Shown: positions 1-64,000 of the stretch, piece after piece | How the letters are laid out: every line of letters starts with the position of its first letter | Position numbering within the stretch: the first letter of the stretch is position 1 | DNA from: an uncultured Actinomycetes bacterium | Lineage (GTDB): Bacteria > Actinomycetota > Coriobacteriia > Anaerosomatales > Anaerosomataceae | Reading direction: 5' to 3' | Assembly: GCA_963700295.1 (NCBI GenBank) | Contig: CAVOWY010000005.1 | Span: forward strand, 17,405 to 81,404 | Length of the DNA stretch: 64,000 nt | Notes under the pieces: model-generated | What the model was told of the DNA's origin: nothing | The model's input: only the letters and a program-made list of their open reading frames with translations | Database searches by the model: none | Position numbers and translations under genes: made by a program

Positions 1-589
1 GGGAAGCGCCCTCGACGAGCGCGATCATGCGATCGATGAAGGTTTCGCCCGGGTTGGAGGTGATGCGTACGACGATCCGGTCGGATAGGACACGGGTTCC
101 TCCCGTGACCGCGCTCCGGTCACCTCCGCTTTCGCGGATCACCGGCGCGGACTCGCCGGTGATGGCCGATTCGTCCACCGACGCGATGCCCTCGATCACG
201 TCACCATCGCCGGGGATAGTCTGCCCGGCCTCGACGACGACCACGTCGCCCTTGCGCAGCCGGGATGCCGCGATCTGCGTAATCGTGTCGCCCTTGAGCA
301 GGTTGGCGGTCGTCTCCGTGCGCGTCTTGCGCAACGTGTCGGCCTGAGCCTTGCCCCGGCCCTCGGCAAGCGCCTCGGCGAGGTTCGCGAAGATGACCGT
401 GAACCACAGCCATGCCGCGAGCTGTCCGAGGAACGACGCCGAACCGGGCCCGCCCGCCAGCGCACGCACGAAGTACCCGGTCGCGACCAGGCTGCCCACC
501 TCTACCACGAACATGACGGGGTTGCGGACCTGGAGGCGCGGATCGAGCTTCCGCAGGGCCTCGAGCAGCGCGGTTCTCAACGTGTCCAC
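1..589 (-). CDS. kdpB: Potassium-transporting P-type ATPase subunit KdpB, N-terminal part; the gene continues past the window edge
   Basis: Manual minus-strand translation gives [33 protein letters not shown]...[19 protein letters not shown], a KdpB N-terminus through the phosphorylation-domain region. GTG start directly after the kdpA stop. Confidence 0.85.
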
Positions 590-2314
590 CTAGAACACCT
601 CCCCGGCCTGCATGAGGAAGTGCTCGAGAACCGGCCCCAGCGAAAGCGCTGGGAAGAACGTGAGTGCACCCACGATGAGCACCGTGCCCACAAGAAGCCC
701 GACGAACAGCGCCCCGTGGGTGGGGAAGGTGCCCGTGGAAGCCTCGGCTGTGCGCTTCTGGGCGAAGGAACCGGCGATGCCCAGCACCGGCATGATGAAG
801 AGATAGCGGCCGATAAGCATCGCAAGACCGATGCCCACGGTGAAGAACGGCGAGGCCGCGTTCAGGCCGCCGAACGCACTGCCGTTGTTACCCGCGCCCG
901 ACGAGAAGGCGTAAAGAAGCTCGGTCAGGCCGTGCGGACCGGCATTGCCGAGTGCTTCCAGGGCAGAGGGCGTGACCGCTCCGGCGCCGGCACCGACGAG
1001 TATCGTTCCCGAGATCGCCAGCATGGCGAGGATCGTGAGCTGTATCTCACGCGTCTCGATCTTCTTGCCGAGATACTCGGGTGTTCGTCCCACCATCAGT
1101 CCGGCGATGAAGATGGCGAGCAGCGCGAACAGGAACATGCCTGCCAGTCCCACGCCCACGCCCCCGAACACCACCTCGCCGAGCATGATGTTGAGCATCG
1201 CCAGCCCCCCGGCGAGCGGGGTGAGGCTGTCGTGCGAGTTCACGACGGCACCGCACGAGACCGCGGTCGTCGAGGTCGCGTAGAGCGCCGAGCCGCCCAC
1301 GCCGAGCCGCACCTCCTTGCCCTCCATGTTGCCGCCGTCCGTGGTTGCGTAGGAGTGCTGTGCGGCGCCCGCCTGCTCGAGAATGGGGTTTCCGGCGCGT
1401 TCGGCCAGGTACATGCCGGTGAGCGAGAGGCAGAACAGCACGAGCATCGCAGCGAACAGGGCCCACCCCTGGCGCGGGTCGCCCACGAATCGGCCGAACA
1501 TGTTGGTGAGCGCAGCCGGGATAGCGAGCATCGCGATCACCTGAAGCACGTTGGTGACAGGCGTCGGGTTCTCGAACGGATGCGCCGAGTTCGCATTGAA
1601 GTAGCCGCCGCCGTTGGTGCCGAGGATCTTGATCGCTTCTTGCGATGCGACAGGGCCTGCGGGAATCGTCTGGACGCTCCCCTCGAGCGTCTCCACCGCT
1701 GTCGCCGAACCGAGATTCTGGATCACGCCCTGCGAGGCGAAGACGAGTGCGAGCGCGACCGAGAGCGGCAGCAGCACGTAGAGCACGCTGCGGGTGACAT
1801 CAACCCACGCGTTCCCGAGGTCCCTCGTCTTCTGTCGGGACAGGCCCCGGGCGAGGGCCACGGCTACGGCGATGCCCGTGGCCGCCGAGAGGAAGTTCTG
1901 CCACGTCAGGCCGACCATCTGCGTGAGCACACTGGCAGACGACTCTCCTGCGTACGCCTGCCAGTTGGTGTTCGTCACGAAGCTCACCGCGGTGTTGAAC
2001 GCCACGAGTGCGTCCTGGTTCGCGGCCCCTGACGGATTGAGCGGCAGGTACGCCTGCAGCCGGGCGAGCGTGTACAGGATGGCGCCGCCGGCGGCGTTCA
2101 GGATGATGAGCGCGCTCACGTAGCCGACCCAGTTCATCTCGTGGGCCGGATCGATCCGGCACATCCGGTAGATGGTCCGCTCGACAGGTGCGATCACGCG
2201 CGAACGCGTGCTTCGCTCGCCGGAGTAGACCGCGGCGAGGTAGCCGCCGAACGGCCGGGTGAGCAGTGCGACAACGCCGAGCACGGCAATCGACAAAGCA
2301 GCGAATTGGACCAT
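590..2314 (-). CDS. kdpA: Potassium-transporting ATPase subunit KdpA
   Basis: ~575 aa polytopic membrane ORF with KdpA-like sequence throughout (MVQFAALSIAVLG...). Start taken at the internal Met 4 nt after kdpF; the supplied ORF extends further upstream. Confidence 0.9.
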   Translation of the reverse strand: MVQFAALSIAVLGVVALLTRPFGGYLAAVYSGERSTRSRVIAPVERTIYRMCRIDPAHEMNWVGYVSALIILNAAGGAILYTLARLQAYLPLNPSGAANQDALVAFNTAVSFVTNTNWQAYAGESSASVLTQMVGLTWQNFLSAATGIAVAVALARGLSRQKTRDLGNAWVDVTRSVLYVLLPLSVALALVFASQGVIQNLGSATAVETLEGSVQTIPAGPVASQEAIKILGTNGGGYFNANSAHPFENPTPVTNVLQVIAMLAIPAALTNMFGRFVGDPRQGWALFAAMLVLFCLSLTGMYLAERAGNPILEQAGAAQHSYATTDGGNMEGKEVRLGVGGSALYATSTTAVSCGAVVNSHDSLTPLAGGLAMLNIMLGEVVFGGVGVGLAGMFLFALLAIFIAGLMVGRTPEYLGKKIETREIQLTILAMLAISGTILVGAGAGAVTPSALEALGNAGPHGLTELLYAFSSGAGNNGSAFGGLNAASPFFTVGIGLAMLIGRYLFIMPVLGIAGSFAQKRTAEASTGTFPTHGALFVGLLVGTVLIVGALTFFPALSLGPVLEHFLMQAGEVF

Positions 2315-2319
2315 CGTGC

Positions 2320-2412
2320 TCAGAACCTGTCGGGGCGCAGCAGCGTGTACCCGAGGTAGATGATCAGTGCGAGTGCGAACGCTCCCAGCAGAATCGACTC
2401 GGCCACGTTCAT
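2320..2412 (-). CDS. kdpF: KdpF-like 30-aa hydrophobic peptide
   Basis: MNVAESILLGAFALALIIYLGYTLLRPDRF, a single TM helix lying immediately upstream of kdpA. ATG overlaps the stop of the preceding small ORF (ATGA). Confidence 0.6.
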   Translation of the reverse strand: MNVAESILLGAFALALIIYLGYTLLRPDRF

Positions 2413-2495
2413 CGCAGCTTCTCGATCCCCCGGAGGTACCCCGCACACGCCGCTCCGAACAGCGCCAGCATGCCGAACATCATCAGGTCGGTCAT
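2409..2495 (-). CDS. Second small hydrophobic peptide (28 aa) upstream of kdpF
   Basis: MTDLMMFGMLALFGAACAGYLRGIEKLR, preceded by a strong RBS (GGAAGGAGG, 7-nt spacer). Below the 60-aa cutoff of the ORF track. Confidence 0.45.
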   Translation of the reverse strand: MTDLMMFGMLALFGAACAGYLRGIEKLR

Positions 2496-2604
2496 CTCCG
2501 CGCCTCCTTCCAATCGTCTCCCCGAGCGTAGTCCGGGGGTCGTGAAGGGCGCGTGAAGGCAACGCTTGTGCGCGTTAGGAAACCGTGAAGATTGGCCCGT
2601 CCGG

Positions 2605-3297
2605 CTACTTCGTGGAGAAGATGAAGCCCACGCCGGGCTCGGTCTGGACGTACCGGGGTACGCTCGGATGCGCCTCGATCTTCTTGCGGAGATGGCTCAC
2701 GTGCACCCTGAGCGTCTGCCGGTCTTCGGCATACTCAGGACCCCAGACGTGTTCCAGGATCATCCGCGATGTCATCACACGATCGGGGTTGGACGCGAGC
2801 AAGGCCAGGATGTCGAACTCGGTCTTGGTGAGCGCGATCTCGGCCCCTGCTCTGGTCACGCGCCGTCGGGACAGGTCGATCTCGAGGTCCCCCACGGAGA
2901 TCAGGGCAGGCGCGCCTGCCCCGGCGACCGAGCGCCTGAGCAGCGCCCTCACGCGCGCGAGGAGTTCCCCTGCCGAGAACGGTTTGGTGAGGTAGTCGTC
3001 GGCTCCTGCGTCGAGTGCGGCAATCTTGTCCTCGTCGCCGTCGCGGACAGACAGGACCAGGATAGGTGCGGAGATCCAGGCGCGCAGCTCGCCCGCGAGA
3101 TCGATGCCATCGGCGTCGGGCAGTGTCAGGTCGAGCACGATCAGGTCGGGTCTCGCCTCGGCCGCGACACGCACTGCCTCCTCTGCCGAGCCGGCGAGGA
3201 TCACGCGGTAGCCGTGCGAGACCAGCACCGAGCGCAGTGCGCGGCGGATCTGCTCCTCATCGTCGATGACGAGCACACTGGGAGTGGCCTCCGGCAT
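2605..3297 (-). CDS. kdpE: OmpR-family response regulator KdpE
   Basis: REC domain (VLVIDDEEQIRRAL...DLIVLDLTLPDADG) plus winged-helix C-terminus (RLRKKIE...YVQTEPGVGF). RBS GAGGAGA upstream of ATG 3297. Sits between the kdpD-like gene and kdpFAB. Confidence 0.85.
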   Translation of the reverse strand: MPEATPSVLVIDDEEQIRRALRSVLVSHGYRVILAGSAEEAVRVAAEARPDLIVLDLTLPDADGIDLAGELRAWISAPILVLSVRDGDEDKIAALDAGADDYLTKPFSAGELLARVRALLRRSVAGAGAPALISVGDLEIDLSRRRVTRAGAEIALTKTEFDILALLASNPDRVMTSRMILEHVWGPEYAEDRQTLRVHVSHLRKKIEAHPSVPRYVQTEPGVGFIFSTK

Positions 3298-3307
3298 CAC
3301 CGTCTCC

Positions 3308-4861
3308 TCATGCAAGGGGCAGCGAGAACAAGAACCTGCTGCCGTGCGGTTCGACGTCCTCGATCCACACCGTACCACCGTGACGTGCGACGATCTCCTT
3401 GGTGATCGCCAGGCCGAGCCCGGTACTGGACTGACTGCGCGGTACGTGCGCGCTCCGGTAGAACTTCTGGAAGACCGCCTCGCGCTCCTGCTGGGGGATA
3501 CCGGGACCCCGGTCTTCCACCCATACGATCACGGCGTCACCGAGCACGCGGGCGCCGATCCTCACCCGCTCAGACTCCGGCGAGTAGGCGAGCGCGTTGT
3601 CAATGAGGTTGTGCAGCGCGCGGGCGATCTGGCGGAAGTCGCATCGGACGAGCGGCAGGGACTCCTCGACCGAAAGCTCGATGCGATCGTGCGTGCGGGC
3701 CGGCATGCTCGCCAGAACGCTCCCGATCACCTCGCCGATCTCGTAGTAGTCGGGCTGCATGTCCCACGCGGCGTTCTCGAGGCGTGACATGTCCAGCAGG
3801 TCGGCGATGTTCGCCTCGAGGCGACGGAGGTCTCCGACGACGGCGTCGAGCTCCTCGGAGACGGCGTGCGACAGCTGATGAGGGCCGTCTGACGACTCGA
3901 GCAGGCCCGTCACCGTTGCCATCGCAGAGGAAAGTGGCGTCTTGAGCTCGTGCGAGACCGAGTTCACGAAGGCGGTCTTCAGGTTGTCGATCTCCGTAAG
4001 CGCCTCGAGGTCGGCCGCGCGCCCGCGCAGGCGGTCGTGTTCGAGATGTGCGGTGAGTGCCCGCGCGATCGCACGGGCGAGCCGGACGGCGCGATCCCCG
4101 GACTCCTCAGCGCGCAACGCGATGTAGAGCACGCCGAAGACGGACTCGGGACCCATGAGCGGGAGGAAGAGCAGCATGGCCTGAGCTGCGGCTGCGGTCT
4201 TCCCGGGACGCGGTTCCACGGTCTCCAGGGGCTGTGCGGAGCCGAAGGACTCGGCTGCAGACGCCTCGATCTCGCTCGGCCATGATTCAGGCTGGGGCCG
4301 CCATGTGCGGTTGAATCCGCCCTCGGTGCGTGCCAGGTAGAGCGCGCACTCCAGGGGGAGGAGGGCTTCCCTCACCCGATCGAGGACGACGTCCGGGATC
4401 TCAGTGGCCGGCGGGGGTGAAGCGAGCTCGCCCAACAACCGGTTGAGCAGGCGAGCCTCGGTCTCGCGGGCCATCGCGTCGTGCTCCCTGCGGCGACGCA
4501 CCGCCGTCTGGAGACCCACTACGCTGCCCACGAGCAGGAAGACGGTGAGGTCGATCCACAGCGACGGGCGGGCGATGCGGAAGGTGTAGTACGGCGGGAT
4601 GAAGAAGAAGTTCCATGCGCCGAACGATAGGAGTGCGGCTGCGATCGCAGCGCGCTCGCCGGCGAGACTCGCGGCTGCAACGACCGCGAGCACGTACCAC
4701 AGGCCCCACTGGGTCTCACCCTGGGCGTTCTGCCAAGGCATCAGGACCGCCGTCCACGCGGCCACGATGAGGACAGCGGTCATGAGGGGGTGGGCCGAGG
4801 TCCACTCGTTCAGGGTTCTCCATGAGCCGGACTTCACGTCCCCGTGACCCAGCGCGACCAC
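3308..4861 (-). CDS. kdpD: KdpD-like sensor histidine kinase, short form lacking the N-terminal KdpD/Usp sensor domain
   Basis: 4-TM segment, a GAF-like region, HisKA (SHELKTPLSS) and HATPase_c (GGTVWIE). 517 aa against ~890 aa for canonical KdpD. RBS GAGGGGG 11 nt upstream of GTG 4861. Confidence 0.8.
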   Translation of the reverse strand: MVALGHGDVKSGSWRTLNEWTSAHPLMTAVLIVAAWTAVLMPWQNAQGETQWGLWYVLAVVAAASLAGERAAIAAALLSFGAWNFFFIPPYYTFRIARPSLWIDLTVFLLVGSVVGLQTAVRRRREHDAMARETEARLLNRLLGELASPPPATEIPDVVLDRVREALLPLECALYLARTEGGFNRTWRPQPESWPSEIEASAAESFGSAQPLETVEPRPGKTAAAAQAMLLFLPLMGPESVFGVLYIALRAEESGDRAVRLARAIARALTAHLEHDRLRGRAADLEALTEIDNLKTAFVNSVSHELKTPLSSAMATVTGLLESSDGPHQLSHAVSEELDAVVGDLRRLEANIADLLDMSRLENAAWDMQPDYYEIGEVIGSVLASMPARTHDRIELSVEESLPLVRCDFRQIARALHNLIDNALAYSPESERVRIGARVLGDAVIVWVEDRGPGIPQQEREAVFQKFYRSAHVPRSQSSTGLGLAITKEIVARHGGTVWIEDVEPHGSRFLFSLPLA

Positions 4862-4892
4862 ACGCCTGCGCCCCCTCGTCCCCGTTCATCGG

Positions 4893-5792
4893 TCAGCGCT
4901 TGCTGGCCTCCAGCCACGCCTGCGCGAACTCGGCCCAACCCTCGCCGCGTTCCCGTTCCGTGCGCCACACATTGTCGCGCGGGGTGCTCGCCAGGCCGCT
5001 CATCACGCCGTTACTGCTGAACGCGTTTGCCACGAGCGCCATCACGCCCACGGCGTCGGCCATCTGCAGGTCGGTGGCCGAGTCGCCGATCGCGGCGGCC
5101 TGGTCGCGCGTGAGACCCCGCCATGCAAGGTCCAGGTCGATCGCCCGGGTCTTCGAAACGCCCTGCGGCACCACATGATACGCGTGAGGTGGCATATCGC
5201 GGCAGGTGAGCGTGCCGTAGCTGCGCAGCATGCCGTTGTCGACCAGGTCGAGCGGGAGCGGGAGCGTGTCGAGGACCGCCTGGCCCTCGGCAACATCCAG
5301 ACAGCCCCTGAGCAGCAGTGAGACCTCTCGGTCCATCTGCCAGGGTGCGTAGTGTTCGATGCGGCCGGGAAGCGCCTCCATGAGCGTCTCGGCGGCGCGT
5401 ACCCCGTTGATCGCCTGAAAGGGCGTCACGCCTTCGGCGAGCGCATCCTCGGCCCAGGTTCCGTGGTCGACACGCTCCTCGAAGTCCAGCCCGGTGCCGT
5501 GCACGATGATCCCGCCGGCCTCCGCGATGTAGCCGTCCCAGCCGAGGAGCTGGGTGAGCTCGCGCAGCTGGAGGCGACCGCGGCCGGAGATCGGCACCAC
5601 CGACAGGCCCGCATGCGCGAGCGCGACGATCGCCTCGGCCACCACGAGCGACGGACGCGCCTGTGCGTCGGCGAGCACGCTGCCGCCCTTGGCCACGAGC
5701 GTGCCGTCGAGGTCGGTGTAGAGCACGCGCACGCCCGCGAGCGCTTCGAGGGCGCGCGGGTCAGCGGCGACGAGCGGCGTGTCGGTCGACAT
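4893..5792 (-). CDS. HAD-superfamily (Cof-like) hydrolase
   Basis: DLDGTL motif near the N-terminus (VLYTDLDGTLV) and a GDSATD C-terminal motif. Start at MSTDTP; the supplied 535-aa ORF is an over-extension. Confidence 0.7.
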   Translation of the reverse strand: MSTDTPLVAADPRALEALAGVRVLYTDLDGTLVAKGGSVLADAQARPSLVVAEAIVALAHAGLSVVPISGRGRLQLRELTQLLGWDGYIAEAGGIIVHGTGLDFEERVDHGTWAEDALAEGVTPFQAINGVRAAETLMEALPGRIEHYAPWQMDREVSLLLRGCLDVAEGQAVLDTLPLPLDLVDNGMLRSYGTLTCRDMPPHAYHVVPQGVSKTRAIDLDLAWRGLTRDQAAAIGDSATDLQMADAVGVMALVANAFSSNGVMSGLASTPRDNVWRTERERGEGWAEFAQAWLEASKR

Positions 5793-5894
5793 GCGGACGT
5801 TCCCTTCCCGAAGGTGCGTCCATTGTAGGTCAAGCCGCTCCCGACGGGTGCCCGGGGGAATACACAGAGAAACGCGGCCCGAGGAGGAGCAACG

Positions 5895-6305
5895 ATGTCG
5901 TTCGCGAAGCTGGCGGGGCTCTATGCGATCTGCACGGCGGTGTTCTTCGCGGTGGACCTGGTCTGGCTCTCGACCGCCACCAAACGAATCTACCAGCCGT
6001 ATCTCGGCTCCCTGCTGTCGAGTGAACCGAAACTGGGCGTCGCAGCGGTCTTCTACCTGCTGTACGTGGTTGGCGTCATCGCGCTCGCGGTGGTGCCCGG
6101 GCTCCGCGAGGGTGTCGTGCTCGGCGCGCTGTGGCGAGGGGCGCTCTTCGGACTGCTCGCGTACGCAACGTACGACCTCACGAACCTCGCCACGATCGAG
6201 GGCTGGGCGTGGCAGGTCTCCGCGATCGATCTCGTGTGGGGAACCACGGTCACGAGCATCGTCTCGGTCGCCGGATACTATGCGGGGCGCTGGCTGGGGC
6301 TGTAG
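5895..6305 (+). CDS. DUF2177-like small integral membrane protein
   Basis: 136 aa, 4 predicted TM helices, RBS GAGGAGGAG upstream. The family call is from memory. Confidence 0.55.
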   Translation: MSFAKLAGLYAICTAVFFAVDLVWLSTATKRIYQPYLGSLLSSEPKLGVAAVFYLLYVVGVIALAVVPGLREGVVLGALWRGALFGLLAYATYDLTNLATIEGWAWQVSAIDLVWGTTVTSIVSVAGYYAGRWLGL

Positions 6306-6433
6306 AGCGCGCGACCGGCCGCTCCGCTCACCGACGCGAAGTACCATCTGCCGACCAGCCGTCGCCGAAGCGCGTTCGGCGGCACTATACTGGGCACGCT
6401 CGCGCTCCCATCGTCGTCCGAGGAGGCTCGTCC

Positions 6434-7039
6434 GTGACCGATCAGGCAGATATCCCGTTCCCGCACTATCGCTGTGGCGAGTGTGGCAAAGACCTCCCAC
6501 TCACGGAGGCCCGACTTACCGTCACGTGCGACGGGCATCAGCCCGGTAGGGGCGATGTGGCCGTGGAGGTGCGTCCTTCCACGCGCGCCGACCGTCACGA
6601 TATCGAGGACATCTGCGATCAGGCGCTCGGAGAGACCGACGTCGATGTGTTCGGACGTTCGTTTGACGTGCTGCGCCAGGAGAACCTCGTCGCCGTCTCC
6701 GAAGGCCGTTTCGCGGGTGTCGTCTCGCTTGCGGTGGATGGGGGCGACCTGGCGGTCGTGTTGCTGAGCGTGTTCCCCGGCTTCCAGGGCCACGGCGTTG
6801 GCGGCGCGCTTCTCGACGCCGCGGTGAAGGTTGCCGCCGACCGCGGTCTGCCCGGCGTGAAGGCGGCGATCAGCAATGACGATGTGCCGTCGTTCTCCTT
6901 CTACCAGCGGCACGGCTTTGTGATCGACTCGGTGGCCAAGGGCCTGCTTGCGGACCGCTACGGCTCCGCCGAGCCTGGCTTCTCAGGGATTCGCGTGCGC
7001 GACGAGATCCGCCTTCGGCGTTCGGTGGGCCCGGCCTGA
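6434..7039 (+). CDS. GNAT N-acetyltransferase with an N-terminal Cys-x2-Cys zinc-ribbon-like segment
   Basis: RBS AGGAGG then GTG 6434. RCGECGK motif, then an acetyl-CoA-binding-like QGHGVGGALL and a C-terminal YQRHGF. Confidence 0.6.
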   Translation: MTDQADIPFPHYRCGECGKDLPLTEARLTVTCDGHQPGRGDVAVEVRPSTRADRHDIEDICDQALGETDVDVFGRSFDVLRQENLVAVSEGRFAGVVSLAVDGGDLAVVLLSVFPGFQGHGVGGALLDAAVKVAADRGLPGVKAAISNDDVPSFSFYQRHGFVIDSVAKGLLADRYGSAEPGFSGIRVRDEIRLRRSVGPA

Positions 7040-7097
7040 GCTGCGCGCTCGGGTGAGCTGCCCCGGACAGCGGTGCTCCGGATAGTCCACGGTCGTT

Positions 7098-8261
7098 CTA
7101 AGGCAGCGCGGCGACCGGGTGGCAGTTCATGCACAGGCCGTCGGTGTAGCCCGTGGTCGAAGCCTCCACGAGGAGCCGGTAACCGGTGGTCTCGTGGGGG
7201 AAGTTCTGGAATCGCGGATTGTCCGTTGCTACGGTGCCGTCGGCCTTCGTCACGATCGCTGGGCTCGGACTGGCCTGGGTGCCGTCCGTAGACAGCGAGC
7301 CTACGTCACGTGTGTCCTCGTGGCACTGCTGGCAGATCGGGTAGTGCCCCGCCTGCGCCCCCGTGCGCGGGTAGGGCATCAGGTAGGCCCGGTTGTACTG
7401 GTTGGCCAACTTGGTGTCGATCCCGGCGGGCCCCAGAACCGTGCTCGCTGTCGGATACGGGCCGGTGCCGACGATGCCGAGCTCCCGGTAGTTGTAGGGC
7501 ACATATGCCGGGTCGCCCGAGGCTACAAGGGAGTCAACGGGATGGTTGTGCGTGCTCAGTCCGGACGGACGGCCCGCATGGCAGGCCGCACACCAGTCTG
7601 AGCCGTACTCCTGCACGGGCGTAGTCGCGCCGCCGGGCGAGCGCTTCAGCAGACGGTTCTGGACCTGCACAGGCACGATGCCGTTGTGCACCATGTTCAC
7701 GAAGCGGGCTGCGCGCTGACGCTCGCCGAGGAAGGGCGTCACACAGTCGGACCCATGCGGCGAGTGGCAATCCGAGCAGGTCAGGGTGCCGTTGATTCCC
7801 GAGAATGCCATCGTCGCACTCCCGCCGTTCGAAGCGCTCCCGCCGGGAACCACGTTCGTGGTGTCGACGCTGTGATCGGCACCGACGGTCATTCCCCGGC
7901 CTGCTATCGCGCCGTACACGCCCTCACCGATCGTGGCGGTGCCGTCGTGGCAGGTGAAGCACGTTGCCGTGATCGTGGCCGCCGGCAGGAGCTTGGCGTT
8001 GGCCACAGGCGCGTCATGGATGGTGTGGCACTCCTCGCACTTGCTGGTGGTTGTGAGGTATCCGCCGTGCGGTCCGAACTTGGCCCCGTCAGTGGTAATC
8101 GACCCCATCCATGGGTCGTGGCAGGTCCCGCAGTATGCTGCGCTCGACGGAGGCTTGGGCAGGGGGAGGGTCTCGTCGTAGGCGAACGCACTTGTACAGC
8201 CGACCGCGAAGGTCAGGCACAACGCCGATACGAACACACCTCTTCTATTCCATCGCCGCAT
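7098..8261 (-). CDS. Secreted multiheme c-type cytochrome with 7 CxxCH motifs
   Basis: Signal peptide with a possible lipobox (LTFAVGC). Motifs CGTCH, CEECH, CFTCH, CSDCH, CAACH, CQQCH, CMNCH. Confidence 0.85.
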   Translation of the reverse strand: MRRWNRRGVFVSALCLTFAVGCTSAFAYDETLPLPKPPSSAAYCGTCHDPWMGSITTDGAKFGPHGGYLTTTSKCEECHTIHDAPVANAKLLPAATITATCFTCHDGTATIGEGVYGAIAGRGMTVGADHSVDTTNVVPGGSASNGGSATMAFSGINGTLTCSDCHSPHGSDCVTPFLGERQRAARFVNMVHNGIVPVQVQNRLLKRSPGGATTPVQEYGSDWCAACHAGRPSGLSTHNHPVDSLVASGDPAYVPYNYRELGIVGTGPYPTASTVLGPAGIDTKLANQYNRAYLMPYPRTGAQAGHYPICQQCHEDTRDVGSLSTDGTQASPSPAIVTKADGTVATDNPRFQNFPHETTGYRLLVEASTTGYTDGLCMNCHPVAALP

Positions 8262-8271
8262 GGGGCCCCCG

Positions 8272-8307
8272 CATCACACGCCGTGGGGTCAAGCATAGCG
8301 TGTGATG
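8272..8307. promoter_or_regulatory. Perfect 10-bp inverted repeat (CATCACACGC-N16-GCGTGTGATG) between the last receiver gene and the cytochrome gene
   Basis: Seen directly in the sequence. Could be a terminator hairpin for the upstream operon or an operator for the cytochrome gene. Confidence 0.3.
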
Positions 8308-8353
8308 CTGCCCGCGAGAATAGCTGAGCGCACATTAATCGCCGCGCGGCGAA

Positions 8354-8746
8354 CTAGCCCGCGGTGCAGCTCGGTCCCGCCAGCATGCGCTCGACGTGCG
8401 CGCGCAGGTCGCTCGGCGTGAACGGTTTGGTGAGGTAGTCGCTACAGCCGAGCGACGCGCCGTGCTCGAGGTCCACCTTCTGCGCGGCCGTCGTGAGCAT
8501 CATGACGGGCACTTCTGCCGTCTCGGGCCGCAGCCGCAGGAAGTGCAGGACTTCCCAGCCATCGAGCTTGGGCATGGTCACGTCGAGCAGAATGAGATCG
8601 GGCGTGCGCTCGAGGGCGAGTTCGAGCGCCTGCTCGCCGTCCACGGCCTCGATGAGCTCGTGCCCGAGCGAGCGTAGCGCCGCCTTCACGAGCATGCGGA
8701 TCTGCTGGTTGTCGTCAGCGGTGAGTATGAGCCGTTCGGCTGCCAC
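8354..8746 (-). CDS. Single-domain response regulator (CheY-like receiver)
   Basis: D-D-K receiver motifs (LTADDNQQIR, LILLDVTMP, YLTKPF). Confidence 0.8.
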   Translation of the reverse strand: MAAERLILTADDNQQIRMLVKAALRSLGHELIEAVDGEQALELALERTPDLILLDVTMPKLDGWEVLHFLRLRPETAEVPVMMLTTAAQKVDLEHGASLGCSDYLTKPFTPSDLRAHVERMLAGPSCTAG

Positions 8747-8781
8747 ATCTGCCCCTTGTGAGTGACGGTCGGATGGTCTCT

Positions 8782-9237
8782 CTAGTCGCGATCGCGATGC
8801 ATGATCTCCACGATCTTGTTGAGCTTGGCTTCGCGGCTCCTGCGCTCACGCTCGTGCTCGGCACGCCGTGCCGGATCCAGCATCGCCGAGATGTGATCGG
8901 CCACTTCCGAAGGCTTGAACGGCTTGGGCAGGTAGTCGCTGAACGGATCAGTGGCAATCTCCCGGTGCTGCTCTTCGAAGGTGCCCGCGGCCGAGAGGAA
9001 CAGGATCGGAAGTTCCTTGGTCTTGGGGTCCTGGCGGAGCTTGTCGTGGACCTGATGGCCGGTCATGCCCGGCATCATCACGTCGAGGACCACGAGGTCC
9101 GGCTTCTCGGCAGCAACCACGCCGAGCGCCTGGAGCCCGTCTTCGGCCTCGAGGACTTCGAACCCACGGCCCGTTAGGGCCACCTTCAGCAGTCTCCGGA
9201 TCGACGACTCATCGTCGACAACGAGAATCCTCTTCAT
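8782..9237 (-). CDS. Single-domain response regulator with a charged C-terminal tail
   Basis: ILVVDDESSIR, LVVLDVMMPGMTG, YLPKPF. Confidence 0.8.
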   Translation of the reverse strand: MKRILVVDDESSIRRLLKVALTGRGFEVLEAEDGLQALGVVAAEKPDLVVLDVMMPGMTGHQVHDKLRQDPKTKELPILFLSAAGTFEEQHREIATDPFSDYLPKPFKPSEVADHISAMLDPARRAEHERERRSREAKLNKIVEIMHRDRD

Positions 9238-9255
9238 GCGCAGACGTCCCTTCCC

Positions 9256-9621
9256 CTAGGTGCCGAGGATCTCCCCGACCCGCTGACACAAGTCTTTCGG
9301 CGTGAATGGCTTGCAGATGTACTCGCAGGCCCCCCCGGCCAGCCCCTCTTCGACCTCGGTGCGCTGGCTCTTTGCGGAGAGCATGATCACCGGTATGTGT
9401 TCCGTTGCCGGATCGGCCTTCAGTTTATTGAGAACCTCGTACCCTGTCATCACCGGCATCATCACGTCGAGCAAGATCAGGTCCGGGATCTCGGCGTGCG
9501 CCATATCGTATGCTTCGCCGCCGTCCGTGGCCTGCAGGACTTCATACCCCCTGTTCGCGAGGGTGAACGACACCAGCTTTCTGATGTGCGGTTCGTCATC
9601 TGCGATGAGGATCCGGGTCAC
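9256..9621 (-). CDS. Single-domain response regulator
   Basis: ILIADDEPHIR, LILLDVMMPVMTG, YICKPF. Start overlaps the stop of the upstream hybrid kinase. Confidence 0.8.
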   Translation of the reverse strand: MTRILIADDEPHIRKLVSFTLANRGYEVLQATDGGEAYDMAHAEIPDLILLDVMMPVMTGYEVLNKLKADPATEHIPVIMLSAKSQRTEVEEGLAGGACEYICKPFTPKDLCQRVGEILGT

Positions 9622-11801
9622 CGTGCCTCATCCTCCGTCATGACCGACTCCACACGCGTGACGAATGCCTCGACATCGAATGGTTTGCTCACGCGCTCCG
9701 TCGCCAGTGCGAGCACGTCAGACCGTTCGCGATCGATCGGGTACGCGGACATGATGACCACGGGAATGTCCATGGTCTCCTCGCTTGTCTTGAGTTCCTC
9801 GAGGACCGCGTAGCCGTCCATGACCGGCATCCGCAGATCGAGCAGGATGGCGTCCGGCTTGGCGCGCTTGACGGCGGCCATCGCCTCGCGTCCGTCGTAG
9901 GCGCCCATCACCGTGTAACCGCGCTGCTTGAGTGTGTGACAGAGCAGGTCGACGATCTGCTTGTCATCGTCCACCACCAGGACCACGGGTGCAGCGATCG
10001 AACCCACGAGGCCGTCGATCACGCCGATCAGCCGGTCCTTGTCGATCGGCTTCTCGAGATAGCCGGCCGCGCCGCACCGTTCGCTCTTGCCCTCATCGCA
10101 GATGATCGACAGCACCACCACAGGGATGTCCCGAGTGGCGGCATCTCCCTTGAGCTTCTTGAGCAGCTGGAACCCGGCGCCCTCGTCGAGCATCACGTCG
10201 AGCGTGATCACCCGCGGCTCGAGCTCTACCGCATACTCCCACGCTTCGCCGGCCGTGAACGCCTTGACCACCTCGTAGCCGCGGCGCGACAGATAGGTGG
10301 CGATGAGATTCGCCACGTCTTCGGAGTTGTCGACCACGAGTACCCGACCGCCGGGGGAGCCGAGCGGGCCTTCGAGCGCAGGGGTCCGCACATGCTTGTC
10401 CGAAGCGAGCGGCAACTCGAACCAGAACGTGGAGCCCTCTCCCTCGGCGCTCTTCACACCCACGCGTCCGCCGAGGAGCTCGATGATGCTCTTGCAGATG
10501 GACAGACCCAGGCCGGTGCCGCCGATCTCGCGCGTGAGCGAGGAGTCGACGCGGTAGAACTTGGTGAAGAGCTTGCCCTGGTCCTCCGCTGCAATGCCGA
10601 TGCCCTGGTCGGTGATGCTCACTCGCACCATCTTGTCCTCCACGGAGGCACGTACGTGCACGTCGCCGCCTTCGGGTGAGTACTTGATGGCGTTGCTGAT
10701 GAAGTTGATGAGCACCTGGCCCACGCGATCGGGGTCTCCCGCAGCGAGCGGGAGGTCCTCCGGGACGTCGGCGTGGATCGTGCGTCCTAGCTGGTCGAGC
10801 ACGGCCCTGAACGTGTTGACGGCACCGGCTACACGCTCGGCCACATCGAGGGGCTGCACCTTGAGGACGATGCGGCCGCTCTCGATGCGGGAGATGTCCA
10901 GCATGTCGTTGATGAGGTCCACGAGCCGGTCGGAGTTCTCCTTGACGATGCCGAGGAACTCCTGCTGGATCTCGTTCACCTCGCCGGCCTCGCCGTCGAG
11001 GATGAGATCGATGTAGCCCTTGATCGATGTCAGCGGCGTGCGCAACTCGTGGCTCACGGTGGACACGAACTCGTTCTTCATCTGCGTCGCCTCGCGCTCG
11101 GCGGTGACGTCGCGGATGTTGGTTATGGCTCCAAGGTAGCTGCCATCGTCATCGAGCACCGGGTCCACCCGCACGTCCACGATGCGGTGCTCCGGCTCCT
11201 CCATGCGGACCTCGCGGAGCTGCGTGCCGGTCTCGCGCACCGTGCCCTCGGGATCCGCGGCCAGACGGAATACCTTCCATGTGTCCGTGACGAGACCCAC
11301 GAGCGCCTCCGCGCCGATGCCCAGGATGCGTTCCGCAGCCGGGTTCACGAAGGTGATGCGGTCCTCGGCGTCGAAGACCACGATCCCGTCGCTCGTGCTC
11401 GTGAGGATGGCTTCCGAACGCCGTCGCACGGCGGTGATCTCGGTGTTGTCCCTGATGGTGACGACCGCGCCCCACGCGATGCCGTCGACGTAGGGGGTCA
11501 CCGTGAAGGTGTAGTCGTTCCCGTTGAGCTCGCACTTGGAGACGACTGCGGCCTGCTGGTCGAGCGCCTCACGGAGCGCGGCATTGAGCCCACAGACGCC
11601 CAGCCCGTCGATCGGGGTGCCGACACACTCGTTCCGTACGACGCCGAGCATGGCCGAAGCGGCCTCGTTGATCATGCGGACCGTGCGATCGGGCGACACG
11701 GCGATCATGCCTTCGCTCGTGCCGGCCAACAGCGCCCTGATGTGCGAGTAGCTGCGCCGTTCGTTGCTGTCGGGCACCGAACACCACCTCCGTTTGGGCA
11801 T
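9618..11801 (-). CDS. Hybrid sensor histidine kinase: PAS domains, HisKA, HATPase_c and two C-terminal receiver domains
   Basis: HELRTPLTSIKGY (H-box), GGTGLGLSICKSI (G2), then two REC domains (VLVVDNSED.. and VLVVDDDKQ..). Confidence 0.85.
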   Translation of the reverse strand: MPKRRWCSVPDSNERRSYSHIRALLAGTSEGMIAVSPDRTVRMINEAASAMLGVVRNECVGTPIDGLGVCGLNAALREALDQQAAVVSKCELNGNDYTFTVTPYVDGIAWGAVVTIRDNTEITAVRRRSEAILTSTSDGIVVFDAEDRITFVNPAAERILGIGAEALVGLVTDTWKVFRLAADPEGTVRETGTQLREVRMEEPEHRIVDVRVDPVLDDDGSYLGAITNIRDVTAEREATQMKNEFVSTVSHELRTPLTSIKGYIDLILDGEAGEVNEIQQEFLGIVKENSDRLVDLINDMLDISRIESGRIVLKVQPLDVAERVAGAVNTFRAVLDQLGRTIHADVPEDLPLAAGDPDRVGQVLINFISNAIKYSPEGGDVHVRASVEDKMVRVSITDQGIGIAAEDQGKLFTKFYRVDSSLTREIGGTGLGLSICKSIIELLGGRVGVKSAEGEGSTFWFELPLASDKHVRTPALEGPLGSPGGRVLVVDNSEDVANLIATYLSRRGYEVVKAFTAGEAWEYAVELEPRVITLDVMLDEGAGFQLLKKLKGDAATRDIPVVVLSIICDEGKSERCGAAGYLEKPIDKDRLIGVIDGLVGSIAAPVVLVVDDDKQIVDLLCHTLKQRGYTVMGAYDGREAMAAVKRAKPDAILLDLRMPVMDGYAVLEELKTSEETMDIPVVIMSAYPIDRERSDVLALATERVSKPFDVEAFVTRVESVMTEDEAR

Positions 11802-11884
11802 ACCTCCACACGGGACTATTCGGGTTAGTCACCCTGAATCCTGCCGGTCGCTCGATCGTCCCCGCCCGGTCTGGAACGGGAAAC

Positions 11885-11910
11885 GGGAGCGGATCGGCGG
11901 TCCGCTCCCG
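11885..11910 (-). terminator. GC-rich hairpin (GGGAGCGGA-TCGGCGG-TCCGCTCCC) downstream of tRNA-Arg
   Basis: 9-bp perfect stem seen in the sequence, with only a weak T-tract. Confidence 0.3.
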
Positions 11911-11921
11911 TCATGTCCGTG

Positions 11922-11997
11922 TGGTGCCCCCTGCTGGAATCGAACCAGCGACACCAGGTTTAGGAAACCTGTGCTCTATCCCCTGAGCTAAGAGGGC
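11922..11997 (-). tRNA. tRNA-Arg (anticodon CCT), CCA encoded
   Basis: Manual cloverleaf: acceptor GCCCTCT/AGGGGGC, D-arm GCTC..GAGC, anticodon stem CAGGT/ACCTG with loop TTCCTAA, T-arm GCTGG TTCGATT CCAGC. Confidence 0.75.
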
Positions 11998-12108
11998 GCG
12001 TGGCGCTCGCTAATGGTACCCGACTCAGCACCGCGGCTCCACCTCGGCGTGCGTGCCTGCACGGGCGGGTATGAACCCGACAAGCGCGACACGAGGAGGC
12101 GCCGGGCA

Positions 12109-13110
12109 GTGGACCGACGCGAGTTCTGCCGCATCGCACTGGGCTGCACGGTCGTGGGCTGCGTCGGCGGCCTCGCGGGGTGCGCGCGCCTGCTCGAGTG
12201 GTCGGCGCAGGACACCGGCGAGGGCCGCAGCGCCGCAATGGCCGAGCGCCCCGACGTCGCAACCGAGACCGTGGAGGCCACCGCAGCACCCGAGCCCGTG
12301 CCGCCTCCGCCCGATCTTGCGGTCTTCCGGGGCGAGGACCCGGCCGCCAACACGCGAGCGGCCATCCTCGCCCTCGGTGGCATGGAGCGGTTCGTGAAGC
12401 CCGGCGCCCGCGTGGCGATCAAGCCCAACATCGTGACGGGGCGCGAGCCGCAGTACGCCACCAGCACGAATCCGGAGGCGCTCGCCGAGGTCGTGCGGAT
12501 GGCGCTCGAGGCGGGTGCGGCCGATGTGATCGTCTTCGACCGTCCCACGGGCGACCCGTATACCTGCTACCGGGTGAGCGGCATCCAGGCCGCGGTCGAG
12601 GCGGCGGGTGGCTCGATGAAGGTGCTGACCGACCGCAACTTCGAACGCATCGACATCCCGGGCGCACGCGCGCTTGCGTCGTGGCCGCTCGTGACAGACG
12701 TGTTCGAGGTCGACACCTTCATCAACATGCCGATCGCAAAGCACCACGGGATGGCCATCCTCACCATGGCGATGAAGAACCTCATGGGCATCATGGGCGG
12801 CGAGCGCGGCGAGATCCACCAGGAGTTCCAGCACAAGATCGTGGACCTCGCCACGATCGTGCAGCCGCACCTCGTGATTCTCGACGCGTATCGCATCATG
12901 GTGCGCAACGGCCCCACCGGCGGCTCGCTCGACGATGTCGAGACGCCCAAGACAGTCGTCGCCGGCACCAACATGCCGTCGGTGGACGCGTACGGGACCA
13001 CGCTGTTCGGCATGCAGCCCACCGACCTCGACTACCTGCGTAACGCCGCCGAGCGAGGCCTCGGCGTGATCGACCTGGCGGCGCTCGTCATCCACGAGGG
13101 GACGGCGTAG
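12109..13110 (+). CDS. DUF362-domain protein with a Tat signal peptide
   Basis: RBS GAGGAGG 9 nt upstream of GTG 12109. N-terminus MDRREFCRIALGCTVVGCVGGLAGCA is a twin-arginine signal. The rest matches DUF362-like sequence (IKPNIV..., AKHHGMAILTMAMKNLMG). The supplied ORF start at 12013 is probably too far upstream. Confidence 0.65.
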   Translation: MDRREFCRIALGCTVVGCVGGLAGCARLLEWSAQDTGEGRSAAMAERPDVATETVEATAAPEPVPPPPDLAVFRGEDPAANTRAAILALGGMERFVKPGARVAIKPNIVTGREPQYATSTNPEALAEVVRMALEAGAADVIVFDRPTGDPYTCYRVSGIQAAVEAAGGSMKVLTDRNFERIDIPGARALASWPLVTDVFEVDTFINMPIAKHHGMAILTMAMKNLMGIMGGERGEIHQEFQHKIVDLATIVQPHLVILDAYRIMVRNGPTGGSLDDVETPKTVVAGTNMPSVDAYGTTLFGMQPTDLDYLRNAAERGLGVIDLAALVIHEGTA

Positions 13111-14625
13111 ATGTCCGAGTCGTCCCGTCACGGCATCCACCGCGTTCGGCGGTACCTCCAGCTTGGCTTCCTGCTGCTGTTCGTCATGCTGCTCGCCTTC
13201 ACCGTGTGGCCGCTCGGCGACGTCTATCTCGGGGCGTTCCTCGTCGGTGACCCGCTCGTGGCGCTCAACTCGGCGGTCAACGGCGTGCTGCGGCCGGAGA
13301 TGTGGCTCGCTCTCGTGATGCTTACGGTTCCGCTGGTGCTCGGCCGTGCGTTCTGCGGCTACGTGTGCCCGATGGGCGCGATCATCGAATGGGCCTCGCC
13401 GAAGGAGCGGCGCCACGGCCTATCGGATGCCGGACGGGAGAAGTGGCGCCGGGTGCCCGTGTTCGTGCTGCTCGTCTCAGCCGGCATGCTGCTGTTCGCG
13501 AGCGGCGCCTATCTGGTGTTCGATCCGCTTGCCACGATCACCCGCACCGCAACCGCACTGCTCTTCCCGTTCATCGACCGCATGGTGCGGCTCGCGGGCG
13601 ACATCCTGTACCTGGTGCCGGCCTTCCGCGGGAGCGTGGATACGGCCACTACCGCACTCGCCGGTCGGATCATCTACGCCGCGCCGCGGGTGTACGGTCT
13701 GTCGATGGCCGTGCTCGGCATGCTGCTCGCGATGCTTGGCGTGAACCTCGTGGAACGGCGCTTCTGGTGCCGCTACTTGTGTCCGCTCGGCGCTCTGCTT
13801 GGACTCGTGGGTCGGTTCGGGATCCGCAACCGCGTGGTGGATGCGGACGCCTGCATCTCGTGCGGGGCGTGCGACCGCGTCTGTCCGCTCGACGCGGTAC
13901 GGGACGGCTACCATGCCACGGACACGTCCCGCTGCCAGCTGTGCATGGAGTGCGCGGAAGCCTGCCCGCCCGATGCGATATCGATCGGCATGCGGCCGAA
14001 GAAGTCGCTCTACCGGCCGTCACGGCGTGCGTTCGTGGGCGGCGCGGCGGCGGGGCTTCTCGCCGGCTTCTTCACCTTCACCGGGCTCTCGCGGCGCACG
14101 CCCGACCGCCACCTCGTGCGTCCGCCCGGTACGGGAGCCGAAGGCCGCACCCTCGCGCTCTGCACCCGGTGCGGCCAGTGCATGAAGGTGTGCCCAACCA
14201 ACGTCTTGCAGCCGTCGTTCTCCAAAGCGGGCCTCGAAGGCTTCTTCACGCCGGAGATGGACTACCGGGTGGGCAACTGCGACTGGGCGTGCGCCGAGTG
14301 CGGCAAGGTCTGTCCGACGGGCGCCATCGAGCCGCTCGAGCTGCCTGAGAAGCGCGAGACCATCATCGGCCGCGCCTACATCGACACCACTCGCTGCATC
14401 CCGTGGACCGACTACCGCAACTGCCTGGTGTGCCAGGAGCTGTGCCCAATACCGGACAAGGCCATCGTCTTCACCGAAGACGAGGTGACCACGCCCGAGG
14501 GCGAGCCTCTCGTGGTGAAGCGTCCGCATGTGGTCGTCGAGCGCTGCATCGGCTGTGGCGTCTGCGAGTTCCACTGCCCCGTGCCGAGGGAGTCGGCGAT
14601 ACGCGTACGTGGCAATACGGCGTGA
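13111..14625 (+). CDS. NapH/MauN-like membrane-bound polyferredoxin (4Fe-4S)
   Basis: TM helices with RAFCGYVCP and CRYLCPLGAL motifs, plus several CxxCxxCxxxCP ferredoxin clusters. ATG overlaps the upstream stop. Confidence 0.8.
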   Translation: MSESSRHGIHRVRRYLQLGFLLLFVMLLAFTVWPLGDVYLGAFLVGDPLVALNSAVNGVLRPEMWLALVMLTVPLVLGRAFCGYVCPMGAIIEWASPKERRHGLSDAGREKWRRVPVFVLLVSAGMLLFASGAYLVFDPLATITRTATALLFPFIDRMVRLAGDILYLVPAFRGSVDTATTALAGRIIYAAPRVYGLSMAVLGMLLAMLGVNLVERRFWCRYLCPLGALLGLVGRFGIRNRVVDADACISCGACDRVCPLDAVRDGYHATDTSRCQLCMECAEACPPDAISIGMRPKKSLYRPSRRAFVGGAAAGLLAGFFTFTGLSRRTPDRHLVRPPGTGAEGRTLALCTRCGQCMKVCPTNVLQPSFSKAGLEGFFTPEMDYRVGNCDWACAECGKVCPTGAIEPLELPEKRETIIGRAYIDTTRCIPWTDYRNCLVCQELCPIPDKAIVFTEDEVTTPEGEPLVVKRPHVVVERCIGCGVCEFHCPVPRESAIRVRGNTA

Positions 14626-14691
14626 GTTCCGCTGTAAGGGTGGCGCTCACATGCCGATATACTCGGACAGGGACCGACAATGGAGGTGCGT

Positions 14692-14922
14692 ATGAACCGC
14701 TATGACCTCGACTGCCGTGGGCAGAAGTGCCCGATGCCTCTCGTGAACCTGCAGAAGCGCATGAAGGAGATCGAGCCGGGCGACGAAGTGGACTTCGTGG
14801 CCGATGACTCGAGCTGCGTTCAGGACGTCCCGGCCTGGTGTGGCGTCACGGGTCACGAGCTCGTCTCGATCGAGAGCAAGGACGGCCTCATCACCGCGCT
14901 GCTGAGGCGCGGTCCACGCTAG
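14692..14922 (+). CDS. TusA-like sulfurtransferase / redox protein
   Basis: CPMP motif (LDCRGQKCPMPLV), ~76 aa, RBS GGAGGTG. Confidence 0.7.
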   Translation: MNRYDLDCRGQKCPMPLVNLQKRMKEIEPGDEVDFVADDSSCVQDVPAWCGVTGHELVSIESKDGLITALLRRGPR

Positions 14923-15062
14923 AAGCACCTCCCGGCCTCCGCGTGAGGGTGCGTCTCCGACACCGAGCACGTACAATGCACGATGCCGGACGCTAATGTC
15001 CGCGCGCGCGAGTCACGGAGAATCCCCTGCGCTTTCTGCGGACATCGGCTACGTTCCTCGCG

Positions 15063-16280
15063 GTGGTGCTCGTCACCACCGCGGTGACGCTTGCCGGTCT
15101 CAGTTGGTGGCCGCTCGTGCTCCCGCAGTACGCCATGGCCACGCCGGACGTGGTCACCTGGCCGGAGGCCTCGGCCGAGCGCGTGATCCCCAGACCGCCC
15201 GACCCGGTCGAACGCTTCACGATCGTGGCAGTGGGCGACCTGATGGCGCACCTCCCGCAGGTCTCGGCGGCCAAGACCCCATCGGGCTACGACTTCACGC
15301 CGTGCTTCGCTCCCGTGGCCTCCCGCGTGTCGGCGGCCGACCTGGCGATCGGCAACTTCGAGACCGTGATGGCAGGCGGCGGCTACACCGGGTATCCGGC
15401 CTTTAATACGCCGGACGAGTACGCGCAGGCGGCCGTGGGCGCGGGCTTCGACGTGCTGACAAACGCGAACAACCACGTGCTCGATCGAGGGACGAACGGA
15501 CTCACCCGCACGCTCGACGTCCTCGACGGGCTCGGCGCGCTCCACACCGGCGCGGCGCGGACCGCCGAAGAGGCCGACCGCATCCTCGTCGCCGACGTGC
15601 GCGGCGTGAAGATCGCCGTCATCGCTTACACCTACGGGATGAACGGGCTCTCGGCGCCCGAAGGCAAGTCGTGGATGGTGAACGTCATCAGCGAGCAGAA
15701 GATGGTCGCCGACGTGAAGGAGGCGCGCGCGCTGGGCGCCGATCTCGTGGTCGTGAGCATCCACAACGGGACCGAGTATCAGCGCCAGCCCTCGGCAGCG
15801 CAGGAGAAGCTCGAGCAGGCGATGGTGGACGCCGGCGCCGACGTGGTGCTCGGCAGTCACCCGCACGTGATCCAGCCGATGAAGACGGTGGAAGCGACTC
15901 GTGCCGACGGCACGCCGCGCACCGCGTTCATCATCCACTCCCTCGGCAACTTCGTGTCGAGCCAGCGCGACCGGTACCGCGACACGGGGCTGATCCTGCA
16001 GTTCGAGTTCGAGAAGAACCTCAAGACCGGCGTGACCACGCTGCTTGGGGTCTCCTACGTGCCGGTGTGGGTGGACGAGACCGACGCCACCGGCGCAGAG
16101 ACCCGCGTGCTCCCCATCGGCGACGTGCTGGCCGATCCGGCATACGCGGGCGTGAGCGCAGCCGAGCGGACGAAGGTGCAGCAGGCGTGGGACGACACCA
16201 CGGCGCACCTGGGGAGCCTCGAGACCACGCTCACCGACACCGCGGCGGTGCCGTTCTACCGCACGGCGGTCACGCAGTAG
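15063..16280 (+). CDS. CapA/PGA_cap-family metallophosphoesterase-like protein with an N-terminal TM/signal segment
   Basis: GDLMAH, NANNH, GSHPHVIQP motifs. Confidence 0.75.
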   Translation: MVLVTTAVTLAGLSWWPLVLPQYAMATPDVVTWPEASAERVIPRPPDPVERFTIVAVGDLMAHLPQVSAAKTPSGYDFTPCFAPVASRVSAADLAIGNFETVMAGGGYTGYPAFNTPDEYAQAAVGAGFDVLTNANNHVLDRGTNGLTRTLDVLDGLGALHTGAARTAEEADRILVADVRGVKIAVIAYTYGMNGLSAPEGKSWMVNVISEQKMVADVKEARALGADLVVVSIHNGTEYQRQPSAAQEKLEQAMVDAGADVVLGSHPHVIQPMKTVEATRADGTPRTAFIIHSLGNFVSSQRDRYRDTGLILQFEFEKNLKTGVTTLLGVSYVPVWVDETDATGAETRVLPIGDVLADPAYAGVSAAERTKVQQAWDDTTAHLGSLETTLTDTAAVPFYRTAVTQ

Positions 16281-16286
16281 GCGCCG

Positions 16287-17117
16287 CTAGCGCTCGCCGC
16301 CGCGATCGGGCTCGGGCCCGAAGCGGTTTCCGCGGTCGAGTGCGGCGATAGCCCCCATCTCCTCGGCGGTGAGCGAGAAGTCGAACACGTCGGCGTTCTC
16401 GGCCACGCGCCCGGCATGCACGGACTTGGGGATGGTCACGACCTCGAGCTGGAGCAGCCAGCGGATCGCCACCTGGGCCGGGGTCTTGTCGTGTGCCGCG
16501 CCGATCGCGATGAGCTCGGGCACCTCGGCCACGCGGCCCTTCATGAGCGGCGCCCACGCCTCCACGACGATGTCGTGCGCCTGGCAGTACGCGCGGAGCG
16601 TCGGCTGCTGCAGCCAGGGGTGGAACTCGTACTGGTCGACCATCGGCGCCACGTCGGCCACCGCGAGAAGCGCCTCGAGGTGGTGCTCGAGGTGGTTGCA
16701 GACGCCGATCGCGCGCGCCGCACCCTCGGCGTACAGGCGCTCGAGCGCGCGCCAGGTCTCGTGCGTCTGCGGGCGCGGCCAGTGCACCAGGTACAGATCG
16801 AGGTAGCTGGTGCCGAGGCGCTTCAGGCTGCGCTCGAACGCTTCGAGCGTCTCGTCGTAGCCCTGCTCGTCGTTCCACACCTTGCTCGCCAGGAAGATCT
16901 CGCCGCGCGGCACGCCGCTTGCGGCGATCGCAGACCCGATGCCCGCTTCGTTGCCGTAGAGCGACGCGGTGTCGATGCTGCGGTAACCGAGTGCGAGCGC
17001 GGTGGCGACCGAGCGCTCCACGTCGCCGCCCTCGGCGGACTTGTACGTGCCGAGGCCGAGGCGGGGCATCTCGATCCCGTTCGCGAGACGGATCGTGGCT
17101 GTCATGTTCTCGAGCAT
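16287..17117 (-). CDS. Aldo/keto reductase (2,5-diketo-D-gluconate reductase-like)
   Basis: LGLGTY, IDTASLYGNE, LVHWP, IPKS motifs. RBS GGAGGTG. Confidence 0.85.
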   Translation of the reverse strand: MLENMTATIRLANGIEMPRLGLGTYKSAEGGDVERSVATALALGYRSIDTASLYGNEAGIGSAIAASGVPRGEIFLASKVWNDEQGYDETLEAFERSLKRLGTSYLDLYLVHWPRPQTHETWRALERLYAEGAARAIGVCNHLEHHLEALLAVADVAPMVDQYEFHPWLQQPTLRAYCQAHDIVVEAWAPLMKGRVAEVPELIAIGAAHDKTPAQVAIRWLLQLEVVTIPKSVHAGRVAENADVFDFSLTAEEMGAIAALDRGNRFGPEPDRGGER

Positions 17118-17161
17118 CAGGCACCTCCTATGGGCATGATACCTGTGGGGAGGTGAGCGCG

Positions 17162-17788
17162 ATGTTCGACGATCGCGTCTCGGCGGGTCGGCACCTGGCG
17201 ACGGCCCTCGGGGGAAGCGTCCATACGGACTCGCTTGTCCTTGGCGTGCCGAGGGGAGGCGTGGTGGTCGCCGCCGAGGTGGCCCGGGTGCACTCGCTCG
17301 AGCTCGACGTCGTCGTGGTGCGCAAGATCGGCGCGCCGGGGAACCCCGAGTACGCGGTGGGAGCCGTGGACGAGGACGGACGAATCATCGGGGGGCACGA
17401 CCCGCTCGTGGAGCGCGACTACCTCGAGCGCGCGGCCGAGGCCGGTCGGGCCGAGATCGCCCGGCGCCTTGCGGCGTATCGCGGCAGCAGGCCGGCCCCG
17501 CGGATCGCCGGTCGCGAGGTGATCGTCATCGACGACGGCATCGCCACCGGGCTCACACTCGAGGCCGCGCTCGAGTCGCTCCGCCGTAGAGGCGTCCATC
17601 GGATCACGGTGGCAACGCCCGTGGCCGCCCCCGAAGCGGCGAATCGCATCACCGGCATCGCCGACGAACTCGTGGTGCTCGAGCTTCCACACGGTTTCTC
17701 GGCGGTGGGCCAGTTCTATCGCGACTTCGGCCAGACCACCGATGCCGAAGTGGTGGCCCTGCTCGAGGAAGCGTGGTCCCGAACGTGA
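17162..17788 (+). CDS. Phosphoribosyltransferase-domain protein
   Basis: PRPP-binding motif VIVIDDGIATGLT. Confidence 0.7.
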   Translation: MFDDRVSAGRHLATALGGSVHTDSLVLGVPRGGVVVAAEVARVHSLELDVVVVRKIGAPGNPEYAVGAVDEDGRIIGGHDPLVERDYLERAAEAGRAEIARRLAAYRGSRPAPRIAGREVIVIDDGIATGLTLEAALESLRRRGVHRITVATPVAAPEAANRITGIADELVVLELPHGFSAVGQFYRDFGQTTDAEVVALLEEAWSRT

Positions 17789-17844
17789 AGCGAGCCCGCC
17801 GGAGGGCGGGCTCTGCTTGAGTGCCGTTCGATCAAAGGCGAGCG

Positions 17845-19738
17845 CTATGGCACCTTGCCGACCTCGAGTTCGACCTGGTCGCCGCGCTTGGCAGATGCGC
17901 CGGCGATCGGGAACTGGTTGATGACGAAGCCGTCCTCGGGCGCATCCACGTAGACCACCTTGGGCACGAGCCCCGCGGCGGTGATGATCGAGCGCGCCTC
18001 GGCCTCGGGCTTGTCACGCACCTCGGGCACGATGATCACTTCGGGACCCTTGGAGACCGCGATCGTGACGGTGCTGCCGGCCTCCAGCACGACGTTGGGG
18101 CTCGGGGTTCTGCGATCATCACGGTGCCTTTGGCGACGGTGTCGCTGAACTCCTCGACCGCCGACACCACGAGTCCCACGCGCCTCGAGGGTGGACTTGG
18201 CCTGAGCCTGCGCCTGACCCACGACGTTGGGGACCTTCACTTGCTCGATGCCGGCCGACACGAACAGGATCACGCGCGTGCCCTTGGGCACCGGCGTGCC
18301 CGCAGCGGGCTCGGTGCGGATCACGAGACCCTTCGCGATGGCGGCGCTGTTCTCGTCGGTGGTCTTGTCGTACTCGAGATCGCCGGTGGAGCGGAGCGCC
18401 TCGATGGCAGTCGCTTCAGGCATGTTGGTGAGGTCGGGCACGGTCACCTGCGCGATGCCCATGCTCACGACGATGTTGACGGCCGCGCCCTCCTCGACCT
18501 CGGCCCCGGCCTCGGGGTCCTGCGAGATGATCAGGCCGAGTTCGACCGTGTCGCTGTTCTCGGTGGTGATCTCGCCGAGCGCGAGCCCCCCGGCTTCGAG
18601 TGTCGTCTTCGCCTGCTCCTCGGTGAGGCCGGAGAGCGCGGGCACGGTCACGCCGCCGCCGCCGCCGAAGCGCGCATAGGCGACGCCCAGACCGACGAGC
18701 AGCAGCACCGCGGCCGGACCGACCCACAGCCATGGGTTCGTGCGCCGTTGCGGTACGGGGCGCATCTGGGGGGCCACGGTCGGCCGCGTACTTGCGGACT
18801 GCTCGACCGGCGGCAGTACGCTCGTGTGGTCGGCACCGGCTGCTCCGCCGTACGCGCCGCCCACCGCCGCCTGGCCGGTTGCGACGCGCTTGAGGTCGTC
18901 GCGCATCTCGGCGGCCGAGGAGTAGCGGTCGGCGGGGTTCTTCCGCATCGACGCGCAGGATGACCGCCTCGAGTGCCGGAGGGATCGATCCGCGGAGTCT
19001 GCCGCGGCGGGATCGGCTCCTCGTTGACCTGCGCGAGCGCGGTTGCCACGGGTGTCTCGTGGTCGAACGGCAGCTTGCCGGTCACGAGCTCGTAGAGCGT
19101 CACGCCGAGCGAATAGAGGTCCGAGGCAGGGGTGAGGGGCTTGCCCTGCGCCTGCTCGGGGCTGATGTACTGTGCGGTGCCGAGCACTGAGTTGGTCTGC
19201 GTCATGGTGGTGTTGCCGGCGCGCGCGATGCCGAAGTCCATGACCTTGATCTGGCCGTCCGGGGTGAGCACGATGTTGTGCGGCTTGATGTCGCGGTGGA
19301 TCGACGTCGTAGCCGTGCGCCACCGAAAGCGCCGCGCACACCTGCTGCGCGTACTCGGCAGCCTTCTGCGGGTCGAGCGGGCCGCGTCCAACGAGCGACT
19401 TGAGGTCGGTGCCGTTCACGTACTCCATGACGATGTAGTACGTCTCGTCCTCACGACCCCAGTCGTACATGTTGACGATGTTGGGATGCGAGAGGTTGGC
19501 CGCGGCCTGCGCCTCCTGGCGGAACCGCGCGACGAAGTTGGGCTCCGAGCGCGTAGCGCGGGTGCAGCACCTTGACGGCGACGGTCCGGCCGAGGACGTC
19601 GTCCACGGCCTTGTAGACGTCGGCCATGCCGCCCGAGCCGATCTTCTCGGTGACGCGGTACCTGCGTCCGAATACCAGATCTTCCACGTCCGCCCTGCCC
19701 TCTCTCACCTGCGATGACACGCTCGCGCGCTGACCCAT
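17845..19738 (-). pseudogene. pknB: PknB-type Ser/Thr kinase with PASTA repeats, broken by at least 3-4 frameshifts
   Basis: Kinase subdomains lie in three different minus-strand frames (YRVTEKIGSGGMADVY.. / IHRDIKPHNIVL..DFGIA.. / MEYVNGTDL..). PASTA repeats are intact to the C-terminus and one stretch is off-frame. Confidence 0.75.
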
Positions 19739-19787
19739 TCTATCCCATGGCCGCCGGGGGCGTGCGCCTCCGGCGGCTCGACGCTGC

Positions 19788-22529
19788 CTACTGGGTGACC
19801 TGCAGCGCAGTCTCGAGCACCGGCTTGGCCGCCGGCGCGGCCACCTGCCCGCCCACGCCCGCGTTCTCGAGCACGATCGCGATCGCCACGCGCGGCTCCT
19901 CCGCCGGTGCGAACGCGATGAACCAGGCGTGCGTCTCGACCGACTTGCCCGCCTCGGCGGTGCCGGTTTTGCCCGCGACCGTCACGCCGCTGATCTTCGC
20001 CCGCGTTCCCGAGCCGCTCTCCACCACGCTCACCATGATGTCGGTCACCCGCGCAGCGGTCGCGGCATCAATCGCGGTCCGCCACGTGCGCGGCGTGGTC
20101 GAGCTGAGGACCTCGCCCGCCCGATCCGTGACGGCGCTGATGACGTATGGCCGCATCACGTCTCCATCGTTGGCGATGCCCGATGCCACGAGCGCCATCT
20201 GGAGCGCGGTCACCTGCGGGCCGGGCGGGCTGTCATGCTCGCCCACCGGCTGACCCACACCTGCCCATGCCGTCTCCCACGTGGTCATCTCGGTGGGGTC
20301 GGGCATCAGCGAGGTGACACTCGGCAGGTCGAACGGCACCGGGCCGTTGATGCCGAACGCTTCGCTGCCCTCTACCAGCCGCTCGGCGCCCACGTCCACG
20401 GCGAGCTGTGCGAAGACCGTGTTGACCGAACTGGCGGTGGCCTTCCTGAGATCGATCGCGCCGTACGAGCTGCCGCCGTAGTTGGTGACGGGTGCTCCGC
20501 CGATCTCGATGCTCGCCGGCCCCGTGTAGGTCGTGCCTTCGGTCGCCACCCCGCTCTCAAGCGCGGCGGCGAGCGTCACGACCTTGTAGGTCGAGCCGGG
20601 CGGATAGAGGCTCATCGCCGCACGGTTCAGGAGCGCCGCGTTGGTGCTGTCCGAGGAGAGCGCCGCCCACTGGTCGTCCACGGCGCCCGGCGCGTACGCG
20701 GGGCTCGAGGCCATCGCGAGCACCGCGCCGGTGCGCGGGTCGAGCACCACGATCGCTCCGGTGCGGCCCGCGAGCGCGGCCTCGGCCGCAGCCTGGATGC
20801 GCGAGTCTATCGTGAGCCGGACGTCGTTTCCGGGCACCGGGGTGCCGGCGGCTGCTTCGATCATGTCGGCGAACGACGCGAAGTTGCTCTTGCCCGCAAG
20901 CGCCTCGTTGCCGGCGGCCTCCACGCCCGCGCGCCCGTAGCGGGTGGAGTAGTAGCCGAGCACGTGTGCCGCGAGCGATCCCTGCGGGTACTGCCGAACG
21001 TAGACGCTGCCGCTCTTCACCGACTCGGCGAGCACCACGCCGTCGGCCGAGATGATGGCGCCGCGCTCCTGGCGCATCTCGGCGGCCAGCCCCCGCGTGT
21101 TGGCGGGGTTCGCGGTGAGCGAGTCGGCCGCGATGGCCTGGACGTACGTGAGGTTGGCGGTGAGCGCGACCATCAGCGCGACCATGAGCCACGCCACCCC
21201 CGTGAGCCGCCTCGTGAGCGCGATGCGCCCGAGCAGCCCGGTGCCGCCGCTCACCACGATCTCGGTCTCGCTGCCGGTGCCGGTGTCGCCGGCGCGCATG
21301 AGCAGGCCGAGCAGGATGAAGTTCGAGAGTATCGAGCTGCCGCCGTAACTCACGAACGGGAGCGTGATGCCGGTGAGCGGGATGAGCCGCGTGACGCCGC
21401 CGATGATCACGAACGCCTGCAGGCCGAAGGTGGCGACAAGCCCGGTCGCGGCGAGGGCCGCGACGTCCGAGCGTGCCCGCGACGCGGTTGCGAGGCCGCG
21501 CAGGCAGAAGGCGAGGTAGGCGATGATGAGCGCCGCTCCGGCGAGCAGGCCGAGCTCCTCGGCGATGGCGGTGAAGATGAAGTCGGTCTCGACGAAGGGG
21601 ATGCGTCCGGGGAGCCCGCGCCCGATGCCCACGCCGAGCACGCGTCCGGCGGCGAGCGCGAACAGCGACTGCGCGAGCTGATACCCGCGCCCCGCCACGT
21701 CGGCGAACGGGTCGAGCCATATGGAGATGCGTTGCTGCACGTGGTCGAACGCGAGGTACGCGCCCGTGGCGCCCACAGCGAACAGCCCCATACCCACCGC
21801 GATGTAACCCGGACGGCCGGTCGCCGCATAGAGCATCACGAGGAACACACCGAAGAACAGCAGGCTCGAGCCGAGGTCCTTCTCGGCCACGAGCACGATC
21901 AGGCTCACCGCCCACATGACGAGCAGCGGTCCGAGATGCTTCGCAGGCGGCAGCCACATGCCGAGGGTGCGTTTCGTGCTCACCGAGAGCACCTCGCGCT
22001 TCTCGGCGAGGTACGCGGCGAGGAAGAGCACGATGAGTACCTTGGCGATCTCGGCGGGCTGGAAGGAGAACCCGGCGAAGCGCAGCCACAGCTTGGCACC
22101 GTTGACCTCCACGCCCACCAGTGCCGGCAGGACCAGCAGCACGATGCCGCCGAGCGCGATGGTGTACTTGAAGCGCGCGAGGCGCTCCAGCGAGGGCACG
22201 AGCACGAGCACTGCCGCGAGCGCGACCACGCCGGCAAGCACCCACAGCACCTGACTCGCAGCGAGCTCGGCGTCCAGGCGCGTTATGGTGGCGAGCCCGA
22301 CGCCGGTGAGCAGGAAGGCGATCGGGAGAAGGGACGGGTCGGCGCCGCGCGCGAGGTAGCGCGCGGCTGCGTGGGCGCCCAGGAAGCAGACGAGGAGTCC
22401 GACGGGGACGGTGATGTCGCTCCAGGTGAGCGTGGAGCCCTGTGCGCCGTGGACGAGCACAAAGTAGAGCACCACCACGGGAGCGGCGGAGAGCAGCAGG
22501 AGGAGCTCGGTGTCACGTCGGCTGCGCAT
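19788..22529 (-). CDS. SEDS protein (RodA/FtsW) and class B PBP (PbpA-like transpeptidase) as one 913-aa in-frame ORF
   Basis: N-terminal ~470 aa is a polytopic FtsW/RodA-like protein. From the TM helix RRLTGVAWLMVALMV onward the sequence is PBP dimerisation plus transpeptidase (SxxK in PGSTYKV, KTGTAE). No stop codon separates the two parts. Confidence 0.8.
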   Translation of the reverse strand: MRSRRDTELLLLLSAAPVVVLYFVLVHGAQGSTLTWSDITVPVGLLVCFLGAHAAARYLARGADPSLLPIAFLLTGVGLATITRLDAELAASQVLWVLAGVVALAAVLVLVPSLERLARFKYTIALGGIVLLVLPALVGVEVNGAKLWLRFAGFSFQPAEIAKVLIVLFLAAYLAEKREVLSVSTKRTLGMWLPPAKHLGPLLVMWAVSLIVLVAEKDLGSSLLFFGVFLVMLYAATGRPGYIAVGMGLFAVGATGAYLAFDHVQQRISIWLDPFADVAGRGYQLAQSLFALAAGRVLGVGIGRGLPGRIPFVETDFIFTAIAEELGLLAGAALIIAYLAFCLRGLATASRARSDVAALAATGLVATFGLQAFVIIGGVTRLIPLTGITLPFVSYGGSSILSNFILLGLLMRAGDTGTGSETEIVVSGGTGLLGRIALTRRLTGVAWLMVALMVALTANLTYVQAIAADSLTANPANTRGLAAEMRQERGAIISADGVVLAESVKSGSVYVRQYPQGSLAAHVLGYYSTRYGRAGVEAAGNEALAGKSNFASFADMIEAAAGTPVPGNDVRLTIDSRIQAAAEAALAGRTGAIVVLDPRTGAVLAMASSPAYAPGAVDDQWAALSSDSTNAALLNRAAMSLYPPGSTYKVVTLAAALESGVATEGTTYTGPASIEIGGAPVTNYGGSSYGAIDLRKATASSVNTVFAQLAVDVGAERLVEGSEAFGINGPVPFDLPSVTSLMPDPTEMTTWETAWAGVGQPVGEHDSPPGPQVTALQMALVASGIANDGDVMRPYVISAVTDRAGEVLSSTTPRTWRTAIDAATAARVTDIMVSVVESGSGTRAKISGVTVAGKTGTAEAGKSVETHAWFIAFAPAEEPRVAIAIVLENAGVGGQVAAPAAKPVLETALQVTQ

Positions 22530-22537
22530 GGGCGGCC

Positions 22538-23623
22538 TCAGGGTGCGGGGGTGGGCGTGGACTCCGCCGCGACCCGCGCCCGGTACCCGTCAAGCAGCGC
22601 GCGGGCCGCATCGAGCCCGTCGACCCGGATCCCCTCGGCAAGGCGGTTGGCGGTGATGGCGTCGAGGGAGGAGACCGGAAGCGTGGTCTCTTCCGAGAGC
22701 CAGCTCAGCTTGATGCCTGCGAGGCTTCCCGGCACACCTTCGTAGACGGCCACCACGCCGTTCTCCGAGATGAGGTACGCCTGCGAGCGCGCGTAGGAGT
22801 CGGCGGCCCATGCGGCGGTGGCCACGACCGCGACCACTGCGAGCAGCCACAGTGCGCGCAGACCCCAGCGCGGTCCGCCCGGCTGTCGCGTCGGCTGGCC
22901 GTGCGTCGGTCGGCCGATGTCGACGACCACCGCGGTGACGTTGTCGTGCCCGCCCGCGGCGAGCGCACGGTCGACAAGCGCGTCCACGGCGTCTTTCGGC
23001 GTGGGCTCCGAAGCGAGCACCCGGCCGATGTCGTCATCGGTGACCATGCTGGTCAGCCCGTCGGTGGCGAGCAGCAGGCGGTCTCCTTCGGCCGCCTGCA
23101 CGTCGTACGAGTCGGCGAGCATGTTGGGATCGCTTCCGAGCGCGCGCGTGATCACGCTGCGGTTCGGGTGATGACGCGACTCCTCGGCGGTGAGCTGTCC
23201 CGAACGCACGAGGTCGGCCACCATCGAGTGGTCCTGCGTGATCTGCTCGAGCGTGCCGAGGTGCAGCAGGTAGGCGCGGCTATCGCCCACGTGTGCGAGT
23301 GCGATGCGCGTGCCTTCGATCATCGCGGCGGTGAGCGTCGTGCCCATGCCGCTGCGCCCGCGGCCGATCTCGGCCGCCTCGATCACGGCGGCGTTTGCGC
23401 GACGGACCGCGCGTCCGAGTGCCTTGGAGTCCGCGGTCCGGGGGGCGTTCTCGAGCAGCTCGTCGATCGCGATCGAACTTGCGATCTCGCCCGCCTGATG
23501 CCCGCCGAGGCCGTCGGCCACCGCGAAGAGCGGGGGCGCCACCAGGAAGGCGTCCTCGTTGTCGGTGCGGACGAGCCCGACGTGGCTGTCGCCCGCAAAT
23601 CCCTCAGCATGCCGCGCGCTCAC
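22538..23623 (-). CDS. pstP: PP2C-family Ser/Thr phosphatase (PstP-like) with a C-terminal TM and extracellular segment
   Basis: FAVADGLGGH, GDSRAYL, LLATDGL, GGHDNVT motifs. Confidence 0.85.
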   Translation of the reverse strand: MSARHAEGFAGDSHVGLVRTDNEDAFLVAPPLFAVADGLGGHQAGEIASSIAIDELLENAPRTADSKALGRAVRRANAAVIEAAEIGRGRSGMGTTLTAAMIEGTRIALAHVGDSRAYLLHLGTLEQITQDHSMVADLVRSGQLTAEESRHHPNRSVITRALGSDPNMLADSYDVQAAEGDRLLLATDGLTSMVTDDDIGRVLASEPTPKDAVDALVDRALAAGGHDNVTAVVVDIGRPTHGQPTRQPGGPRWGLRALWLLAVVAVVATAAWAADSYARSQAYLISENGVVAVYEGVPGSLAGIKLSWLSEETTLPVSSLDAITANRLAEGIRVDGLDAARALLDGYRARVAAESTPTPAP

Positions 23624-24036
23624 AGACGCACCACCTCAAGACGGTTCTGGCCGAGTTCGATCACGTCGCCTGCCGCGAGCGGCAGCGGGCGCGTGGCGGG
23701 CTGGCCGTTGACGAGCGTGCCATTGGTCGAGCCGAGGTCCTCAAGCACGTGACCGTCATCAGTCGGCACGATCTTGGCGTGGGTCGAGGAGACGAAGTCG
23801 TCCGCGATCACGAGGTCCGCGTCGGGCGAGCGGCCGATGATGACGGGGCCTGCGAGGGGGATCGAGATGCCGGTGATCTCCTTCGGCCCGCGCACCACCC
23901 GTACTGCGAGGCCCCTGCGGACGTTCTTGGCCTTGCCACCCACCATTCCGATGCCGGTCTTCACCGCGGCGAAGAGGAACAGGTACAGCAGCGCTATCAG
24001 CACGATGCGTCCGAAGAGGAGTGCGACGTCGACCAT
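23620..24036 (-). CDS. fhaB: FHA-domain membrane protein (FhaB/FipA-like)
   Basis: N-terminal TM helix, C-terminal FHA domain (GRSPDADLVI..SSTHAKI..GSTNGTLVNG). Confidence 0.8.
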   Translation of the reverse strand: MVDVALLFGRIVLIALLYLFLFAAVKTGIGMVGGKAKNVRRGLAVRVVRGPKEITGISIPLAGPVIIGRSPDADLVIADDFVSSTHAKIVPTDDGHVLEDLGSTNGTLVNGQPATRPLPLAAGDVIELGQNRLEVVRL

Positions 24037-24040
24037 GGCC

Positions 24041-24754
24041 TCAGCCCTTCGGCGCGTGATACACGAGGCGGGTCAGGCCGATCTCGACCACGTCGCCGTC
24101 AGCAAGGCGCACGCGTTCGATCGGGCGGCCGTTCACGCGCGTCCCATTCGTTGAGCCGAGGTCGGTGATCGCCCAACCGTCGTCGAGTCGGATGAATGCG
24201 GCGTGGCGACGCGAGACGTTCGCGTCGTGGAGCTGGACCTGACATTCGGCGAGCCTGCCCACCGTCACCTCATCGCCGCCGAGCGCCACGTCGTGGTCGA
24301 TGTCGCCGACCGTGACGGTCGCCAGGTCGCTCGCGCCTGAGGGTGCGTCGGGGAGGCGCACAGCCGGGCCCTCGTCGTGCTCGTCGACCACGGCAAGTGC
24401 CGCGCTCACGCGGAATCTTCCGAGCTTGAGGTCGTCATGGACGGCGAAGCTGACCAGCGGGCGTATGGGCAACAGGTAACCCTGCTCCCGCGCGTGATCG
24501 ACGAGGTAGGTGGCAAGCTCGCCCGCAAGCACCGGCTTGAACGTGCCGAGTGCCTCGCTGTCCTCCGGCGAGAGGGCGACGGTGAACGAGGTCGGAGCGT
24601 AGACGGTTCCCACGCCGAGCACGCGGCCGTCGTCTGCGGCGCGGGTGAGCGCACGCGCGATCTCGACGGGCTGCACGGGCGAGCGGAACGCGCCCGCGAA
24701 CAGGCCCTCGATACCGGATGCGATGCGATCTTCAAAGTCGGAGAGGATGCCCAT
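24041..24754 (-). CDS. fhaA: FhaA-like protein (DUF3662 N-domain plus C-terminal FHA)
   Basis: MGILSDFEDRIASGIEGLF N-terminus, FHA motifs (VSRRHAAF..GSTNGTRVNG). Confidence 0.75.
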   Translation of the reverse strand: MGILSDFEDRIASGIEGLFAGAFRSPVQPVEIARALTRAADDGRVLGVGTVYAPTSFTVALSPEDSEALGTFKPVLAGELATYLVDHAREQGYLLPIRPLVSFAVHDDLKLGRFRVSAALAVVDEHDEGPAVRLPDAPSGASDLATVTVGDIDHDVALGGDEVTVGRLAECQVQLHDANVSRRHAAFIRLDDGWAITDLGSTNGTRVNGRPIERVRLADGDVVEIGLTRLVYHAPKG

Positions 24755-24872
24755 GTGCCTGCGCAAACGTCGGCGACGTGCCAGCGGACACTCAATGATA
24801 GCAGGGGGCGCACCGTGGCCGCTCAGGCGTCAGCGTGCCGTTGCATGTCCAACGAGCGCGAGAGGTCTGCCG

Positions 24873-26588
24873 CTACTCCTCCTCGGGCCGCGTGGGCGCG
24901 CCGAGTGCGACGACCACGAGCGCAAGCCCGACGCCGAGCGTGAGGTCGAGCGCGAAGGCCTCGGGGCCGAACGAGTGGCTGAGCCAGCTCCACGCAACGT
25001 ACCCGCCGAGGAGCGCGGCGCCGCCTGCGAGCACACCGGCGAACGCGCCCGCGCGCGTGGCGCGTCGGCAGCCCAGCGAGGTGAGCGCGCCGGCGAGCAT
25101 CCACGCGAGGACCATGATGCCCGTTCCGGGGGTGAGCAGGCGCGAGACAGGGTCGGTCGCCACCGGCGCCAGTTGCAGCGGGTCGCTCAGGAAGTGCCAG
25201 CACACCGAGAGCAGCGGCGGCCACGCGCCGGACATGACCGCCGCGGCCATCACGGCGAGCGCCGTGACGCCGGAGGTCAGCGCGGCCACGATCGGCGGAT
25301 ACGCGAAGCCGAGCAGCAACGGCGCGGCCGGCGCGGCATGGATCACCCCGAGCACCGGTCCGATGACTGGCGCGAACGCGTCGGTTCGGCCCGCGCGCCC
25401 GCGCGCTGCCCAGAAGGCGGCGAGGACGAGGCCGATCACGAGTCCCGGCACCCAGCCGAGCGCGATCGCCGCGCCCACCGCGAAGAGTCCGAACCCGAGC
25501 GCGGCACCGAGCCCTGGCGCGAGCGCCGCTGCAAGCGCGACCACCACGGCTCCGGCGATACGGGCGGGCCGGTCGAGCCCGAAGCCCTCGATGGCGGAGT
25601 ACGCGAGCCATGCCGACGCGATCGCGGCTATCGCGCGCCTGGCCGTGTCCGCGTGTGGCGCAAGCCGGTCCCAGAGCCCGAGGGGCTCATAATCGGCCTC
25701 CTCGTCTGCCTCATCGGTCCCGAGCAGTCCGTCGACTACCTCCGCCAGCGACTCGCGTCCGGCCTCGGGGTTGCCGAGGTGGGGCAGCAGCGCCCCGGCG
25801 AATGCGGTCGCACTCTCGTAGCGATCGAACGGGTCGGCGGCGAGCCCGGCCACGAGCACGTCGTCGACCGCCCGGGGGAGGTCCGGCTCGAACTCGGAGG
25901 GTGCGGGGAGATCGGCCACGTCGATCTTGAACAGCGATCCCTCGGCGGTCTCCGCGTCGAACGGGTTGGCATTCGTGAGCACCTCGAAGGCGAGTGTCGC
26001 AAGCGCCCACCCGTCGGTGCGTTCGTCGAGCGCCTGCCGACGCAGCTGCTCTGGTGGCATGTAGCCGATGGTGCCTGCTGTGCCGGATGCCCGGCCGGTG
26101 ATGTCGGTGAGGGCCGAGACGCCAAAGTCCGCCACCTTCACGTGACCGTCGCGGGTGACGATCACGTTGGCGGGCTTGAGATCGAGGTGTAGGACGCCGT
26201 TGGCGTGTGCGAACGCGAGCGCGGCCGACACGCCGGCGACGATGGCTGCCGCCTCGTCGAGCGTGAACGGTTCGTCGGTGGTGTCGAGGATCTCGGCAAG
26301 CGAGGCGCCGTCGAGGTGCTCCATGACGATGAACGCCTCGTCGTCGTCCGTGTCCCATTCGTGCACCGTGACGATGTTCGGGTGGTTGAGCATCGCGGCG
26401 GTGCGTGCCTCGGCAAGCCCGGTGCGCGCGAGCGCGCGTCCGGCGGCGTCGAGAGGACGTGGCAACCGCTTGATCGCCACGCGACGCGCCATCTTGGTGT
26501 CGAATGCGAGGACGACCGAGCCGTGCCCTCCCGCGCCGAGATCGGCGAGGGGCCGATACCGATCGAGGATGAGCGGCGCCTCCACCAC
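24873..26588 (-). CDS. Ser/Thr protein kinase with a long polytopic membrane C-terminal region
   Basis: Kinase motifs (GAGGHGSVV, VAIKRL, HLDLKPANVIV, DFG, GTIGYMPPE) then ~250 aa of Ala/Gly/Leu-rich TM helices. GTG start 1 nt after the FKBP stop; the supplied ORF over-extends upstream. Confidence 0.7.
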   Translation of the reverse strand: MVEAPLILDRYRPLADLGAGGHGSVVLAFDTKMARRVAIKRLPRPLDAAGRALARTGLAEARTAAMLNHPNIVTVHEWDTDDDEAFIVMEHLDGASLAEILDTTDEPFTLDEAAAIVAGVSAALAFAHANGVLHLDLKPANVIVTRDGHVKVADFGVSALTDITGRASGTAGTIGYMPPEQLRRQALDERTDGWALATLAFEVLTNANPFDAETAEGSLFKIDVADLPAPSEFEPDLPRAVDDVLVAGLAADPFDRYESATAFAGALLPHLGNPEAGRESLAEVVDGLLGTDEADEEADYEPLGLWDRLAPHADTARRAIAAIASAWLAYSAIEGFGLDRPARIAGAVVVALAAALAPGLGAALGFGLFAVGAAIALGWVPGLVIGLVLAAFWAARGRAGRTDAFAPVIGPVLGVIHAAPAAPLLLGFAYPPIVAALTSGVTALAVMAAAVMSGAWPPLLSVCWHFLSDPLQLAPVATDPVSRLLTPGTGIMVLAWMLAGALTSLGCRRATRAGAFAGVLAGGAALLGGYVAWSWLSHSFGPEAFALDLTLGVGLALVVVALGAPTRPEEE

Positions 26589-26589
26589 G

Positions 26590-27018
26590 CTATCGGCCGA
26601 CGATCTCCACGAGGCTGAGCTCGAACGTGAGGTCCTGGCCGGAGAGCGGATGGTTGAAGTCGAGGACGACATGGTCGTCGAGGACCTCGGAGACGGTCGC
26701 CGCCATCTGCTGACCATCGGGACTCTGCACCCCGATGACCATGCCCACCTCGGGCTCCATGTCCTCGAAGACATCGATCGGCACGTTCTGGAACGCCTCC
26801 GGATGGCGCTCGCCGTAGGCCTCATCCGAAGGGATGGTGACCGTTGTCGATTCGCCCACGACAAGTCCTGCTACCGCGGCCTCGAAGCCGGGGATCACGG
26901 ACTCCTCGCCGAGCGTGAACGTGAGCGGGTCGCGCCCTGCGCTGCTGTCGAACTCCGATCCGTCGGACAGCGTGCCCCGGTAGTGCACGCGAACGGTCTC
27001 GCCGGTTTGTGGATTCAC
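26590..27018 (-). CDS. FKBP-type peptidyl-prolyl cis-trans isomerase
   Basis: VHYRGTLSDGSEFDSS..., GLVVGE. Confidence 0.85.
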   Translation of the reverse strand: MNPQTGETVRVHYRGTLSDGSEFDSSAGRDPLTFTLGEESVIPGFEAAVAGLVVGESTTVTIPSDEAYGERHPEAFQNVPIDVFEDMEPEVGMVIGVQSPDGQQMAATVSEVLDDHVVLDFNHPLSGQDLTFELSLVEIVGR

Positions 27019-27093
27019 GGTGTTGCTCTCCTGTCTGAACGGTGCGGTTCAGCCCACACTCTACCGCACGCGGCACCCCTGCGGGGCGACGCG

Positions 27094-27513
27094 TCACGAG
27101 TGGCGCTCAGCGCTCGACAAGCTCCATAGCCTCGGCCACGTAAGCGGCGGCCAGTACGCCGGATCGCCGTGGATCGCGGGGTCCCAGACGCCCTCGAGGT
27201 CGATCTGCCATGCCTGGCGCAGCGCCGAGTAGCAGTCGAGTGCGGAGGTCACTGCGTGTTCGATGCGGTTGTCGGCAGGATTGCGGACTGCCAGTGCACG
27301 TTGCGTCGCTAGTGCCGTGCGCAGCGATGCGCTGAACTCCGCGTAGTCCGCATCGCCTTCCAGGGTCGCATCGATCTCGGCCACGGCCACGGTCATCCGG
27401 CGCGCGTTGGTCCCCGGTTTGGCGATCCCGAGCTCTACCGAGTAGGCCGCCAGGAGCACCACGGAGACGAGGACGACCGCAGCCTTCCTGCCTGTCCTGG
27501 CCGAGCGTGCCAC
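27094..27513 (-). CDS. Hypothetical secreted or membrane-anchored protein; C-terminus may be frameshifted
   Basis: N-terminal TM (AAVVLVSVVLLAAY). An overlapping alternative frame continues the 3' end. Confidence 0.3.
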   Translation of the reverse strand: MARSARTGRKAAVVLVSVVLLAAYSVELGIAKPGTNARRMTVAVAEIDATLEGDADYAEFSASLRTALATQRALAVRNPADNRIEHAVTSALDCYSALRQAWQIDLEGVWDPAIHGDPAYWPPLTWPRLWSLSSAERHS

Positions 27514-27546
27514 CTACAGGCCCCTTCGCCGATTCCTGCTGGTAGT

Positions 27547-28049
27547 ATGCGAAAGGTGCACGTGCATACGCAGGAATCGGAGGACGGCATGGGGCTGGGG
27601 CAGGCACCGCACGCGGCTGACGCGCCGGTCGCGGTTCCCGCGAAGTCGCGCCGGGCGCCCTGGGCATTCGTGGCCGTGGTGGCCGCTGTGTGCCTCGGCG
27701 GAGGCATGCTGTTCGGCTACTCGTTGGCGCAGTTCGATGTGCGCGACGCGCGCGCCGAGGTGACGGCGGCGCGTGAGAGCCTCGACCTCCTCGCTGAGGC
27801 ACACGAGACGCTGCACGAGCGCAACTGGATTCTGTACGAGGAGGCGTGGGGACCGACATCGAGCCCGGAACCTATCGCGGTGAGGTCACCGGCGAGTGGG
27901 GCTACTGGGCGCGTCTTTCCAACACGTCGGGCATGATCTCCGGCATCCTCAGCAATGCGGTCGTACGCGGCCCGTTCGAGCTCACCGTCCTGCCGAGCGA
28001 CACAGCGGTCGAGCTGCGCGGCGTGACGCTCACGGCCGGGGCGGACTGA
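27547..28049 (+). CDS. Hypothetical membrane-anchored protein, apparently split by one frameshift near 27850
   Basis: Two adjacent ORFs (27547.. and 27846..) read like a single protein. Confidence 0.3.
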
Positions 28050-29358
28050 CCACCCGCACGAGCTCGCGCGCGGCCCGTCGCGCGATTCGCAGAGGCAGCC
28101 GAAGGGCGGCCGCACGCCGCATCGCCCTGAGCCTGCGGGCGCGCTTGACGTGCTCGGCACCCGCGAGGTCGTAGGTCCGCGCGAACTCCTCGAGCTGCTT
28201 GAACGCACCGCCCTCGAGGTGCGCGGCGCGGCGTGCGTCCATGTCCGCCGCAGCCTGGCGGCCGATCCTGGCCCGGAGTTCGGGGTCTCCGGCGAGCCGG
28301 ACCATCCACTCGGCAGCGCGATCCACGCTCGGCTCGGCCCAGCGCGCGCCGCCGCCGGTCTGCGCATCCTGGTAGTCGTGGTGGAGCGCCTCAACCGGTA
28401 TCAGCTCGAAGTCGACGAGCGCCGCGTTCTCGGCCGTGGTGAAATCCATGCTGCCCGAGTATGCGGTGGCGATGACCGGCTTGCCGAGCGACATCGCCTC
28501 CATGAGCACCAGCCCGAGGCCCTCGGCACGATGGAGCGAGACGAAGACGTCGCTCGAGGCGTACAGGCACAGTGCGTCGCGGTAGGTGAGCTGCTCCTCG
28601 ATGAGTGTGACGCGCGGGTCGGTTGCGGCGATGGCGTCAAGTTCGTCCACGAGCGATGCGTACGCCGGGTCCACGCGCGCGTTGCTGAGCTTCACGAGGA
28701 GCCGCACACGGTCGCCTCCACCGGCCGGAAACGCCTGCTGGAACGCCCGGATCCCGGCCCACGGGTTCTTCCGGCGCATGTCACTCGTCACGTCGAACGC
28801 CGAGAAGAAGACGGTCTCGTCGTCGGCAAGGCCCCACCGCGCGCGGTTCGGCGCCACGTCGTCAGGCAGGTAGACGGCGGTGTACACGCGCATCAGCGGC
28901 AGGTCGGGGAGCGCCGCGCGCACCGTTTCGGCGACGAACTCGCTCGAGGCCAGCACCACGTCCATCATCTCGAAGCCTTCGCGCCACGCCGGGGGCAGAA
29001 CGTCGAGCTCCCAGTTGGGCAGCATCACGTTGATGCGCTTCTCGAACGGCACGGTGAGCCACTCGCGCTGGATGAGTGTCTTCAGTGTGAGCGGACCGAA
29101 GCCGAACAGGTTGATCGCGTACGGCTGGCTTCGGTTGGACGCGATGTAGAGGTCCTCGTACGTACCGTCGTGGCCGCTTCGGCTGTCGCCGGTCTCGAAG
29201 TTGCGCACCGCCACCCGGTGGCCGCCCGCCAGCAGCACGCGGATCGTGCTGCGCAGCACGACGGCCTCACCGAAGTTGCCGGACGCGCAGCCCATCACGT
29301 TGAAGCCGAATGGGGGTTTGGACGGCACGCAGACCTCCGGGTCGCGGGAGCGGCGCAT
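28030..29358 (-). CDS. GT4-family glycosyltransferase
   Basis: LHRAEGLGLVLMEAMSLGKPVIATAYSG (EX7E region). N-terminal start uncertain. Confidence 0.7.
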   Translation of the reverse strand: MRRSRDPEVCVPSKPPFGFNVMGCASGNFGEAVVLRSTIRVLLAGGHRVAVRNFETGDSRSGHDGTYEDLYIASNRSQPYAINLFGFGPLTLKTLIQREWLTVPFEKRINVMLPNWELDVLPPAWREGFEMMDVVLASSEFVAETVRAALPDLPLMRVYTAVYLPDDVAPNRARWGLADDETVFFSAFDVTSDMRRKNPWAGIRAFQQAFPAGGGDRVRLLVKLSNARVDPAYASLVDELDAIAATDPRVTLIEEQLTYRDALCLYASSDVFVSLHRAEGLGLVLMEAMSLGKPVIATAYSGSMDFTTAENAALVDFELIPVEALHHDYQDAQTGGGARWAEPSVDRAAEWMVRLAGDPELRARIGRQAAADMDARRAAHLEGGAFKQLEEFARTYDLAGAEHVKRARRLRAMRRAAALRLPLRIARRAARELVRVVSPPRP

Positions 29359-29491
29359 CGCCGCTACTCGAATCGGTATCGTATCACCCCGTCCGTACCG
29401 CCCGCGACAGAGCGTCGCTGCTGCTCACGGTACGTGCGCCACCATCTTCCCCCTGCTTGTGCGGCTGTGGTAATCTTCTCAGGCACCACAC

Positions 29492-29577
29492 GCGGGTGTG
29501 GCGGAATGGCAGACGCGCATGGTTCAGGTCCATGTGGGGGCAACCCCGTGAAGGTTCAACTCCTTTCACCCGCACCA
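29492..29577 (+). tRNA. tRNA-Leu (anticodon CAG), long variable arm, CCA encoded
   Basis: Acceptor GCGGGTG/CACCCGC, anticodon stem CATGG/CCATG with loop TTCAGGT, variable arm TGGGGGCAACCCCGT, T-loop TTCAACT. Confidence 0.75.
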
Positions 29578-29742
29578 GAGCTATCGAACGACTTCACAGC
29601 TGCCGCTGCGGAGTCGTTCTTGCTTCTCCGTCCGGCGCGCCGAGGCTCGCCCGCGGGAGGTTGGCGCAGGTGGGGTAGTGTCCGGGTAGTGGCGCCAAGC
29701 GCGGCGCCGGACGCACCCGGATCCGTAGAGGGGGCATCGGCG

Positions 29743-30786
29743 ATGAGCGAAGACATGCTGCTCATCTTGCAGGACGCTTTCACGATCACCGGCAGGGGCA
29801 CGGTGTTGGTGGGCGAACTGGTGGCGGGCTCAGTTGCGGTAGGCGATGAGATCGTCGTCACCGAGCCGAGCGGACAGAGTCGTGTCGTACGCGTCACCGG
29901 TGTCGAATCCAAGCGGAAGCTCCTCGAGGGTGCTTCGGTCGGCATCGGGCAGATCGGCCTGCTGGTGGACGGCGTGCGCAAAGACGAGGTCGCACGGGGA
30001 TCGTCGGTGCGCGGCGTGCCTGCGCCGGCCTCGCGCACGTCCGGTGTGCCCGCAGCCTGGCTCGCCGACCCGGCGGGGCGGCACCAGCTGCGCTACTGGG
30101 ACGGCACGACGTGGACCGCACATGTTGCAGACGCGGGCGTCACCGCGCGGGATCCACTAGCGGCTGAGCCGCCCGCGGAGAGCGGCGCGGTAGCTGGCGG
30201 TTCGCCTGCGGCCGCCGAACTCGAAGCCCTGCGCGCGCGCGTCACGGAGGTTCTCCTGAGCCACGGCCCCACGGTGTTCGCGCCCCTGAAGCTCGATATC
30301 GACCTGCAGCAACTGCCCGAGCGCATCGTGTCCCTCGGCGCCGAGCTCGAGCGCGCCGATCGGCCGGGGAAGGCGCTAGACGTGCTCCACCGCCGAGCGG
30401 CAATCTACGAGGTCTTAGGCATGCAGACCGAGGCTGATCGCGACCGACTCGCATGGGCGGCCATCAAGGAAGGTCACTCAGGGCTGCGCCGGACCTCGAA
30501 GGCCTGGGCCGTGGGCGTCTTCGGCCTTGAGCATGGCGCCACGTTTGCGGCGGCATACGACCTGTCCGTCAGAGACGAGGGGAAGAGGGTGCGCGTGCCG
30601 CTGATGCGCGCGGGACGTGCGATAGCCCTCGGGTACTGCACGAAGTGCGGGGGCGTCCAGCAACTCGATGAGCACCTGCGCTGCCAGCGAGGGCACACCA
30701 AGATCGAGGACGTTGCGTGCGTCGTTCCCGAGGACATGCCAGAGACACGGACGGCGCTGCAGGCGGCTCATTCCGACAGCAGGTGA
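29743..30786 (+). CDS. Protein with an N-terminal EF-Tu domain-2-like beta-barrel and a DUF2510-like motif
   Basis: LLILQDAFTITGRGTVLVGELVAGSVAVGDEIVV resembles EF-Tu domain II. AWLADPAGRHQLRYWDGTTWTAHV resembles DUF2510. RBS GAGGGGG. Confidence 0.55.
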   Translation: MSEDMLLILQDAFTITGRGTVLVGELVAGSVAVGDEIVVTEPSGQSRVVRVTGVESKRKLLEGASVGIGQIGLLVDGVRKDEVARGSSVRGVPAPASRTSGVPAAWLADPAGRHQLRYWDGTTWTAHVADAGVTARDPLAAEPPAESGAVAGGSPAAAELEALRARVTEVLLSHGPTVFAPLKLDIDLQQLPERIVSLGAELERADRPGKALDVLHRRAAIYEVLGMQTEADRDRLAWAAIKEGHSGLRRTSKAWAVGVFGLEHGATFAAAYDLSVRDEGKRVRVPLMRAGRAIALGYCTKCGGVQQLDEHLRCQRGHTKIEDVACVVPEDMPETRTALQAAHSDSR

Positions 30787-30886
30787 TGCGGAGGACGGGG
30801 CCTCCGAATGCCGACGCCGGGAGTCATAATCAAAGGGTACACTCATTACCAACATCCATCCGGGGTAGTCGAGATCGGGGGGGCAT

Positions 30887-33115
30887 GTGGACGCCATCAT
30901 AGGTGTGCTCGGCGTGCTTGGAGCGGTGATCGTCCTTGCCATCGTCGGCATAGCGATCCTGTGGTTCTTACTCGGGGTGCGGGTCATCCGCTCGGACCGC
31001 GTCGGCATCCTCGAGAAGTGGTGGTCGCCGAGGGGGTCCCTCAAGGACAACATCATCGCGCTCAAGGGCGAAGCCGGTTACCAGCCGGGCGTTCTGCGCG
31101 GCGGTATCCACTTCCGGACCCCGCTCATGTACCGGGTGCACGTGATGCCGCTCATCACGATCCCGCAGGGCAAGATCGGCTACGTCTTCGCCCGTGACGG
31201 TCAGCCGCTCGAGCCGCAGCAGACGCTGGCGCACCTGGTGAGCTGCAATTACTTCCAGGACGTCCAGGCGTTCTTCGCCAACGGCGGGCAGCGTGGTCCG
31301 CAGCGCGCGATCCTCCGCGAGGGCACCTACGCGTTCAACCTCGCGCAGTTCGTCATCATCACCGAGAGCCGGACCTTCTTCCTGCCGATGGGCAGCCGCG
31401 AAGAGGAGTCCACGATCATCTCGATGGCGCAGTACCTGCAGGCGCTCAAGGGCTTCGACCCGGTCGTCATCCGCGGTGCGGACGACCGTACCGGCATCGT
31501 GACGATCCACGACGGCCCGTCGCTGCCGGGGGGCGACATCATCGCTCCGACCGTGGGAGACGTCGCAACAGACCCGAACTATCACAACAGCTTCCAGAAC
31601 CCCGAGAAGTTCCTCGCCGCAGGCGGCTACCGTGGCCGTCAGTACCAGGTACTGACCGAGGGCACGTACTTCATCAACCGCCTGTTCGGTACCGTCGAGG
31701 TCATCCCCAAGATCACCGTGCCGGTCGGCTTTGCCGGCGTGGTCGTGAGCTACATCGGCCCGCGCGGCACGGACACTTCGGGTGAGGAGTACCGTCACGG
31801 CGAGCTCGTTGCCCAGGGCAACCGCGGGGTCTGGAACGAAGCGCTGTTGCCTGGCAAGTACGCATTCAACACCTACGCGGGCTCCATCGTGATGGTCCCC
31901 ACCACCAACATCATCCTCAAGTGGGTGCGCGGCGAGTCCGGCGAGCACCACTACGACGAGAACCTCGCCGAAGTGAACCTCATCACCAAGGACGCGTTCG
32001 AGCCGCTGCTGCCGCTGTCCGTGGTCGTACACATCGACTACAAGAAGGCTCCGCTGGTGATCCAGCGATTCGGCGACATCAAGATGCTCGTGAACCAGAC
32101 CCTCGACCCGATGGTTTCGGCGTACTTCAAGAACGTGGGCCAGACCAAGACGATCATCGAGCTCATCCAGCAGCGTTCTGATATCCAGAAGACCTCATCG
32201 GTCGAGATGCAGGAGAAGTTCGGTCACTACAACCTGCAGCTTGAAGAGGTCCTCATCGGCACGCCGCACTCCCCGCAGGGCGACGACCGCATCGAGACGA
32301 TCCTCATGCAGCTCCGCGACCGGCAGGTGGCGTTCGAGAAGCTCGAGACGTTCGAGAAGCAGCGCATCGCTGCCGACAAGGAACGCGAGCTCAAAGAGGC
32401 CGAGGCAACCGCCGAGCAGCAGACCACGCTCACCCAGTCGCAGATCAACATCCAGGTGCAGGAGAACCAGGCGCGTGCCGATCTGCAGCGCGCGGTGCAA
32501 GACGCCGAGCGGGTGCGCACGCTCGCCAAGGCCGACGCCGACCGGGTCAAGACGCTCGCCGACGGTGACGCCGAGAAGATCAAGCTCATGGCGAACGCGG
32601 ATGCCAAGAAGGTCGAGATGATGGCCGAGGCGGACGCCACCCGCGTGAAGAAGATCGGCGAGGCCGACGCTCTCCGCGTCAAGCTCATCGCGCAGGCCGA
32701 CGCCGAGAAGGAAGCCAAGGTCGGTGTCGGTAAGGCCATCGCCATCGACGAGCAGGTCCGCGCCTACGGCGGCCCGCAGCTCCAGCTCATGCAGGACGTG
32801 ATGACCAAGCTCGCGACGGCGATCGAGTCTTCCAAGGTGCCGATCGTCCCCAGCACCGTCGTCAACATGGGCGGCGAGGGCGGGGACAGCTCGAGCATGA
32901 ACGCCTTCGGCCTGCTGATGGGCCTCATGGCCACCGACAAGCTCGGCGAGTTCACCGCGGCGGCCGAGCGGCCGATCGATCCCTCGCAGCTGCAGATGGT
33001 CGCCGAGATCAAGAAGCAGATGCGCGATCAGGCGGTTGCAGAGGCGAAGCCGGCTGCGAAGCCGTCGACAAAGGCGCCTGAGCCCCCGGCCGCGCCACCC
33101 AGCGCGGAGGTGTAG
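30887..33115 (+). CDS. SPFH / flotillin-like membrane protein (YqiK/FloA type)
   Basis: N-terminal TM, SPFH domain, long coiled-coil with repeated ADA(D/E)..VK.. segments, Pro/Ala-rich tail. Followed by a strong hairpin terminator. Confidence 0.8.
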   Translation: MDAIIGVLGVLGAVIVLAIVGIAILWFLLGVRVIRSDRVGILEKWWSPRGSLKDNIIALKGEAGYQPGVLRGGIHFRTPLMYRVHVMPLITIPQGKIGYVFARDGQPLEPQQTLAHLVSCNYFQDVQAFFANGGQRGPQRAILREGTYAFNLAQFVIITESRTFFLPMGSREEESTIISMAQYLQALKGFDPVVIRGADDRTGIVTIHDGPSLPGGDIIAPTVGDVATDPNYHNSFQNPEKFLAAGGYRGRQYQVLTEGTYFINRLFGTVEVIPKITVPVGFAGVVVSYIGPRGTDTSGEEYRHGELVAQGNRGVWNEALLPGKYAFNTYAGSIVMVPTTNIILKWVRGESGEHHYDENLAEVNLITKDAFEPLLPLSVVVHIDYKKAPLVIQRFGDIKMLVNQTLDPMVSAYFKNVGQTKTIIELIQQRSDIQKTSSVEMQEKFGHYNLQLEEVLIGTPHSPQGDDRIETILMQLRDRQVAFEKLETFEKQRIAADKERELKEAEATAEQQTTLTQSQINIQVQENQARADLQRAVQDAERVRTLAKADADRVKTLADGDAEKIKLMANADAKKVEMMAEADATRVKKIGEADALRVKLIAQADAEKEAKVGVGKAIAIDEQVRAYGGPQLQLMQDVMTKLATAIESSKVPIVPSTVVNMGGEGGDSSSMNAFGLLMGLMATDKLGEFTAAAERPIDPSQLQMVAEIKKQMRDQAVAEAKPAAKPSTKAPEPPAAPPSAEV

Positions 33116-33139
33116 AACCACCCGCACGCATCGTAGGAG

Positions 33140-33170
33140 AGGCCCCGCTCCTGGCGGGGCCTCTCCGCGT
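33140..33170 (+). terminator. Hairpin GGAGAGGCCCCGC-TCCTG-GCGGGGCCTCTCC downstream of the flotillin gene
   Basis: 13-bp perfect stem seen in the sequence. Confidence 0.4.
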
Positions 33171-33233
33171 CCGGAAGTTGTGTTCGCGTAGCCAGGGGCA
33201 CACAATGCATATGCGGGCGAAAGGAGTTCTACT

Positions 33234-33773
33234 GTGATTCGCCGAGTGCTTCTCGCAACCCTCGTTCTCGCAATCTCCCTGGCGGCCTTCGGCTGCGATG
33301 GCGCGGCTGACGACACGACCGCTACCGACGATGGGATCGACACCGGCGCACCGAATGCTGCGGACGGCGCGGTGGATGCCTCGGCTCTGCTCACGCCCGC
33401 CGACGTTGAAGCGATCTCCGGGCTCACCGGCTTGGAAGTCGTGCCGTACGATCCGGCCGTCGGCGCCGGTGGGGACGTGAACATCGCGACCGCCGACGGA
33501 CAGCTGGTGACGATGCTCGTCGTCGAGGGTCCCGAGACCTGGGACGCATGGCTCACGGACGGCTACACCGTGGCCGAGTCGGTGACACCACCGGTGGGCG
33601 ATGAGTCGTTCATCGGCCCCAACCCGGACACCTCGTCGACCACCTATATCTTCGGCTTCCGGAAGGGCGACATCGCCGTCGTGCTCGACACGTACTTCGA
33701 CACGAACGGCGAGACGATCCTGAGCGTCGAGCAACTGCGGCAGCTGGCCGAGATCGTCGAGGGCAGGCTCTAG
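33234..33773 (+). CDS. Hypothetical lipoprotein
   Basis: Signal peptide with lipobox LAAFGC, RBS AAAGGAG. Confidence 0.5.
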   Translation: MIRRVLLATLVLAISLAAFGCDGAADDTTATDDGIDTGAPNAADGAVDASALLTPADVEAISGLTGLEVVPYDPAVGAGGDVNIATADGQLVTMLVVEGPETWDAWLTDGYTVAESVTPPVGDESFIGPNPDTSSTTYIFGFRKGDIAVVLDTYFDTNGETILSVEQLRQLAEIVEGRL

Positions 33774-33873
33774 CTTCATCCGTTGCCCGCCCGTAACCGC
33801 CGCGGGCAGGGAAAGCGGTCTCCGCGTCGTACTCTCCCAAAGGGACGACCTGTCCCCATGATCCGGTTAGGAC

Positions 33874-35280
33874 GTGCTATTCATGCTCTCCGAACGCATC
33901 GTCACTGGTGCGCTGCGCATACTCAATCGAAGCTACCTCGGCCAGCAGCCCGCTGATGTGACACAGCTTCCCGCTCCGTCGCCCGGCAAGCAGTACACGC
34001 TGTATCTGCACGTGCCGTTCTGCGAGCGCCTGTGCCCGTACTGTTCGTTCAACCGGTTCCTGTACGGCGAGGACCGGGCACGCACGTACTTCAAGTCGCT
34101 GCGCACCGAGCTCGAGCGCTCCGCTGACCTCGGCTACCAGTTCGCGACGCTCTACGTCGGCGGAGGCACGCCGACCATTCTGATCGACGAGCTCTGCGAG
34201 ACGATCGACCTCGCGCGGCGGCTGTTCCCGGAGATCCAGGAGGTCTCCGCCGAGACGAGCCCCAACCACATCACCGAAGCGACGATCGAGGCGCTCAAGG
34301 ACCGCGTGGACCGCTTCAGCGTGGGCGTGCAGAGCTTCGACGACACGCTGCTCAACCAGATGGCCCGCTACGACAAGTACGGCTGCGGCGAGAAGGTGTT
34401 CGAGCGGGTGCAGTTCGCGGCCGGCAAGTTCCACTCGCTCAACGTGGACATGATCTTCAACTTCCCGAGCCAGAACCGCGCCATGCTCGAGCGGGACATC
34501 GAGCTCGTGAAGCAGACCGGCGCAAACCAGACGACGTTCTACCCGCTCATGGCTTCGCCAAAGAACCGCCGGGAGCTTGCCCGCACTATCGGGGCGATCG
34601 ACTTTGCCCGAGAGGCCGACTACTACCGCATCGTCTACGAGGGACTTGCTCCGGAGTTCGAGGCCGCGTCGGCCTGGACGTTCTCCAAGGAGAAGGGCGG
34701 CATGATCGACGAGTACATCGTCGACTACGACGAGTACGTGGGTCTCGGCTCGGGTGCGCTGTCGTTCATCGGCGGTCGCATCTACAACAACACGTTCTCG
34801 CTCTCGGACTACTCCACCCGCATCGATGAGGGTCGGACTCCGATCGCTAACATGGGTCGAACGTACAGCCGCAAGGCCCGGATGCGCTACCGGTTCGTGA
34901 CCGATCTCTTCGGCCTGCGGCTCGACAAAGAGCGCTTCCAGCGCGATTTCGGCATGCCGGTGGAGCGAGGGCTGTGGGCAGAGCTTGCGTTCATGCGGAT
35001 GGCGGGAGGGATCGCCACCGACACACCCACGGAGATCACCCTCACGCCGGCCGGCCGCTATCTGCTGCTCGTGATGATGCGCGAGACGCTCGCTGCATCG
35101 AACGATCATCGTGATCACGCGCGCGAACTGCTGCCTGCCGAGGAGAAGCTCCTTCTGAACGACGACGCCGAGATGTCGTGCCAGGCCACGGCGGAGGAGT
35201 TCGAGGTCCCGCTTGAGGGATACAGTCTCCCGCTGGACGCTCCCGAGGCTCCTGTGGAGGAGTGCCGCGCCGTCTGCTAG
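33874..35280 (+). CDS. HemN/HemW-family radical SAM protein
   Basis: CERLCPYCSF (CxxxCxxC), GGGTP, HemN C-terminal region. Confidence 0.8.
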   Translation: MLFMLSERIVTGALRILNRSYLGQQPADVTQLPAPSPGKQYTLYLHVPFCERLCPYCSFNRFLYGEDRARTYFKSLRTELERSADLGYQFATLYVGGGTPTILIDELCETIDLARRLFPEIQEVSAETSPNHITEATIEALKDRVDRFSVGVQSFDDTLLNQMARYDKYGCGEKVFERVQFAAGKFHSLNVDMIFNFPSQNRAMLERDIELVKQTGANQTTFYPLMASPKNRRELARTIGAIDFAREADYYRIVYEGLAPEFEAASAWTFSKEKGGMIDEYIVDYDEYVGLGSGALSFIGGRIYNNTFSLSDYSTRIDEGRTPIANMGRTYSRKARMRYRFVTDLFGLRLDKERFQRDFGMPVERGLWAELAFMRMAGGIATDTPTEITLTPAGRYLLLVMMRETLAASNDHRDHARELLPAEEKLLLNDDAEMSCQATAEEFEVPLEGYSLPLDAPEAPVEECRAVC

Positions 35281-35355
35281 CGCGGGTTCGGGGGAATCCT
35301 CACAAGCAGACGCACCATCGCGCGGGTCCGACCATGTGATCGAGGGGCGAACGGC

Positions 35356-35568
35356 ATGAGCGAGTTCTCGCCCATACGCGGCAAGTGCCTGTACTGGCGC
35401 GAGCAACCGAACTACGACGACCTGTACGATCCGCGCGTGAAGCAGGGCCAGCGGCGCATCGTGTGCTCGTGCTTCGTCGAGGGCGACACGTGGACGTACA
35501 CCGAAGATGAGGTCCCTTCGGACTGCCTCCAGAAGATGCACTGCCGGTACTACATCCACTTCGGCTAA
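35356..35568 (+). CDS. Small Cys-rich protein (70 aa, 5 Cys)
   Basis: RBS GAGGGG, followed by a hairpin terminator. Confidence 0.45.
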   Translation: MSEFSPIRGKCLYWREQPNYDDLYDPRVKQGQRRIVCSCFVEGDTWTYTEDEVPSDCLQKMHCRYYIHFG

Positions 35569-35578
35569 GGAATAAGAA

Positions 35579-35607
35579 GCGGCCCCCCTCGTGAGAGGAA
35601 GGGCCGC
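35579..35607. terminator. Bidirectional hairpin (GCGGCCCCCCTC-GTGA-GAGGAAGGGCCGC) between convergent genes
   Basis: Seen in the sequence. Confidence 0.35.
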
Positions 35608-35671
35608 CTCCGGAAGCCGGCTCGATTGAATGCTTTGCAGGTCCGACTTGTACGAGCCAGCGGTTCCGCAA

Positions 35672-35830
35672 TCAGTAGCGCACTGAGCACCCGATGCCGT
35701 GCACGACCCGGATCTGGTAGCCGGCCCCGTTGCAGGCGTGGCACTTGCGCCAGTCCTTGGAGCCGGAATGCGCCGCGGACTCCACGACCTTGTTGCCCTT
35801 GCAGATCGGGCACGTCTCTCTCTTGACCAT
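35672..35830 (-). CDS. 52-aa zinc-ribbon protein with two CxxC pairs
   Basis: MVKRETCPICKGNKVV...CHACNGAGYQ.., strong RBS GAGGAGGTG. Not in the ORF track (<60 aa). Confidence 0.55.
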   Translation of the reverse strand: MVKRETCPICKGNKVVESAAHSGSKDWRKCHACNGAGYQIRVVHGIGCSVRY

Positions 35831-36082
35831 CGCGGGCACCTCCTCGGCAGCTGTTCGCCCATGTTAAGCAACGTTCAGGCCAATTCTCCGCAGAGCGAGG
35901 AGTGACTTGTTCACTTCGGACGAGCGGGCATCGCGGGCCTGCATCGGTGACATCGGTCACCATGTGACGGCGCGGCAACGAATCAGGGGCAGCACGGCAG
36001 CGGAGGGTTGATGCATACCCGCATGCGCACGATAGTCAAGTGGAATGCATACGAGCGATGCACGGCAAGAGGATGAGCGGAG

Positions 36083-36415
36083 ATGGGCGCACTGAGATCG
36101 GAACGGCACATTCGCCAGGCGGCCGAGGCGTTGGCGCCCCGCATGGTGCGGGCCGAGGCGGCGATCGAGCCGCACGTGGACCGGGCCGTCGTCCTCATCG
36201 GCATCGCCTACCCGTTCGCGATGACACCGCAGCTGTACAACGTCTGGGCGCTGCATCGCACCGCGGGATTCTCGGGCATCACCTACGGGATCGGCCTGGC
36301 GATGGCTATCACGTGGACGGCCTACGGCCTGATCCACCGCGAGAAGGCGATCTGGATGCTCAACACCATCTGGGTCGGCGTGCACGGTGCGATGATCGCG
36401 GGGCTGCTCCGCTAG
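36083..36415 (+). CDS. PQ-loop (SemiSWEET-like) small membrane protein; true start may be Met 36143
   Basis: 3 TM helices, with PQLYNV in the first helix. Confidence 0.5.
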   Translation: MGALRSERHIRQAAEALAPRMVRAEAAIEPHVDRAVVLIGIAYPFAMTPQLYNVWALHRTAGFSGITYGIGLAMAITWTAYGLIHREKAIWMLNTIWVGVHGAMIAGLLR

Positions 36416-36433
36416 ACGATCAGCGCCCGGCGC

Positions 36434-37603
36434 CTACATCGCTTCCTTGCTCGTCTCCTCGATGGCCTTGTCGATCTGCTTGCGCAGCACGTCCGGCAGG
36501 CCGGGGATGTCGATGTTCACGAACCCGCGGGTGATCATCGAGACAGCTTCGTCTTTCGGCAAGCCGCGCGTCATGAGGTAGTAGATCTCCTCGGCGGCGA
36601 TCGGTGAGATCGCGGCCTCGTGGCTGAGTTCCGCGCCGGGTGCGCCCTCGCTCGCAAGATCCGGGATCGCCCACTGCGTTGATTCCGGGGACTGTACGAT
36701 GCCACGGCAGTCGAGATGCGCCTTGCAGTCGTTGGTCCTGCCGATGAGGCGTCCGCGCGAGTACACGGTCGACTGGTCGAGGGAGACGGTGCGTGCCACG
36801 GCTTCCGAGCGCGAACCCTCGCCGATGAGCTGGGTCTCGCTGCCGAGGTCGATGATGGAGTCCTTGAGGCCGTAGACGATCGAGTTGAAGACGGCGGTCG
36901 AGCGCTTGCCGATAAGCTTGGCCACGGGGAACGCCTGGATCGACTTCACCGGCGTGAGCAGCACGTAGTTGTTGATGTAGATGCCGTCGTCGTCCACGAC
37001 CACCCCGGTGCGTGGGCGGACGCTGAAGTCCTGGGCCCAGTTGTGCACCATCGTGAAGGTGAGCTTGGCGTTCTTGCCGATGTAGAACTCGGAGATGCCC
37101 GCGTGCAGGCCCTCCTTCACGTCTACGTGGACGTTGCAGCCGGTGATGACGTTCGCCTCGGCGCCGTCCTCCACGATGATGATGTTGTGCACGTTCTGGC
37201 TGACGTTGCTCTCGGACACGAAGAGGCACGCCTGGATCGGCTTCTCCACCTTGCGGCCGGCCTTCACGCGGATGAAGTAGCCCTCGGTCTGGTGAAGCGC
37301 CACGATGGCGGTGTACTTGTCCTTATCGGGCATGACCGCGCGCCACCAGTACTTCTCGAGCATCTCCTCGGGCCACAGGCGCAGTGCGTCCTCGGTGCTC
37401 ATGATCTCGATGGCGTCGTCGAATGCTTTCTGGACGCGCTCGTAGATCGGGGTGCGGTCCATCTGGAAGTAGCTGGCCGAGCGGTCGGACTCGTCGGCCA
37501 TGAAGCCCGAGTGGATGACGGTCTCCTTGACCTGCTTCTGCAGCGACTCGAGGGAGTCGATCTTGTCCTGCTCGGACACGGTCTTGAACCGCGTGATGTC
37601 CAC
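36434..37603 (-). CDS. sufD: SufB/SufD-family Fe-S cluster assembly protein
   Basis: SufBD beta-helix region. Confidence 0.75.
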   Translation of the reverse strand: MDITRFKTVSEQDKIDSLESLQKQVKETVIHSGFMADESDRSASYFQMDRTPIYERVQKAFDDAIEIMSTEDALRLWPEEMLEKYWWRAVMPDKDKYTAIVALHQTEGYFIRVKAGRKVEKPIQACLFVSESNVSQNVHNIIIVEDGAEANVITGCNVHVDVKEGLHAGISEFYIGKNAKLTFTMVHNWAQDFSVRPRTGVVVDDDGIYINNYVLLTPVKSIQAFPVAKLIGKRSTAVFNSIVYGLKDSIIDLGSETQLIGEGSRSEAVARTVSLDQSTVYSRGRLIGRTNDCKAHLDCRGIVQSPESTQWAIPDLASEGAPGAELSHEAAISPIAAEEIYYLMTRGLPKDEAVSMITRGFVNIDIPGLPDVLRKQIDKAIEETSKEAM

Positions 37604-37687
37604 GTCGGGGCCGAGGGCCGCGGGCTTGTCGATGGCCGACTCCGCTGCGAGCGCGGATCTCCTCGAGGCGCGCTGCCGCGCTGGGGC

Positions 37688-38462
37688 TTAGCTGAAGCTC
37701 TGGCATAGTTTGCACTCCACACAGGCGTCGTAACCGTGGCTGGATATCTCTTCGATCAGGTCGAGCGGGTTGCCCTTGCAGGCAAGCCGGCCGCTGTAGA
37801 GCACGTGCGCCACGTCGGCGTTCACGAACTCCAGGATGTGGCCGGTGTGGGTGATGATGAGGCCGGCGCGGGTGCGCTCGGAGATGCGCTCCTCGCCCTT
37901 GAGCAGCGCGTTCATGGCGCTGCCGACGACCGCGATGTTGTCGAGGTCCACGCCGCTCTCGGGCTCGTCGAACAGCGCGAGCTCGGGCATCTGTGCGAGC
38001 AGCTGGGCCATCTCGGAGCGCTTGGCCTCGCCGCCGGAGAAGCCCATGTTCACGTCGCGCTCGAGCATGTGGCCGAGATTGAGGTCCTCGTCGAGGGCGG
38101 CGACCGTGTCGTCTGTGAGCTCTCCGCGCGCCGCCACTTCGATCAGCTGGCGCAGCTTAACGCCGCGGACCGCTGGCGGACGCTGGAACGCGATGCCGAT
38201 GCCCATGCGGGCGCGCTCGTCGATCGTCGAGGTCGGCAAGGTCCATGCCCTTGAAGAGGATGCGGCCCTTGGTCACCTGGTAGCCGGGCATGCCGACGAT
38301 CGTGTTGAGCAGAGTCGACTTGCCACCGCCGTTAGGGCCGAGCAGGACGTGGGTCTCGCCCTCGTTGATGGTGAGATCGACGCCGCGCAGGATCTCACGG
38401 TCGCCAACGGAGACGTGCAGGTCTTCGATCTGCAGCAGGGGTACGGGCTTCTCTGAGGCCAT
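37688..38462 (-). pseudogene. sufC: SufC-type ABC ATPase split by one frameshift near 38230
   Basis: Walker A LLGPNGGGKST in ORF 38157-38462; Q-loop and signature FSGGEAKR in ORF 37688-38239. Confidence 0.7.
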
Positions 38463-38616
38463 CGGTCACCTCGGTTCACTGGTCGTGGGGTCTGACAGGT
38501 CATACTACCCCTAAGCGGGGAGGAGATGCGGCATAACTGTAGCAGTATGCACGCCAACGTTATACCCCTAGGGGGTATACCTCAACCGACACCGGGCGAG
38601 CCGAGGGAGGCGAGTG

Positions 38617-39477
38617 ATGGAGAGCAGGAGGGCGGACTCGCCCAGCGGCGACGCCGCGCTCGCGTCGTTCGTCCGCCGCGTGTGGGAACACTACCGCGAG
38701 CAGGGGCGCGATCTGCCCTGGCGCCGGACCGACGACCCGTACGCCGTGCTTGTCTCGGAGGTCATGCTCCAGCAGACGCAGGTGATTCGCGTCGTCCCCA
38801 AGTACGCCGAGTTCCTCGAGGCGTTCCCCACGGTCGAGACGCTGGGCACGGCGCCGCTCGACGAGCTACTGCGCGTCTGGAGCGGTCTCGGCTACAACCG
38901 GCGCGCCCTCAACCTCAAGCGAGCGGCCGAGACGATCGTGGCGGAGCATGGCGGCCGGGTGCCGGATACGCTCGAGGGCCTCACCGCGCTCCCCGGCATC
39001 GGTCATGCCACGGCCGCTCAGGTCCTCGCGTTCGCGTTCGACCTCGGCGTGCCGTTCATCGAGACGAACATCCGCAGCGTCTTCCTGCACGAGTTCTTCG
39101 GCGATGCCGAGGACGTGCCGGACGCCGCGATCCTGCCGCTCGTAGAGGCGACCCTTCCTGCCGAGGGGGCACGCGAGTGGTTCTGGGCGCTCATGGACTA
39201 CGGCACGCACCTGAAGGCGACGCTGCCCAACCCCTCGCGCCGCAGCCGCCATCACGTGCAGCAGGGTCGCTTCGAGGGGTCGAACCGCCAACTGCGCGGG
39301 CGGCTGCTCGTGGCGCTTGCCGAAGACGCCGGGCGTGTGGCCGGCTCCCGCGGGCTCGCCACCAACGTACTCGCCGAGGCGGTCCGCTTCGAGCCTGAGC
39401 GCGTGGAGGCGGCGCTCGCGGCGCTTCAGTCCGAGGGGTTCGTCGTCTCCGAGGACGGCCGCTGGCGCATCGGCTGA
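38617..39477 (+). CDS. HhH-GPD-family DNA glycosylase (MutY/Nth-like)
   Basis: LPGIGHATAAQVLAFAF helix-hairpin-helix. RBS GAGGGAGG. Confidence 0.65.
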   Translation: MESRRADSPSGDAALASFVRRVWEHYREQGRDLPWRRTDDPYAVLVSEVMLQQTQVIRVVPKYAEFLEAFPTVETLGTAPLDELLRVWSGLGYNRRALNLKRAAETIVAEHGGRVPDTLEGLTALPGIGHATAAQVLAFAFDLGVPFIETNIRSVFLHEFFGDAEDVPDAAILPLVEATLPAEGAREWFWALMDYGTHLKATLPNPSRRSRHHVQQGRFEGSNRQLRGRLLVALAEDAGRVAGSRGLATNVLAEAVRFEPERVEAALAALQSEGFVVSEDGRWRIG

Positions 39478-40662
39478 ACGCCGGTGGTGCGTGCGGCGTC
39501 GCGTTCGAGGATGCGCGCTGCTTCGTCCACGGGCAGGTTGCGGCTCGCGGCGATGCGCGCCGCGTCGTCGCTCTCCACCCGGAGTGCGCGCGTCCCGTCC
39601 GGCAGGTACGCCGTCTTGAACCGCGCCGTGCCGAGCGAGGTCTCGACCTCGGCCACATCTCGCTCCACCAGCCGGCGAGCAGCCGGCATCAAGCGGACGC
39701 CGAGCGTGCCGGTCTCGGCGATCACGCGGTCGGCGAGGCGCGCTGCGTCGGCCGCGGGCGCAAGGGCGGTGAGCAGCGTGGCCGCCCGCCCCTTCTTCAT
39801 CACGATGGGCGTCTGCCAGACGTCGAGCGCGCCTGCCTGTCGCAGTCGCTCCGAGGCGACGGCGAGCTCCTCGGGCGTGAGGTGGTCGATGTTGGTCTCG
39901 AGCACGACAACGTCCTCGGCATCCGATGCAGGCGGCATGGGTTCGCCGAGGAGCAGGCGGCAGACGTTGGGCGTTCCGAGATCGCGCGTTCCGCACCCGA
40001 CGCCCACGCGGCGGAGCGTCATCGGCGGGAGGGTGCCGAAGCCGGTGGCGAACGTGGCGAGCAGCGCCGCGCCGGTGGGGGTGGTGAGCTCCCCGGGTGC
40101 CGTGCCCGGCACGACGGGCATGCCGCGCAGCAGGAGCGCTGTGGCGGGCGCCGGCACCGGCAGCTCGCCGTGCTCGGTCATCACCGTGCCGCTGCCCACC
40201 GCTACCGGCGATGTCACGAGGTCGAGCACTCCCAGGTGGTAGAGCGCGAGCGACACGCCGAGGATGTCGGCGATGGTGTCGGCCGCGCCGATCTCGTGGA
40301 AGTGAACGTCCTCGGAGCTCCACGCCATGCACCTGCGCCTCGGCGCCTGCGAGGAGGCCGAGCGCGTGGAGCGCGCCGTCGGCCACCTGTGCGGGGAACT
40401 CGGCCGCCGGCGATCAGCTCGCTCAGACTCGAGCCAGTTGCGGCGGGGCGCGGCCGGGCTCCTCCACGTGGATGCCGATGCCGCTGATATCGTGCCGAGC
40501 TGCATTCGTGCGCCGACACGCGCACGGTGCCGAGGCCGAGCGTCTGGAGCGCCGTGCCGAGATCGCCGGGTCGAACCCGGCGTCGACGAGCGCGCCGAGC
40601 AGCTTGTCGCCTGAGACGCCCGTGGAGCAGTCGAGGTACGCGATCACTCGCTGCCGCGCCAC
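39426..40662 (-). pseudogene. larC: LarC-like nickel-insertion protein (DUF111), N-terminal third broken by several frameshifts
   Basis: IAYLDCSTGVSGDKLLGALVDAG, then homologous pieces in all three frames, then VHFHEIGAADTIADILG and an intact C-terminal ~270 aa. Confidence 0.65.
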
Positions 40663-41407
40663 CAGTCTGGTTGATGCGGCTTGCCATGGCTGCCGCGCCG
40701 AAGCCGTTGTCGATGTTCACGACCGCCATACCCGAGGCGCAGGCGTTGAGCATGCCGAGCAGCGCCGCGATGCCGCCGAGGTTCGCCCCGTAGCCCACCG
40801 AGGTGGGGACCGCGATGACCGGGCAGCAGACGAGCCCGGTGACGAGCGAAGGCAGCGCGCCCTCCATGCCCGCAACCGCGATGATCGCATTCGCGTCGCG
40901 CAGCAGATCCTCGTGGGCGAGCAGCCGGTGTACGCCCGCCACACCCACGTCGTAGAGGCGGGTCACGCGGTTGCCCATGACCTCGGCCGAGATCGCCGCT
41001 TCCTCGGCCACGTGCTGGTCGGCCGTGCCGCCGGTGGCGACCACGATGTGGCCGAGTGCCGGACGCTCGGCGCGGCGGTCCACGAGCAGGATCCGCGACT
41101 CCTCGAAGTAGCGGGCGTCGGAGGCCACCTGCGCCACCTTCTGGAAGTGCGCGGCGCTCGCGCGCGTGCCGAGGAACACCTCTCCATGCTCGAGGATCTC
41201 CCGGGCGATGGAGCGCACCTGCGACGCTGACTTGCCCTCGCACAGCACCACTTCGGCAAAGCCGCATCTGAGCGCGCGATGATGGTCGACCTTCGCCTCG
41301 CCGATGTCGGCGAACGGGAGGTGCTCGAGTCGCGCGAGCGCTTCATCGGCGCTCGACTCTCCACGGGCGACCGATTCCAGCAGCTCCCTCATGGTATTCG
41401 GATCCAT
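40660..41407 (-). CDS. larB: LarB-like PurE-family carboxylase; 3' end approximate because the frame runs on without a stop into the larC region
   Basis: MDPNTMRELL..., GVAGMEGALP, PurE-like fold. RBS CAGGAGGG. Confidence 0.7.
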
Positions 41408-41508
41408 CTGGCCCTCCTGGTCAAGCATCCGGTGAAGGCGTTTCGTACGACAATCCATCGTGAAGGTTATACACTGTTCAGACACGCAACAGGCGGGGGT
41501 AGCCCGGA

Positions 41509-43020
41509 GTGAACCTTCCGAAGTCCCTTGAGCGGATGGATCTGGCGACGAGAGTCCTCGTGGCCGGTCGTGCGATCGTGCTTGTGCTGATGCTCGCGTT
41601 CCACGTTCCGATGGGCGCGAGCGAGTTCACGCATTCCGCGGCCCTCAGCGTGGGAGTCACGCTGTACGCGGTGTGGTCGATCATCTGGATCGTCCACTGC
41701 TCATGAGGCCCACCAGCAACCACGTGACGATGCTCACGGTATCCGCGGTCATCGACTGGAGCGGGACTCGGCGCTTCTGGTCGTAGCCACGTCGCAGTAT
41801 CGGGACCCCTTCTTTGCGTGGTACGTGGCCGAGGCCGCCGTGTTCGGTCTCTTGCTGCGGCGACACCGGGCGTGGGTCCTCGGTGGCGTGATCACGGGGT
41901 CGTACGTGGTCGGACACCTTCTCGGCGGCCTGCTGGCCGATCCCATCGAGACCGTGTTCATTCTGGTGAACGCCGGCGCCCTGATGGGCGTGGTGGTGGC
42001 CGTTTCGCTTGCGCTCCGGGGGCAGGAGCAGCGGCAGGCCGAGGTCGAGTCGCAGCGCTCCGAGGTCGTGAACCTCAACGAGCGGCTCGAGCGCAGTGTG
42101 GCCGAGTTGCGCGCGGTCACCGAGATCACCGAACTCATCCACTCCACGCTCGAGGTCGAGTCGGTAGGACCGGTACTCCTCGAGATCCTCGAGAAGGTCA
42201 TCAACATCCCGGCCGGGTCGCTCTACGTCATCGACAAGGCTAAACAGGAGACCATCTTCTCCACGAGCAGCATCGCCGCCGCCGCCTCCCGGTCGTACTC
42301 GGGTCTCGAGCTTGCGGGGGCGCTGCCCGTGGGTTCTCCTGACGGTGCGCTCTCCTGCATAGAGCTGGTGGACCACAACCAGACGGTCGTCGTCTTCTGT
42401 GCGGACTCGGCGGCCATAGACGGTCTGTCGTCTGACGACCGGATCGTTCTCCAGGCGGTCGCGTCGGAGCTCGTCGTGGCGGTGGAGAACTCGCGGCTGT
42501 ACCGGCTCACCAAGCGTCTCGCGATCACCGACGAGCTCACCGACCTTACAACTACCGCTTCCTGCAGCAGCGCCTCGACGACGAGATCGGGCGTGCCGAC
42601 CGCTACAGCAAGACGGCTGTCGCTTCTCATGCTCGACGTCGACGACTTCAAGCGCGATCAACGACACCTACGGCCATCTCGTGGGCGACGCGGCGCTCTG
42701 GCCGAGGTGGGCAGCGTGCTGAAGAGCACCGTTCGCGAGGTCGACATCGTGGCCCGCTACGGCGGCGAGGAGTTCACGATCATCCTGCCCGAGACCGACG
42801 CGTCCGGGCGCGTTCATCGTGGCCGAGAAGATCCGCGAGGCCATCGCGATGCACCGCTTCCCCGATGCCGACGGCGGTCGCTCTGTCCACCTCACGGTGA
42901 GCATCGGGCTGGCGAGCTACCCGGTGCACGCGGACGACAAGGAGTCGCTGCTGCGCTCGGCCGACGACGCGCGTCTACCACGCCAAGGAGACCGGCAAGG
43001 ACCGCGTGCGCGCGCCTCGG
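41509..43020 (+). pseudogene. Membrane-anchored GAF-GGDEF diguanylate cyclase broken by at least 5 indels
   Basis: TM N-terminus, GAF-like middle, GGDEF (RYGGEEF) pieces alternate between frames near 41700-41780, 42545, 42610, 42665, 42820 and 42985. Confidence 0.6.
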
Positions 43021-43072
43021 CTGCGCCTGCGGCCGGATGCCGGGCTGCCGACCCGCTCGAGGAGGCCGCCGA

Positions 43073-43899
43073 ATGACGACCGTCGCCATTCCTCGGGCCC
43101 GCAGGGACGTTCAGCGAGGTGGCGGCTGCTCTCGCTCGGGCTGCCCGACGTGGAGCCGCTGCCATGCGTGACCATCGCCGAGGTGTTCGAGGCCGTGGAG
43201 CGCGGCAAGGCCGATGTCGGCGTGGTGCCGATCGAGAACTCGATCGAGGGCTCGGTGGTGGCGACGCTCGACGCGCTCGTGTTCGACTACGACGCTCGAG
43301 ATCCAGCGCGAACTCGTGCTCGACATCCACTTCTCGCTCGTGGCGGCGCCGGGCACGAAGCTGGCCGACGTCACCTCGGTGGTCGCGCATCCGCAGGCGG
43401 GCGGGCAGTGCCGCCGGTGGCTGGAGCGGAACCTGCCCGGTCGCCCGGTCGCGGCCGCGAACAGCAACGCCGAGGCGGTGCAGACGGCGGTCGGCAGCCC
43501 GGGCGTGGCCGCGCTCGGGACCGGCACTCGCCGCCGAGCTCTACGGCGCCGAGATCCTCGAAGAGGGCGTCGCAGGACTACGCGGGCAACCAGACGCGTT
43601 TCGTGGTGCTCGGCCGGGGCCTGCAGCCGCGCACCGGCCACGACAAGACGTCGCTCGCGCTGTTCATGAAGAAGGACAAGCCGGGCGCGCTCCTGATGAT
43701 CCTCTCCGAGTTCGCCTACGGCGACATCAACCTCACGAAGATCCAGAGCCGGCCCACCAAGCGCCAGCTGGGCGACTACATGTTCTTCGTCGACCTCGAG
43801 GGCCACGTGGACGACCCGCACGTGCGCCTCGCGCTCGACTGCCTGCGCCTGAAGCTGCGCGAAGTGAAGGTCCTCGGCAGCTACCCCGTCGCGCAGTAG
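43073..43899 (+). pseudogene. pheA: Prephenate dehydratase (PDT plus ACT domain) broken by at least 4 frameshifts
   Basis: MTTVAIPGPAGTF.., VGVVPIENSIEGSV.., TRF motif, and an ACT domain (LALFMKKDKPGALL..) spread over three frames. RBS GAGGAGG. Confidence 0.65.
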
Positions 43900-43999
43900 G
43901 TTCGACTTCCCCGTTCCCAACTGCGGCCCCATCTGTGATCACAAGGTATAAGCATATCGGAACAGTCCGATAATGAAACCGAGTAGCAGGGGGTTCCTC

Positions 44000-45281
44000 A
44001 TGAGCGATCAGGCGGTCGACTACCACCCGATGTGGGCCGAGCTCGGACTCGACCTGCCCACCCACGATGCGCTGCTCGGTGCGGTCGGACAGCTCTTCGG
44101 CGACGCGTACCTCACGCAGGAGAACCGCCCCGAGGGCATGGACTACCTCAACTTCGTGATGAGCGAGGTCCACGGCCTGCGCATCAAGGAGCTCGACGAC
44201 TTCCGCAAGTCCGGCGGCAAGGTATTCGGCACGTTCTGCCTGTACGTGCCCGAGGAGATCATCCGCGCGGCAGGCGGCTGGTGCGTGGGCCTGTGTGCCG
44301 GCGCCGAGTTCGGCTACGACCAGGTCGAGCAGATCATGCCGCGCAACACCTGCGCGCTCATCAAGGCATCGATGGGCTTCAAGCTCGCGCAAGGTGTGCC
44401 CGTACATCGAGTCGGCGGACCTCGTGATCGGCGAGACCACGTGCGACGGCAAGAAGAAGGCGTACGAGCTGCTCGGCGAACTCCACAACACGTGGGTGAT
44501 GGAGCTGCCGCAGATGAAGCGGCCCGAGGACGTCGCGATGTGGAAGGCCGAGATTCGCGAGCTGGTGAAGAAGGCCGAGGAGCTCACCGGCAACACCATC
44601 ACCGCCGAGAGCCTGCGCGCGTCGATCAAGGAAGTGAACGACAAGCGTCGCGCGCTGCAGCGCATCGCCGCGGCGTGCAAGGCCGCCCCGGCGCCGATCA
44701 GCGGCAAGGATCGTCTGCTCGCCACCCAGGTGGCCTTCTACGACGACGTCCCGCGCTTCACCACGATGATGAACGCGCTCGCAGACGAGCTCGAGGACCG
44801 CGTGGCTGCGGGCGAGGGCGTGGCTCCCAAAGAAGCGAAGCGCGTGCTCGTGACCGGTACGCCGATGGCGCTGCCGAACTGGAAGCTCCACGACATCATC
44901 GAGAAGGCGGGTGCCGTGGTGGTGGCCGAGGAGATGTGCACCGGCAGCCGCTACTACTCGCAGCTGGTTACCGAAGACGGCGCCTCGCTCGACGAGATGC
45001 TCGACGACATCGCCGAGAAGTACCTCGACATCAACTGCGCGTGCTTCACGCCCAACAAGGGCCGCATCGACGACGTGGTGCGCATGGCCAAGGAGTACGG
45101 CGCGGACGGCGTCATCGACTACTCGCTCCAGTTCTGCGGCCTCTACGAGATGGAGAGTCACGGCGTGGAGGCAGCCGTCCGCGAGGCAGGGCTGCCGGTG
45201 CTGAAGATCACCACCGACTACTCGATGGAAGACGTGGGCCAGCTCGCCACGCGCGTCGAGGCTTTCCTCGAGATGCTCTAG
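44000..45281 (+). pseudogene. HGD-D-family 2-hydroxyacyl-CoA dehydratase / double-cubane-cluster-type protein, with one frameshift near 44390
   Basis: N-terminal part in ORF 43973 and the remainder in ORF 44295. IGETTCDGKKK motif. Paralog of the gene at 52240-53418. Confidence 0.7.
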
Positions 45282-45285
45282 GCGC

Positions 45286-46032
45286 ATGCGGGTCCTCGGA
45301 CTGGATATCGGTTCCCGGAGCGTGGATGCGGTCTGGCTCGAAGATGGCCGGATCGTGGACTGGGCGGTGGCCGACTCGGGTTTCGACCCCGGGTCGGCCG
45401 CGGCCGTCTTCGTCGATCGTGGCGTGCACGATGCGATCGTCTCCACAGGCTACGGCCGCCATGCGGCCAAGGAGCGCTTCGGCGGGTCGGCGGTGACCGA
45501 GATCACCGCATACGGACTTGGCGCGTGGGCGCTGTTCCCCGAGGCGGCCTCGGTGCTCGACATCGGCGGCCAGGACACCAAGGTGATCTCGCTCGGGCAC
45601 TGCGGCCGCGTGGTGGATTTTGAGATGAACGACAAGTGCGCGGCCGGCACCGGCAAGTTCCTCGAAGTGATGGCCCGCGCGCTCGGCTACACGCTGGAGG
45701 AGATGGCCGACGAGGCACTTGCCGCCGAGAGCGGTGTGGCGATCTCGAGCATGTGCACGGTGTTCGCCGAGAGCGAGGTCACCGGGCTCGTGCATCGCGG
45801 CGAGGACCGCGCTCGCATCGCCCGCGGGCTGCACGACGCGATCGCCAAGCGCACGCTCGGCTCGCTCAAGCGGGTCAACGCCCAGGGGCCGCTGGTGTTC
45901 GCCGGCGGCGTGGCCAAGAACCCGGCGATGGTGGCACTGATCACCGGGGGATTCACGGGCGACGTGTGCGTGCCCGCAGAGGCGCAGATCGTGGGCGCGT
46001 ACGGGGCGGCGCTGTCCGCGGCCGAGGGGTGA
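45286..46032 (+). CDS. HgdC/BadF/BcrAD-type ATPase activator (ASKHA fold)
   Basis: LGLDIGSRSVDAV, DIGGQDTK, C(x)AAGTGKF (cluster-binding Cys) motifs. Confidence 0.85.
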   Translation: MRVLGLDIGSRSVDAVWLEDGRIVDWAVADSGFDPGSAAAVFVDRGVHDAIVSTGYGRHAAKERFGGSAVTEITAYGLGAWALFPEAASVLDIGGQDTKVISLGHCGRVVDFEMNDKCAAGTGKFLEVMARALGYTLEEMADEALAAESGVAISSMCTVFAESEVTGLVHRGEDRARIARGLHDAIAKRTLGSLKRVNAQGPLVFAGGVAKNPAMVALITGGFTGDVCVPAEAQIVGAYGAALSAAEG

Positions 46033-46038
46033 GGCCGG

Positions 46039-46308
46039 GTGTCCGGGGAGCGCGCGATCCTGATCGAGTTCGTCAACACATGACCGAGCTGTGACGAGTA
46101 CGCACGGATCGTGCGTGAGGTCGCTTCGAGATACGAGGGGAGGGTCGAGGTGCGAATCTACCAGGCCGGGCGTGACATGGCGTACCTAGCCAAGTATGGG
46201 CCCGTGATGCGCGGGACCCTCATCATCGACGAACGCATCCGCCTCGAGCATCTCACGCGACCGATCATCGAGGATGCGATCGCGCGTGCGGTCGAGGACG
46301 CCTCGTGA
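46039..46308 (+). CDS. Thioredoxin-like small protein (redox-active disulfide protein 2 type) with an in-frame TGA at the first redox Cys: UxxC selenoprotein candidate
   Basis: GTG 46039 (RBS GAGG) reads MSGERAILIEFVNT-[TGA 46081-83]-PSCDEYARIV..KYGPVMRGTLIIDER... The supplied ORF 46111-46308 is the same frame downstream of the TGA. Hairpin ACGCAC-GGATC-GTGCGT at 46100-46116, 15 nt after the TGA. Confidence 0.5.
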
Positions 46309-47393
46309 GCTTCCTCAGAGACACGCTTGCGGGCACCTGGCTGGTGCTAGCCGATGCCGCACCCTGGCTGCTGGTGAGCTACGTGCTCGCCGGCCTGATG
46401 CACGAGTTCGTGAGTCCGGAGCGGCTCCAGGCGCACCTCGGCAACAAGCGCCTGTCGTCGATTGTGAAAGCCACGTTCTCGGGCATGCTGCTGCCGATGT
46501 GCAGCTGCGGCGCGATTCCGCTCGGCCTGAGCCTGTACTACTCCGGTGCATACCTGGGGCCGGCCCTCGCGTTCATGGTCGCCGCCCCGATGATCAACCC
46601 TGCAGCCATCTTGCTGACTTACAGCCTGCTCGGCCCGCAGATCGCCACGATCTACGTCATCGGTGGCATCCTGATCCCGATCATCGTCGGCCTGATCGCC
46701 AACGCGCTCGGTGGTGAGCAACTGTACGCACAGGGCGTCGATGAGGTGTCGCGTGTGCAGCTGGCCGCGGCGCAGGGTACGCCGCTCAGGGATCGGCTGC
46801 GAGCCGGCCTCAGCTACGGGTTCGGCGACCTGGGCGTGGTCGTGAGCAAATACGTGGTGATCGGCGCGATTTCGGCCGGGGTTCTGTTCGCGCTCATCCC
46901 TGACACGTTCATCGATCGATACCTGGGCGACCCAGGGTTGCTGTCGCTCTTCGGCGTGAGCGTTCTCGGGGCGACCATGTATGTCTGCGCAGTCGGCCAT
47001 ATCCCGTTCATCGCAGCGATCGTGGCGGCCGGGGCGGCGCCCGGAACCGCGATTACGTTCCTGATGGCCGGCGCCGCCACCAACGTGCCCGAGTTCATCA
47101 TGATCTCGAAGCTCATCGGAAAGCGCACGGCCCTCTTCTACTCCGTGGTGGTCGTGTTCTTCGCTCTGGCGGCAGGTTGGTTCGCCAATGCCCTGATCGG
47201 GGACGGGTTCGTGCCGTTCATAGACCCGGAGCGCAGCGCCGGAACGATCGCGATCGCCAACTGGTTCATCATCACGGTCCCGCCCTGGCTTCAGGTGCTG
47301 AGCGCCGTCGCGGTCGTTGGTCTGGGGCTCCTCGCCTATCGGGGCAGGCTCACCGCGCTGTTCGCGCGCGTCCCTGCGGGGGCCGAGTCATGA
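46305..47393 (+). CDS. COG0701-type permease with a CxC motif (ArsP-like)
   Basis: LLPMCSCGAIPL motif, ~9 TM. GTG overlaps the stop of the thioredoxin-like gene, suggesting translational coupling. Confidence 0.8.
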   Translation: MSFLRDTLAGTWLVLADAAPWLLVSYVLAGLMHEFVSPERLQAHLGNKRLSSIVKATFSGMLLPMCSCGAIPLGLSLYYSGAYLGPALAFMVAAPMINPAAILLTYSLLGPQIATIYVIGGILIPIIVGLIANALGGEQLYAQGVDEVSRVQLAAAQGTPLRDRLRAGLSYGFGDLGVVVSKYVVIGAISAGVLFALIPDTFIDRYLGDPGLLSLFGVSVLGATMYVCAVGHIPFIAAIVAAGAAPGTAITFLMAGAATNVPEFIMISKLIGKRTALFYSVVVVFFALAAGWFANALIGDGFVPFIDPERSAGTIAIANWFIITVPPWLQVLSAVAVVGLGLLAYRGRLTALFARVPAGAES

Positions 47394-47881
47394 AGCGGAT
47401 CGCCGTGATCGCCGCCACGCTGGCCGCGCTCGTGCTGGCCGGATGCGCGCCTGAGACTGCCGCCGAGACCGTGACCACCGTGCCGGAGTCCAACGCGCTT
47501 GTGAACTGGTACGTGGGGCAGCACGCGGACACCCGCGTCGTTGCTTCGGCGCTCGGCGACGTCACCGCGGACGGCACCGATGACCTGGTCGTCATCTACC
47601 AGAAGGCTGACGACGAGGACCGGCGTTGGATGCGCGTGGTCGTTGGGGGCGACGAGCCGACCGCGACCGACGAGGTGCCGGCCCCTGTAGAGAACCAGCG
47701 CATCGACTTCCGCGACATCGACGAGCAAGCCCCCATTGAGTTCGTCATCCGGGGATCGAAAGCGGGCAACGTGGGCTTCGCGATCTTCCGGGTGACCGAC
47801 GGGAAGCTCGAGAACGTCTTCGGCGAGGACATGGATCGCTGCTGCGAAGCGCAGCCGCGCGTGACGCACCAAGCGTCCTAA
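47390..47881 (+). CDS. Hypothetical lipoprotein
   Basis: Lipobox LAGC. ATGA overlap with the permease stop. Confidence 0.5.
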   Translation: MKRIAVIAATLAALVLAGCAPETAAETVTTVPESNALVNWYVGQHADTRVVASALGDVTADGTDDLVVIYQKADDEDRRWMRVVVGGDEPTATDEVPAPVENQRIDFRDIDEQAPIEFVIRGSKAGNVGFAIFRVTDGKLENVFGEDMDRCCEAQPRVTHQAS

Positions 47882-47941
47882 AGGGTTCATCGGCGGATGG
47901 CGCCGTGCAGCACGTATGTATACCGAACAGGGAGGGAATGC

Positions 47942-49072
47942 ATGGACAGGTTCGGACGGGTGATCGCGCTGCTGCTGGCAGTGGTGCTCATCGCAGGGAT
48001 GGTCGCTGGTTGTGCGGTTGAGGACACGACGACCGGTGAGACGACCGAGGAGGAAGCGGTCGACGACTACACGGTCAAGCTCGGCTACTACAACTGCGAC
48101 CACATGCTCGCATCGGTCGTGGCGAACGACGCCGGCATCTTCGAGGAGATGGGCCTCGACGTCGAGCTCACCGGCAACGGCAACGTGCCCGAGGCGATGG
48201 CCGCCGGTCAGATGGACGTGGGCTACATCGGCACGGAGGGTCTGATCAAGGCGCGGGAGAAGGGATCGCCCATTTTCGTGGCTGCGTGCAATCACGTGGG
48301 TGGCTCGTTCTACCTCGTGGCCTCGAATGACATCAAGACCAAGGAGGACCTTGTCGGCAAGGAGCTTGGCCTTGCTCCGGACATCGACAAGACCGACGCC
48401 TACTGGGTACGCATCGCGAAGAACACCGGCATCCCGGTGGAGGCGAGCAACTACCAGCCGTACGCCATGGAGATCAAGGACCAGTTCCTCGCACTCACCG
48501 CCGGGCAGATCGACGGCTACGTGACCTGTGATCCGTGGGGCTCCGCTGCGGTCGTGGATGGCGTGGGCTGGATCGTCGGCGACGACACGCACATCCCGGG
48601 CACCGATGAGTACGGTGTGTGCTGCTCCTACGCGATGAACGAGGACTTCGCTGCCGAGCATCCCGAGCTTGCGGTGAAGATGGTGCAGGCGCACGCCAAG
48701 GCGATCCAGTACACATACGAGCACCCGGCCAAGGCCGCGAAGATCTTCGCCGAGAACTACGGCGTCAAAGACGAGGTCGCACTCATGACCATCTGGCACA
48801 AGCTCATCGCCGATGGACGCACGCTGACCTGGAAGATCGACGAGGAGCTCTACCAGAACGAGGTCGACTATGCGATCGAGGTCGGCACCATGGACTTCAC
48901 GCCATCGCTCGACGACTTCGTCAAGACCGACATCTACGACCAGGCCGAACTGGCTGACTTTGACGCGTTCATCGCAGACGAGGTCGACTCGGTCATGCCG
49001 CTCGACATGAGCTACGAGGACTTCAAGGCCTATGCGCTCGAGACTGACCGCGACTCCGGGCTTGAGCTCTAG
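47942..49072 (+). CDS. ABC transporter substrate-binding lipoprotein (NMT1/SsuA/TauA-like)
   Basis: Lipobox VAGC, RBS GGGAGGG, NMT1-like sequence. Confidence 0.75.
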   Translation: MDRFGRVIALLLAVVLIAGMVAGCAVEDTTTGETTEEEAVDDYTVKLGYYNCDHMLASVVANDAGIFEEMGLDVELTGNGNVPEAMAAGQMDVGYIGTEGLIKAREKGSPIFVAACNHVGGSFYLVASNDIKTKEDLVGKELGLAPDIDKTDAYWVRIAKNTGIPVEASNYQPYAMEIKDQFLALTAGQIDGYVTCDPWGSAAVVDGVGWIVGDDTHIPGTDEYGVCCSYAMNEDFAAEHPELAVKMVQAHAKAIQYTYEHPAKAAKIFAENYGVKDEVALMTIWHKLIADGRTLTWKIDEELYQNEVDYAIEVGTMDFTPSLDDFVKTDIYDQAELADFDAFIADEVDSVMPLDMSYEDFKAYALETDRDSGLEL

Positions 49073-49137
49073 CCGTACTCCAGAGCAGGAAGGAGCCGAG
49101 GCGGGGCGCCGCGCAGGCGGCGCTCCGCCCGTCCCCG

Positions 49138-49947
49138 ATGAAACGACTCGCACGCAGTGTGCTGGTGGTAGCGACGGTCCTTACTGTGGTCGTCTTGGTT
49201 CTTGTCGCCTCGTCGGCCTCACGTATCGACGAGTCCGGCGAGGGCGCCACAATCAACCTCGGCACGCCCGCTGACTCGGCGGGACTGCTAGGTAGCGTGC
49301 TGGATGGCGTCAGCGTGAACGGCGGGAGCGAGATCGTCGCCTACCCGCTCAAGGACTGCTGCACTACCAAGACCGAGTATGCGCTGTCGGTGGACTTGCT
49401 CGACGCGGCGCTTCTCTGTCCCGATGCGGCCGAGCGTCTTGTCGAGCGGGATGCGCGGTACGTGCGCGTGGGAGCTGTGGTGATGAACTCGGATGTGCTT
49501 GTGGCTCGCGGGGACGGTCAGCCGATCGTGGTCGTGGCGGTCGGTGTGAACCGGGACTATCAGGTGCAGATCGCACGGGAGCAGTGGGGTGCGGCCATCG
49601 ATGTGCGGCCAACGCTTTCCTCGGTGATCTCGCTGGCGGTGGCCGATGGTGAGGTCGACGCTGCGGTGGTCGATCTGCTGGATGCGCGTGCGCTCGTCAC
49701 CACGGGATCGGACGTGACTCCTGTCGAAGGCGACGTGGTCTCGTACGAACTCGTGGTGACGCGCGACTTCGCGGTGAGCGACGAATACGCGACCTTTCTC
49801 GACCAGATGGGCGATGCGGCCGAGAGCCTCAATCGCGCTGAGGTCTTCAGCTCGACGGTCCGTTCCTGGACGGGGACGGCGATGACGAAGGAGGAGGTGG
49901 ACCTGTGGAGAGACTCGAAGATGTGCTTCGTGAGGCCGAGCCCCTGA
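49138..49947 (+). CDS. Hypothetical secreted protein, possibly a degenerate substrate-binding-like protein
   Basis: N-terminal TM/signal segment only. Confidence 0.35.
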   Translation: MKRLARSVLVVATVLTVVVLVLVASSASRIDESGEGATINLGTPADSAGLLGSVLDGVSVNGGSEIVAYPLKDCCTTKTEYALSVDLLDAALLCPDAAERLVERDARYVRVGAVVMNSDVLVARGDGQPIVVVAVGVNRDYQVQIAREQWGAAIDVRPTLSSVISLAVADGEVDAAVVDLLDARALVTTGSDVTPVEGDVVSYELVVTRDFAVSDEYATFLDQMGDAAESLNRAEVFSSTVRSWTGTAMTKEEVDLWRDSKMCFVRPSP

Positions 49948-50736
49948 CGGCGCCGCCCGTGTCCGCAGCGCGCGGCGGCGTGCTCGGGTGGTTGAGCAGA
50001 CAGCAGTGGCTCATCTCGATCGCAGCGATCTTGATAGTGTGGCAGTTCGCCGCGGCGCACTATGACGCGGAGATCGATCCTGCCCTACCCGGTGGCGACC
50101 CTGAAGGCGCTCGCCTTTGCCTTTGTGGACGCCGAAACGCTCATCAATCTCGCCATCACCGTGCGAAGGGTGCTGATCGGCTTCGTCTGGGCCCTCGGCA
50201 TCGGTATCCCACTTGGTATGGCGATGGGCTCCTCCAAGACGATCAGGCGGCTCGTGGGTCCCATCGCGGACTCCGTGCGACAGGTCCCGATCATGGCGTG
50301 GGTCCCGCTCACGATCGTGTGGTTCGGTCTTGGGGACGGGCCCACGGTATTCCTCATCGCCATGGTCGGCCTGTTCCCGGTCCTGCTCTCGACGATCGCA
50401 GGCGTGGACAGCATCTCGAAGGACTACTACAACGCCGCGCGCAGCATGGGGGCGAACCGCTCGAGCGTGATACGTAACGTGGTGATTCCTGCGGCGATGC
50501 CGGACGTTCTGACCGGCATGAGGCTCGCGCTCTCGGCCGGCTGGATGTCCGTCATTTGAGCAGAGTTCATAGCGACGAGTGCAGGTTTCGGGTACTCGAT
50601 GGTAAGGGCGCAGACGATGATGCAGACCGACCGGCTGGTCGCGCTGATGATCATGGCCGCCCTGATAGGATTCTCGATCGATCGGCTGCTGTTGATGGTC
50701 AACCGGCGGCTCGCGCCGTGGAGGTTCGCGGCGTGA
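49905..50736 (+). pseudogene. ABC permease (SsuC/TauC-like) with one frameshift near 50060 and an in-frame TGA at 50557-50559
   Basis: N-terminus in ORF 49905, the core in ORF 50062, and the protein continues in the same frame after the TGA (AEFIATSAGFGY...). Confidence 0.6.
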
Positions 50737-51521
50737 GGCGTCTGTGCATCGATAGCCTGTCCAAGGAGTTCACCGGTCGGGGTGGCACGCACCGCGTCCT
50801 CGACAACGTGTCACTGTGCGTCGAGCCCGGTGAGTTCGTGACCCTGCTCGGGCCGTCGGGATGCGGCAAGACGACGCTCCTCACGATCGTTGCGGGATTC
50901 CAGTCGGCCACCAGCGGGCGCGTGTCGCTCGACGGCATGGCGCTCGACGGGCCTGGTCCGGACCGCGGCTTCGTGTTCCAGGACTACGCGCTCTTTCCGT
51001 GGATGACGGTGCGCGACAACATCCTGTTCCCGATGCAGCAGGTGGGAATGGATCCGCCAGATCAGGAGCGCAGACTCACCGAGCTGCTCACGATGTCGCA
51101 CCTGGCCGGCAGGGAGCACCTCTACCCCCATCAACTGTCGGGCGGCATGAAGCAGCGGACGGCGTTCGTGCGGGCCCTCGCAACGCGGCCAGAGGTGCTC
51201 TTGATGGACGAACCTCTCGGCGCGCTCGACTACCAGATGCGCATCCGGCTGCAGGCCGAGCTCGAAGCCATCTTCTGCGCCGAGCGAACGACGATTCTCA
51301 TGGTCACGCACGACGTGGAAGAAGCCGTCTACCTGAGCGATCGCGTTGTGGTGATGGCACTCGGCGGCGGCCACGTCGTCGCCGACGTCCGTATCGACAT
51401 GGAGCGTCCGCGGCACCGGCGAAGCGAGGCCTACCACCGCTACAAGGACGACCTGATGGAAGCGCTTGAAGTGGCGATGGGACCAGCGGGCGACAACGGC
51501 ACCACCGGATTCATCGCGTGA
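50733..51521 (+). CDS. ABC transporter ATP-binding protein (SsuB/TauB-like)
   Basis: GPSGCGKTT (Walker A), LSGGMKQR, LLMDEP. GTG overlaps the permease stop. Confidence 0.8.
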   Translation: MRRLCIDSLSKEFTGRGGTHRVLDNVSLCVEPGEFVTLLGPSGCGKTTLLTIVAGFQSATSGRVSLDGMALDGPGPDRGFVFQDYALFPWMTVRDNILFPMQQVGMDPPDQERRLTELLTMSHLAGREHLYPHQLSGGMKQRTAFVRALATRPEVLLMDEPLGALDYQMRIRLQAELEAIFCAERTTILMVTHDVEEAVYLSDRVVVMALGGGHVVADVRIDMERPRHRRSEAYHRYKDDLMEALEVAMGPAGDNGTTGFIA

Positions 51522-51537
51522 GGAGAAGGGGAGGCAG

Positions 51538-52209
51538 ATGCATACGTTCAAGGACTACCCGACCGAACAGCTGCTGATCGACAGCCTGTGGTCCCGGATG
51601 ACGCCCACTGAGCGGGAGTTCCGGATCGAGGTGCTCAACGCGATCATCGGCGCCGGCGGACCTGTGGGGCCGGCAGACGTGGCATGGGTCGCCGAGGACC
51701 ATGGTGGCGCCTCGGCAGCGGACCTGTTCGATGCGATCGCCGCGAAGCATGTGATCGTAGTAAGCGACGGGCTCGTGCAGTTCGCCTACCCCCTCTCCGC
51801 CCTCGCCACCAATCACACCGTGCACCTCGCCGATGGCCGCTCGTTCAGTGCCATGTGCGCGATCGACGCGATGGGCTCGGCGCTCACGCTCGGACAGAAC
51901 ACGGTGGTGGAGGACAAGTGCAGCGTGTGCGGCACGCCGATCACCGTGCGGGTCGTGAACGGCGCGCTGGCGAGTGTGGATCCTCCCACCGCACACGCGA
52001 TCCACGCGGACCTGTCGGGGACGGGAGAGGACTGGGCCGCCAGCTGTTGAAACGTCATGAACTTCTTCTGTACGAAGAAGCATTTTGAGGAGTGGCGTGA
52101 CGCATCGGGAACCAGCATGGACGGGTTGTTCATCCTTGATGCGGAAGACGCATTCAAGGCCGCCGACATCGTGTTCGGCCGACATGAGGAGCGTGCGACG
52201 GGGAAGTGA
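51538..52209 (+). CDS. merB: Organomercurial lyase (MerB) homolog with an in-frame TGA at the position of catalytic Cys159/Cys160: selenoprotein candidate
   Basis: RBS GGGAGG. SAMCAIDAMG matches MerB AWCALDTLI (Cys96/Asp99). CSVCGTPITV matches CAATGAPVSL. ...AASC-[TGA 52048-50]-NVMNFFCTKKHFEEW continues in the same frame and matches MerB SFCCHVHFFASVPTAEDW. Hairpin CTTCTTC-TGTAC-GAAGAAG at 52062-52080, 11 nt after the TGA. Confidence 0.55.
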
Positions 52210-52239
52210 GCGTGCGCCGCAGGTAGGCAGCGGAGGGCT

Positions 52240-53418
52240 CTAGATCATCTGCTCCACGAACGCCTCGATGCGCGTGCGCAGCTGGCCGAGGTCCGACTCG
52301 GAGTAATCGGTCTCGAGCTTGAGGTACGGCAGCTTGAGGACGTCTCGCGTGTAGCGCCCCACCTCTACCGACTCAACGTTGAAGGTGTGGCAGCTCTGCC
52401 AGACGGTGTCGATGACGCCGTCCACGCGGTAGTCGACCACGCAGCGACCGAGGAGCTCGGTGCGCCCGTTGTTCGGGCTCATGCATGCGCACGGGATGCC
52501 GAGCGTGTGGCGTGCGAGCGCCTCGAACGGATCGCCGTCCTCGTCGATCACGCGGTCGTACATCTTGATGCCGCTGCACGCGTCGTGACACACGACGTGT
52601 GCCCCCGCCTCTTCGGCGAGGCGCATGACCTTGTTCGTCTCCGGTGCCATGGGCGTGCCGGTGACCAAGATGCGCGGCCGGGCCGGAGCGGTCCGGGACT
52701 CGGCACGCCGCGCCGCGGACTCCTCCTCGAGCACTGAGATCAGTTCGCGCAGCTTCTCGTGGTAGGGCTCTTCGTCCACGAGGAAGCCTCCGCCGTCTTG
52801 CACGGTGAGCATCTGGGTCCAGGTCATCGGGGGCTCGTCTTCGGCGAAGAACGAGGCCACCTTCCGAAGGAGCGCAGCGCACTCGTTGGACTCGCGGATC
52901 GCGGCGCGCAGCGATTCCGTGGTGATCGTGCCGCCGGTGGCCTCCTCGACGAACGCAGCAACCCCGCGGATCTCGCTGAGCCACCAGGAGAACGCCGGCT
53001 CAGCACCGTCGCCGCCCGCAAACGGGAGCTGCATCACGTGAACCGGTTTGAGCGCGCGAAGCAGCTCGAAGACCTTCTTCTTGCCATCGCACGTGGTCTC
53101 GCCGATGAGCGCGTCGGAGAAATGGAAGAACGGACAGGTGTCGGTGATCGCGAGACCATACGACGACTTGATGAGCGGGCAGAAGGCCCGGGGGAGATCT
53201 ACTTCCGCCGCGGAGATGGCGTTGTTGTCATTCCCGCACAGCGAGACGGGTATGGCGCCGGCAGCGCGAACGAGTTCGGCCGGCATGAAGCCGCAATAGA
53301 GGCCAACCACTTTCCGGCCGTCGTCCTTCGCGTGCTTGAAGTCGACTCGCGCCCAGTCCGCCATCTCGGCGAACTCCTCCACCAGCGCCGCGATACGCTC
53401 GTTGCCCCCATCCGGCAT
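52240..53418 (-). CDS. HGD-D-family 2-hydroxyacyl-CoA dehydratase / double-cubane-cluster-type protein (intact paralog)
   Basis: IGETTCDGKKK plus conserved Cys positions. 392 aa. Confidence 0.8.
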   Translation of the reverse strand: MPDGGNERIAALVEEFAEMADWARVDFKHAKDDGRKVVGLYCGFMPAELVRAAGAIPVSLCGNDNNAISAAEVDLPRAFCPLIKSSYGLAITDTCPFFHFSDALIGETTCDGKKKVFELLRALKPVHVMQLPFAGGDGAEPAFSWWLSEIRGVAAFVEEATGGTITTESLRAAIRESNECAALLRKVASFFAEDEPPMTWTQMLTVQDGGGFLVDEEPYHEKLRELISVLEEESAARRAESRTAPARPRILVTGTPMAPETNKVMRLAEEAGAHVVCHDACSGIKMYDRVIDEDGDPFEALARHTLGIPCACMSPNNGRTELLGRCVVDYRVDGVIDTVWQSCHTFNVESVEVGRYTRDVLKLPYLKLETDYSESDLGQLRTRIEAFVEQMI

Positions 53419-53525
53419 GAGCCGTCCCCCTGTCTCGACGTGTCATATTGTTTGCTGATTGTATCAATCAGCGATGTAGATATAAACTCGGGGTGCGCAC
53501 CAGCTTCGCCCCGGCAGGAGTGCTC

Positions 53526-54164
53526 ATGAGCGACATGATCCAGATGATGAAGTCCTTCCTCGCCGACTGGCGACGTTACGGCAAGGACGCCAGGAAGCAC
53601 GACGCGTGGATTCGCAAGCATGCCCGTAATCGCGGGTGGAGCGTGAACTCCCGCTGGATGATCTACACGAACCTCAAGCTGTGGATCGCCGACTCGGAGG
53701 CGATGTACGGGCGACGCTACTGTCCGTGCTACGAACCTTCGGGCGACCCTGACCTCGACCGCAGCCTCATCTGTCCCTGCCAGTTCGCGCAGGAGGAGAT
53801 CGACACGACGGGTTGGTGCCACTGCACGCTCTTCGGGCGGGGCGACCTCACCCCTGCGGACTTCAAGCGCGCCGAGGACCAGCTCATGAAGGAGTATCGC
53901 GGCACCCCCCTCAAGCTCGTCGAGGGCGTGCTCGATACGCGCGGCCAGCACATCGATGTCTTGCGCGGCATCCCCGTACCCGATGCGATCCACCAGGTGA
54001 AGCGGGCGATCGGAGCCGTCGGTCTGCCGCTCGAGGTGATCGTTGCCACCAAGCCCGAGGGGGAGCACCTGCTCCGACTTGCCGAGATGCGCGGGCTTTC
54101 CGCCAACCTGGAGGAGCACGACGACCACTTTCGGGTCATGCTCACGCCGGGTTCGGTCGGCTAG
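53526..54164 (+). CDS. Ferredoxin:thioredoxin reductase catalytic-subunit-like domain (CPC..CPC..CHC) fused to a ~110-aa C-terminal domain of unknown function
   Basis: YCPCYEPSGDPDLDRSLICPCQFAQEEIDTTGWCHCTLF matches the FTR beta-subunit 4Fe-4S/disulfide motif. RBS GGCAGGAG. Confidence 0.7.
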   Translation: MSDMIQMMKSFLADWRRYGKDARKHDAWIRKHARNRGWSVNSRWMIYTNLKLWIADSEAMYGRRYCPCYEPSGDPDLDRSLICPCQFAQEEIDTTGWCHCTLFGRGDLTPADFKRAEDQLMKEYRGTPLKLVEGVLDTRGQHIDVLRGIPVPDAIHQVKRAIGAVGLPLEVIVATKPEGEHLLRLAEMRGLSANLEEHDDHFRVMLTPGSVG

Positions 54165-54225
54165 GCGTGGTTGAGCGCAGATGAACCCTACTGCTACTCT
54201 CAGGTGTCCCCTGCCGGAGTCGTGC

Positions 54226-54939
54226 ATGACGCGGTTCACCGTAGACCTCCACAACCACACACCGCTGATCCCGAGCGACTACCGCGGCGACATCGCCACG
54301 ACACCGCGGCAGATCGTCGAGCGCGCCCTAGAGATGGGCATCGACGTCTGGGGCATCGCGGACCACTGGAGCCTGGAGTACGGCGCCCGTGTGGTGGCGG
54401 CGGCCGCCGAGGTGACGGCCGAGACCGGGCGTACGCTTCTCGTGCTGCCCGGTGCCGAGTTGCGCATCCGACACGAGGGCGAGGAGACGCACCTTGTCGC
54501 GCTCTTCCCGCCGGAGGATGCTGCCCGGCGCTTCGACGCGTTGCTCGCCGAGCTGGGTCTGCGGGCGCCGGTGGCGCCGCTCGATGAGCTCCCGCACTTC
54601 GCGCTTGAGTTCGATCCGCTTGAGGTCGCACGTCTGGTGACCGAGGTCGGCGGGCTGTGTCATGCGGGCCACGTGGACCGCACCTTCGGCGAGTATCGCT
54701 TCATCGACTCCGAGCTCGTGCATCATCTCGCCGAGTGCGAGCACGTCTCGGCGATCGAACTCGTCGATCACTCCGCACGGAGCCACTTCCGTGACGGGCT
54801 TGCGATCGCGCACATCGCCTCCTCGGACTCACACTCGCTCGAGGAGATGGGGCGTCGCACCGCAACGCTCGAGATGCCGGAGCTGTCCTTCGAGGGCCTG
54901 CGAGCCGCATTCCGCACCGCTCGGCTCAGCGCGACCTGA
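54226..54939 (+). CDS. PHP-domain metal-dependent phosphoesterase
   Basis: VDLHNHT, ADHW, SDSH motifs. Confidence 0.65.
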   Translation: MTRFTVDLHNHTPLIPSDYRGDIATTPRQIVERALEMGIDVWGIADHWSLEYGARVVAAAAEVTAETGRTLLVLPGAELRIRHEGEETHLVALFPPEDAARRFDALLAELGLRAPVAPLDELPHFALEFDPLEVARLVTEVGGLCHAGHVDRTFGEYRFIDSELVHHLAECEHVSAIELVDHSARSHFRDGLAIAHIASSDSHSLEEMGRRTATLEMPELSFEGLRAAFRTARLSAT

Positions 54940-55121
54940 CGCGCGGGCGATTAGCCCCCCCAACCGGGCGGAACACTCACTGTGTACGCACGCGACCGCC
55001 TCTGAGGCCGGCCGCGTGCTCGGTGTACCCTGACGGCGGCTGTCGGGGGCGCCGCAGGGCCCGGCGTTCTGGATCGGACAGTGAGGGGCACGGGCGGGCA
55101 GCCCGCGTGAAGGGAGCGACC

Positions 55122-57480
55122 ATGAGAGGGTCGAGGATTCTCAGCCTGCTGGTGTGTCTGACCGTGATCGCCGGAGTGGTAGTTGCGGCACCGGTGCCAG
55201 CAGCACGGGCGGGTACCTCGCCGTGGCGGTGGCAGAATCCCCTGCCGAACGGGGAGACTCTTAAGGCGGTGTGTCTGGCACCTGGAGCGGGCTCTTCGGC
55301 GGTCTGGACCGTGGGTGACTACGGCACGGTCCTCTATTCGGCAGACAACGGCGCTACCTGGAGCGCGAAGGCCTCGGGTACGACCGCGAGCCTCGCGGGC
55401 GTGGACATGATCAACGACAACACCGGCTGGGCGGTTGGAGCGTACGGGACTGTGGTCAAGATCTCGGGCGGCGCGTGCTCCGTGCAGGCCGAGCCCACGG
55501 GGCAGCACATCGCTGATGTGGACGTGATCGACGCAACCCACGCGTGGGCCGTTGGCTCGAACGGCGCGATCATTCGGACGGTCAACGGCACCGACTGGAC
55601 GACCGTGAGCTCGCCCACTATCCAGTACCTGACCGCAGTCCAATTCCTGAATGCGAACGAAGGATGGGTAGCCGGCTACAACAACGCGCTCTACTACACA
55701 GCCGACGCCGGTTCCACCTGGCGATTCAAAGGCACGGCTGATGGTGACTTCCAGATCGCCGACTTCTGGGTGGACGGAGACACCGTCTGGGCGGTCGGTC
55801 GTGATTCGACGTTCGCGAACCGCGTCTACACGGCGACCGACGGCAAGATTCACACGAACCTTCCCGGGGATGCCCCGTTCTACGCCGGCGTACCCATCGG
55901 CGGTCTCTCGACTGCCGTGACGTCTCTCTGCTACCTGGACAGCACGCACCTGTGGCTCACGTCAGCCGCCGGCCAGGTCATGTGCTTCAACGGGACGACC
56001 TGGACCGAGCAGACGACTCCCTACGGCTACCAATGGCTGTACGGCGTCGACTTCAGGAGTGCTTCCACGGGGGTCGTCGTGGGCAGCGGTGGTGCCATCG
56101 GCAGGACGAGCACGGGCGGTTCGTCGTGGGCGGCACGCACGAGCTACACCATCAACCCGGTCTACGGTCTGGACTTCGTGTCGCTCACGACCGGCTACAC
56201 CGTGAGCGGACAGGACGTCCTGAAGACGACCGATGGCGGCCAGTCCTGGGCGGCCATGGGCATGGGCGTGGGCCACGAACTGCTCAACGTGGACTTCCTC
56301 GACGCGACTCACGGCGCAGCTGTTGGGCAGAGCGGCACGGTCATGCTCAACACCGGCGGTGCGGCTTGGACGCCGGCGCCCTACTCGAACCCCGGCATCG
56401 AGCTCCGGGGTGCGAGCTACCAGAGTCCGACGCGGCTCTGGGCATGCGGCATCAACGGCACCATCTGCTGGTGGGATGGGGGGGCGTGGCACACGGTTGC
56501 TGACAGCAAGGCGGGCACGAACCTCCTGTTCGACATCGACTTCTTCGACGCGAACCACGGCATCGCGGTGGGCGTGAACGGCATCGTGGTGTACACGACC
56601 GACGGCGGCACCACATGGACCGCCGGTGATTCGGGCGAGGGCCCCGGAGATCGCATCGTGGGCGTGGACATGGTGAGCAGCACGGTCGGGTTCATCGTTG
56701 GCGACGACGACAACGGCACCAACTCCGGCATGCTGATGAAGAAGACGACCGACGGCGGCGCCACCTGGACGCCGATGACGCCCCCCACCTCGGAGAGCTA
56801 TAAGCCGCTTGAGGACGTCTCCTTTGCCGATGTGAACAACGGTTGGATCGTTGGCGGCGCGGGCAGTTGGTACCACACGACCAACGGCGGCGACACCTGG
56901 ACCAACGAGGTGGGGAACGGCGCGTGGCCGGTCTCTGTCTTCGCGTTCAGCCCCACGGCCGCCTGGGCCGGCACCAACTACGGCGGCATCCTCACGACCA
57001 CGCCCGCTCCGTCCACCGTCGTCCTTGTCCCCGTCTACCGCTTCTACAACTTCACCAACAGCACGCACTTCTTCACCCCATCGCTCGATGAGGCGAACTA
57101 GGTGATCGCCAACTACCCGAAGGTCTTCCGCTACGAGGGCATCTGCTACTACACCAACCCCGCCAACAACACGCAGCCGCTCTACCGCTTCTATAACCGC
57201 GTGAGCGCAAGCCACTTCTATACTGCGTCGCTCGACGAGGCGAACCACATCCTGGCCACCTGGCCGAATATCTTCACGCTCGACGGCCCGACCTACGCCG
57301 TGAACCCGGCGCCGGTCCCGAACAGCGTGCCGGTCTACCGGTTCTTCAACCTGCGCAACGGCAGCCACTTCTACACCGCGAGCGCCGAAGAGGCGGACAT
57401 GGTGATCGCCACCTGGCCCACATCTATCGCTACGAGGGGCCTGCGTTCTGGATCGGGCAGTGAGGGGACGGGCGCACAGC
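55122..57480 (+). pseudogene. Secreted BNR/Asp-box repeat beta-propeller protein with C-terminal YRFYN...SHFYT repeats, broken by an in-frame TAG (57099-57101) and a frameshift near 57430
   Basis: Signal peptide. Repeated S/T-x-D-G-G-x-T/S-W units. The repeat region continues after the TAG and its last repeat ends off-frame. Confidence 0.55.
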
Positions 57481-57500
57481 CTGCACGAGAGGAGCCGACG

Positions 57501-59507
57501 ATGAGAAGGCGCTGGACAGCTCGGATTGCGGCGGTCGTGATCGGGGCGCTGATGCTTGCGACGATGGCGCCGGTCGCGGTGCCGTCAGCGGCGGCGAGCG
57601 CTGCGCCCTATGCGGTGAAGGAGGGGCGCCTCTATCAGCCGGTTCAGTCGGAAGGCTCCGCCTTCGGCTGGGATGTGGATATCTCGGGCGACACCCTTGT
57701 AGTGGGCGCCCCCTGGTACAGCAGCGACCGGGGCGCCGCATACGTCTTTGTGCGTTCCGGTGCCTCCTGGGTGCATCAGGCCACGCTGCAGGCGCCTGCG
57801 CCAGCTGCCGGCGACGAGTTCGGCTACTCGGTGGCGATCGACGGCGACATCATCGTCGTCGGGGCGCCGTGGGATGTGGGTGCCCACGGCATGTCGGGCT
57901 CGGCTTATGCGTTCCGGCGCACTGGCGTGGTCTGGTCTGCGGGATCGCTGCTGCCCACCGAACTCGAGCAGGACGGTGACCAGCAGGGTCTGTCAGTGGA
58001 CTTTGACGGGCACTGGGCCGTTGTCGGCTGTCCTGGCCGAGGCGCAGAGCAGGGCGCGGTCCGCCCGATCGAGTGGACGGGCACCGGCTGGGACTCTCAC
58101 GGCGGAGTGACGCTCACCGGTGGCGCGCTGGCCGGCGATCGGCTCGGTGGTGCTGTGGCTGTTTCGGGCGACACCATCCTTGCTGTCTCGGCGCAGGACG
58201 ACTACGACGTACACACCGACGCCGGCAGCGTGATCGCGTACAGCTGGAGCGGCGCTGCATGGATGAATGACGAGAAGATATACTGCCCGACCCCGGTGGA
58301 CGACGGTGCCTTCGCCACCTCGATCGATCTGAACGATTCAGGCACGATCGCTGTTGTGGGCTGGGGCTGGTACGACGCGACGCCGCTTGACGGCACGTTC
58401 GCCGGACGGGCGTACATCTACACCCAGCCCATGGGCGACTGGGACCTGGCGCAAACGATCGCCAACCCGAACCCTGACTCGCCTGACGGCGAGCACTTCG
58501 GATGGGATGTGGCGCTCGACGACAGCACCGCGGTGATCGGCGGGTTCTGGGACGACGCACACCTGGGCGCGGCATACGCGTTCCTGGGCCGCAACGGCAC
58601 TTTCACCCAGCAGCAGAAGATCACCGTTACCGACGAGCCGCTCATGACGCTCTACTTCGGCCGGTCGGTAGCGCTCGACGGCGGGGTCGCCGTGATCGGT
58701 GCCGACGGTGCGTACTCGCCCACGGTCGATGACTGCGGGGCGGCGTTCGTCTACAACGCCAACGCCACGATCACCGGCATCTGCCGCGACGCCGGTACCG
58801 GCTTGCCGCTTGCGGGCGTGGAGATCCAGGCGCACTACCCCGGCGCTGGCGGCGATCCAGAACCTGCGAGCGACTACGTGCTGAGCGGTGCCGACGGGCG
58901 GTACACGCTCAAGGTGCCCTCCGCTCCGTACTACCTAAACTTCCTTCCCGGCCCCATGTACCAGGCAGGCTGGTACAACGACGTCGAGTCGTGGCTGGAC
59001 GCCACGCCGATCACCGTTGCGGCAGGCAACACGTACAACGTGGACTTCACGATCTACCCGAAGTTCTCCGTCTTCCGCTTCTTCAACGTCACGAACAACA
59101 CGCACTTCTTCACCAACTCGTTGCAGGAGAAGAACATGGTGCTCGCTACGTGGCCCGCGATCTTCCGCTACGAAGGGATCGCGTACACCACGAATCCCGC
59201 GCTCAACCGGCAGCCGCTCTATCGCTTCTACAACCGGGTGAGCAAGAGCCACTTCTACACGGCGTCACTCGATGAAGCGAATCACGTGATTGTCACCTGG
59301 TCGCACATCTTCACCTATGACGGGCCGACGTACTCGGTCTCTCCGATCGCGGGTGCGGGCATGTCGCCGGTCCACCGGTTCTACAACCTGCGCAACGGGA
59401 GCCACTTCTACACGGCCTCCACGCAGGAAGCCGACATGGTGATCGCCACCTGGCCGGATGTGTATCGCTACGAGGGGCCGGCGTTCTGGGTGGGCGGGTC
59501 GTTCTAG
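57501..59507 (+). CDS. Secreted FG-GAP-repeat beta-propeller protein with a CarboxypepD_reg-like domain and four C-terminal YRFYN..SHFYTAS..EA..WP repeats
   Basis: Signal peptide. FGxSVAxxGDTxVVGAP...GAAYVF repeats. RBS GAGAGGAG. Confidence 0.75.
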   Translation: MRRRWTARIAAVVIGALMLATMAPVAVPSAAASAAPYAVKEGRLYQPVQSEGSAFGWDVDISGDTLVVGAPWYSSDRGAAYVFVRSGASWVHQATLQAPAPAAGDEFGYSVAIDGDIIVVGAPWDVGAHGMSGSAYAFRRTGVVWSAGSLLPTELEQDGDQQGLSVDFDGHWAVVGCPGRGAEQGAVRPIEWTGTGWDSHGGVTLTGGALAGDRLGGAVAVSGDTILAVSAQDDYDVHTDAGSVIAYSWSGAAWMNDEKIYCPTPVDDGAFATSIDLNDSGTIAVVGWGWYDATPLDGTFAGRAYIYTQPMGDWDLAQTIANPNPDSPDGEHFGWDVALDDSTAVIGGFWDDAHLGAAYAFLGRNGTFTQQQKITVTDEPLMTLYFGRSVALDGGVAVIGADGAYSPTVDDCGAAFVYNANATITGICRDAGTGLPLAGVEIQAHYPGAGGDPEPASDYVLSGADGRYTLKVPSAPYYLNFLPGPMYQAGWYNDVESWLDATPITVAAGNTYNVDFTIYPKFSVFRFFNVTNNTHFFTNSLQEKNMVLATWPAIFRYEGIAYTTNPALNRQPLYRFYNRVSKSHFYTASLDEANHVIVTWSHIFTYDGPTYSVSPIAGAGMSPVHRFYNLRNGSHFYTASTQEADMVIATWPDVYRYEGPAFWVGGSF

Positions 59508-59552
59508 GCCGAGACGGGCGAGTTCGAGGGGAGCTGGGATGAGGTCCGAAGG

Positions 59553-61214
59553 GTGCGGCTGCAGCCGCTTGCTGTGACTGCGGCGCTGGTGGCCGCAGTG
59601 GTCGTGCTGACGGCGCCAGCGGCGGCCTATGGCGCGTTCGCCGAGCAGGTGGCGAGACTGCACGCGTACGATGCGGCAACCAACGACTTCTACGGGCACG
59701 TAGTGGACATCGATGGCGACACGGCGGTGGTGGGTTCCCCCTGGGATGACTCGGAGCGAGGATCCGTCTACGTCTACACGCGCAGTGCTGCCGGATGGGC
59801 GTTCCAGCAGAAGCTGACAGCGCCGGTTCGCGCCGTGGGGGATCACTTTGGCTTCTCCGCGGCGGTGTCCGGCGACGTGGTCGTGGTAGGCGCACCAGGG
59901 CGAACGGTCAGCGCCCAGGGCGCCGCGGGATCAATCTACATCTACCGACGTGTCGGAGGTATCTGGCAGGCCCCCACCATCGTGAACAACCCGGCTGCGC
60001 AGGCAGGCGAGCACTACGGGTGGTCGGTCGACATCGACGGCACCACGATGGTTGTCGGGGAGCCCGAATCGAGCGGCACCATCTACGGACCACATCACGG
60101 CTTCGCGCGAGTGTACGGATGGAACGGGGCGTCCTGGGCGCTGCAGGCGGGCCTCGAGGACACCGAGGTGGATGGCTCCGGTGCGCTTCTCGGCTGGGAT
60201 GTCGCCGTATCAGGCACCACTGTGATCACCGGCTGTCCGGCCGAGGACTCGGGCCGGGAATCCGTGAGTGTGTGGGGTTGGAACGGCGCGACCTGGATTT
60301 ACAAGCAGAAGCTGCAGGTTGCGGGCGGAGCGGCGAGCGACCAGTTCGGACAGTCGGTCGACATCTCGGGCAACACGCTCGTGGGCGGTGCGCCAGGACG
60401 AGACCTGATGACCGGGATGGATGCTGGCGCGGCGTACGTGTACGTGAACCCCGGAGACGCATGGGAGTGGCAGGCGTCGCTCATCTCCCCGGACCCGAGC
60501 GAGTACAAGGGCTTTGGTTCGGGCGTGGGCATCGATGGCAACACGCTCGCGATCGGCGAGTGGCAGGGCTCGGCGGGTGCTGGTGCAGCGCATTTCTACC
60601 GGCGAAGCGGCACACTCTGGCCACGCGTGCAGTCCACGGACATGTCGGCGGCCGATCCGGCGGTGCGCATGTTCGGCTGCTCGACCGCGGTGAGTAACGG
60701 CACGATCATCATCGGCTCGTACCTGGCCAGCAGCGCCACGGTGACCGAGCCGGGTGGCGCCTTCATCTACTCGCACCTTGAGCCCGTCTATCGCTTCTAC
60801 AAGCCGAGTGGGGGCACGCACTTCTACACCCCGTCGACCGAGGAGCGCGACCACGTGCTGGCCACCTGGCCGAGCATCTTCTCCTACGAAGGGGTCGTGT
60901 ACAAGACGAATCCCGAGAACAACCCGCAGCCGCTCTACCGCTTCTTCAATCACACGAACGGCAGTCACTTCTACACGGCGTCGCTCGTTGAGGCGGATCA
61001 TGTGATTGCCACATGGCCGAGTGTCTTCACGTACGAGGGGCAGACGTACGCGGTCACTCCGTGGCCGTGCGCCGGGCCGACCGTGTACCGCTTCTACAAC
61101 CTGAAGAACGGCAGTCACTTCTACACAGCCTCTGCCGAAGAGGCCGACATGGTTATCGCAACGTGGCCGACGGTGTACCGTTACGAGGGGCCAGTATTCT
61201 GGCTTGGGCAGTAG
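59553..61214 (+). CDS. Paralogous secreted FG-GAP-repeat protein with three C-terminal YRFYN repeats
   Basis: Same architecture as the preceding gene; start approximate. Confidence 0.7.
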   Translation: MRLQPLAVTAALVAAVVVLTAPAAAYGAFAEQVARLHAYDAATNDFYGHVVDIDGDTAVVGSPWDDSERGSVYVYTRSAAGWAFQQKLTAPVRAVGDHFGFSAAVSGDVVVVGAPGRTVSAQGAAGSIYIYRRVGGIWQAPTIVNNPAAQAGEHYGWSVDIDGTTMVVGEPESSGTIYGPHHGFARVYGWNGASWALQAGLEDTEVDGSGALLGWDVAVSGTTVITGCPAEDSGRESVSVWGWNGATWIYKQKLQVAGGAASDQFGQSVDISGNTLVGGAPGRDLMTGMDAGAAYVYVNPGDAWEWQASLISPDPSEYKGFGSGVGIDGNTLAIGEWQGSAGAGAAHFYRRSGTLWPRVQSTDMSAADPAVRMFGCSTAVSNGTIIIGSYLASSATVTEPGGAFIYSHLEPVYRFYKPSGGTHFYTPSTEERDHVLATWPSIFSYEGVVYKTNPENNPQPLYRFFNHTNGSHFYTASLVEADHVIATWPSVFTYEGQTYAVTPWPCAGPTVYRFYNLKNGSHFYTASAEEADMVIATWPTVYRYEGPVFWLGQ

Positions 61215-61252
61215 GGGTGCGGGCGGGGAGCTCGCTCGGAGGGAGTCGTGGC

Positions 61253-63274
61253 ATGAGACGTCATTGGGTGACCCGGTGTGTAACGATCGCGACCGGAGCG
61301 CTGGTGCTTGCCACGGTGGTGCCGCTTGCGGTGCCGACCGCGATGGCCGGTTCGGCTCCATTCGCGGTCGACGAGGACATCATCTACGCGCCAACGCCTG
61401 TGGATCAGGAGCACTTCGGAAGCGCGGTTGCGCTCGACGGCGACACGCTCGTGGTGGGCGTGCCCGATCACGACTCTCTCGCAGGGCCTCAGGACATCGG
61501 CGTCGCGTACGTCTACGTGAAGTCGGGCACCGACTGGGTCCTCCAGGCCACGCTCCAGCAGCCCTCTCCGGGTGACGGCGACAAGTTCGGCACCGCAGTA
61601 GGGATTTCGGGCAACCGCATCGTCGTGGGTGCGCCATATCGCACCACCGCCCACGGGGAGTGCGGTGCAGCCTATGTCTTCACGCGCACCGGCACCGCAT
61701 GGTCTGCCGCAGTCTCGCTTCCGATGGAACTCGAGCAAGACGGCGACCAGGCCGGGCAGTCGGTGGACATCGAGGGCGACACCGTCGTGGTGGGCTGTCC
61801 GGGGCGCGGCAGCTCGCGCGGGGCGGTCCGCCCGATTGTGTGGAACGGCAGCAGCTGGGACTCGGGCGGGGGCATCACGCTCACAGACCCCACCTCGGCC
61901 ACGGGAGACCGCCTCGGCACGTGCGTGTCGCTCTCGGGCAACACGGTGCTTGCATCCGCGGGTGGTGACGATGTGGGCACGGTGGCGGCGATCGTGGACG
62001 CGGGCAGCGTGCTGTCGTTCACGCGCAGCGGCACGACGTGGTCGTTCGAGCAGAAGTGGCAGGCGCCCACGCCGGTAGCCGACGAGCAGTTCGGCGGCCC
62101 GATCGACCTGCAGGCGAACGGCTACGTGGCTGTCGTCGGCTCGCCCGCTCATGACGTAGGTACCGAGAACGAGCAGGGCATCGCGTACGTGTACGCGCGC
62201 GGCACGAGCGGTTGGGTGCTCACCGCCACGCTCGACAACCCCGGCCCCAACTCGCCGGACGGCGACTGGTTCGGCTCGGCGGTGGCCTTCGACGGTCACA
62301 ACCTGATCCTCATCGGCGCCTTCTGGGACGACAGCCACACCGGCGCGGCGTACTACTTCCAGTACCGCGAGGGCGAGTGGGTGATGGCGCAGAAAGTGAC
62401 GCCGCCTGTGGTCCCGTGTTGCGCGCTCTTTGGTGACTCGGCGGCACTCGACGGCGGCATCGCGATGGTCGGTGCGACGCTGGCGTCTACAGGTTGAAGC
62501 GGCCAGCAGGGCGCAGTTTACGCCTACAACAGCAACGCGACGATCACCGGCACCTGCTACGACGCGCTGACGGGGCTCCCGCTCTCGGGCGTGGAGGTCT
62601 CGGCATACTACCCCGACGTGTGGGGAGACCCGGAACTCGAGCAGTACGTCACCACAGGCGCTGACGGCAGGTACACGCTCACGGTCGACTCAGGCGAGTA
62701 CTACCTCGGCACGATGGGGCCAAGCTCGCTCTACCAGGCTGGCTGGTACAACCACGCGAGCGGCTGGACGGATGCCGACCCCTGGACGTTCTGGGCGGGC
62801 ACGAGCACCACGATCGACTTCACCATCCACCGGAAGGCGCCGGTCTTCCGGTTCTTCAACAAGCTCAACAACACGCATTTCTTCACCGACTCGATCGCCG
62901 AGCGCGACCACGTGATCGCGACCTGGCCGGGTGTGTACGACTACGAGGGCATCGCCTACTACACAAGCCCGAATACCGACCTGCAGCCGCTGTACCGCTT
63001 CTACAACACGCGATCGAGCAGCCACTTCTACACGGCGTCGGCCGACGAGCGGAATCGTGTGATCGCAACGTGGCCGACCATCTTCAACTACGACGGTCCC
63101 ACCTATCGCGTCTCGGCGGCACCGGACTACGGGAGGTCTCCTGTCTACCGCTTCTACAACGTGCGAAATGGCAGCCACTTCTACACGGCGAGTCTCGATG
63201 AAGCGAACCACGTGATCGTCACGTGGCCAGACGTGTACCAGTTCGAGGGCCCGGCATTCTGGATCGGACAGTAA
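61253..63274 (+). CDS. Paralogous secreted FG-GAP-repeat protein with an in-frame TGA at 62495-62497 and four C-terminal repeats
   Basis: RBS GGAGGGAG. ORFs 61013-62497 and 62591-63274 are in the same frame, separated only by the TGA. Confidence 0.6.
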
Positions 63275-63325
63275 GGAAGACGGCACGCCCCGGGGAGGAG
63301 GCGTGCCACGGGGGAGGTGGCAGCG

Positions 63326-64000
63326 ATGCCGCACGTTCGATGCTCTTCCTCGGCGCTGGCCGTCGTGCTCGCGTTCGCGTTGGCGGTGGGTCCGCTACCC
63401 GCACACGCGGCGCCCGTTGAGACGCCTCCTCCCGTTCAGTTCACGGCCCGGGTGTTCGCCGCTGACAGCCCGACCGACGAGGACTTCGGCTACTCGGTGG
63501 CGATCGACGGGAACACTGCGGTGGTGGGCTCGCCGGGCTACAACGGGAAGGGCGCCGTCTTCGTCTATGAGTATGTGAGCGGACTGTGGACGTTCAGCGA
63601 GGAGCTGCCGGCGGATTCGGGCGTCGGTGACCGTTTCGGCCACTCGGTGGACATCGATGGCGACCTTATAGTCGTGGGCATGCCGTACGGGAACTCGAGC
63701 GCGGCGGACGACACGGGTGCGGCCATCGTGTACGAGCGTGGTTTGGCGGGGTGGGTGTACCTGACCGAACTGGCTCCCGAGCCCAGCTCGGTCGGCGACC
63801 GCTTCGGCTGGTCGGTTGCCATTTCGGGGAACCGGGCAGTCGTGGGCTCGCCCAAGGACGACCAGATGGCCACCGATTCAGGTGCGATCTACATCTTTAC
63901 GAGGACCGAACCCGCCTCTGTCAAGTACATGTCCTCGGCCGCCGAGGGGGGCGCGGAGTATGGCACGTCGGTCGACCTTGATGGCGACTCCATCATCGTG
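63326..64000 (+). CDS. Fifth paralogous secreted FG-GAP-repeat protein (partial, runs off the window)
   Basis: RBS GGGGGAGG, signal peptide, FGYSVAIDGNTAVVGSP.. repeats. Confidence 0.7.
   Translation, partial: MPHVRCSSSALAVVLAFALAVGPLPAHAAPVETPPPVQFTARVFAADSPTDEDFGYSVAIDGNTAVVGSPGYNGKGAVFVYEYVSGLWTFSEELPADSGVGDRFGHSVDIDGDLIVVGMPYGNSSAADDTGAAIVYERGLAGWVYLTELAPEPSSVGDRFGWSVAISGNRAVVGSPKDDQMATDSGAIYIFTRTEPASVKYMSSAAEGGAEYGTSVDLDGDSIIV

What the first reader, a model, noticed from the sequence alone, without database searches (positions are those of the whole stretch)
46039..46308. Thioredoxin-like protein with an in-frame TGA at the first redox Cys, followed by a SECIS-like hairpin
From GTG 46039 the frame reads ILIEFVNT-TGA-PSC-DEY..., which aligns with the G-x-G-C-x-x-C start of small 'redox-active disulfide protein 2' thioredoxins; the tail (KYGPVMRGTLIIDER) also matches that family. 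The TGA therefore sits at the first Cys of the CxxC motif, giving UxxC. A 7-8 bp stem-loop (ACGCAC GGATC GTGCGT, 46100-46116) starts 15 nt downstream, where bacterial SECIS elements lie. A stop codon landing by chance exactly on the redox Cys is unlikely. The gene is translationally coupled (GTGA overlap) to a CxC permease and sits in a redox cluster.
Basis: partly seen in the sequence, partly recalled or inferred. Interest (0 to 1): 0.8.

Follow-up and report, generated by a model that had tools for sequence, protein, structure and literature searches.

The report
Known selenoprotein SaoT in SAO operon
The in-frame TGA is real and almost certainly encodes selenocysteine, but the gene is SaoT, a thioredoxin-like selenoprotein family described in 2022, sitting in a complete "SAO" operon of an uncultured actinobacterium, so this is a new member of a known kind.

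Summary
Window 46039-46308 (+) reads VSGERAILIEFVNT-TGA-PSCDEY...EDAS, and an 8-bp hairpin starts 15 nt after the TGA.

With U read as C, the protein matches NCBIfam NF040730, "thioredoxin-like (seleno)protein SaoT", at 116 bits (cutoff 65). The gene opens a complete SAO (Selenocysteine-Assisted Organometallic) locus, saoT-E-C-X-B-P-A-L, flanked by two double-cubane reductases and an activase (Haft & Gwadz 2022). Their supplementary alignment already shows the same NTUPSCDEYAR form.

- **TGA position:** in 87 SaoT homologues recovered from related loci, the window's TGA aligns with the first Cys or Sec of the motif (CPCC, CPSC, UPSC).
- **Not an error:** an independent assembly has the identical TGA, and five related Actinomycetota lineages keep TGA, the upstream peptide and the hairpin.
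- **Hairpin goes with Sec:** Sec forms fold downstream of the codon and Cys forms do not (p = 3.6e-9).
- **Two more Sec codons:** the same operon has TGAs at published Sec sites in SaoP (50557) and SaoL (52048).

The Sec machinery (selA, selB, selC, selD) is not in the window and could not be tested. Function is inferred: a selenol/thiol partner of the efflux permease SaoE, probably binding a metal. Interest is low to moderate.

The parts
44000..45281 (+). Double-cubane-cluster anaerobic reductase (DCCP1), frame-shifted in this assembly near 44392
   Evidence: NF040772 393 bits for 44295-45281, with the N-terminus in another frame. tblastn with relatives' proteins switches frame at 44391-44401. 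The window has one extra G compared with L005.
45286..46032 (+). Acyl-CoA dehydratase/double-cubane activase (BcrAD_BadFG ATPase)
   Evidence: TIGR00241 203 bits; PF01869.
46039..46308 (+). saoT: 89-codon thioredoxin-like selenoprotein gene with motif U15-P-S-C18
   Evidence: NF040730 116.2 bits against a cutoff of 65. Aligned with 87 homologues. The family profile hits MJ0307/1FO5.
46081..46083 (+). In-frame TGA read as selenocysteine (codon 15)
   Evidence: Identical in the independent Logan assembly L001. Conserved in L002-L006 and L008. Aligns with the first Cys of the CxxC motif.
46091..46124 (+). SECIS-like stem-loop (core 46099-46117: 8 bp, GAU loop; lower helix 46091-46095 with 46120-46124)
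   Evidence: Folds. 94% of cells in the upper helix stay paired across 6 clade sequences. The arms use rare codons GCA (10.7% of Ala) and CGT (9.7% of Arg). Sec forms are structured and Cys forms are not.
46305..47393 (+). saoE: ArsP_1-type efflux permease with a CSC motif. Its start overlaps the saoT stop (GTGA).
   Evidence: NF040736 457.5 bits against a cutoff of 325; PF03773.
47390..47881 (+). saoC: lipoprotein with a Cys-Cys motif, followed here by an 11-residue tail. Its start overlaps the saoE stop (ATGA).
   Evidence: NF040734 146 bits against a cutoff of 80. The tail is shared by clade relatives.
47942..49072 (+). saoX: ABC substrate-binding lipoprotein
   Evidence: NF040735 470 bits against a cutoff of 300.
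49138..49947 (+). saoB: ABC substrate-binding protein, Cys-Cys form (PLKDCCTTKT)
   Evidence: NF040727 188 bits against a cutoff of 140. The motif aligns with CU forms in other genomes.
49905..50736 (+). saoP: ABC permease selenoprotein with the Sec codon at 50557-50559 (WMSVI-U-AEFI). A 1-nt insertion at 50076 breaks the frame in this assembly.
   Evidence: NF040733 361 bits against a cutoff of 295. 57 of 78 homologues have U at this site. The indel is seen against L001. Hairpin at 50576-50598.
50733..51521 (+). saoA: ABC ATP-binding subunit
   Evidence: NF040729 378 bits against a cutoff of 360. GTGA overlap with the saoP stop.
51538..52209 (+). saoL: MerB-like lyase selenoprotein with a CU motif; Sec codon at 52048-52050
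   Evidence: NF040728 138.3 bits against a cutoff of 140, so just under. CUN in 50 of 51 homologues. Hairpin CUUCUUC-uguac-GAAGAAG at 52062-52080, with a compensatory change in L004.
52240..53442 (-). Second double-cubane-cluster reductase (DCCP2)
   Evidence: NF040772 445 bits against a cutoff of 350.
53527..54164 (+). FtrB-like (ferredoxin-thioredoxin-reductase catalytic subunit-like) protein, all-Cys form, with an extra C-terminal domain
   Evidence: Partial hit to NF041072, 52 bits, below the 160 cutoff. Sequence. Relatives L002 and L004 carry a FeThRed_B gene between the activase and saoT.

Best explanation
Window 46039-46308 is saoT, the thioredoxin-like selenoprotein gene of a SAO (Selenocysteine-Assisted Organometallic) locus, in an uncultured high-G+C actinobacterium.

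**Decoding.** UGA at codon 15 is read as selenocysteine. The stem-loop that starts 15 nt downstream acts as the bacterial SECIS, recruiting SelB.GTP.Sec-tRNA(Sec) to the ribosome. The UGA at codon 90 has no hairpin at that spacing and terminates translation. The codon, the hairpin and their conservation are shown here. SelB binding and selenium incorporation are inferred.

**Product.** The protein is 89 residues, a minimal thioredoxin fold carrying U15-P-S-C18 at the position of the thioredoxin CxxC motif.

**Function (inferred, untested).** saoT is translationally coupled to saoE (GTGA overlap) and then to saoC (ATGA overlap). The family replaces the thioredoxin cis-proline with Gly or Ser and often adds a third Cys or a Sec. 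I therefore think SaoT most likely uses its selenolate/thiolate pair to bind a soft metal or organometal species and pass it to the Cys-Ser-Cys site of the efflux permease SaoE, or else to keep that site reduced. It would not be a general protein-disulfide reductase.
For: **Identity**
- NF040730 scores 116 bits against a cutoff of 65.
- Every other Sao model matches the downstream genes above its cutoff, except SaoL at 138.3 against 140.
- Two NF040772 double-cubane proteins and an activase flank the locus. The describing paper reports this arrangement for 40% of SAO species.

**Sec rather than stop**
1. The TGA aligns with the first Cys or Sec in 87 homologues: CPCC 22, CAUC 19, UPSC 13 and others. 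It also aligns with the CPHC of 1FO5.
2. Logan contig L001, assembled from run ERR11561443, is identical to the window over 45652-50075, TGA included.
3. L002, L004, L005, L006 and L008 keep the TGA. The eight codons before it differ almost only at synonymous or conservative sites (aca/act/acc; ctg/ttg/ctc).
4. The hairpin is retained in the clade, with 94% of cells paired. It is built from rare codons GCA and CGT.
5. Across the family, Sec forms are structured at +10 to +48 and Cys forms are not: median z -1.66 and -1.49 against +0.42, Mann-Whitney p = 3.6e-9.
6. Two further in-frame TGAs in the same operon fall on published Sec sites, in SaoP and SaoL. Each is followed by a hairpin at +14 to +19. 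The SaoL hairpin shows a compensatory U-A to C-G change in L004, accompanied by amino-acid changes.
7. TGA is also the ordinary stop of the activase gene, saoT, saoE, saoB, saoP and saoL, so the code is not reassigned.

**Function**
- The gene overlaps are shown.
- The cis-Pro position is Gly in 51, Ser in 29 and Ala in 1 of 81 distinct SaoT sequences, and never Pro.
- The thioredoxin cis-Pro is thought to prevent metal binding by the CxxC motif (PMC2757866, citing Su et al. 2007).
- Haft & Gwadz argue for metal interaction from the CPCC overload and the CSC motif of SaoE.
Against: - No selA, selB, selD or tRNA-Sec was found in the 64-kb window or in the relatives' 20-kb loci. The rest of the genome could not be searched.
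- Single-sequence folding is only modestly better than shuffles, z -1.1 to -1.7.
- Within the actinobacterial clade the SaoT hairpin shows only one-sided changes and no compensatory covariation. Its arms lie in conserved codons, so part of the conservation may be at the protein level.
- My perfect-stem search found no hairpin in several other UxxC SaoT genes, such as the Tissierella group.
- The assembly carries frameshifts in neighbouring genes, so its base-level quality is imperfect.
- No experiment exists for any SAO protein in the literature I could search.
Confidence: 0.88

Rival explanations
1. The TGA is a sequencing or assembly error, or a nonsense mutation in a decaying gene. Either nothing functional is made, or only the 65-residue C-terminal fragment from GTG 46111, which is what automatic gene callers annotate.
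For: - All nine database homologues are annotated as 50-66-residue fragments starting after the TGA.
- The window carries frame disruptions in nearby genes: DCCP1 near 44392, LarC near 40330 and SaoP at 50076.
Against: - The same TGA is present in an independent assembly and in five related lineages at 57-92% SaoE identity.
- It is also present in UPSC genes of Firmicutes such as L011, L018, L050 and L080.
- The 14 upstream codons are conserved as protein, with synonymous nucleotide changes.
- The errors seen in this assembly are 1-nt insertions, not substitutions.
- No Shine-Dalgarno-like motif precedes GTG 46111, whereas GAGG precedes GTG 46039.
- The truncated fragments are a known annotation artefact for this family.
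Confidence: 0.03
2. The UGA is decoded, but not as selenocysteine. It would be read by near-cognate read-through or by a reassigned code as Cys, Trp or Gly, in a genome without Sec machinery.
For: Sec machinery was not seen in the window.
Against: - TGA serves as the normal stop of at least six genes in this locus.
- Three UGAs sit exactly at family-specific Sec positions, each followed by a hairpin at SECIS spacing.
- According to the describing paper, every SAO-bearing species examined has the selenocysteine trait.
Confidence: 0.02
3. The gene is the selenoprotein SaoT, but it works as a conventional thiol/selenol-disulfide oxidoreductase. For example, it could pass electrons from the neighbouring FtrB-like reductase to the double-cubane enzymes or to SaoE, rather than acting as a metal-binding chaperone.
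For: - The UxxC motif lies at the thioredoxin active-site position and there is homology to MJ0307. MJ0307 has thioredoxin-like activity according to Haft & Gwadz.
- An FtrB-like gene is in the locus. In L002 and L004 it lies directly upstream of saoT.
- Sec in UxxC redox motifs is typical of catalytic redox selenoproteins.
Against: - The family never has the cis-Pro of thioredoxin-fold oxidoreductases (0 of 81).
- The commonest form is the unusual CPCC motif.
- saoT is invariably adjacent to, and here overlaps, the metal-type efflux permease gene saoE.
Confidence: 0.3

Closest known systems
SaoT (NCBIfam NF040730, 'CxCC_doxin'), the CD2368-family thioredoxin-like (seleno)protein of the SAO system (Haft & Gwadz, bioRxiv 10.1101/2022.07.06.499078; J Bacteriol 2023)
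   Same: - Length of about 85-89 residues.
- HMM score well above the cutoff.
- A UxxC motif identical to published members (NTUPSCDEYAR).
- Position directly upstream of saoE, followed by saoC-X-B-P-A-L.
- Neighbouring double-cubane proteins and activase.
- Public gene calls truncated at the UGA.
   Different: - The host is an uncultured Actinomycetota lineage at 67% G+C. The paper's text and supplements never mention actinobacteria.
- No saoD gene was seen in the locus.
- In this clade SaoC carries a tail after its CC motif.
- saoB is the CC form.
MJ0307 (PDB 1FO5) / Pfam Thioredoxin_3 / TIGR00412 'redox-active disulfide protein 2' minimal thioredoxins
   Same: A minimal thioredoxin-like sequence of about 85 residues. 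The CxxC motif is at the same aligned position.
   Different: - Sec replaces the N-terminal Cys.
- The cis-Pro is replaced by Gly or Ser.
- The Pfam score is below its gathering cutoff, and there is no TIGR00412 hit.
- It is always paired with a metal-type permease.
Other UxxC thioredoxin-fold selenoproteins of bacteria (Trx-like, redoxin, DsbA-like, AhpD-like and others, catalogued in PMC13188914)
   Same: Sec sits at the nucleophilic position of a CxxC-type motif. The SECIS lies within the coding sequence just downstream of the UGA.
   Different: Those are stand-alone or peroxiredoxin-linked redox proteins. SaoT is one component of a multi-selenoprotein transport and organometal operon.
ArsP / SO_0444-type permeases (Pfam PF03773) with a vicinal Cys motif, which are often encoded beside small thioredoxin-like proteins
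   Same: SaoE is PF03773 with a conserved C-S-C motif. Its second-best NCBIfam hit is the SO_0444 Cu/Zn efflux family. That ArsP exports trivalent organoarsenicals through a vicinal Cys pair is from my own knowledge and was not checked here.
   Different: SaoE reaches only the SaoE-specific cutoff (457 against 325), not the SO_0444 one (198 against 300). Its substrate is unknown.

Membership tests
SaoT (NF040730) | Matches the curated equivalog HMM above its cutoff | tested here: met
   116.2 bits against a cutoff of 65, covering profile positions 3-82 of 83.
SaoT (NF040730) | Cys or Sec at the CxxC-equivalent motif (UxxC, CxUC, CxCC or CxxC forms) | tested here: met
   The window has UPSC. 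The TGA aligns with the first C or U in 87 homologues. The same motif appears in published Supplementary Figure 4.
SaoT (NF040730) | Encoded within a SAO cassette next to saoE | tested here: met
   SaoE, C, X, B, P and A are all above their cutoffs, and SaoL scores 138.3 against 140. A SaoT homologue was recovered from almost all of the fetched loci, in most of them directly upstream of saoE.
SaoT (NF040730) | Genome has a double-cubane protein (NF040772) | tested here: met
   Two copies flank the locus, at 393 and 445 bits.
Bacterial selenoprotein gene | In-frame UGA aligned with Cys in homologues, with conserved coding sequence on both sides | tested here: met
Bacterial selenoprotein gene | SECIS stem-loop shortly downstream of the UGA with a G-containing apical loop | tested here: met
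   An 8-bp stem starts at +18 with a GAU loop. It is retained in the clade. Sec forms are structured and Cys forms are not. There is no compensatory covariation within the clade.
Bacterial selenoprotein gene | selA, selB, selC (tRNA-Sec) and selD present in the genome | not testable with these tools
   None were found in the 64-kb window or in the relatives' loci.
Bacterial selenoprotein gene | Selenium actually incorporated into the protein | not testable with these tools
   Needs 75Se labelling or mass spectrometry.
Thioredoxin-fold CxxC oxidoreductases (Trx / MJ0307 / Pfam Thioredoxin_3) | Pfam PF13192 above its gathering score | tested here: not met
   20.7 bits against 24.8.
Thioredoxin-fold CxxC oxidoreductases (Trx / MJ0307 / Pfam Thioredoxin_3) | CxxC motif at the thioredoxin active-site position | tested here: met
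   The family profile aligns tCpcC with MCPHC of 1FO5, E = 7e-5.
Thioredoxin-fold CxxC oxidoreductases (Trx / MJ0307 / Pfam Thioredoxin_3) | Conserved cis-proline before strand beta-3 | tested here: not met
   The aligned position (V-P-T in 1FO5) is Gly in 51, Ser in 29 and Ala in 1 of 81 distinct sequences, with no Pro. This rests on sequence alignment only; no structure model was obtainable.
   There was no hit at E <= 0.01 in the NCBIfam scan. Only NF040730 and a weak TrxA hit were returned.

The most novel reading that the evidence does not exclude
The actinobacterial SAO loci may form a distinct variant of the system:
- three Sec codons (SaoT, SaoP, SaoL);
- no saoD in the locus;
- SaoC whose Cys-Cys motif is internal rather than C-terminal;
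- an FtrB-like reductase inside the locus.

In this variant the cis-Pro-less SaoT would act as a selenol metallochaperone for SaoE. Because saoE and saoC are translationally coupled to a gene with UGA at codon 15, selenium supply would also gate expression of the efflux arm. That would contradict the published assumption that SaoE expression does not depend on selenium.
Probability: 0.2. Interest if true: 0.45.

Novelty: new member of a known kind. Interest (0 to 1): 0.25.

Why it matters
**Annotation.** Public gene calls for this protein and its eight closest relatives are all truncated fragments of 50-66 residues. SaoP and SaoL in the same operon are split at their UGA codons in the same way.

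**Taxonomic range.** The SAO system, whose chemistry is still unknown, extends into uncultured high-G+C Actinomycetota. The describing paper does not mention this phylum.

**A lead on mechanism.** The universal loss of the thioredoxin cis-proline in SaoT is a small, testable clue that SaoT binds metal rather than reducing disulfides.

None of this changes what is known about selenoproteins. The family, its UxxC form and its operon were all published in 2022-2023.

Tried and rejected
- **Rfam scan of the window:** only two ordinary tRNAs were found, with no SECIS family and no tRNA-Sec. ARAGORN gave the same result and also found nothing in seven related loci.
- **Pfam and NCBIfam scans of about 40 window ORFs for selA, selB and selD:** none found.
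- **Structure prediction:** There is therefore no fold model and no fold search.
- **Cluster look-up to name the source assembly:** no accession was returned. The source is known only as an NCBI/ENA contig of 149,141 bp plus Logan run ERR11561443.
- **Covariation test of the SaoT hairpin within the actinobacterial clade:** pairing is kept, but with no two-sided changes and no excess over shuffles, so it does not count as covariation evidence.
- **Perfect-stem hairpin search:** it fails for several non-actinobacterial UxxC SaoT genes and for most SaoP genes. Those appear to need bulged or imperfect helices, which I did not model.
- **TIGR00412 membership:** rejected.
- **Published J Bacteriol version (PMC9879109):** not held, so the preprint was used instead.
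- **Literature search for experimental work on SAO proteins:** nothing found beyond the describing paper and a review.
- **Initial suspicion that prephenate dehydratase (43096-43893) is frame-shifted:** rejected, because tblastn gives a single frame.

Full report
**1. The observation**

From GTG 46039 the + strand reads VSGERAILIEFVNT-TGA-PSCDEYARIVREVASRYEGRVEVRIYQAGRDMAYLAKYGPVMRGTLIIDERIRLEHLTRPIIEDAIARAVEDAS-TGA. The internal TGA is at 46081-46083. The terminal TGA (46306-46308) overlaps the GTG start of the next gene, and a GAGG motif lies 4 nt before GTG 46039.

Its arms are 46099-46106 and 46110-46117, giving 8 bp including one G.U pair, with a GAU loop. It begins 15 nt after the TGA and can extend by a 5-bp lower helix.

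On its own the fold is unremarkable for 67% G+C DNA, with z -1.1 to -1.7. A hairpin of this type follows only about 3% of TGA triplets or random positions in the window (the criteria were chosen after I had seen the hairpins).

**2. What it is**

With U replaced by C, the 89-residue protein matches NCBIfam NF040730, "thioredoxin-like (seleno)protein SaoT", at 116 bits (cutoff 65). The downstream gene matches NF040736, "efflux transporter SaoE", at 457 bits.

Reading TGA as U across 46-53.5 kb and scanning the products shows a complete SAO locus:

| Gene | Coordinates | Notes |
|---|---|---|
| saoT | 46039-46308 | UPSC motif, Sec codon at 46081 |
| saoE | 46305-47393 | CSC-motif permease |
| saoC | 47390-47881 | CC motif plus 11-residue tail |
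| saoX | 47942-49072 | |
| saoB | 49138-49947 | CC form |
| saoP | 49905-50736 | TGA at 50557, WMSVI-U-AEFI |
| saoA | 50733-51521 | |
| saoL | 51538-52209 | TGA at 52048, SC-U-N |

Each gene scores above its curated cutoff except SaoL, at 138.3 against 140.

The neighbours fit too. Upstream lie a double-cubane reductase (44000-45281) and its activase (45286-46032). Downstream lie a second double-cubane reductase (52240-53442, minus strand) and an FtrB-like protein (53527-54164).

This is the system named by Haft & Gwadz (bioRxiv 10.1101/2022.07.06.499078). They report SaoT as a selenoprotein in 65% of members, with motifs UPTC, CAUC, CPTC and CPCC. Their Supplementary Figure 4 already shows NTUPSCDEYAR, identical to the window. 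[quoted passage not shown]

**3. Is the TGA a selenocysteine codon?**

Seven lines of evidence support this.

(a) *Alignment.* I fetched 80 loci with a SaoE alignment and found a SaoT homologue in almost all of them, in most cases directly upstream of saoE. In 87 hits the window's TGA aligns with the first Cys or Sec: CPCC 22, CAUC 19, UPSC 13, CPSC 4 and others. A profile of the family hits the solved thioredoxin MJ0307 (1FO5, E = 7e-5), with the motif aligned to its CPHC.

(b) *Not an assembly error.* Logan contig L001, from run ERR11561443, is base-for-base identical to window 45652-50075, TGA included.

(c) *Conservation in relatives.* Five related lineages keep the TGA: L002/L003, L004, L005, L006 and L008, at 57-92% SaoE identity. 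The codons before it change almost only synonymously or conservatively, so the N-terminal 14 codons are translated in frame with the rest.

(d) *The hairpin.* It is retained in these lineages, with 94% of cells paired and only wobble-compatible one-sided changes. It uses the rare codons GCA (10.7% of Ala codons) and CGT (9.7% of Arg codons).

(e) *Sec forms against Cys forms.* Across the family, Sec forms carry structure at +10 to +48 and Cys forms do not: median z -1.66 and -1.49 against +0.42, Mann-Whitney p = 3.6e-9. The sequences are not phylogenetically independent. In CxUC forms the hairpin shifts along with the TGA, and the stem sequence varies widely.

(f) *Two more Sec codons.* The TGAs in SaoP and SaoL fall on the published Sec positions. 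U is found at that site in 57 of 78 SaoP homologues, and CU in 50 of 51 SaoL homologues. Each TGA is followed by a hairpin. The SaoL hairpin shows a compensatory U-A to C-G change in L004 together with amino-acid replacements.

(g) *TGA is still a stop codon.* It is the ordinary stop of six genes in the locus, which excludes a reassigned code.

**4. What could not be shown**

No tRNA-Sec, selA, selB or selD lies in the window or in the relatives' 20-kb pieces. The rest of the genome was out of reach.

Selenium incorporation and SelB binding are inferences from the established bacterial mechanism. In that mechanism SelB.GTP.Sec-tRNA(Sec) binds the apical part of a hairpin just 3' of the UGA.

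**5. How it most likely works**

*Decoding* proceeds as described in section 4. *Function* is inferred from four observations.

- saoT, saoE and saoC are linked by GTGA and ATGA overlaps.
- SaoE is an ArsP_1-type permease with an invariant Cys-Ser-Cys motif.
- The SaoT family favours an overloaded CPCC motif or a Sec form.
- At the position aligned with the thioredoxin cis-proline (V-P-T in 1FO5), SaoT has Gly 51, Ser 29, Ala 1 and never Pro.

The cis-proline is more conserved across thioredoxin-fold groups than the CxxC motif itself, and is thought to prevent metal binding by it (PMC2757866, citing Su et al. 2007).

I therefore favour SaoT as a selenolate/thiolate carrier that hands a soft metal or organometal species to SaoE. 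The main rival is an ordinary oxidoreductase role, fed by the FtrB-like protein of the locus.

**6. Source organism and assembly quality**

The window is 67% G+C and carries the FhaA/FHA/PP2C/RodA-PBP cluster (19788-24829). By SaoE identity its nearest relatives are MAGs labelled Actinobacteria or Actinomycetota. One is labelled "Eubacteriales" despite 68% G+C. The SAO paper's text and supplements do not mention actinobacteria.

The assembly has single-base frame disruptions in three nearby genes:
- DCCP1, an extra G near 44392 compared with L005;
- LarC, near 40330;
- SaoP, an extra G at 50076 compared with L001.

These are insertions and do not affect the TGA argument.

**7. Verdict**

The object is a new member of an already described selenoprotein family in an already described operon.

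What it adds is a corrected annotation, an extension of the SAO system to Actinomycetota, and the cis-proline clue to function. Interest is low to moderate, at 0.25.

Noticed in passing
window 50557-50559 and 52048-52050: Two further in-frame TGAs sit at published Sec positions in the same operon: SaoP (WMSVI-U-AEFI) and SaoL (WAASC-U-NVMN). Each is followed by a hairpin, at 50576-50598 and 52062-52080.
   Followed up: yes
window 50076; ~44392; ~40330: Single-base frame disruptions relative to otherwise identical or closely related sequences. There is an extra G in saoP compared with Logan contig L001 and an extra G in DCCP1 compared with L005. LarC is split between two frames. These look like assembly indel errors or very recent pseudogenisation.
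   Followed up: partly
window 37688-38465 (-) and 59508-63274 (+): More possible frame breaks. A SufC-like ATPase ORF matches only profile positions 55-135 of ABC_tran, and a neighbouring ORF lies in another frame. The FG-GAP/DUF5648 genes overlap in different frames near 60992-61214. They also have an in-frame TGA at 62495-62497 inside a repeat unit, with no Cys homologue, so it is not Sec-like.
   Followed up: no
window 47846-47881; L005, L006, L008: SaoC is defined as a 'Cys-Cys-COOH' protein, but here the CC is followed by 11 more residues (EAQPRVTHQAS). Clade relatives also carry short tails (CCQAP, CCDSR, CCDS). In this actinobacterial clade the CC is therefore not C-terminal.
   Followed up: partly
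SaoT residue 59 (window 46213-46215) and all 81 distinct homologues: The position aligned with the thioredoxin cis-proline is Gly, Ser or Ala and never Pro across the SaoT family. This is a possible mark of metal binding rather than disulfide exchange.
   Followed up: partly
window 53527-54164: An FtrB-like protein with CPC...CPC...CHC motifs (all-Cys form) has a weak partial hit to the 'FtrB family double-selenoprotein' model, plus an extra C-terminal domain of about 90 residues. In L002 and L004 a FeThRed_B gene sits between the activase and saoT instead.
   Followed up: no
L002 15268-15573; L004 15511-15747 and 17629-17910: Relatives carry a small PASTA-domain ORF between saoA and saoL. L004 also has a Se_S_carrier (PF11823) gene just beyond the second double-cubane gene. 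Neither is present at the corresponding place in the window.
   Followed up: no
L002 and L004 saoP; L041 and L045 saoT and saoP: Sec and Cys interchange among close relatives. SaoP is Cys in L002 and L004 but Sec in the window, L005 and L008. SaoT is CPHC in two other Actinomycetota MAGs, whose SaoL still has CU.
   Followed up: partly
window 11992-14922: A DUF362 protein, a multi-4Fe-4S ferredoxin-domain protein and a TusA-like sulfurtransferase lie in a row, about 30 kb from the SAO locus.
   Followed up: no

Follow-up and report, generated by a model that had tools for sequence, protein, structure and literature searches.

In the 64-kb stretch of DNA analysed here (the window), a gene for a MerB-like protein is interrupted by a TGA codon in its own reading frame. 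Does this codon end the protein or is it read as selenocysteine (Sec), and would a Sec-containing protein of this kind represent a selenoprotein family of its own? The reading frame starts at ATG 51538, preceded on its 5' side by a purine-rich, Shine-Dalgarno-like stretch, and comprises 170 codons, the TGA at 52048-52050 and 52 further codons in the same frame as far as a TGA at 52207-52209. Cys170 stands directly before the internal TGA (...GEDWAASC-TGA-NVMNFFCTKKHFEEW...); read as Sec, the codon gives a C170-U171 motif with 52 residues after the U. An earlier note on this DNA had described a single in-frame TGA with MerB homology continuing beyond it, and had proposed Sec recoding of the MerB homologue at its catalytic thiol. 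The continuing homology was confirmed by the Pfam MerB family (PF03243), whose match spans the TGA and covers residues 86-213 (E=9.4e-28, 97 bits versus a cut-off of 27). The recoding is well supported by this match, by alignment to MerB and by a TGA at the same position in 34 of 34 related loci. Judged on such sequence comparisons, the recoding reading is correct: the MerB-like enzyme has a genuine selenocysteine codon at TGA 52048-52050. The gene itself is an unannotated SaoL, a member of a family that has already been described and curated, and not the first case of a new selenoprotein family.

SaoL ('selenocysteine-assisted organometallic lyase') was described by Haft & Gwadz (bioRxiv 10.1101/2022.07.06.499078; J Bacteriol 2023) as the marker of the nine-gene SAO ('selenocysteine-assisted organometallic') locus. 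According to the same authors (bioRxiv 10.1101/2022.07.06.499078), the family contains Sec in 98% of cases, and the Jonquetella protein has CC in place of CU. A 2026 review of prokaryotic selenoproteins counts SaoL (NF040728, motif CU) as established, and it also cites a 2008 survey for the alkylmercury-lyase-like selenoprotein (PMC13188914). Because SaoL has been published, curated as NF040728 and included in the 2026 review (PMC13188914), the novelty claim of the earlier note, by which no established selenoprotein family comprised MerB-like lyases with Sec, fails.

The NCBIfam equivalog model for the family (NF040728, 'MerB-like organometallic lyase SaoL') has a curated cut-off of 140 bits. 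It covers residues 16-170 of the window protein, its last position being the Cys before the TGA, and leaves out the 52 residues after Sec. The readthrough protein reaches 138.3 bits and its 170-aa counterpart 139.5, i.e. 0.5-1.7 bits under the cut-off. Close relatives score 136.8-162 bits, the Clostridioides difficile protein 223, and a MerB-like protein that is not SaoL (P0027) 58. The threshold is thus straddled by the whole high-GC clade, which by these scores lies at the margin of the model rather than beyond the SaoL family. The SaoL of C. difficile 630 (WP_238476746.1) shares with the window protein the MerB fold family, a C-U some 50 residues from the C-terminus whose U occupies the MerB Cys159 position, the signature W-A-x-S-C-U-N-x-M-N-F-F, and a SECIS hairpin of the form UUCUUC-UGNAC-GAAGAA. 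As in other NF040728 loci, of which C. difficile 630 is an example, the window gene is the last of SaoT-E-C-X-B-P-A-L and lies beside double-cubane reductases. The two proteins are only 31-34% identical, however, and differ in model score (138-139.5 versus 223 bits).

When the + strand was translated with TGA allowed and scanned with NCBIfam, a complete SAO locus of eight genes was found (SaoT-E-C-X-B-P-A-L, 46039-52209) in the published gene order, with SaoL last. All seven Sao families besides SaoL score above the NCBI curated cut-offs (Table 1). The start codon of SaoX is uncertain, ATG 47957 being possible. The in-frame TGAs of SaoT and SaoP are both at published Sec positions, that of SaoP (...MSVI-U-AEFIATS) being at the substrate gate. 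A thioredoxin-like TGA gene about 6 kb upstream, to which the MerB-like gene had been linked in the earlier note, proves to be SaoT (TGA 46081). SaoP, the third selenoprotein gene of the locus and one that the earlier note leaves unmentioned, is split by gene callers into ORFs of 165 and 45 aa.

Table 1. Features of the SAO locus and its flanking genes in the window
Feature	Position	Strand	Basis
Double-cubane (HGD-D family) reductase; frame switch near 44393, apparently one extra G	43973..45281	+	L033 orthologue intact
Acyl-CoA dehydratase-type activase (BcrAD/BadFG ATPase), double-cubane protein partner	45286..46032	+	TIGR00241, 203 bits
SaoT, thioredoxin-like selenoprotein; U-P-S-C redox motif, TGA 46081-46083	46039..46308	+	NF040730, 116 bits vs 65
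SaoE, metal efflux permease; CSC motif	46305..47393	+	NF040736, 449 bits vs 325
SaoC, lipoprotein; CC then 11 more residues	47390..47881	+	NF040734, 146 bits vs 80
SaoX, extra substrate-binding lipoprotein; CC motif	47897..49072	+	NF040735, 470 bits vs 300
SaoB, substrate-binding protein; Cys-Cys form, not C-U	49138..49947	+	NF040727, 188 bits vs 140
SaoP, ABC permease selenoprotein; TGA 50557-50559 = residue 166	50062..50736	+	NF040733, 361 bits vs 295
SaoA, ABC ATP-binding subunit	50733..51521	+	NF040729, 378 bits vs 360
SaoL, MerB-like organometallic lyase selenoprotein, 223 aa	51538..52209	+	Pfam MerB, NF040728, MerB-structure alignment
In-frame TGA of SaoL, codon 171, read as Sec codon	52048..52050	+	aligned to MerB catalytic Cys159
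SECIS-like hairpin CTTCTTC-TGTAC-GAAGAAG; 7-bp perfect stem, loop UGUAC, F-F-C-T-K-K codons	52062..52080	+	
Double-cubane-cluster anaerobic reductase	52240..53418	-	NF040772, 445 bits vs 350
Ferredoxin:thioredoxin-reductase-catalytic-like protein (CPC...CPC...CHC), Cys form	53448..54164	+	NF041072, 52 bits, under cut-off 160

SaoD is absent from the SAO locus in the window; it is not universal in SAO loci (bioRxiv 10.1101/2022.07.06.499078). In two contigs of closer relatives (L033 and L034), a DsrE-like gene that is possibly SaoD lies between the double-cubane and FtrB-like genes, and this gene is missing in the window. The activase and the double-cubane reductases that flank the locus are of the kind seen as neighbours in almost half of SAO-containing genomes (bioRxiv 10.1101/2022.07.06.499078), and the minus-strand reductase of the window has the same arrangement in L033 and L034. 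The gene at 53448-54164 weakly matches NF041072, an 'FtrB family double-selenoprotein' model, with Cys at this place; a Pfam FeThRed_B gene occupies the same location in L033 (14257-14880) and L034 (8653-9267).

The comparison with MerB was based on gapless HMMER alignments to solved structures (the 1S6L/3F0P family, 3F2G, and MerB2 5C17). MerB of plasmid R831b (PDB 3F0P, 1S6L) and MerB2 (5C17) are homologous to SaoL residues 40-216 with E-values of about 1e-8 to 1e-11, and the alignment continues past the TGA through residue 216. A check of the readthrough protein against characterised MerB, which the earlier note had put forward, thus finds homology spanning the TGA and a downstream frame that is MerB-like. 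The Cys96/Asp99 motif reported there is present, with SaoL Cys107 aligned to MerB Cys96 and Asp110 to Asp99. Residue 171, the TGA, falls on MerB Cys159, the second catalytic thiol, while Cys170 corresponds to Phe158 and Asn172 to Cys160. The proposal that the TGA lies within the Cys159-Cys160 pair is therefore right as to the catalytic-thiol site but not as to the pair, for the TGA sits on Cys159 itself. The equivalents of the catalytic Cys96, Asp99 and Cys159 are all kept in the window protein, which differs from MerB in having Sec for Cys159 and an extra Cys for Phe158.

A canonical MerB organomercurial lyase was considered and rejected as the identity of this protein. The MerB equivalog models NF033555 and NF009710 give SaoL 50-51 bits, against cut-offs of 200 and 193, and no mer operon is present: merA, merR, merT and merP were all absent from the window genes scanned. 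In contrast to MerB, the window gene is chromosomal and has a housekeeping-type neighbourhood with an uptake transporter.

Conservation of the TGA was assessed in 34 loci, comprising 31 from a scan of one genome per species and three contigs of closer relatives (L032, L033 and L034). The 31 include Clostridioides, Tissierella, Lachnospiraceae, Syntrophomonadaceae, Syntrophobacter, Geobacteraceae, Desulfobulbaceae, a Chloroflexia MAG and an Actinomycetota MAG. A TGA occupies the aligned SaoL position in every one of these loci, which represent at least five phyla, and in all 34 it is followed by N-x-M-N-F-F and then by a C-terminal region of about 45-60 residues. The residue before the TGA is Cys in 33 loci and Thr in the Chloroflexia MAG. 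The latter (L008 8463, CAWIVN010000015.1) has the sole T-U among the 34 (WATKT-U-TVMNFFC), with the same hairpin. The best 26 database homologues are 156-174 aa long and all end at W-A-x-S-C. A SaoL with TGA and standard hairpin was also found on a contig (L010, JAAOYE010000016.1) in a bin labelled Candidatus Woesearchaeota archaeon. The contig is only 1.7 kb long, so that this is probably a binning contaminant; the SaoL family has been reported as exclusively bacterial.

The window protein is 86% identical to P0002 and 74% identical to that of L032. Between the window and L032, substitutions at first, second and third codon positions number 9/7/22 after the TGA and 17/16/56 before it. The excess at third positions on both sides indicates that the frame downstream of the TGA is translated. 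Cys is found at the Sec position of SaoL in homologues, namely MerB (Cys159) and P0027, the MerB-like protein outside SaoL, which has CC there. In the Coriobacteriia contig L033, the sites of the window TGAs are Cys in SaoT (CPSC) and in SaoP, and SaoL is still C-U. Such interchange of Cys and Sec between homologues is the classic selenoprotein pattern.

The RNA downstream of the TGA provides a second line of evidence. The earlier note had pointed to a perfect hairpin at 52062-52080, and sequence and conservation both bear this out: the hairpin starts 11 nt after the TGA, inside the coding sequence. A role as terminator was rejected, as the hairpin is part of the conserved coding sequence and lacks a T-run. 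A perfect stem of 7 bp or more that starts 8-20 nt downstream and has an early loop G accompanies only 1.1% of the TGA trinucleotides in the window. The other two selenoprotein genes of the locus have hairpins as well, both 16 nt downstream of the TGA. That of SaoT (ACGCACG-GAT-CGTGCGT, 46100-46116) has a perfect 7-bp stem and loop GAU, and that of SaoP (50576-50598) a 7-bp stem with one G-U pair.

Among relatives, a hairpin of 6-8 bp follows the SaoL UGA in 32 of the 32 sequences examined, at a distance of 11-15 nt in 31 of them, and G is found within the first two loop positions in 31 of the 32. In the exception, L028, the best hairpin, with a loop beginning in UUUU, starts 7 nt after the UGA. 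In the main SECIS class the stem is paired in 92.9% of cases, versus 52-75% with the 3' arm shifted by 1-3 columns, and ATGAAYTTCTTCTGTACGAAGAA is almost invariant, even at synonymous sites, in genomes that range from 29% to 67% GC. Only two of the seven stem pairs show changes on both sides (e.g., CUCCUUC/GGAGGAG in the Actinomycetota MAG L005), covariation in this class being thin because the sequence is so conserved. A second class is found in Lachnospiraceae, Bariatricus and Coprococcus (L014, L022 and L025-L031), where the peptide is FFCSGAEF (F-C-S-G-A-E-F codons) and the stem UUCUGCA-GUGG-UGCAGAA, at nearly the same offset and usually 15 nt after the UGA. Here compensatory pairs occur (UUUAGCA/UGCUGAA, UUCUGUA/UACAGAA). 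That the hairpin has been maintained in the Lachnospiraceae despite a changed peptide is the strongest argument for a functional RNA. The folding energies are less telling, with a modest z-score of -1.98 for the 60-nt fold at SaoL and weak values of -0.3 to -2.0 for whole segments; thus, what argues for a SECIS element is where the hairpin lies, how well it is conserved and its compensatory changes, and not its folding energy.

These data bear directly on the possibility that the TGA is a true stop, yielding a truncated MerB-like protein of 170 aa with, perhaps, a second product of 50 aa that starts at ATG 52057. This is how the gene appears in the public annotation, where the call (P0001) has 170 aa and ends at the TGA, and ORFs of 45-50 aa are called after the TGA in L032, L033 and L034; nor is any Sec machinery encoded within the window. 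A stop at this position is nevertheless very improbable, given that the frame runs on past the TGA in 34 of 34 loci from different phyla, that MerB homology spans the TGA, which falls on the catalytic Cys159 position, that a conserved hairpin lies at SECIS distance, and that one family member has CC instead of CU (bioRxiv 10.1101/2022.07.06.499078).

As regards the Sec machinery, selA, selB, selD and tRNA-Sec were not found in the 64-kb window with NCBIfam, Rfam and ARAGORN. SelA, SelB and SelD were likewise absent from 20 further window genes scanned with NCBIfam, and Rfam and ARAGORN detected tRNA-Arg and tRNA-Leu only. Of 20 window genes confirmed by family, at least 10 normally end in TGA, which is also the commonest ordinary stop of the window. 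An alternative code with TGA as a sense codon was rejected on this ground. The genetic code is thus the standard one, and specific recoding is required at the in-frame TGAs. Were the Sec machinery lost or lacking in this organism, or selenium limiting, the UGA might be read through with Cys, Trp or another residue. We consider this just as improbable as a true stop: the three TGAs of one locus each have a SECIS-like hairpin at canonical distance, the SaoL hairpin is under constraint at the nucleotide level, and TGA is so common as an ordinary stop in the window. The literature searched contained no experiment that shows Sec incorporation or an enzymatic activity for any SaoL.

Least probable of all is an error of assembly or sequencing at the TGA, or a SaoL pseudogene. 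Three genes within 12 kb upstream (double-cubane, PheA-like and LarC-like) do show frame switches, but these are apparent indels, while the SaoL TGA is an in-frame codon that recurs unchanged in every homologue from independent assemblies, L032 (74% identity) and P0002 (86%) among them.

The frame switches themselves deserve a brief description. The + strand double-cubane gene (43973-45281) changes frame at CAAGGTGTGC, and with one G removed it aligns without gaps to its paralogue at 52240-53418; the switch near 44393 is either an assembly indel or the mark of a pseudogene. A prephenate-dehydratase-like gene (42901-43899, +) seems to leave and regain its frame, the middle part being in the frame of 43172-43669. 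In a LarC-like gene (39426-40716, -), the N-terminus is in a different frame, with the switch at about 40430-40640. Together, these changes suggest that the assembly is prone to indels.

The host of this locus appears to belong to an anaerobic Actinomycetota lineage. The window has a GC content of 67% and holds an actinobacterial-type FHA / PP2C / RodA-PBP / PASTA-kinase cluster, and the closest named SaoL relatives, among the matches listed, are Coriobacteriia and Actinomycetota MAGs. The text of the SAO paper names Firmicutes, Deltaproteobacteria, spirochaetes and Jonquetella, and no actinobacteria (bioRxiv 10.1101/2022.07.06.499078). Two other features of the window may be recorded. An ORF at 7098-8273 (-) has about seven CxxCH motifs (CGTCH, CEECH, CFTCH, CSDCH, CAACH, CQQCH, CMNCH) and has the appearance of a secreted multihaem cytochrome c, something unusual for an actinobacterial-type genome. 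The region 54795-59507 (+) encodes two very large secreted proteins in which a motif similar to Y-R-F-Y-N-x-x-x-x-S-H-F-Y-T-A-S-x-x-E-A recurs; NCBIfam gave no match for the second protein (57102-59507).

Compared with known SaoL systems, the window locus differs in its 67% GC, Actinomycetota-like host, in the lack of SaoD, in the CC of SaoB and in the tail of SaoC after CC. A free Cys-Cys C-terminus is the defining feature of SaoC, and in the window CC is followed by 11 residues (CCEAQPRVTHQAS). The SaoC of the independent relative L032 (2435-3028) has a longer tail after CC, and that of the Coriobacteriia contig L033 the canonical CC-stop. The tail appears to reflect loss of the defining feature in this clade rather than an error. 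What is modestly new is the high-GC, Actinomycetota-like host from an under-sampled lineage, the score right at the HMM cut-off and a SaoC not ending in CC-COOH. We tentatively suggest, while regarding it as somewhat less than an even bet, that the high-GC, Actinomycetota-like lineage represented by the window, L032 and P0002-P0006 carries a distinct SAO sub-type. Its traits are a SaoL at the edge of the model, a SaoC without free CC end and an all-Cys SaoB, in a locus whose fixed neighbours are two double-cubane reductases, an activase and a ferredoxin:thioredoxin-reductase-like protein.

Taken as a whole, the most likely reading, to which we assign a probability of roughly 0.93, is that UGA171 is decoded as Sec and that SaoL is a cytosolic enzyme of a complete SAO locus which has kept the active-site geometry of MerB. 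By analogy with bacterial Sec insertion, SelB and Sec-tRNA-Sec, recruited by the hairpin, would decode UGA171. Cys107, Asp110 and Sec171, with Cys170 as an extra ligand, might then bind a soft metal(loid), C170-U171 acting as a metal-chelating pair. A Cys-Sec pair is also the presumed soft-metal ligand in other metal-handling selenoproteins with CU or CC motifs, such as HgcA and the SO_0444 Cu/Zn efflux family (bioRxiv 10.1101/2022.07.06.499078), whose folds, however, are unrelated and show no homology to SaoL. If MerB chemistry is a guide, the carbon-metal(loid) bond of an imported organometallic would be cleaved by MerB-type protonolysis. Uptake of the substrate could proceed via the ABC transporter SaoX/B/P/A, whose permease gate would contain Sec, and the freed metal may be exported by SaoE. 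The lipoprotein SaoC and the thioredoxin-like selenoprotein SaoT complete the locus, and double-cubane reductases lie on both sides of it. Haft & Gwadz favour a metabolic over a resistance role for SAO, and the metal need not be mercury (bioRxiv 10.1101/2022.07.06.499078).

For annotation, the public SaoL call, cut at 170 aa, needs to be extended, as do those of SaoT and SaoP in the same locus, and the curated cut-off of NF040728 just misses the high-GC clade. The MerB-like selenoprotein candidate is settled as SaoL and does not merit further work as a new family of selenoproteins. The SAO system evidently reaches high-GC, Actinomycetota-like anaerobes, and the distinct sub-type suggested for this lineage, if real, could help to dissect which parts of SAO chemistry are essential.
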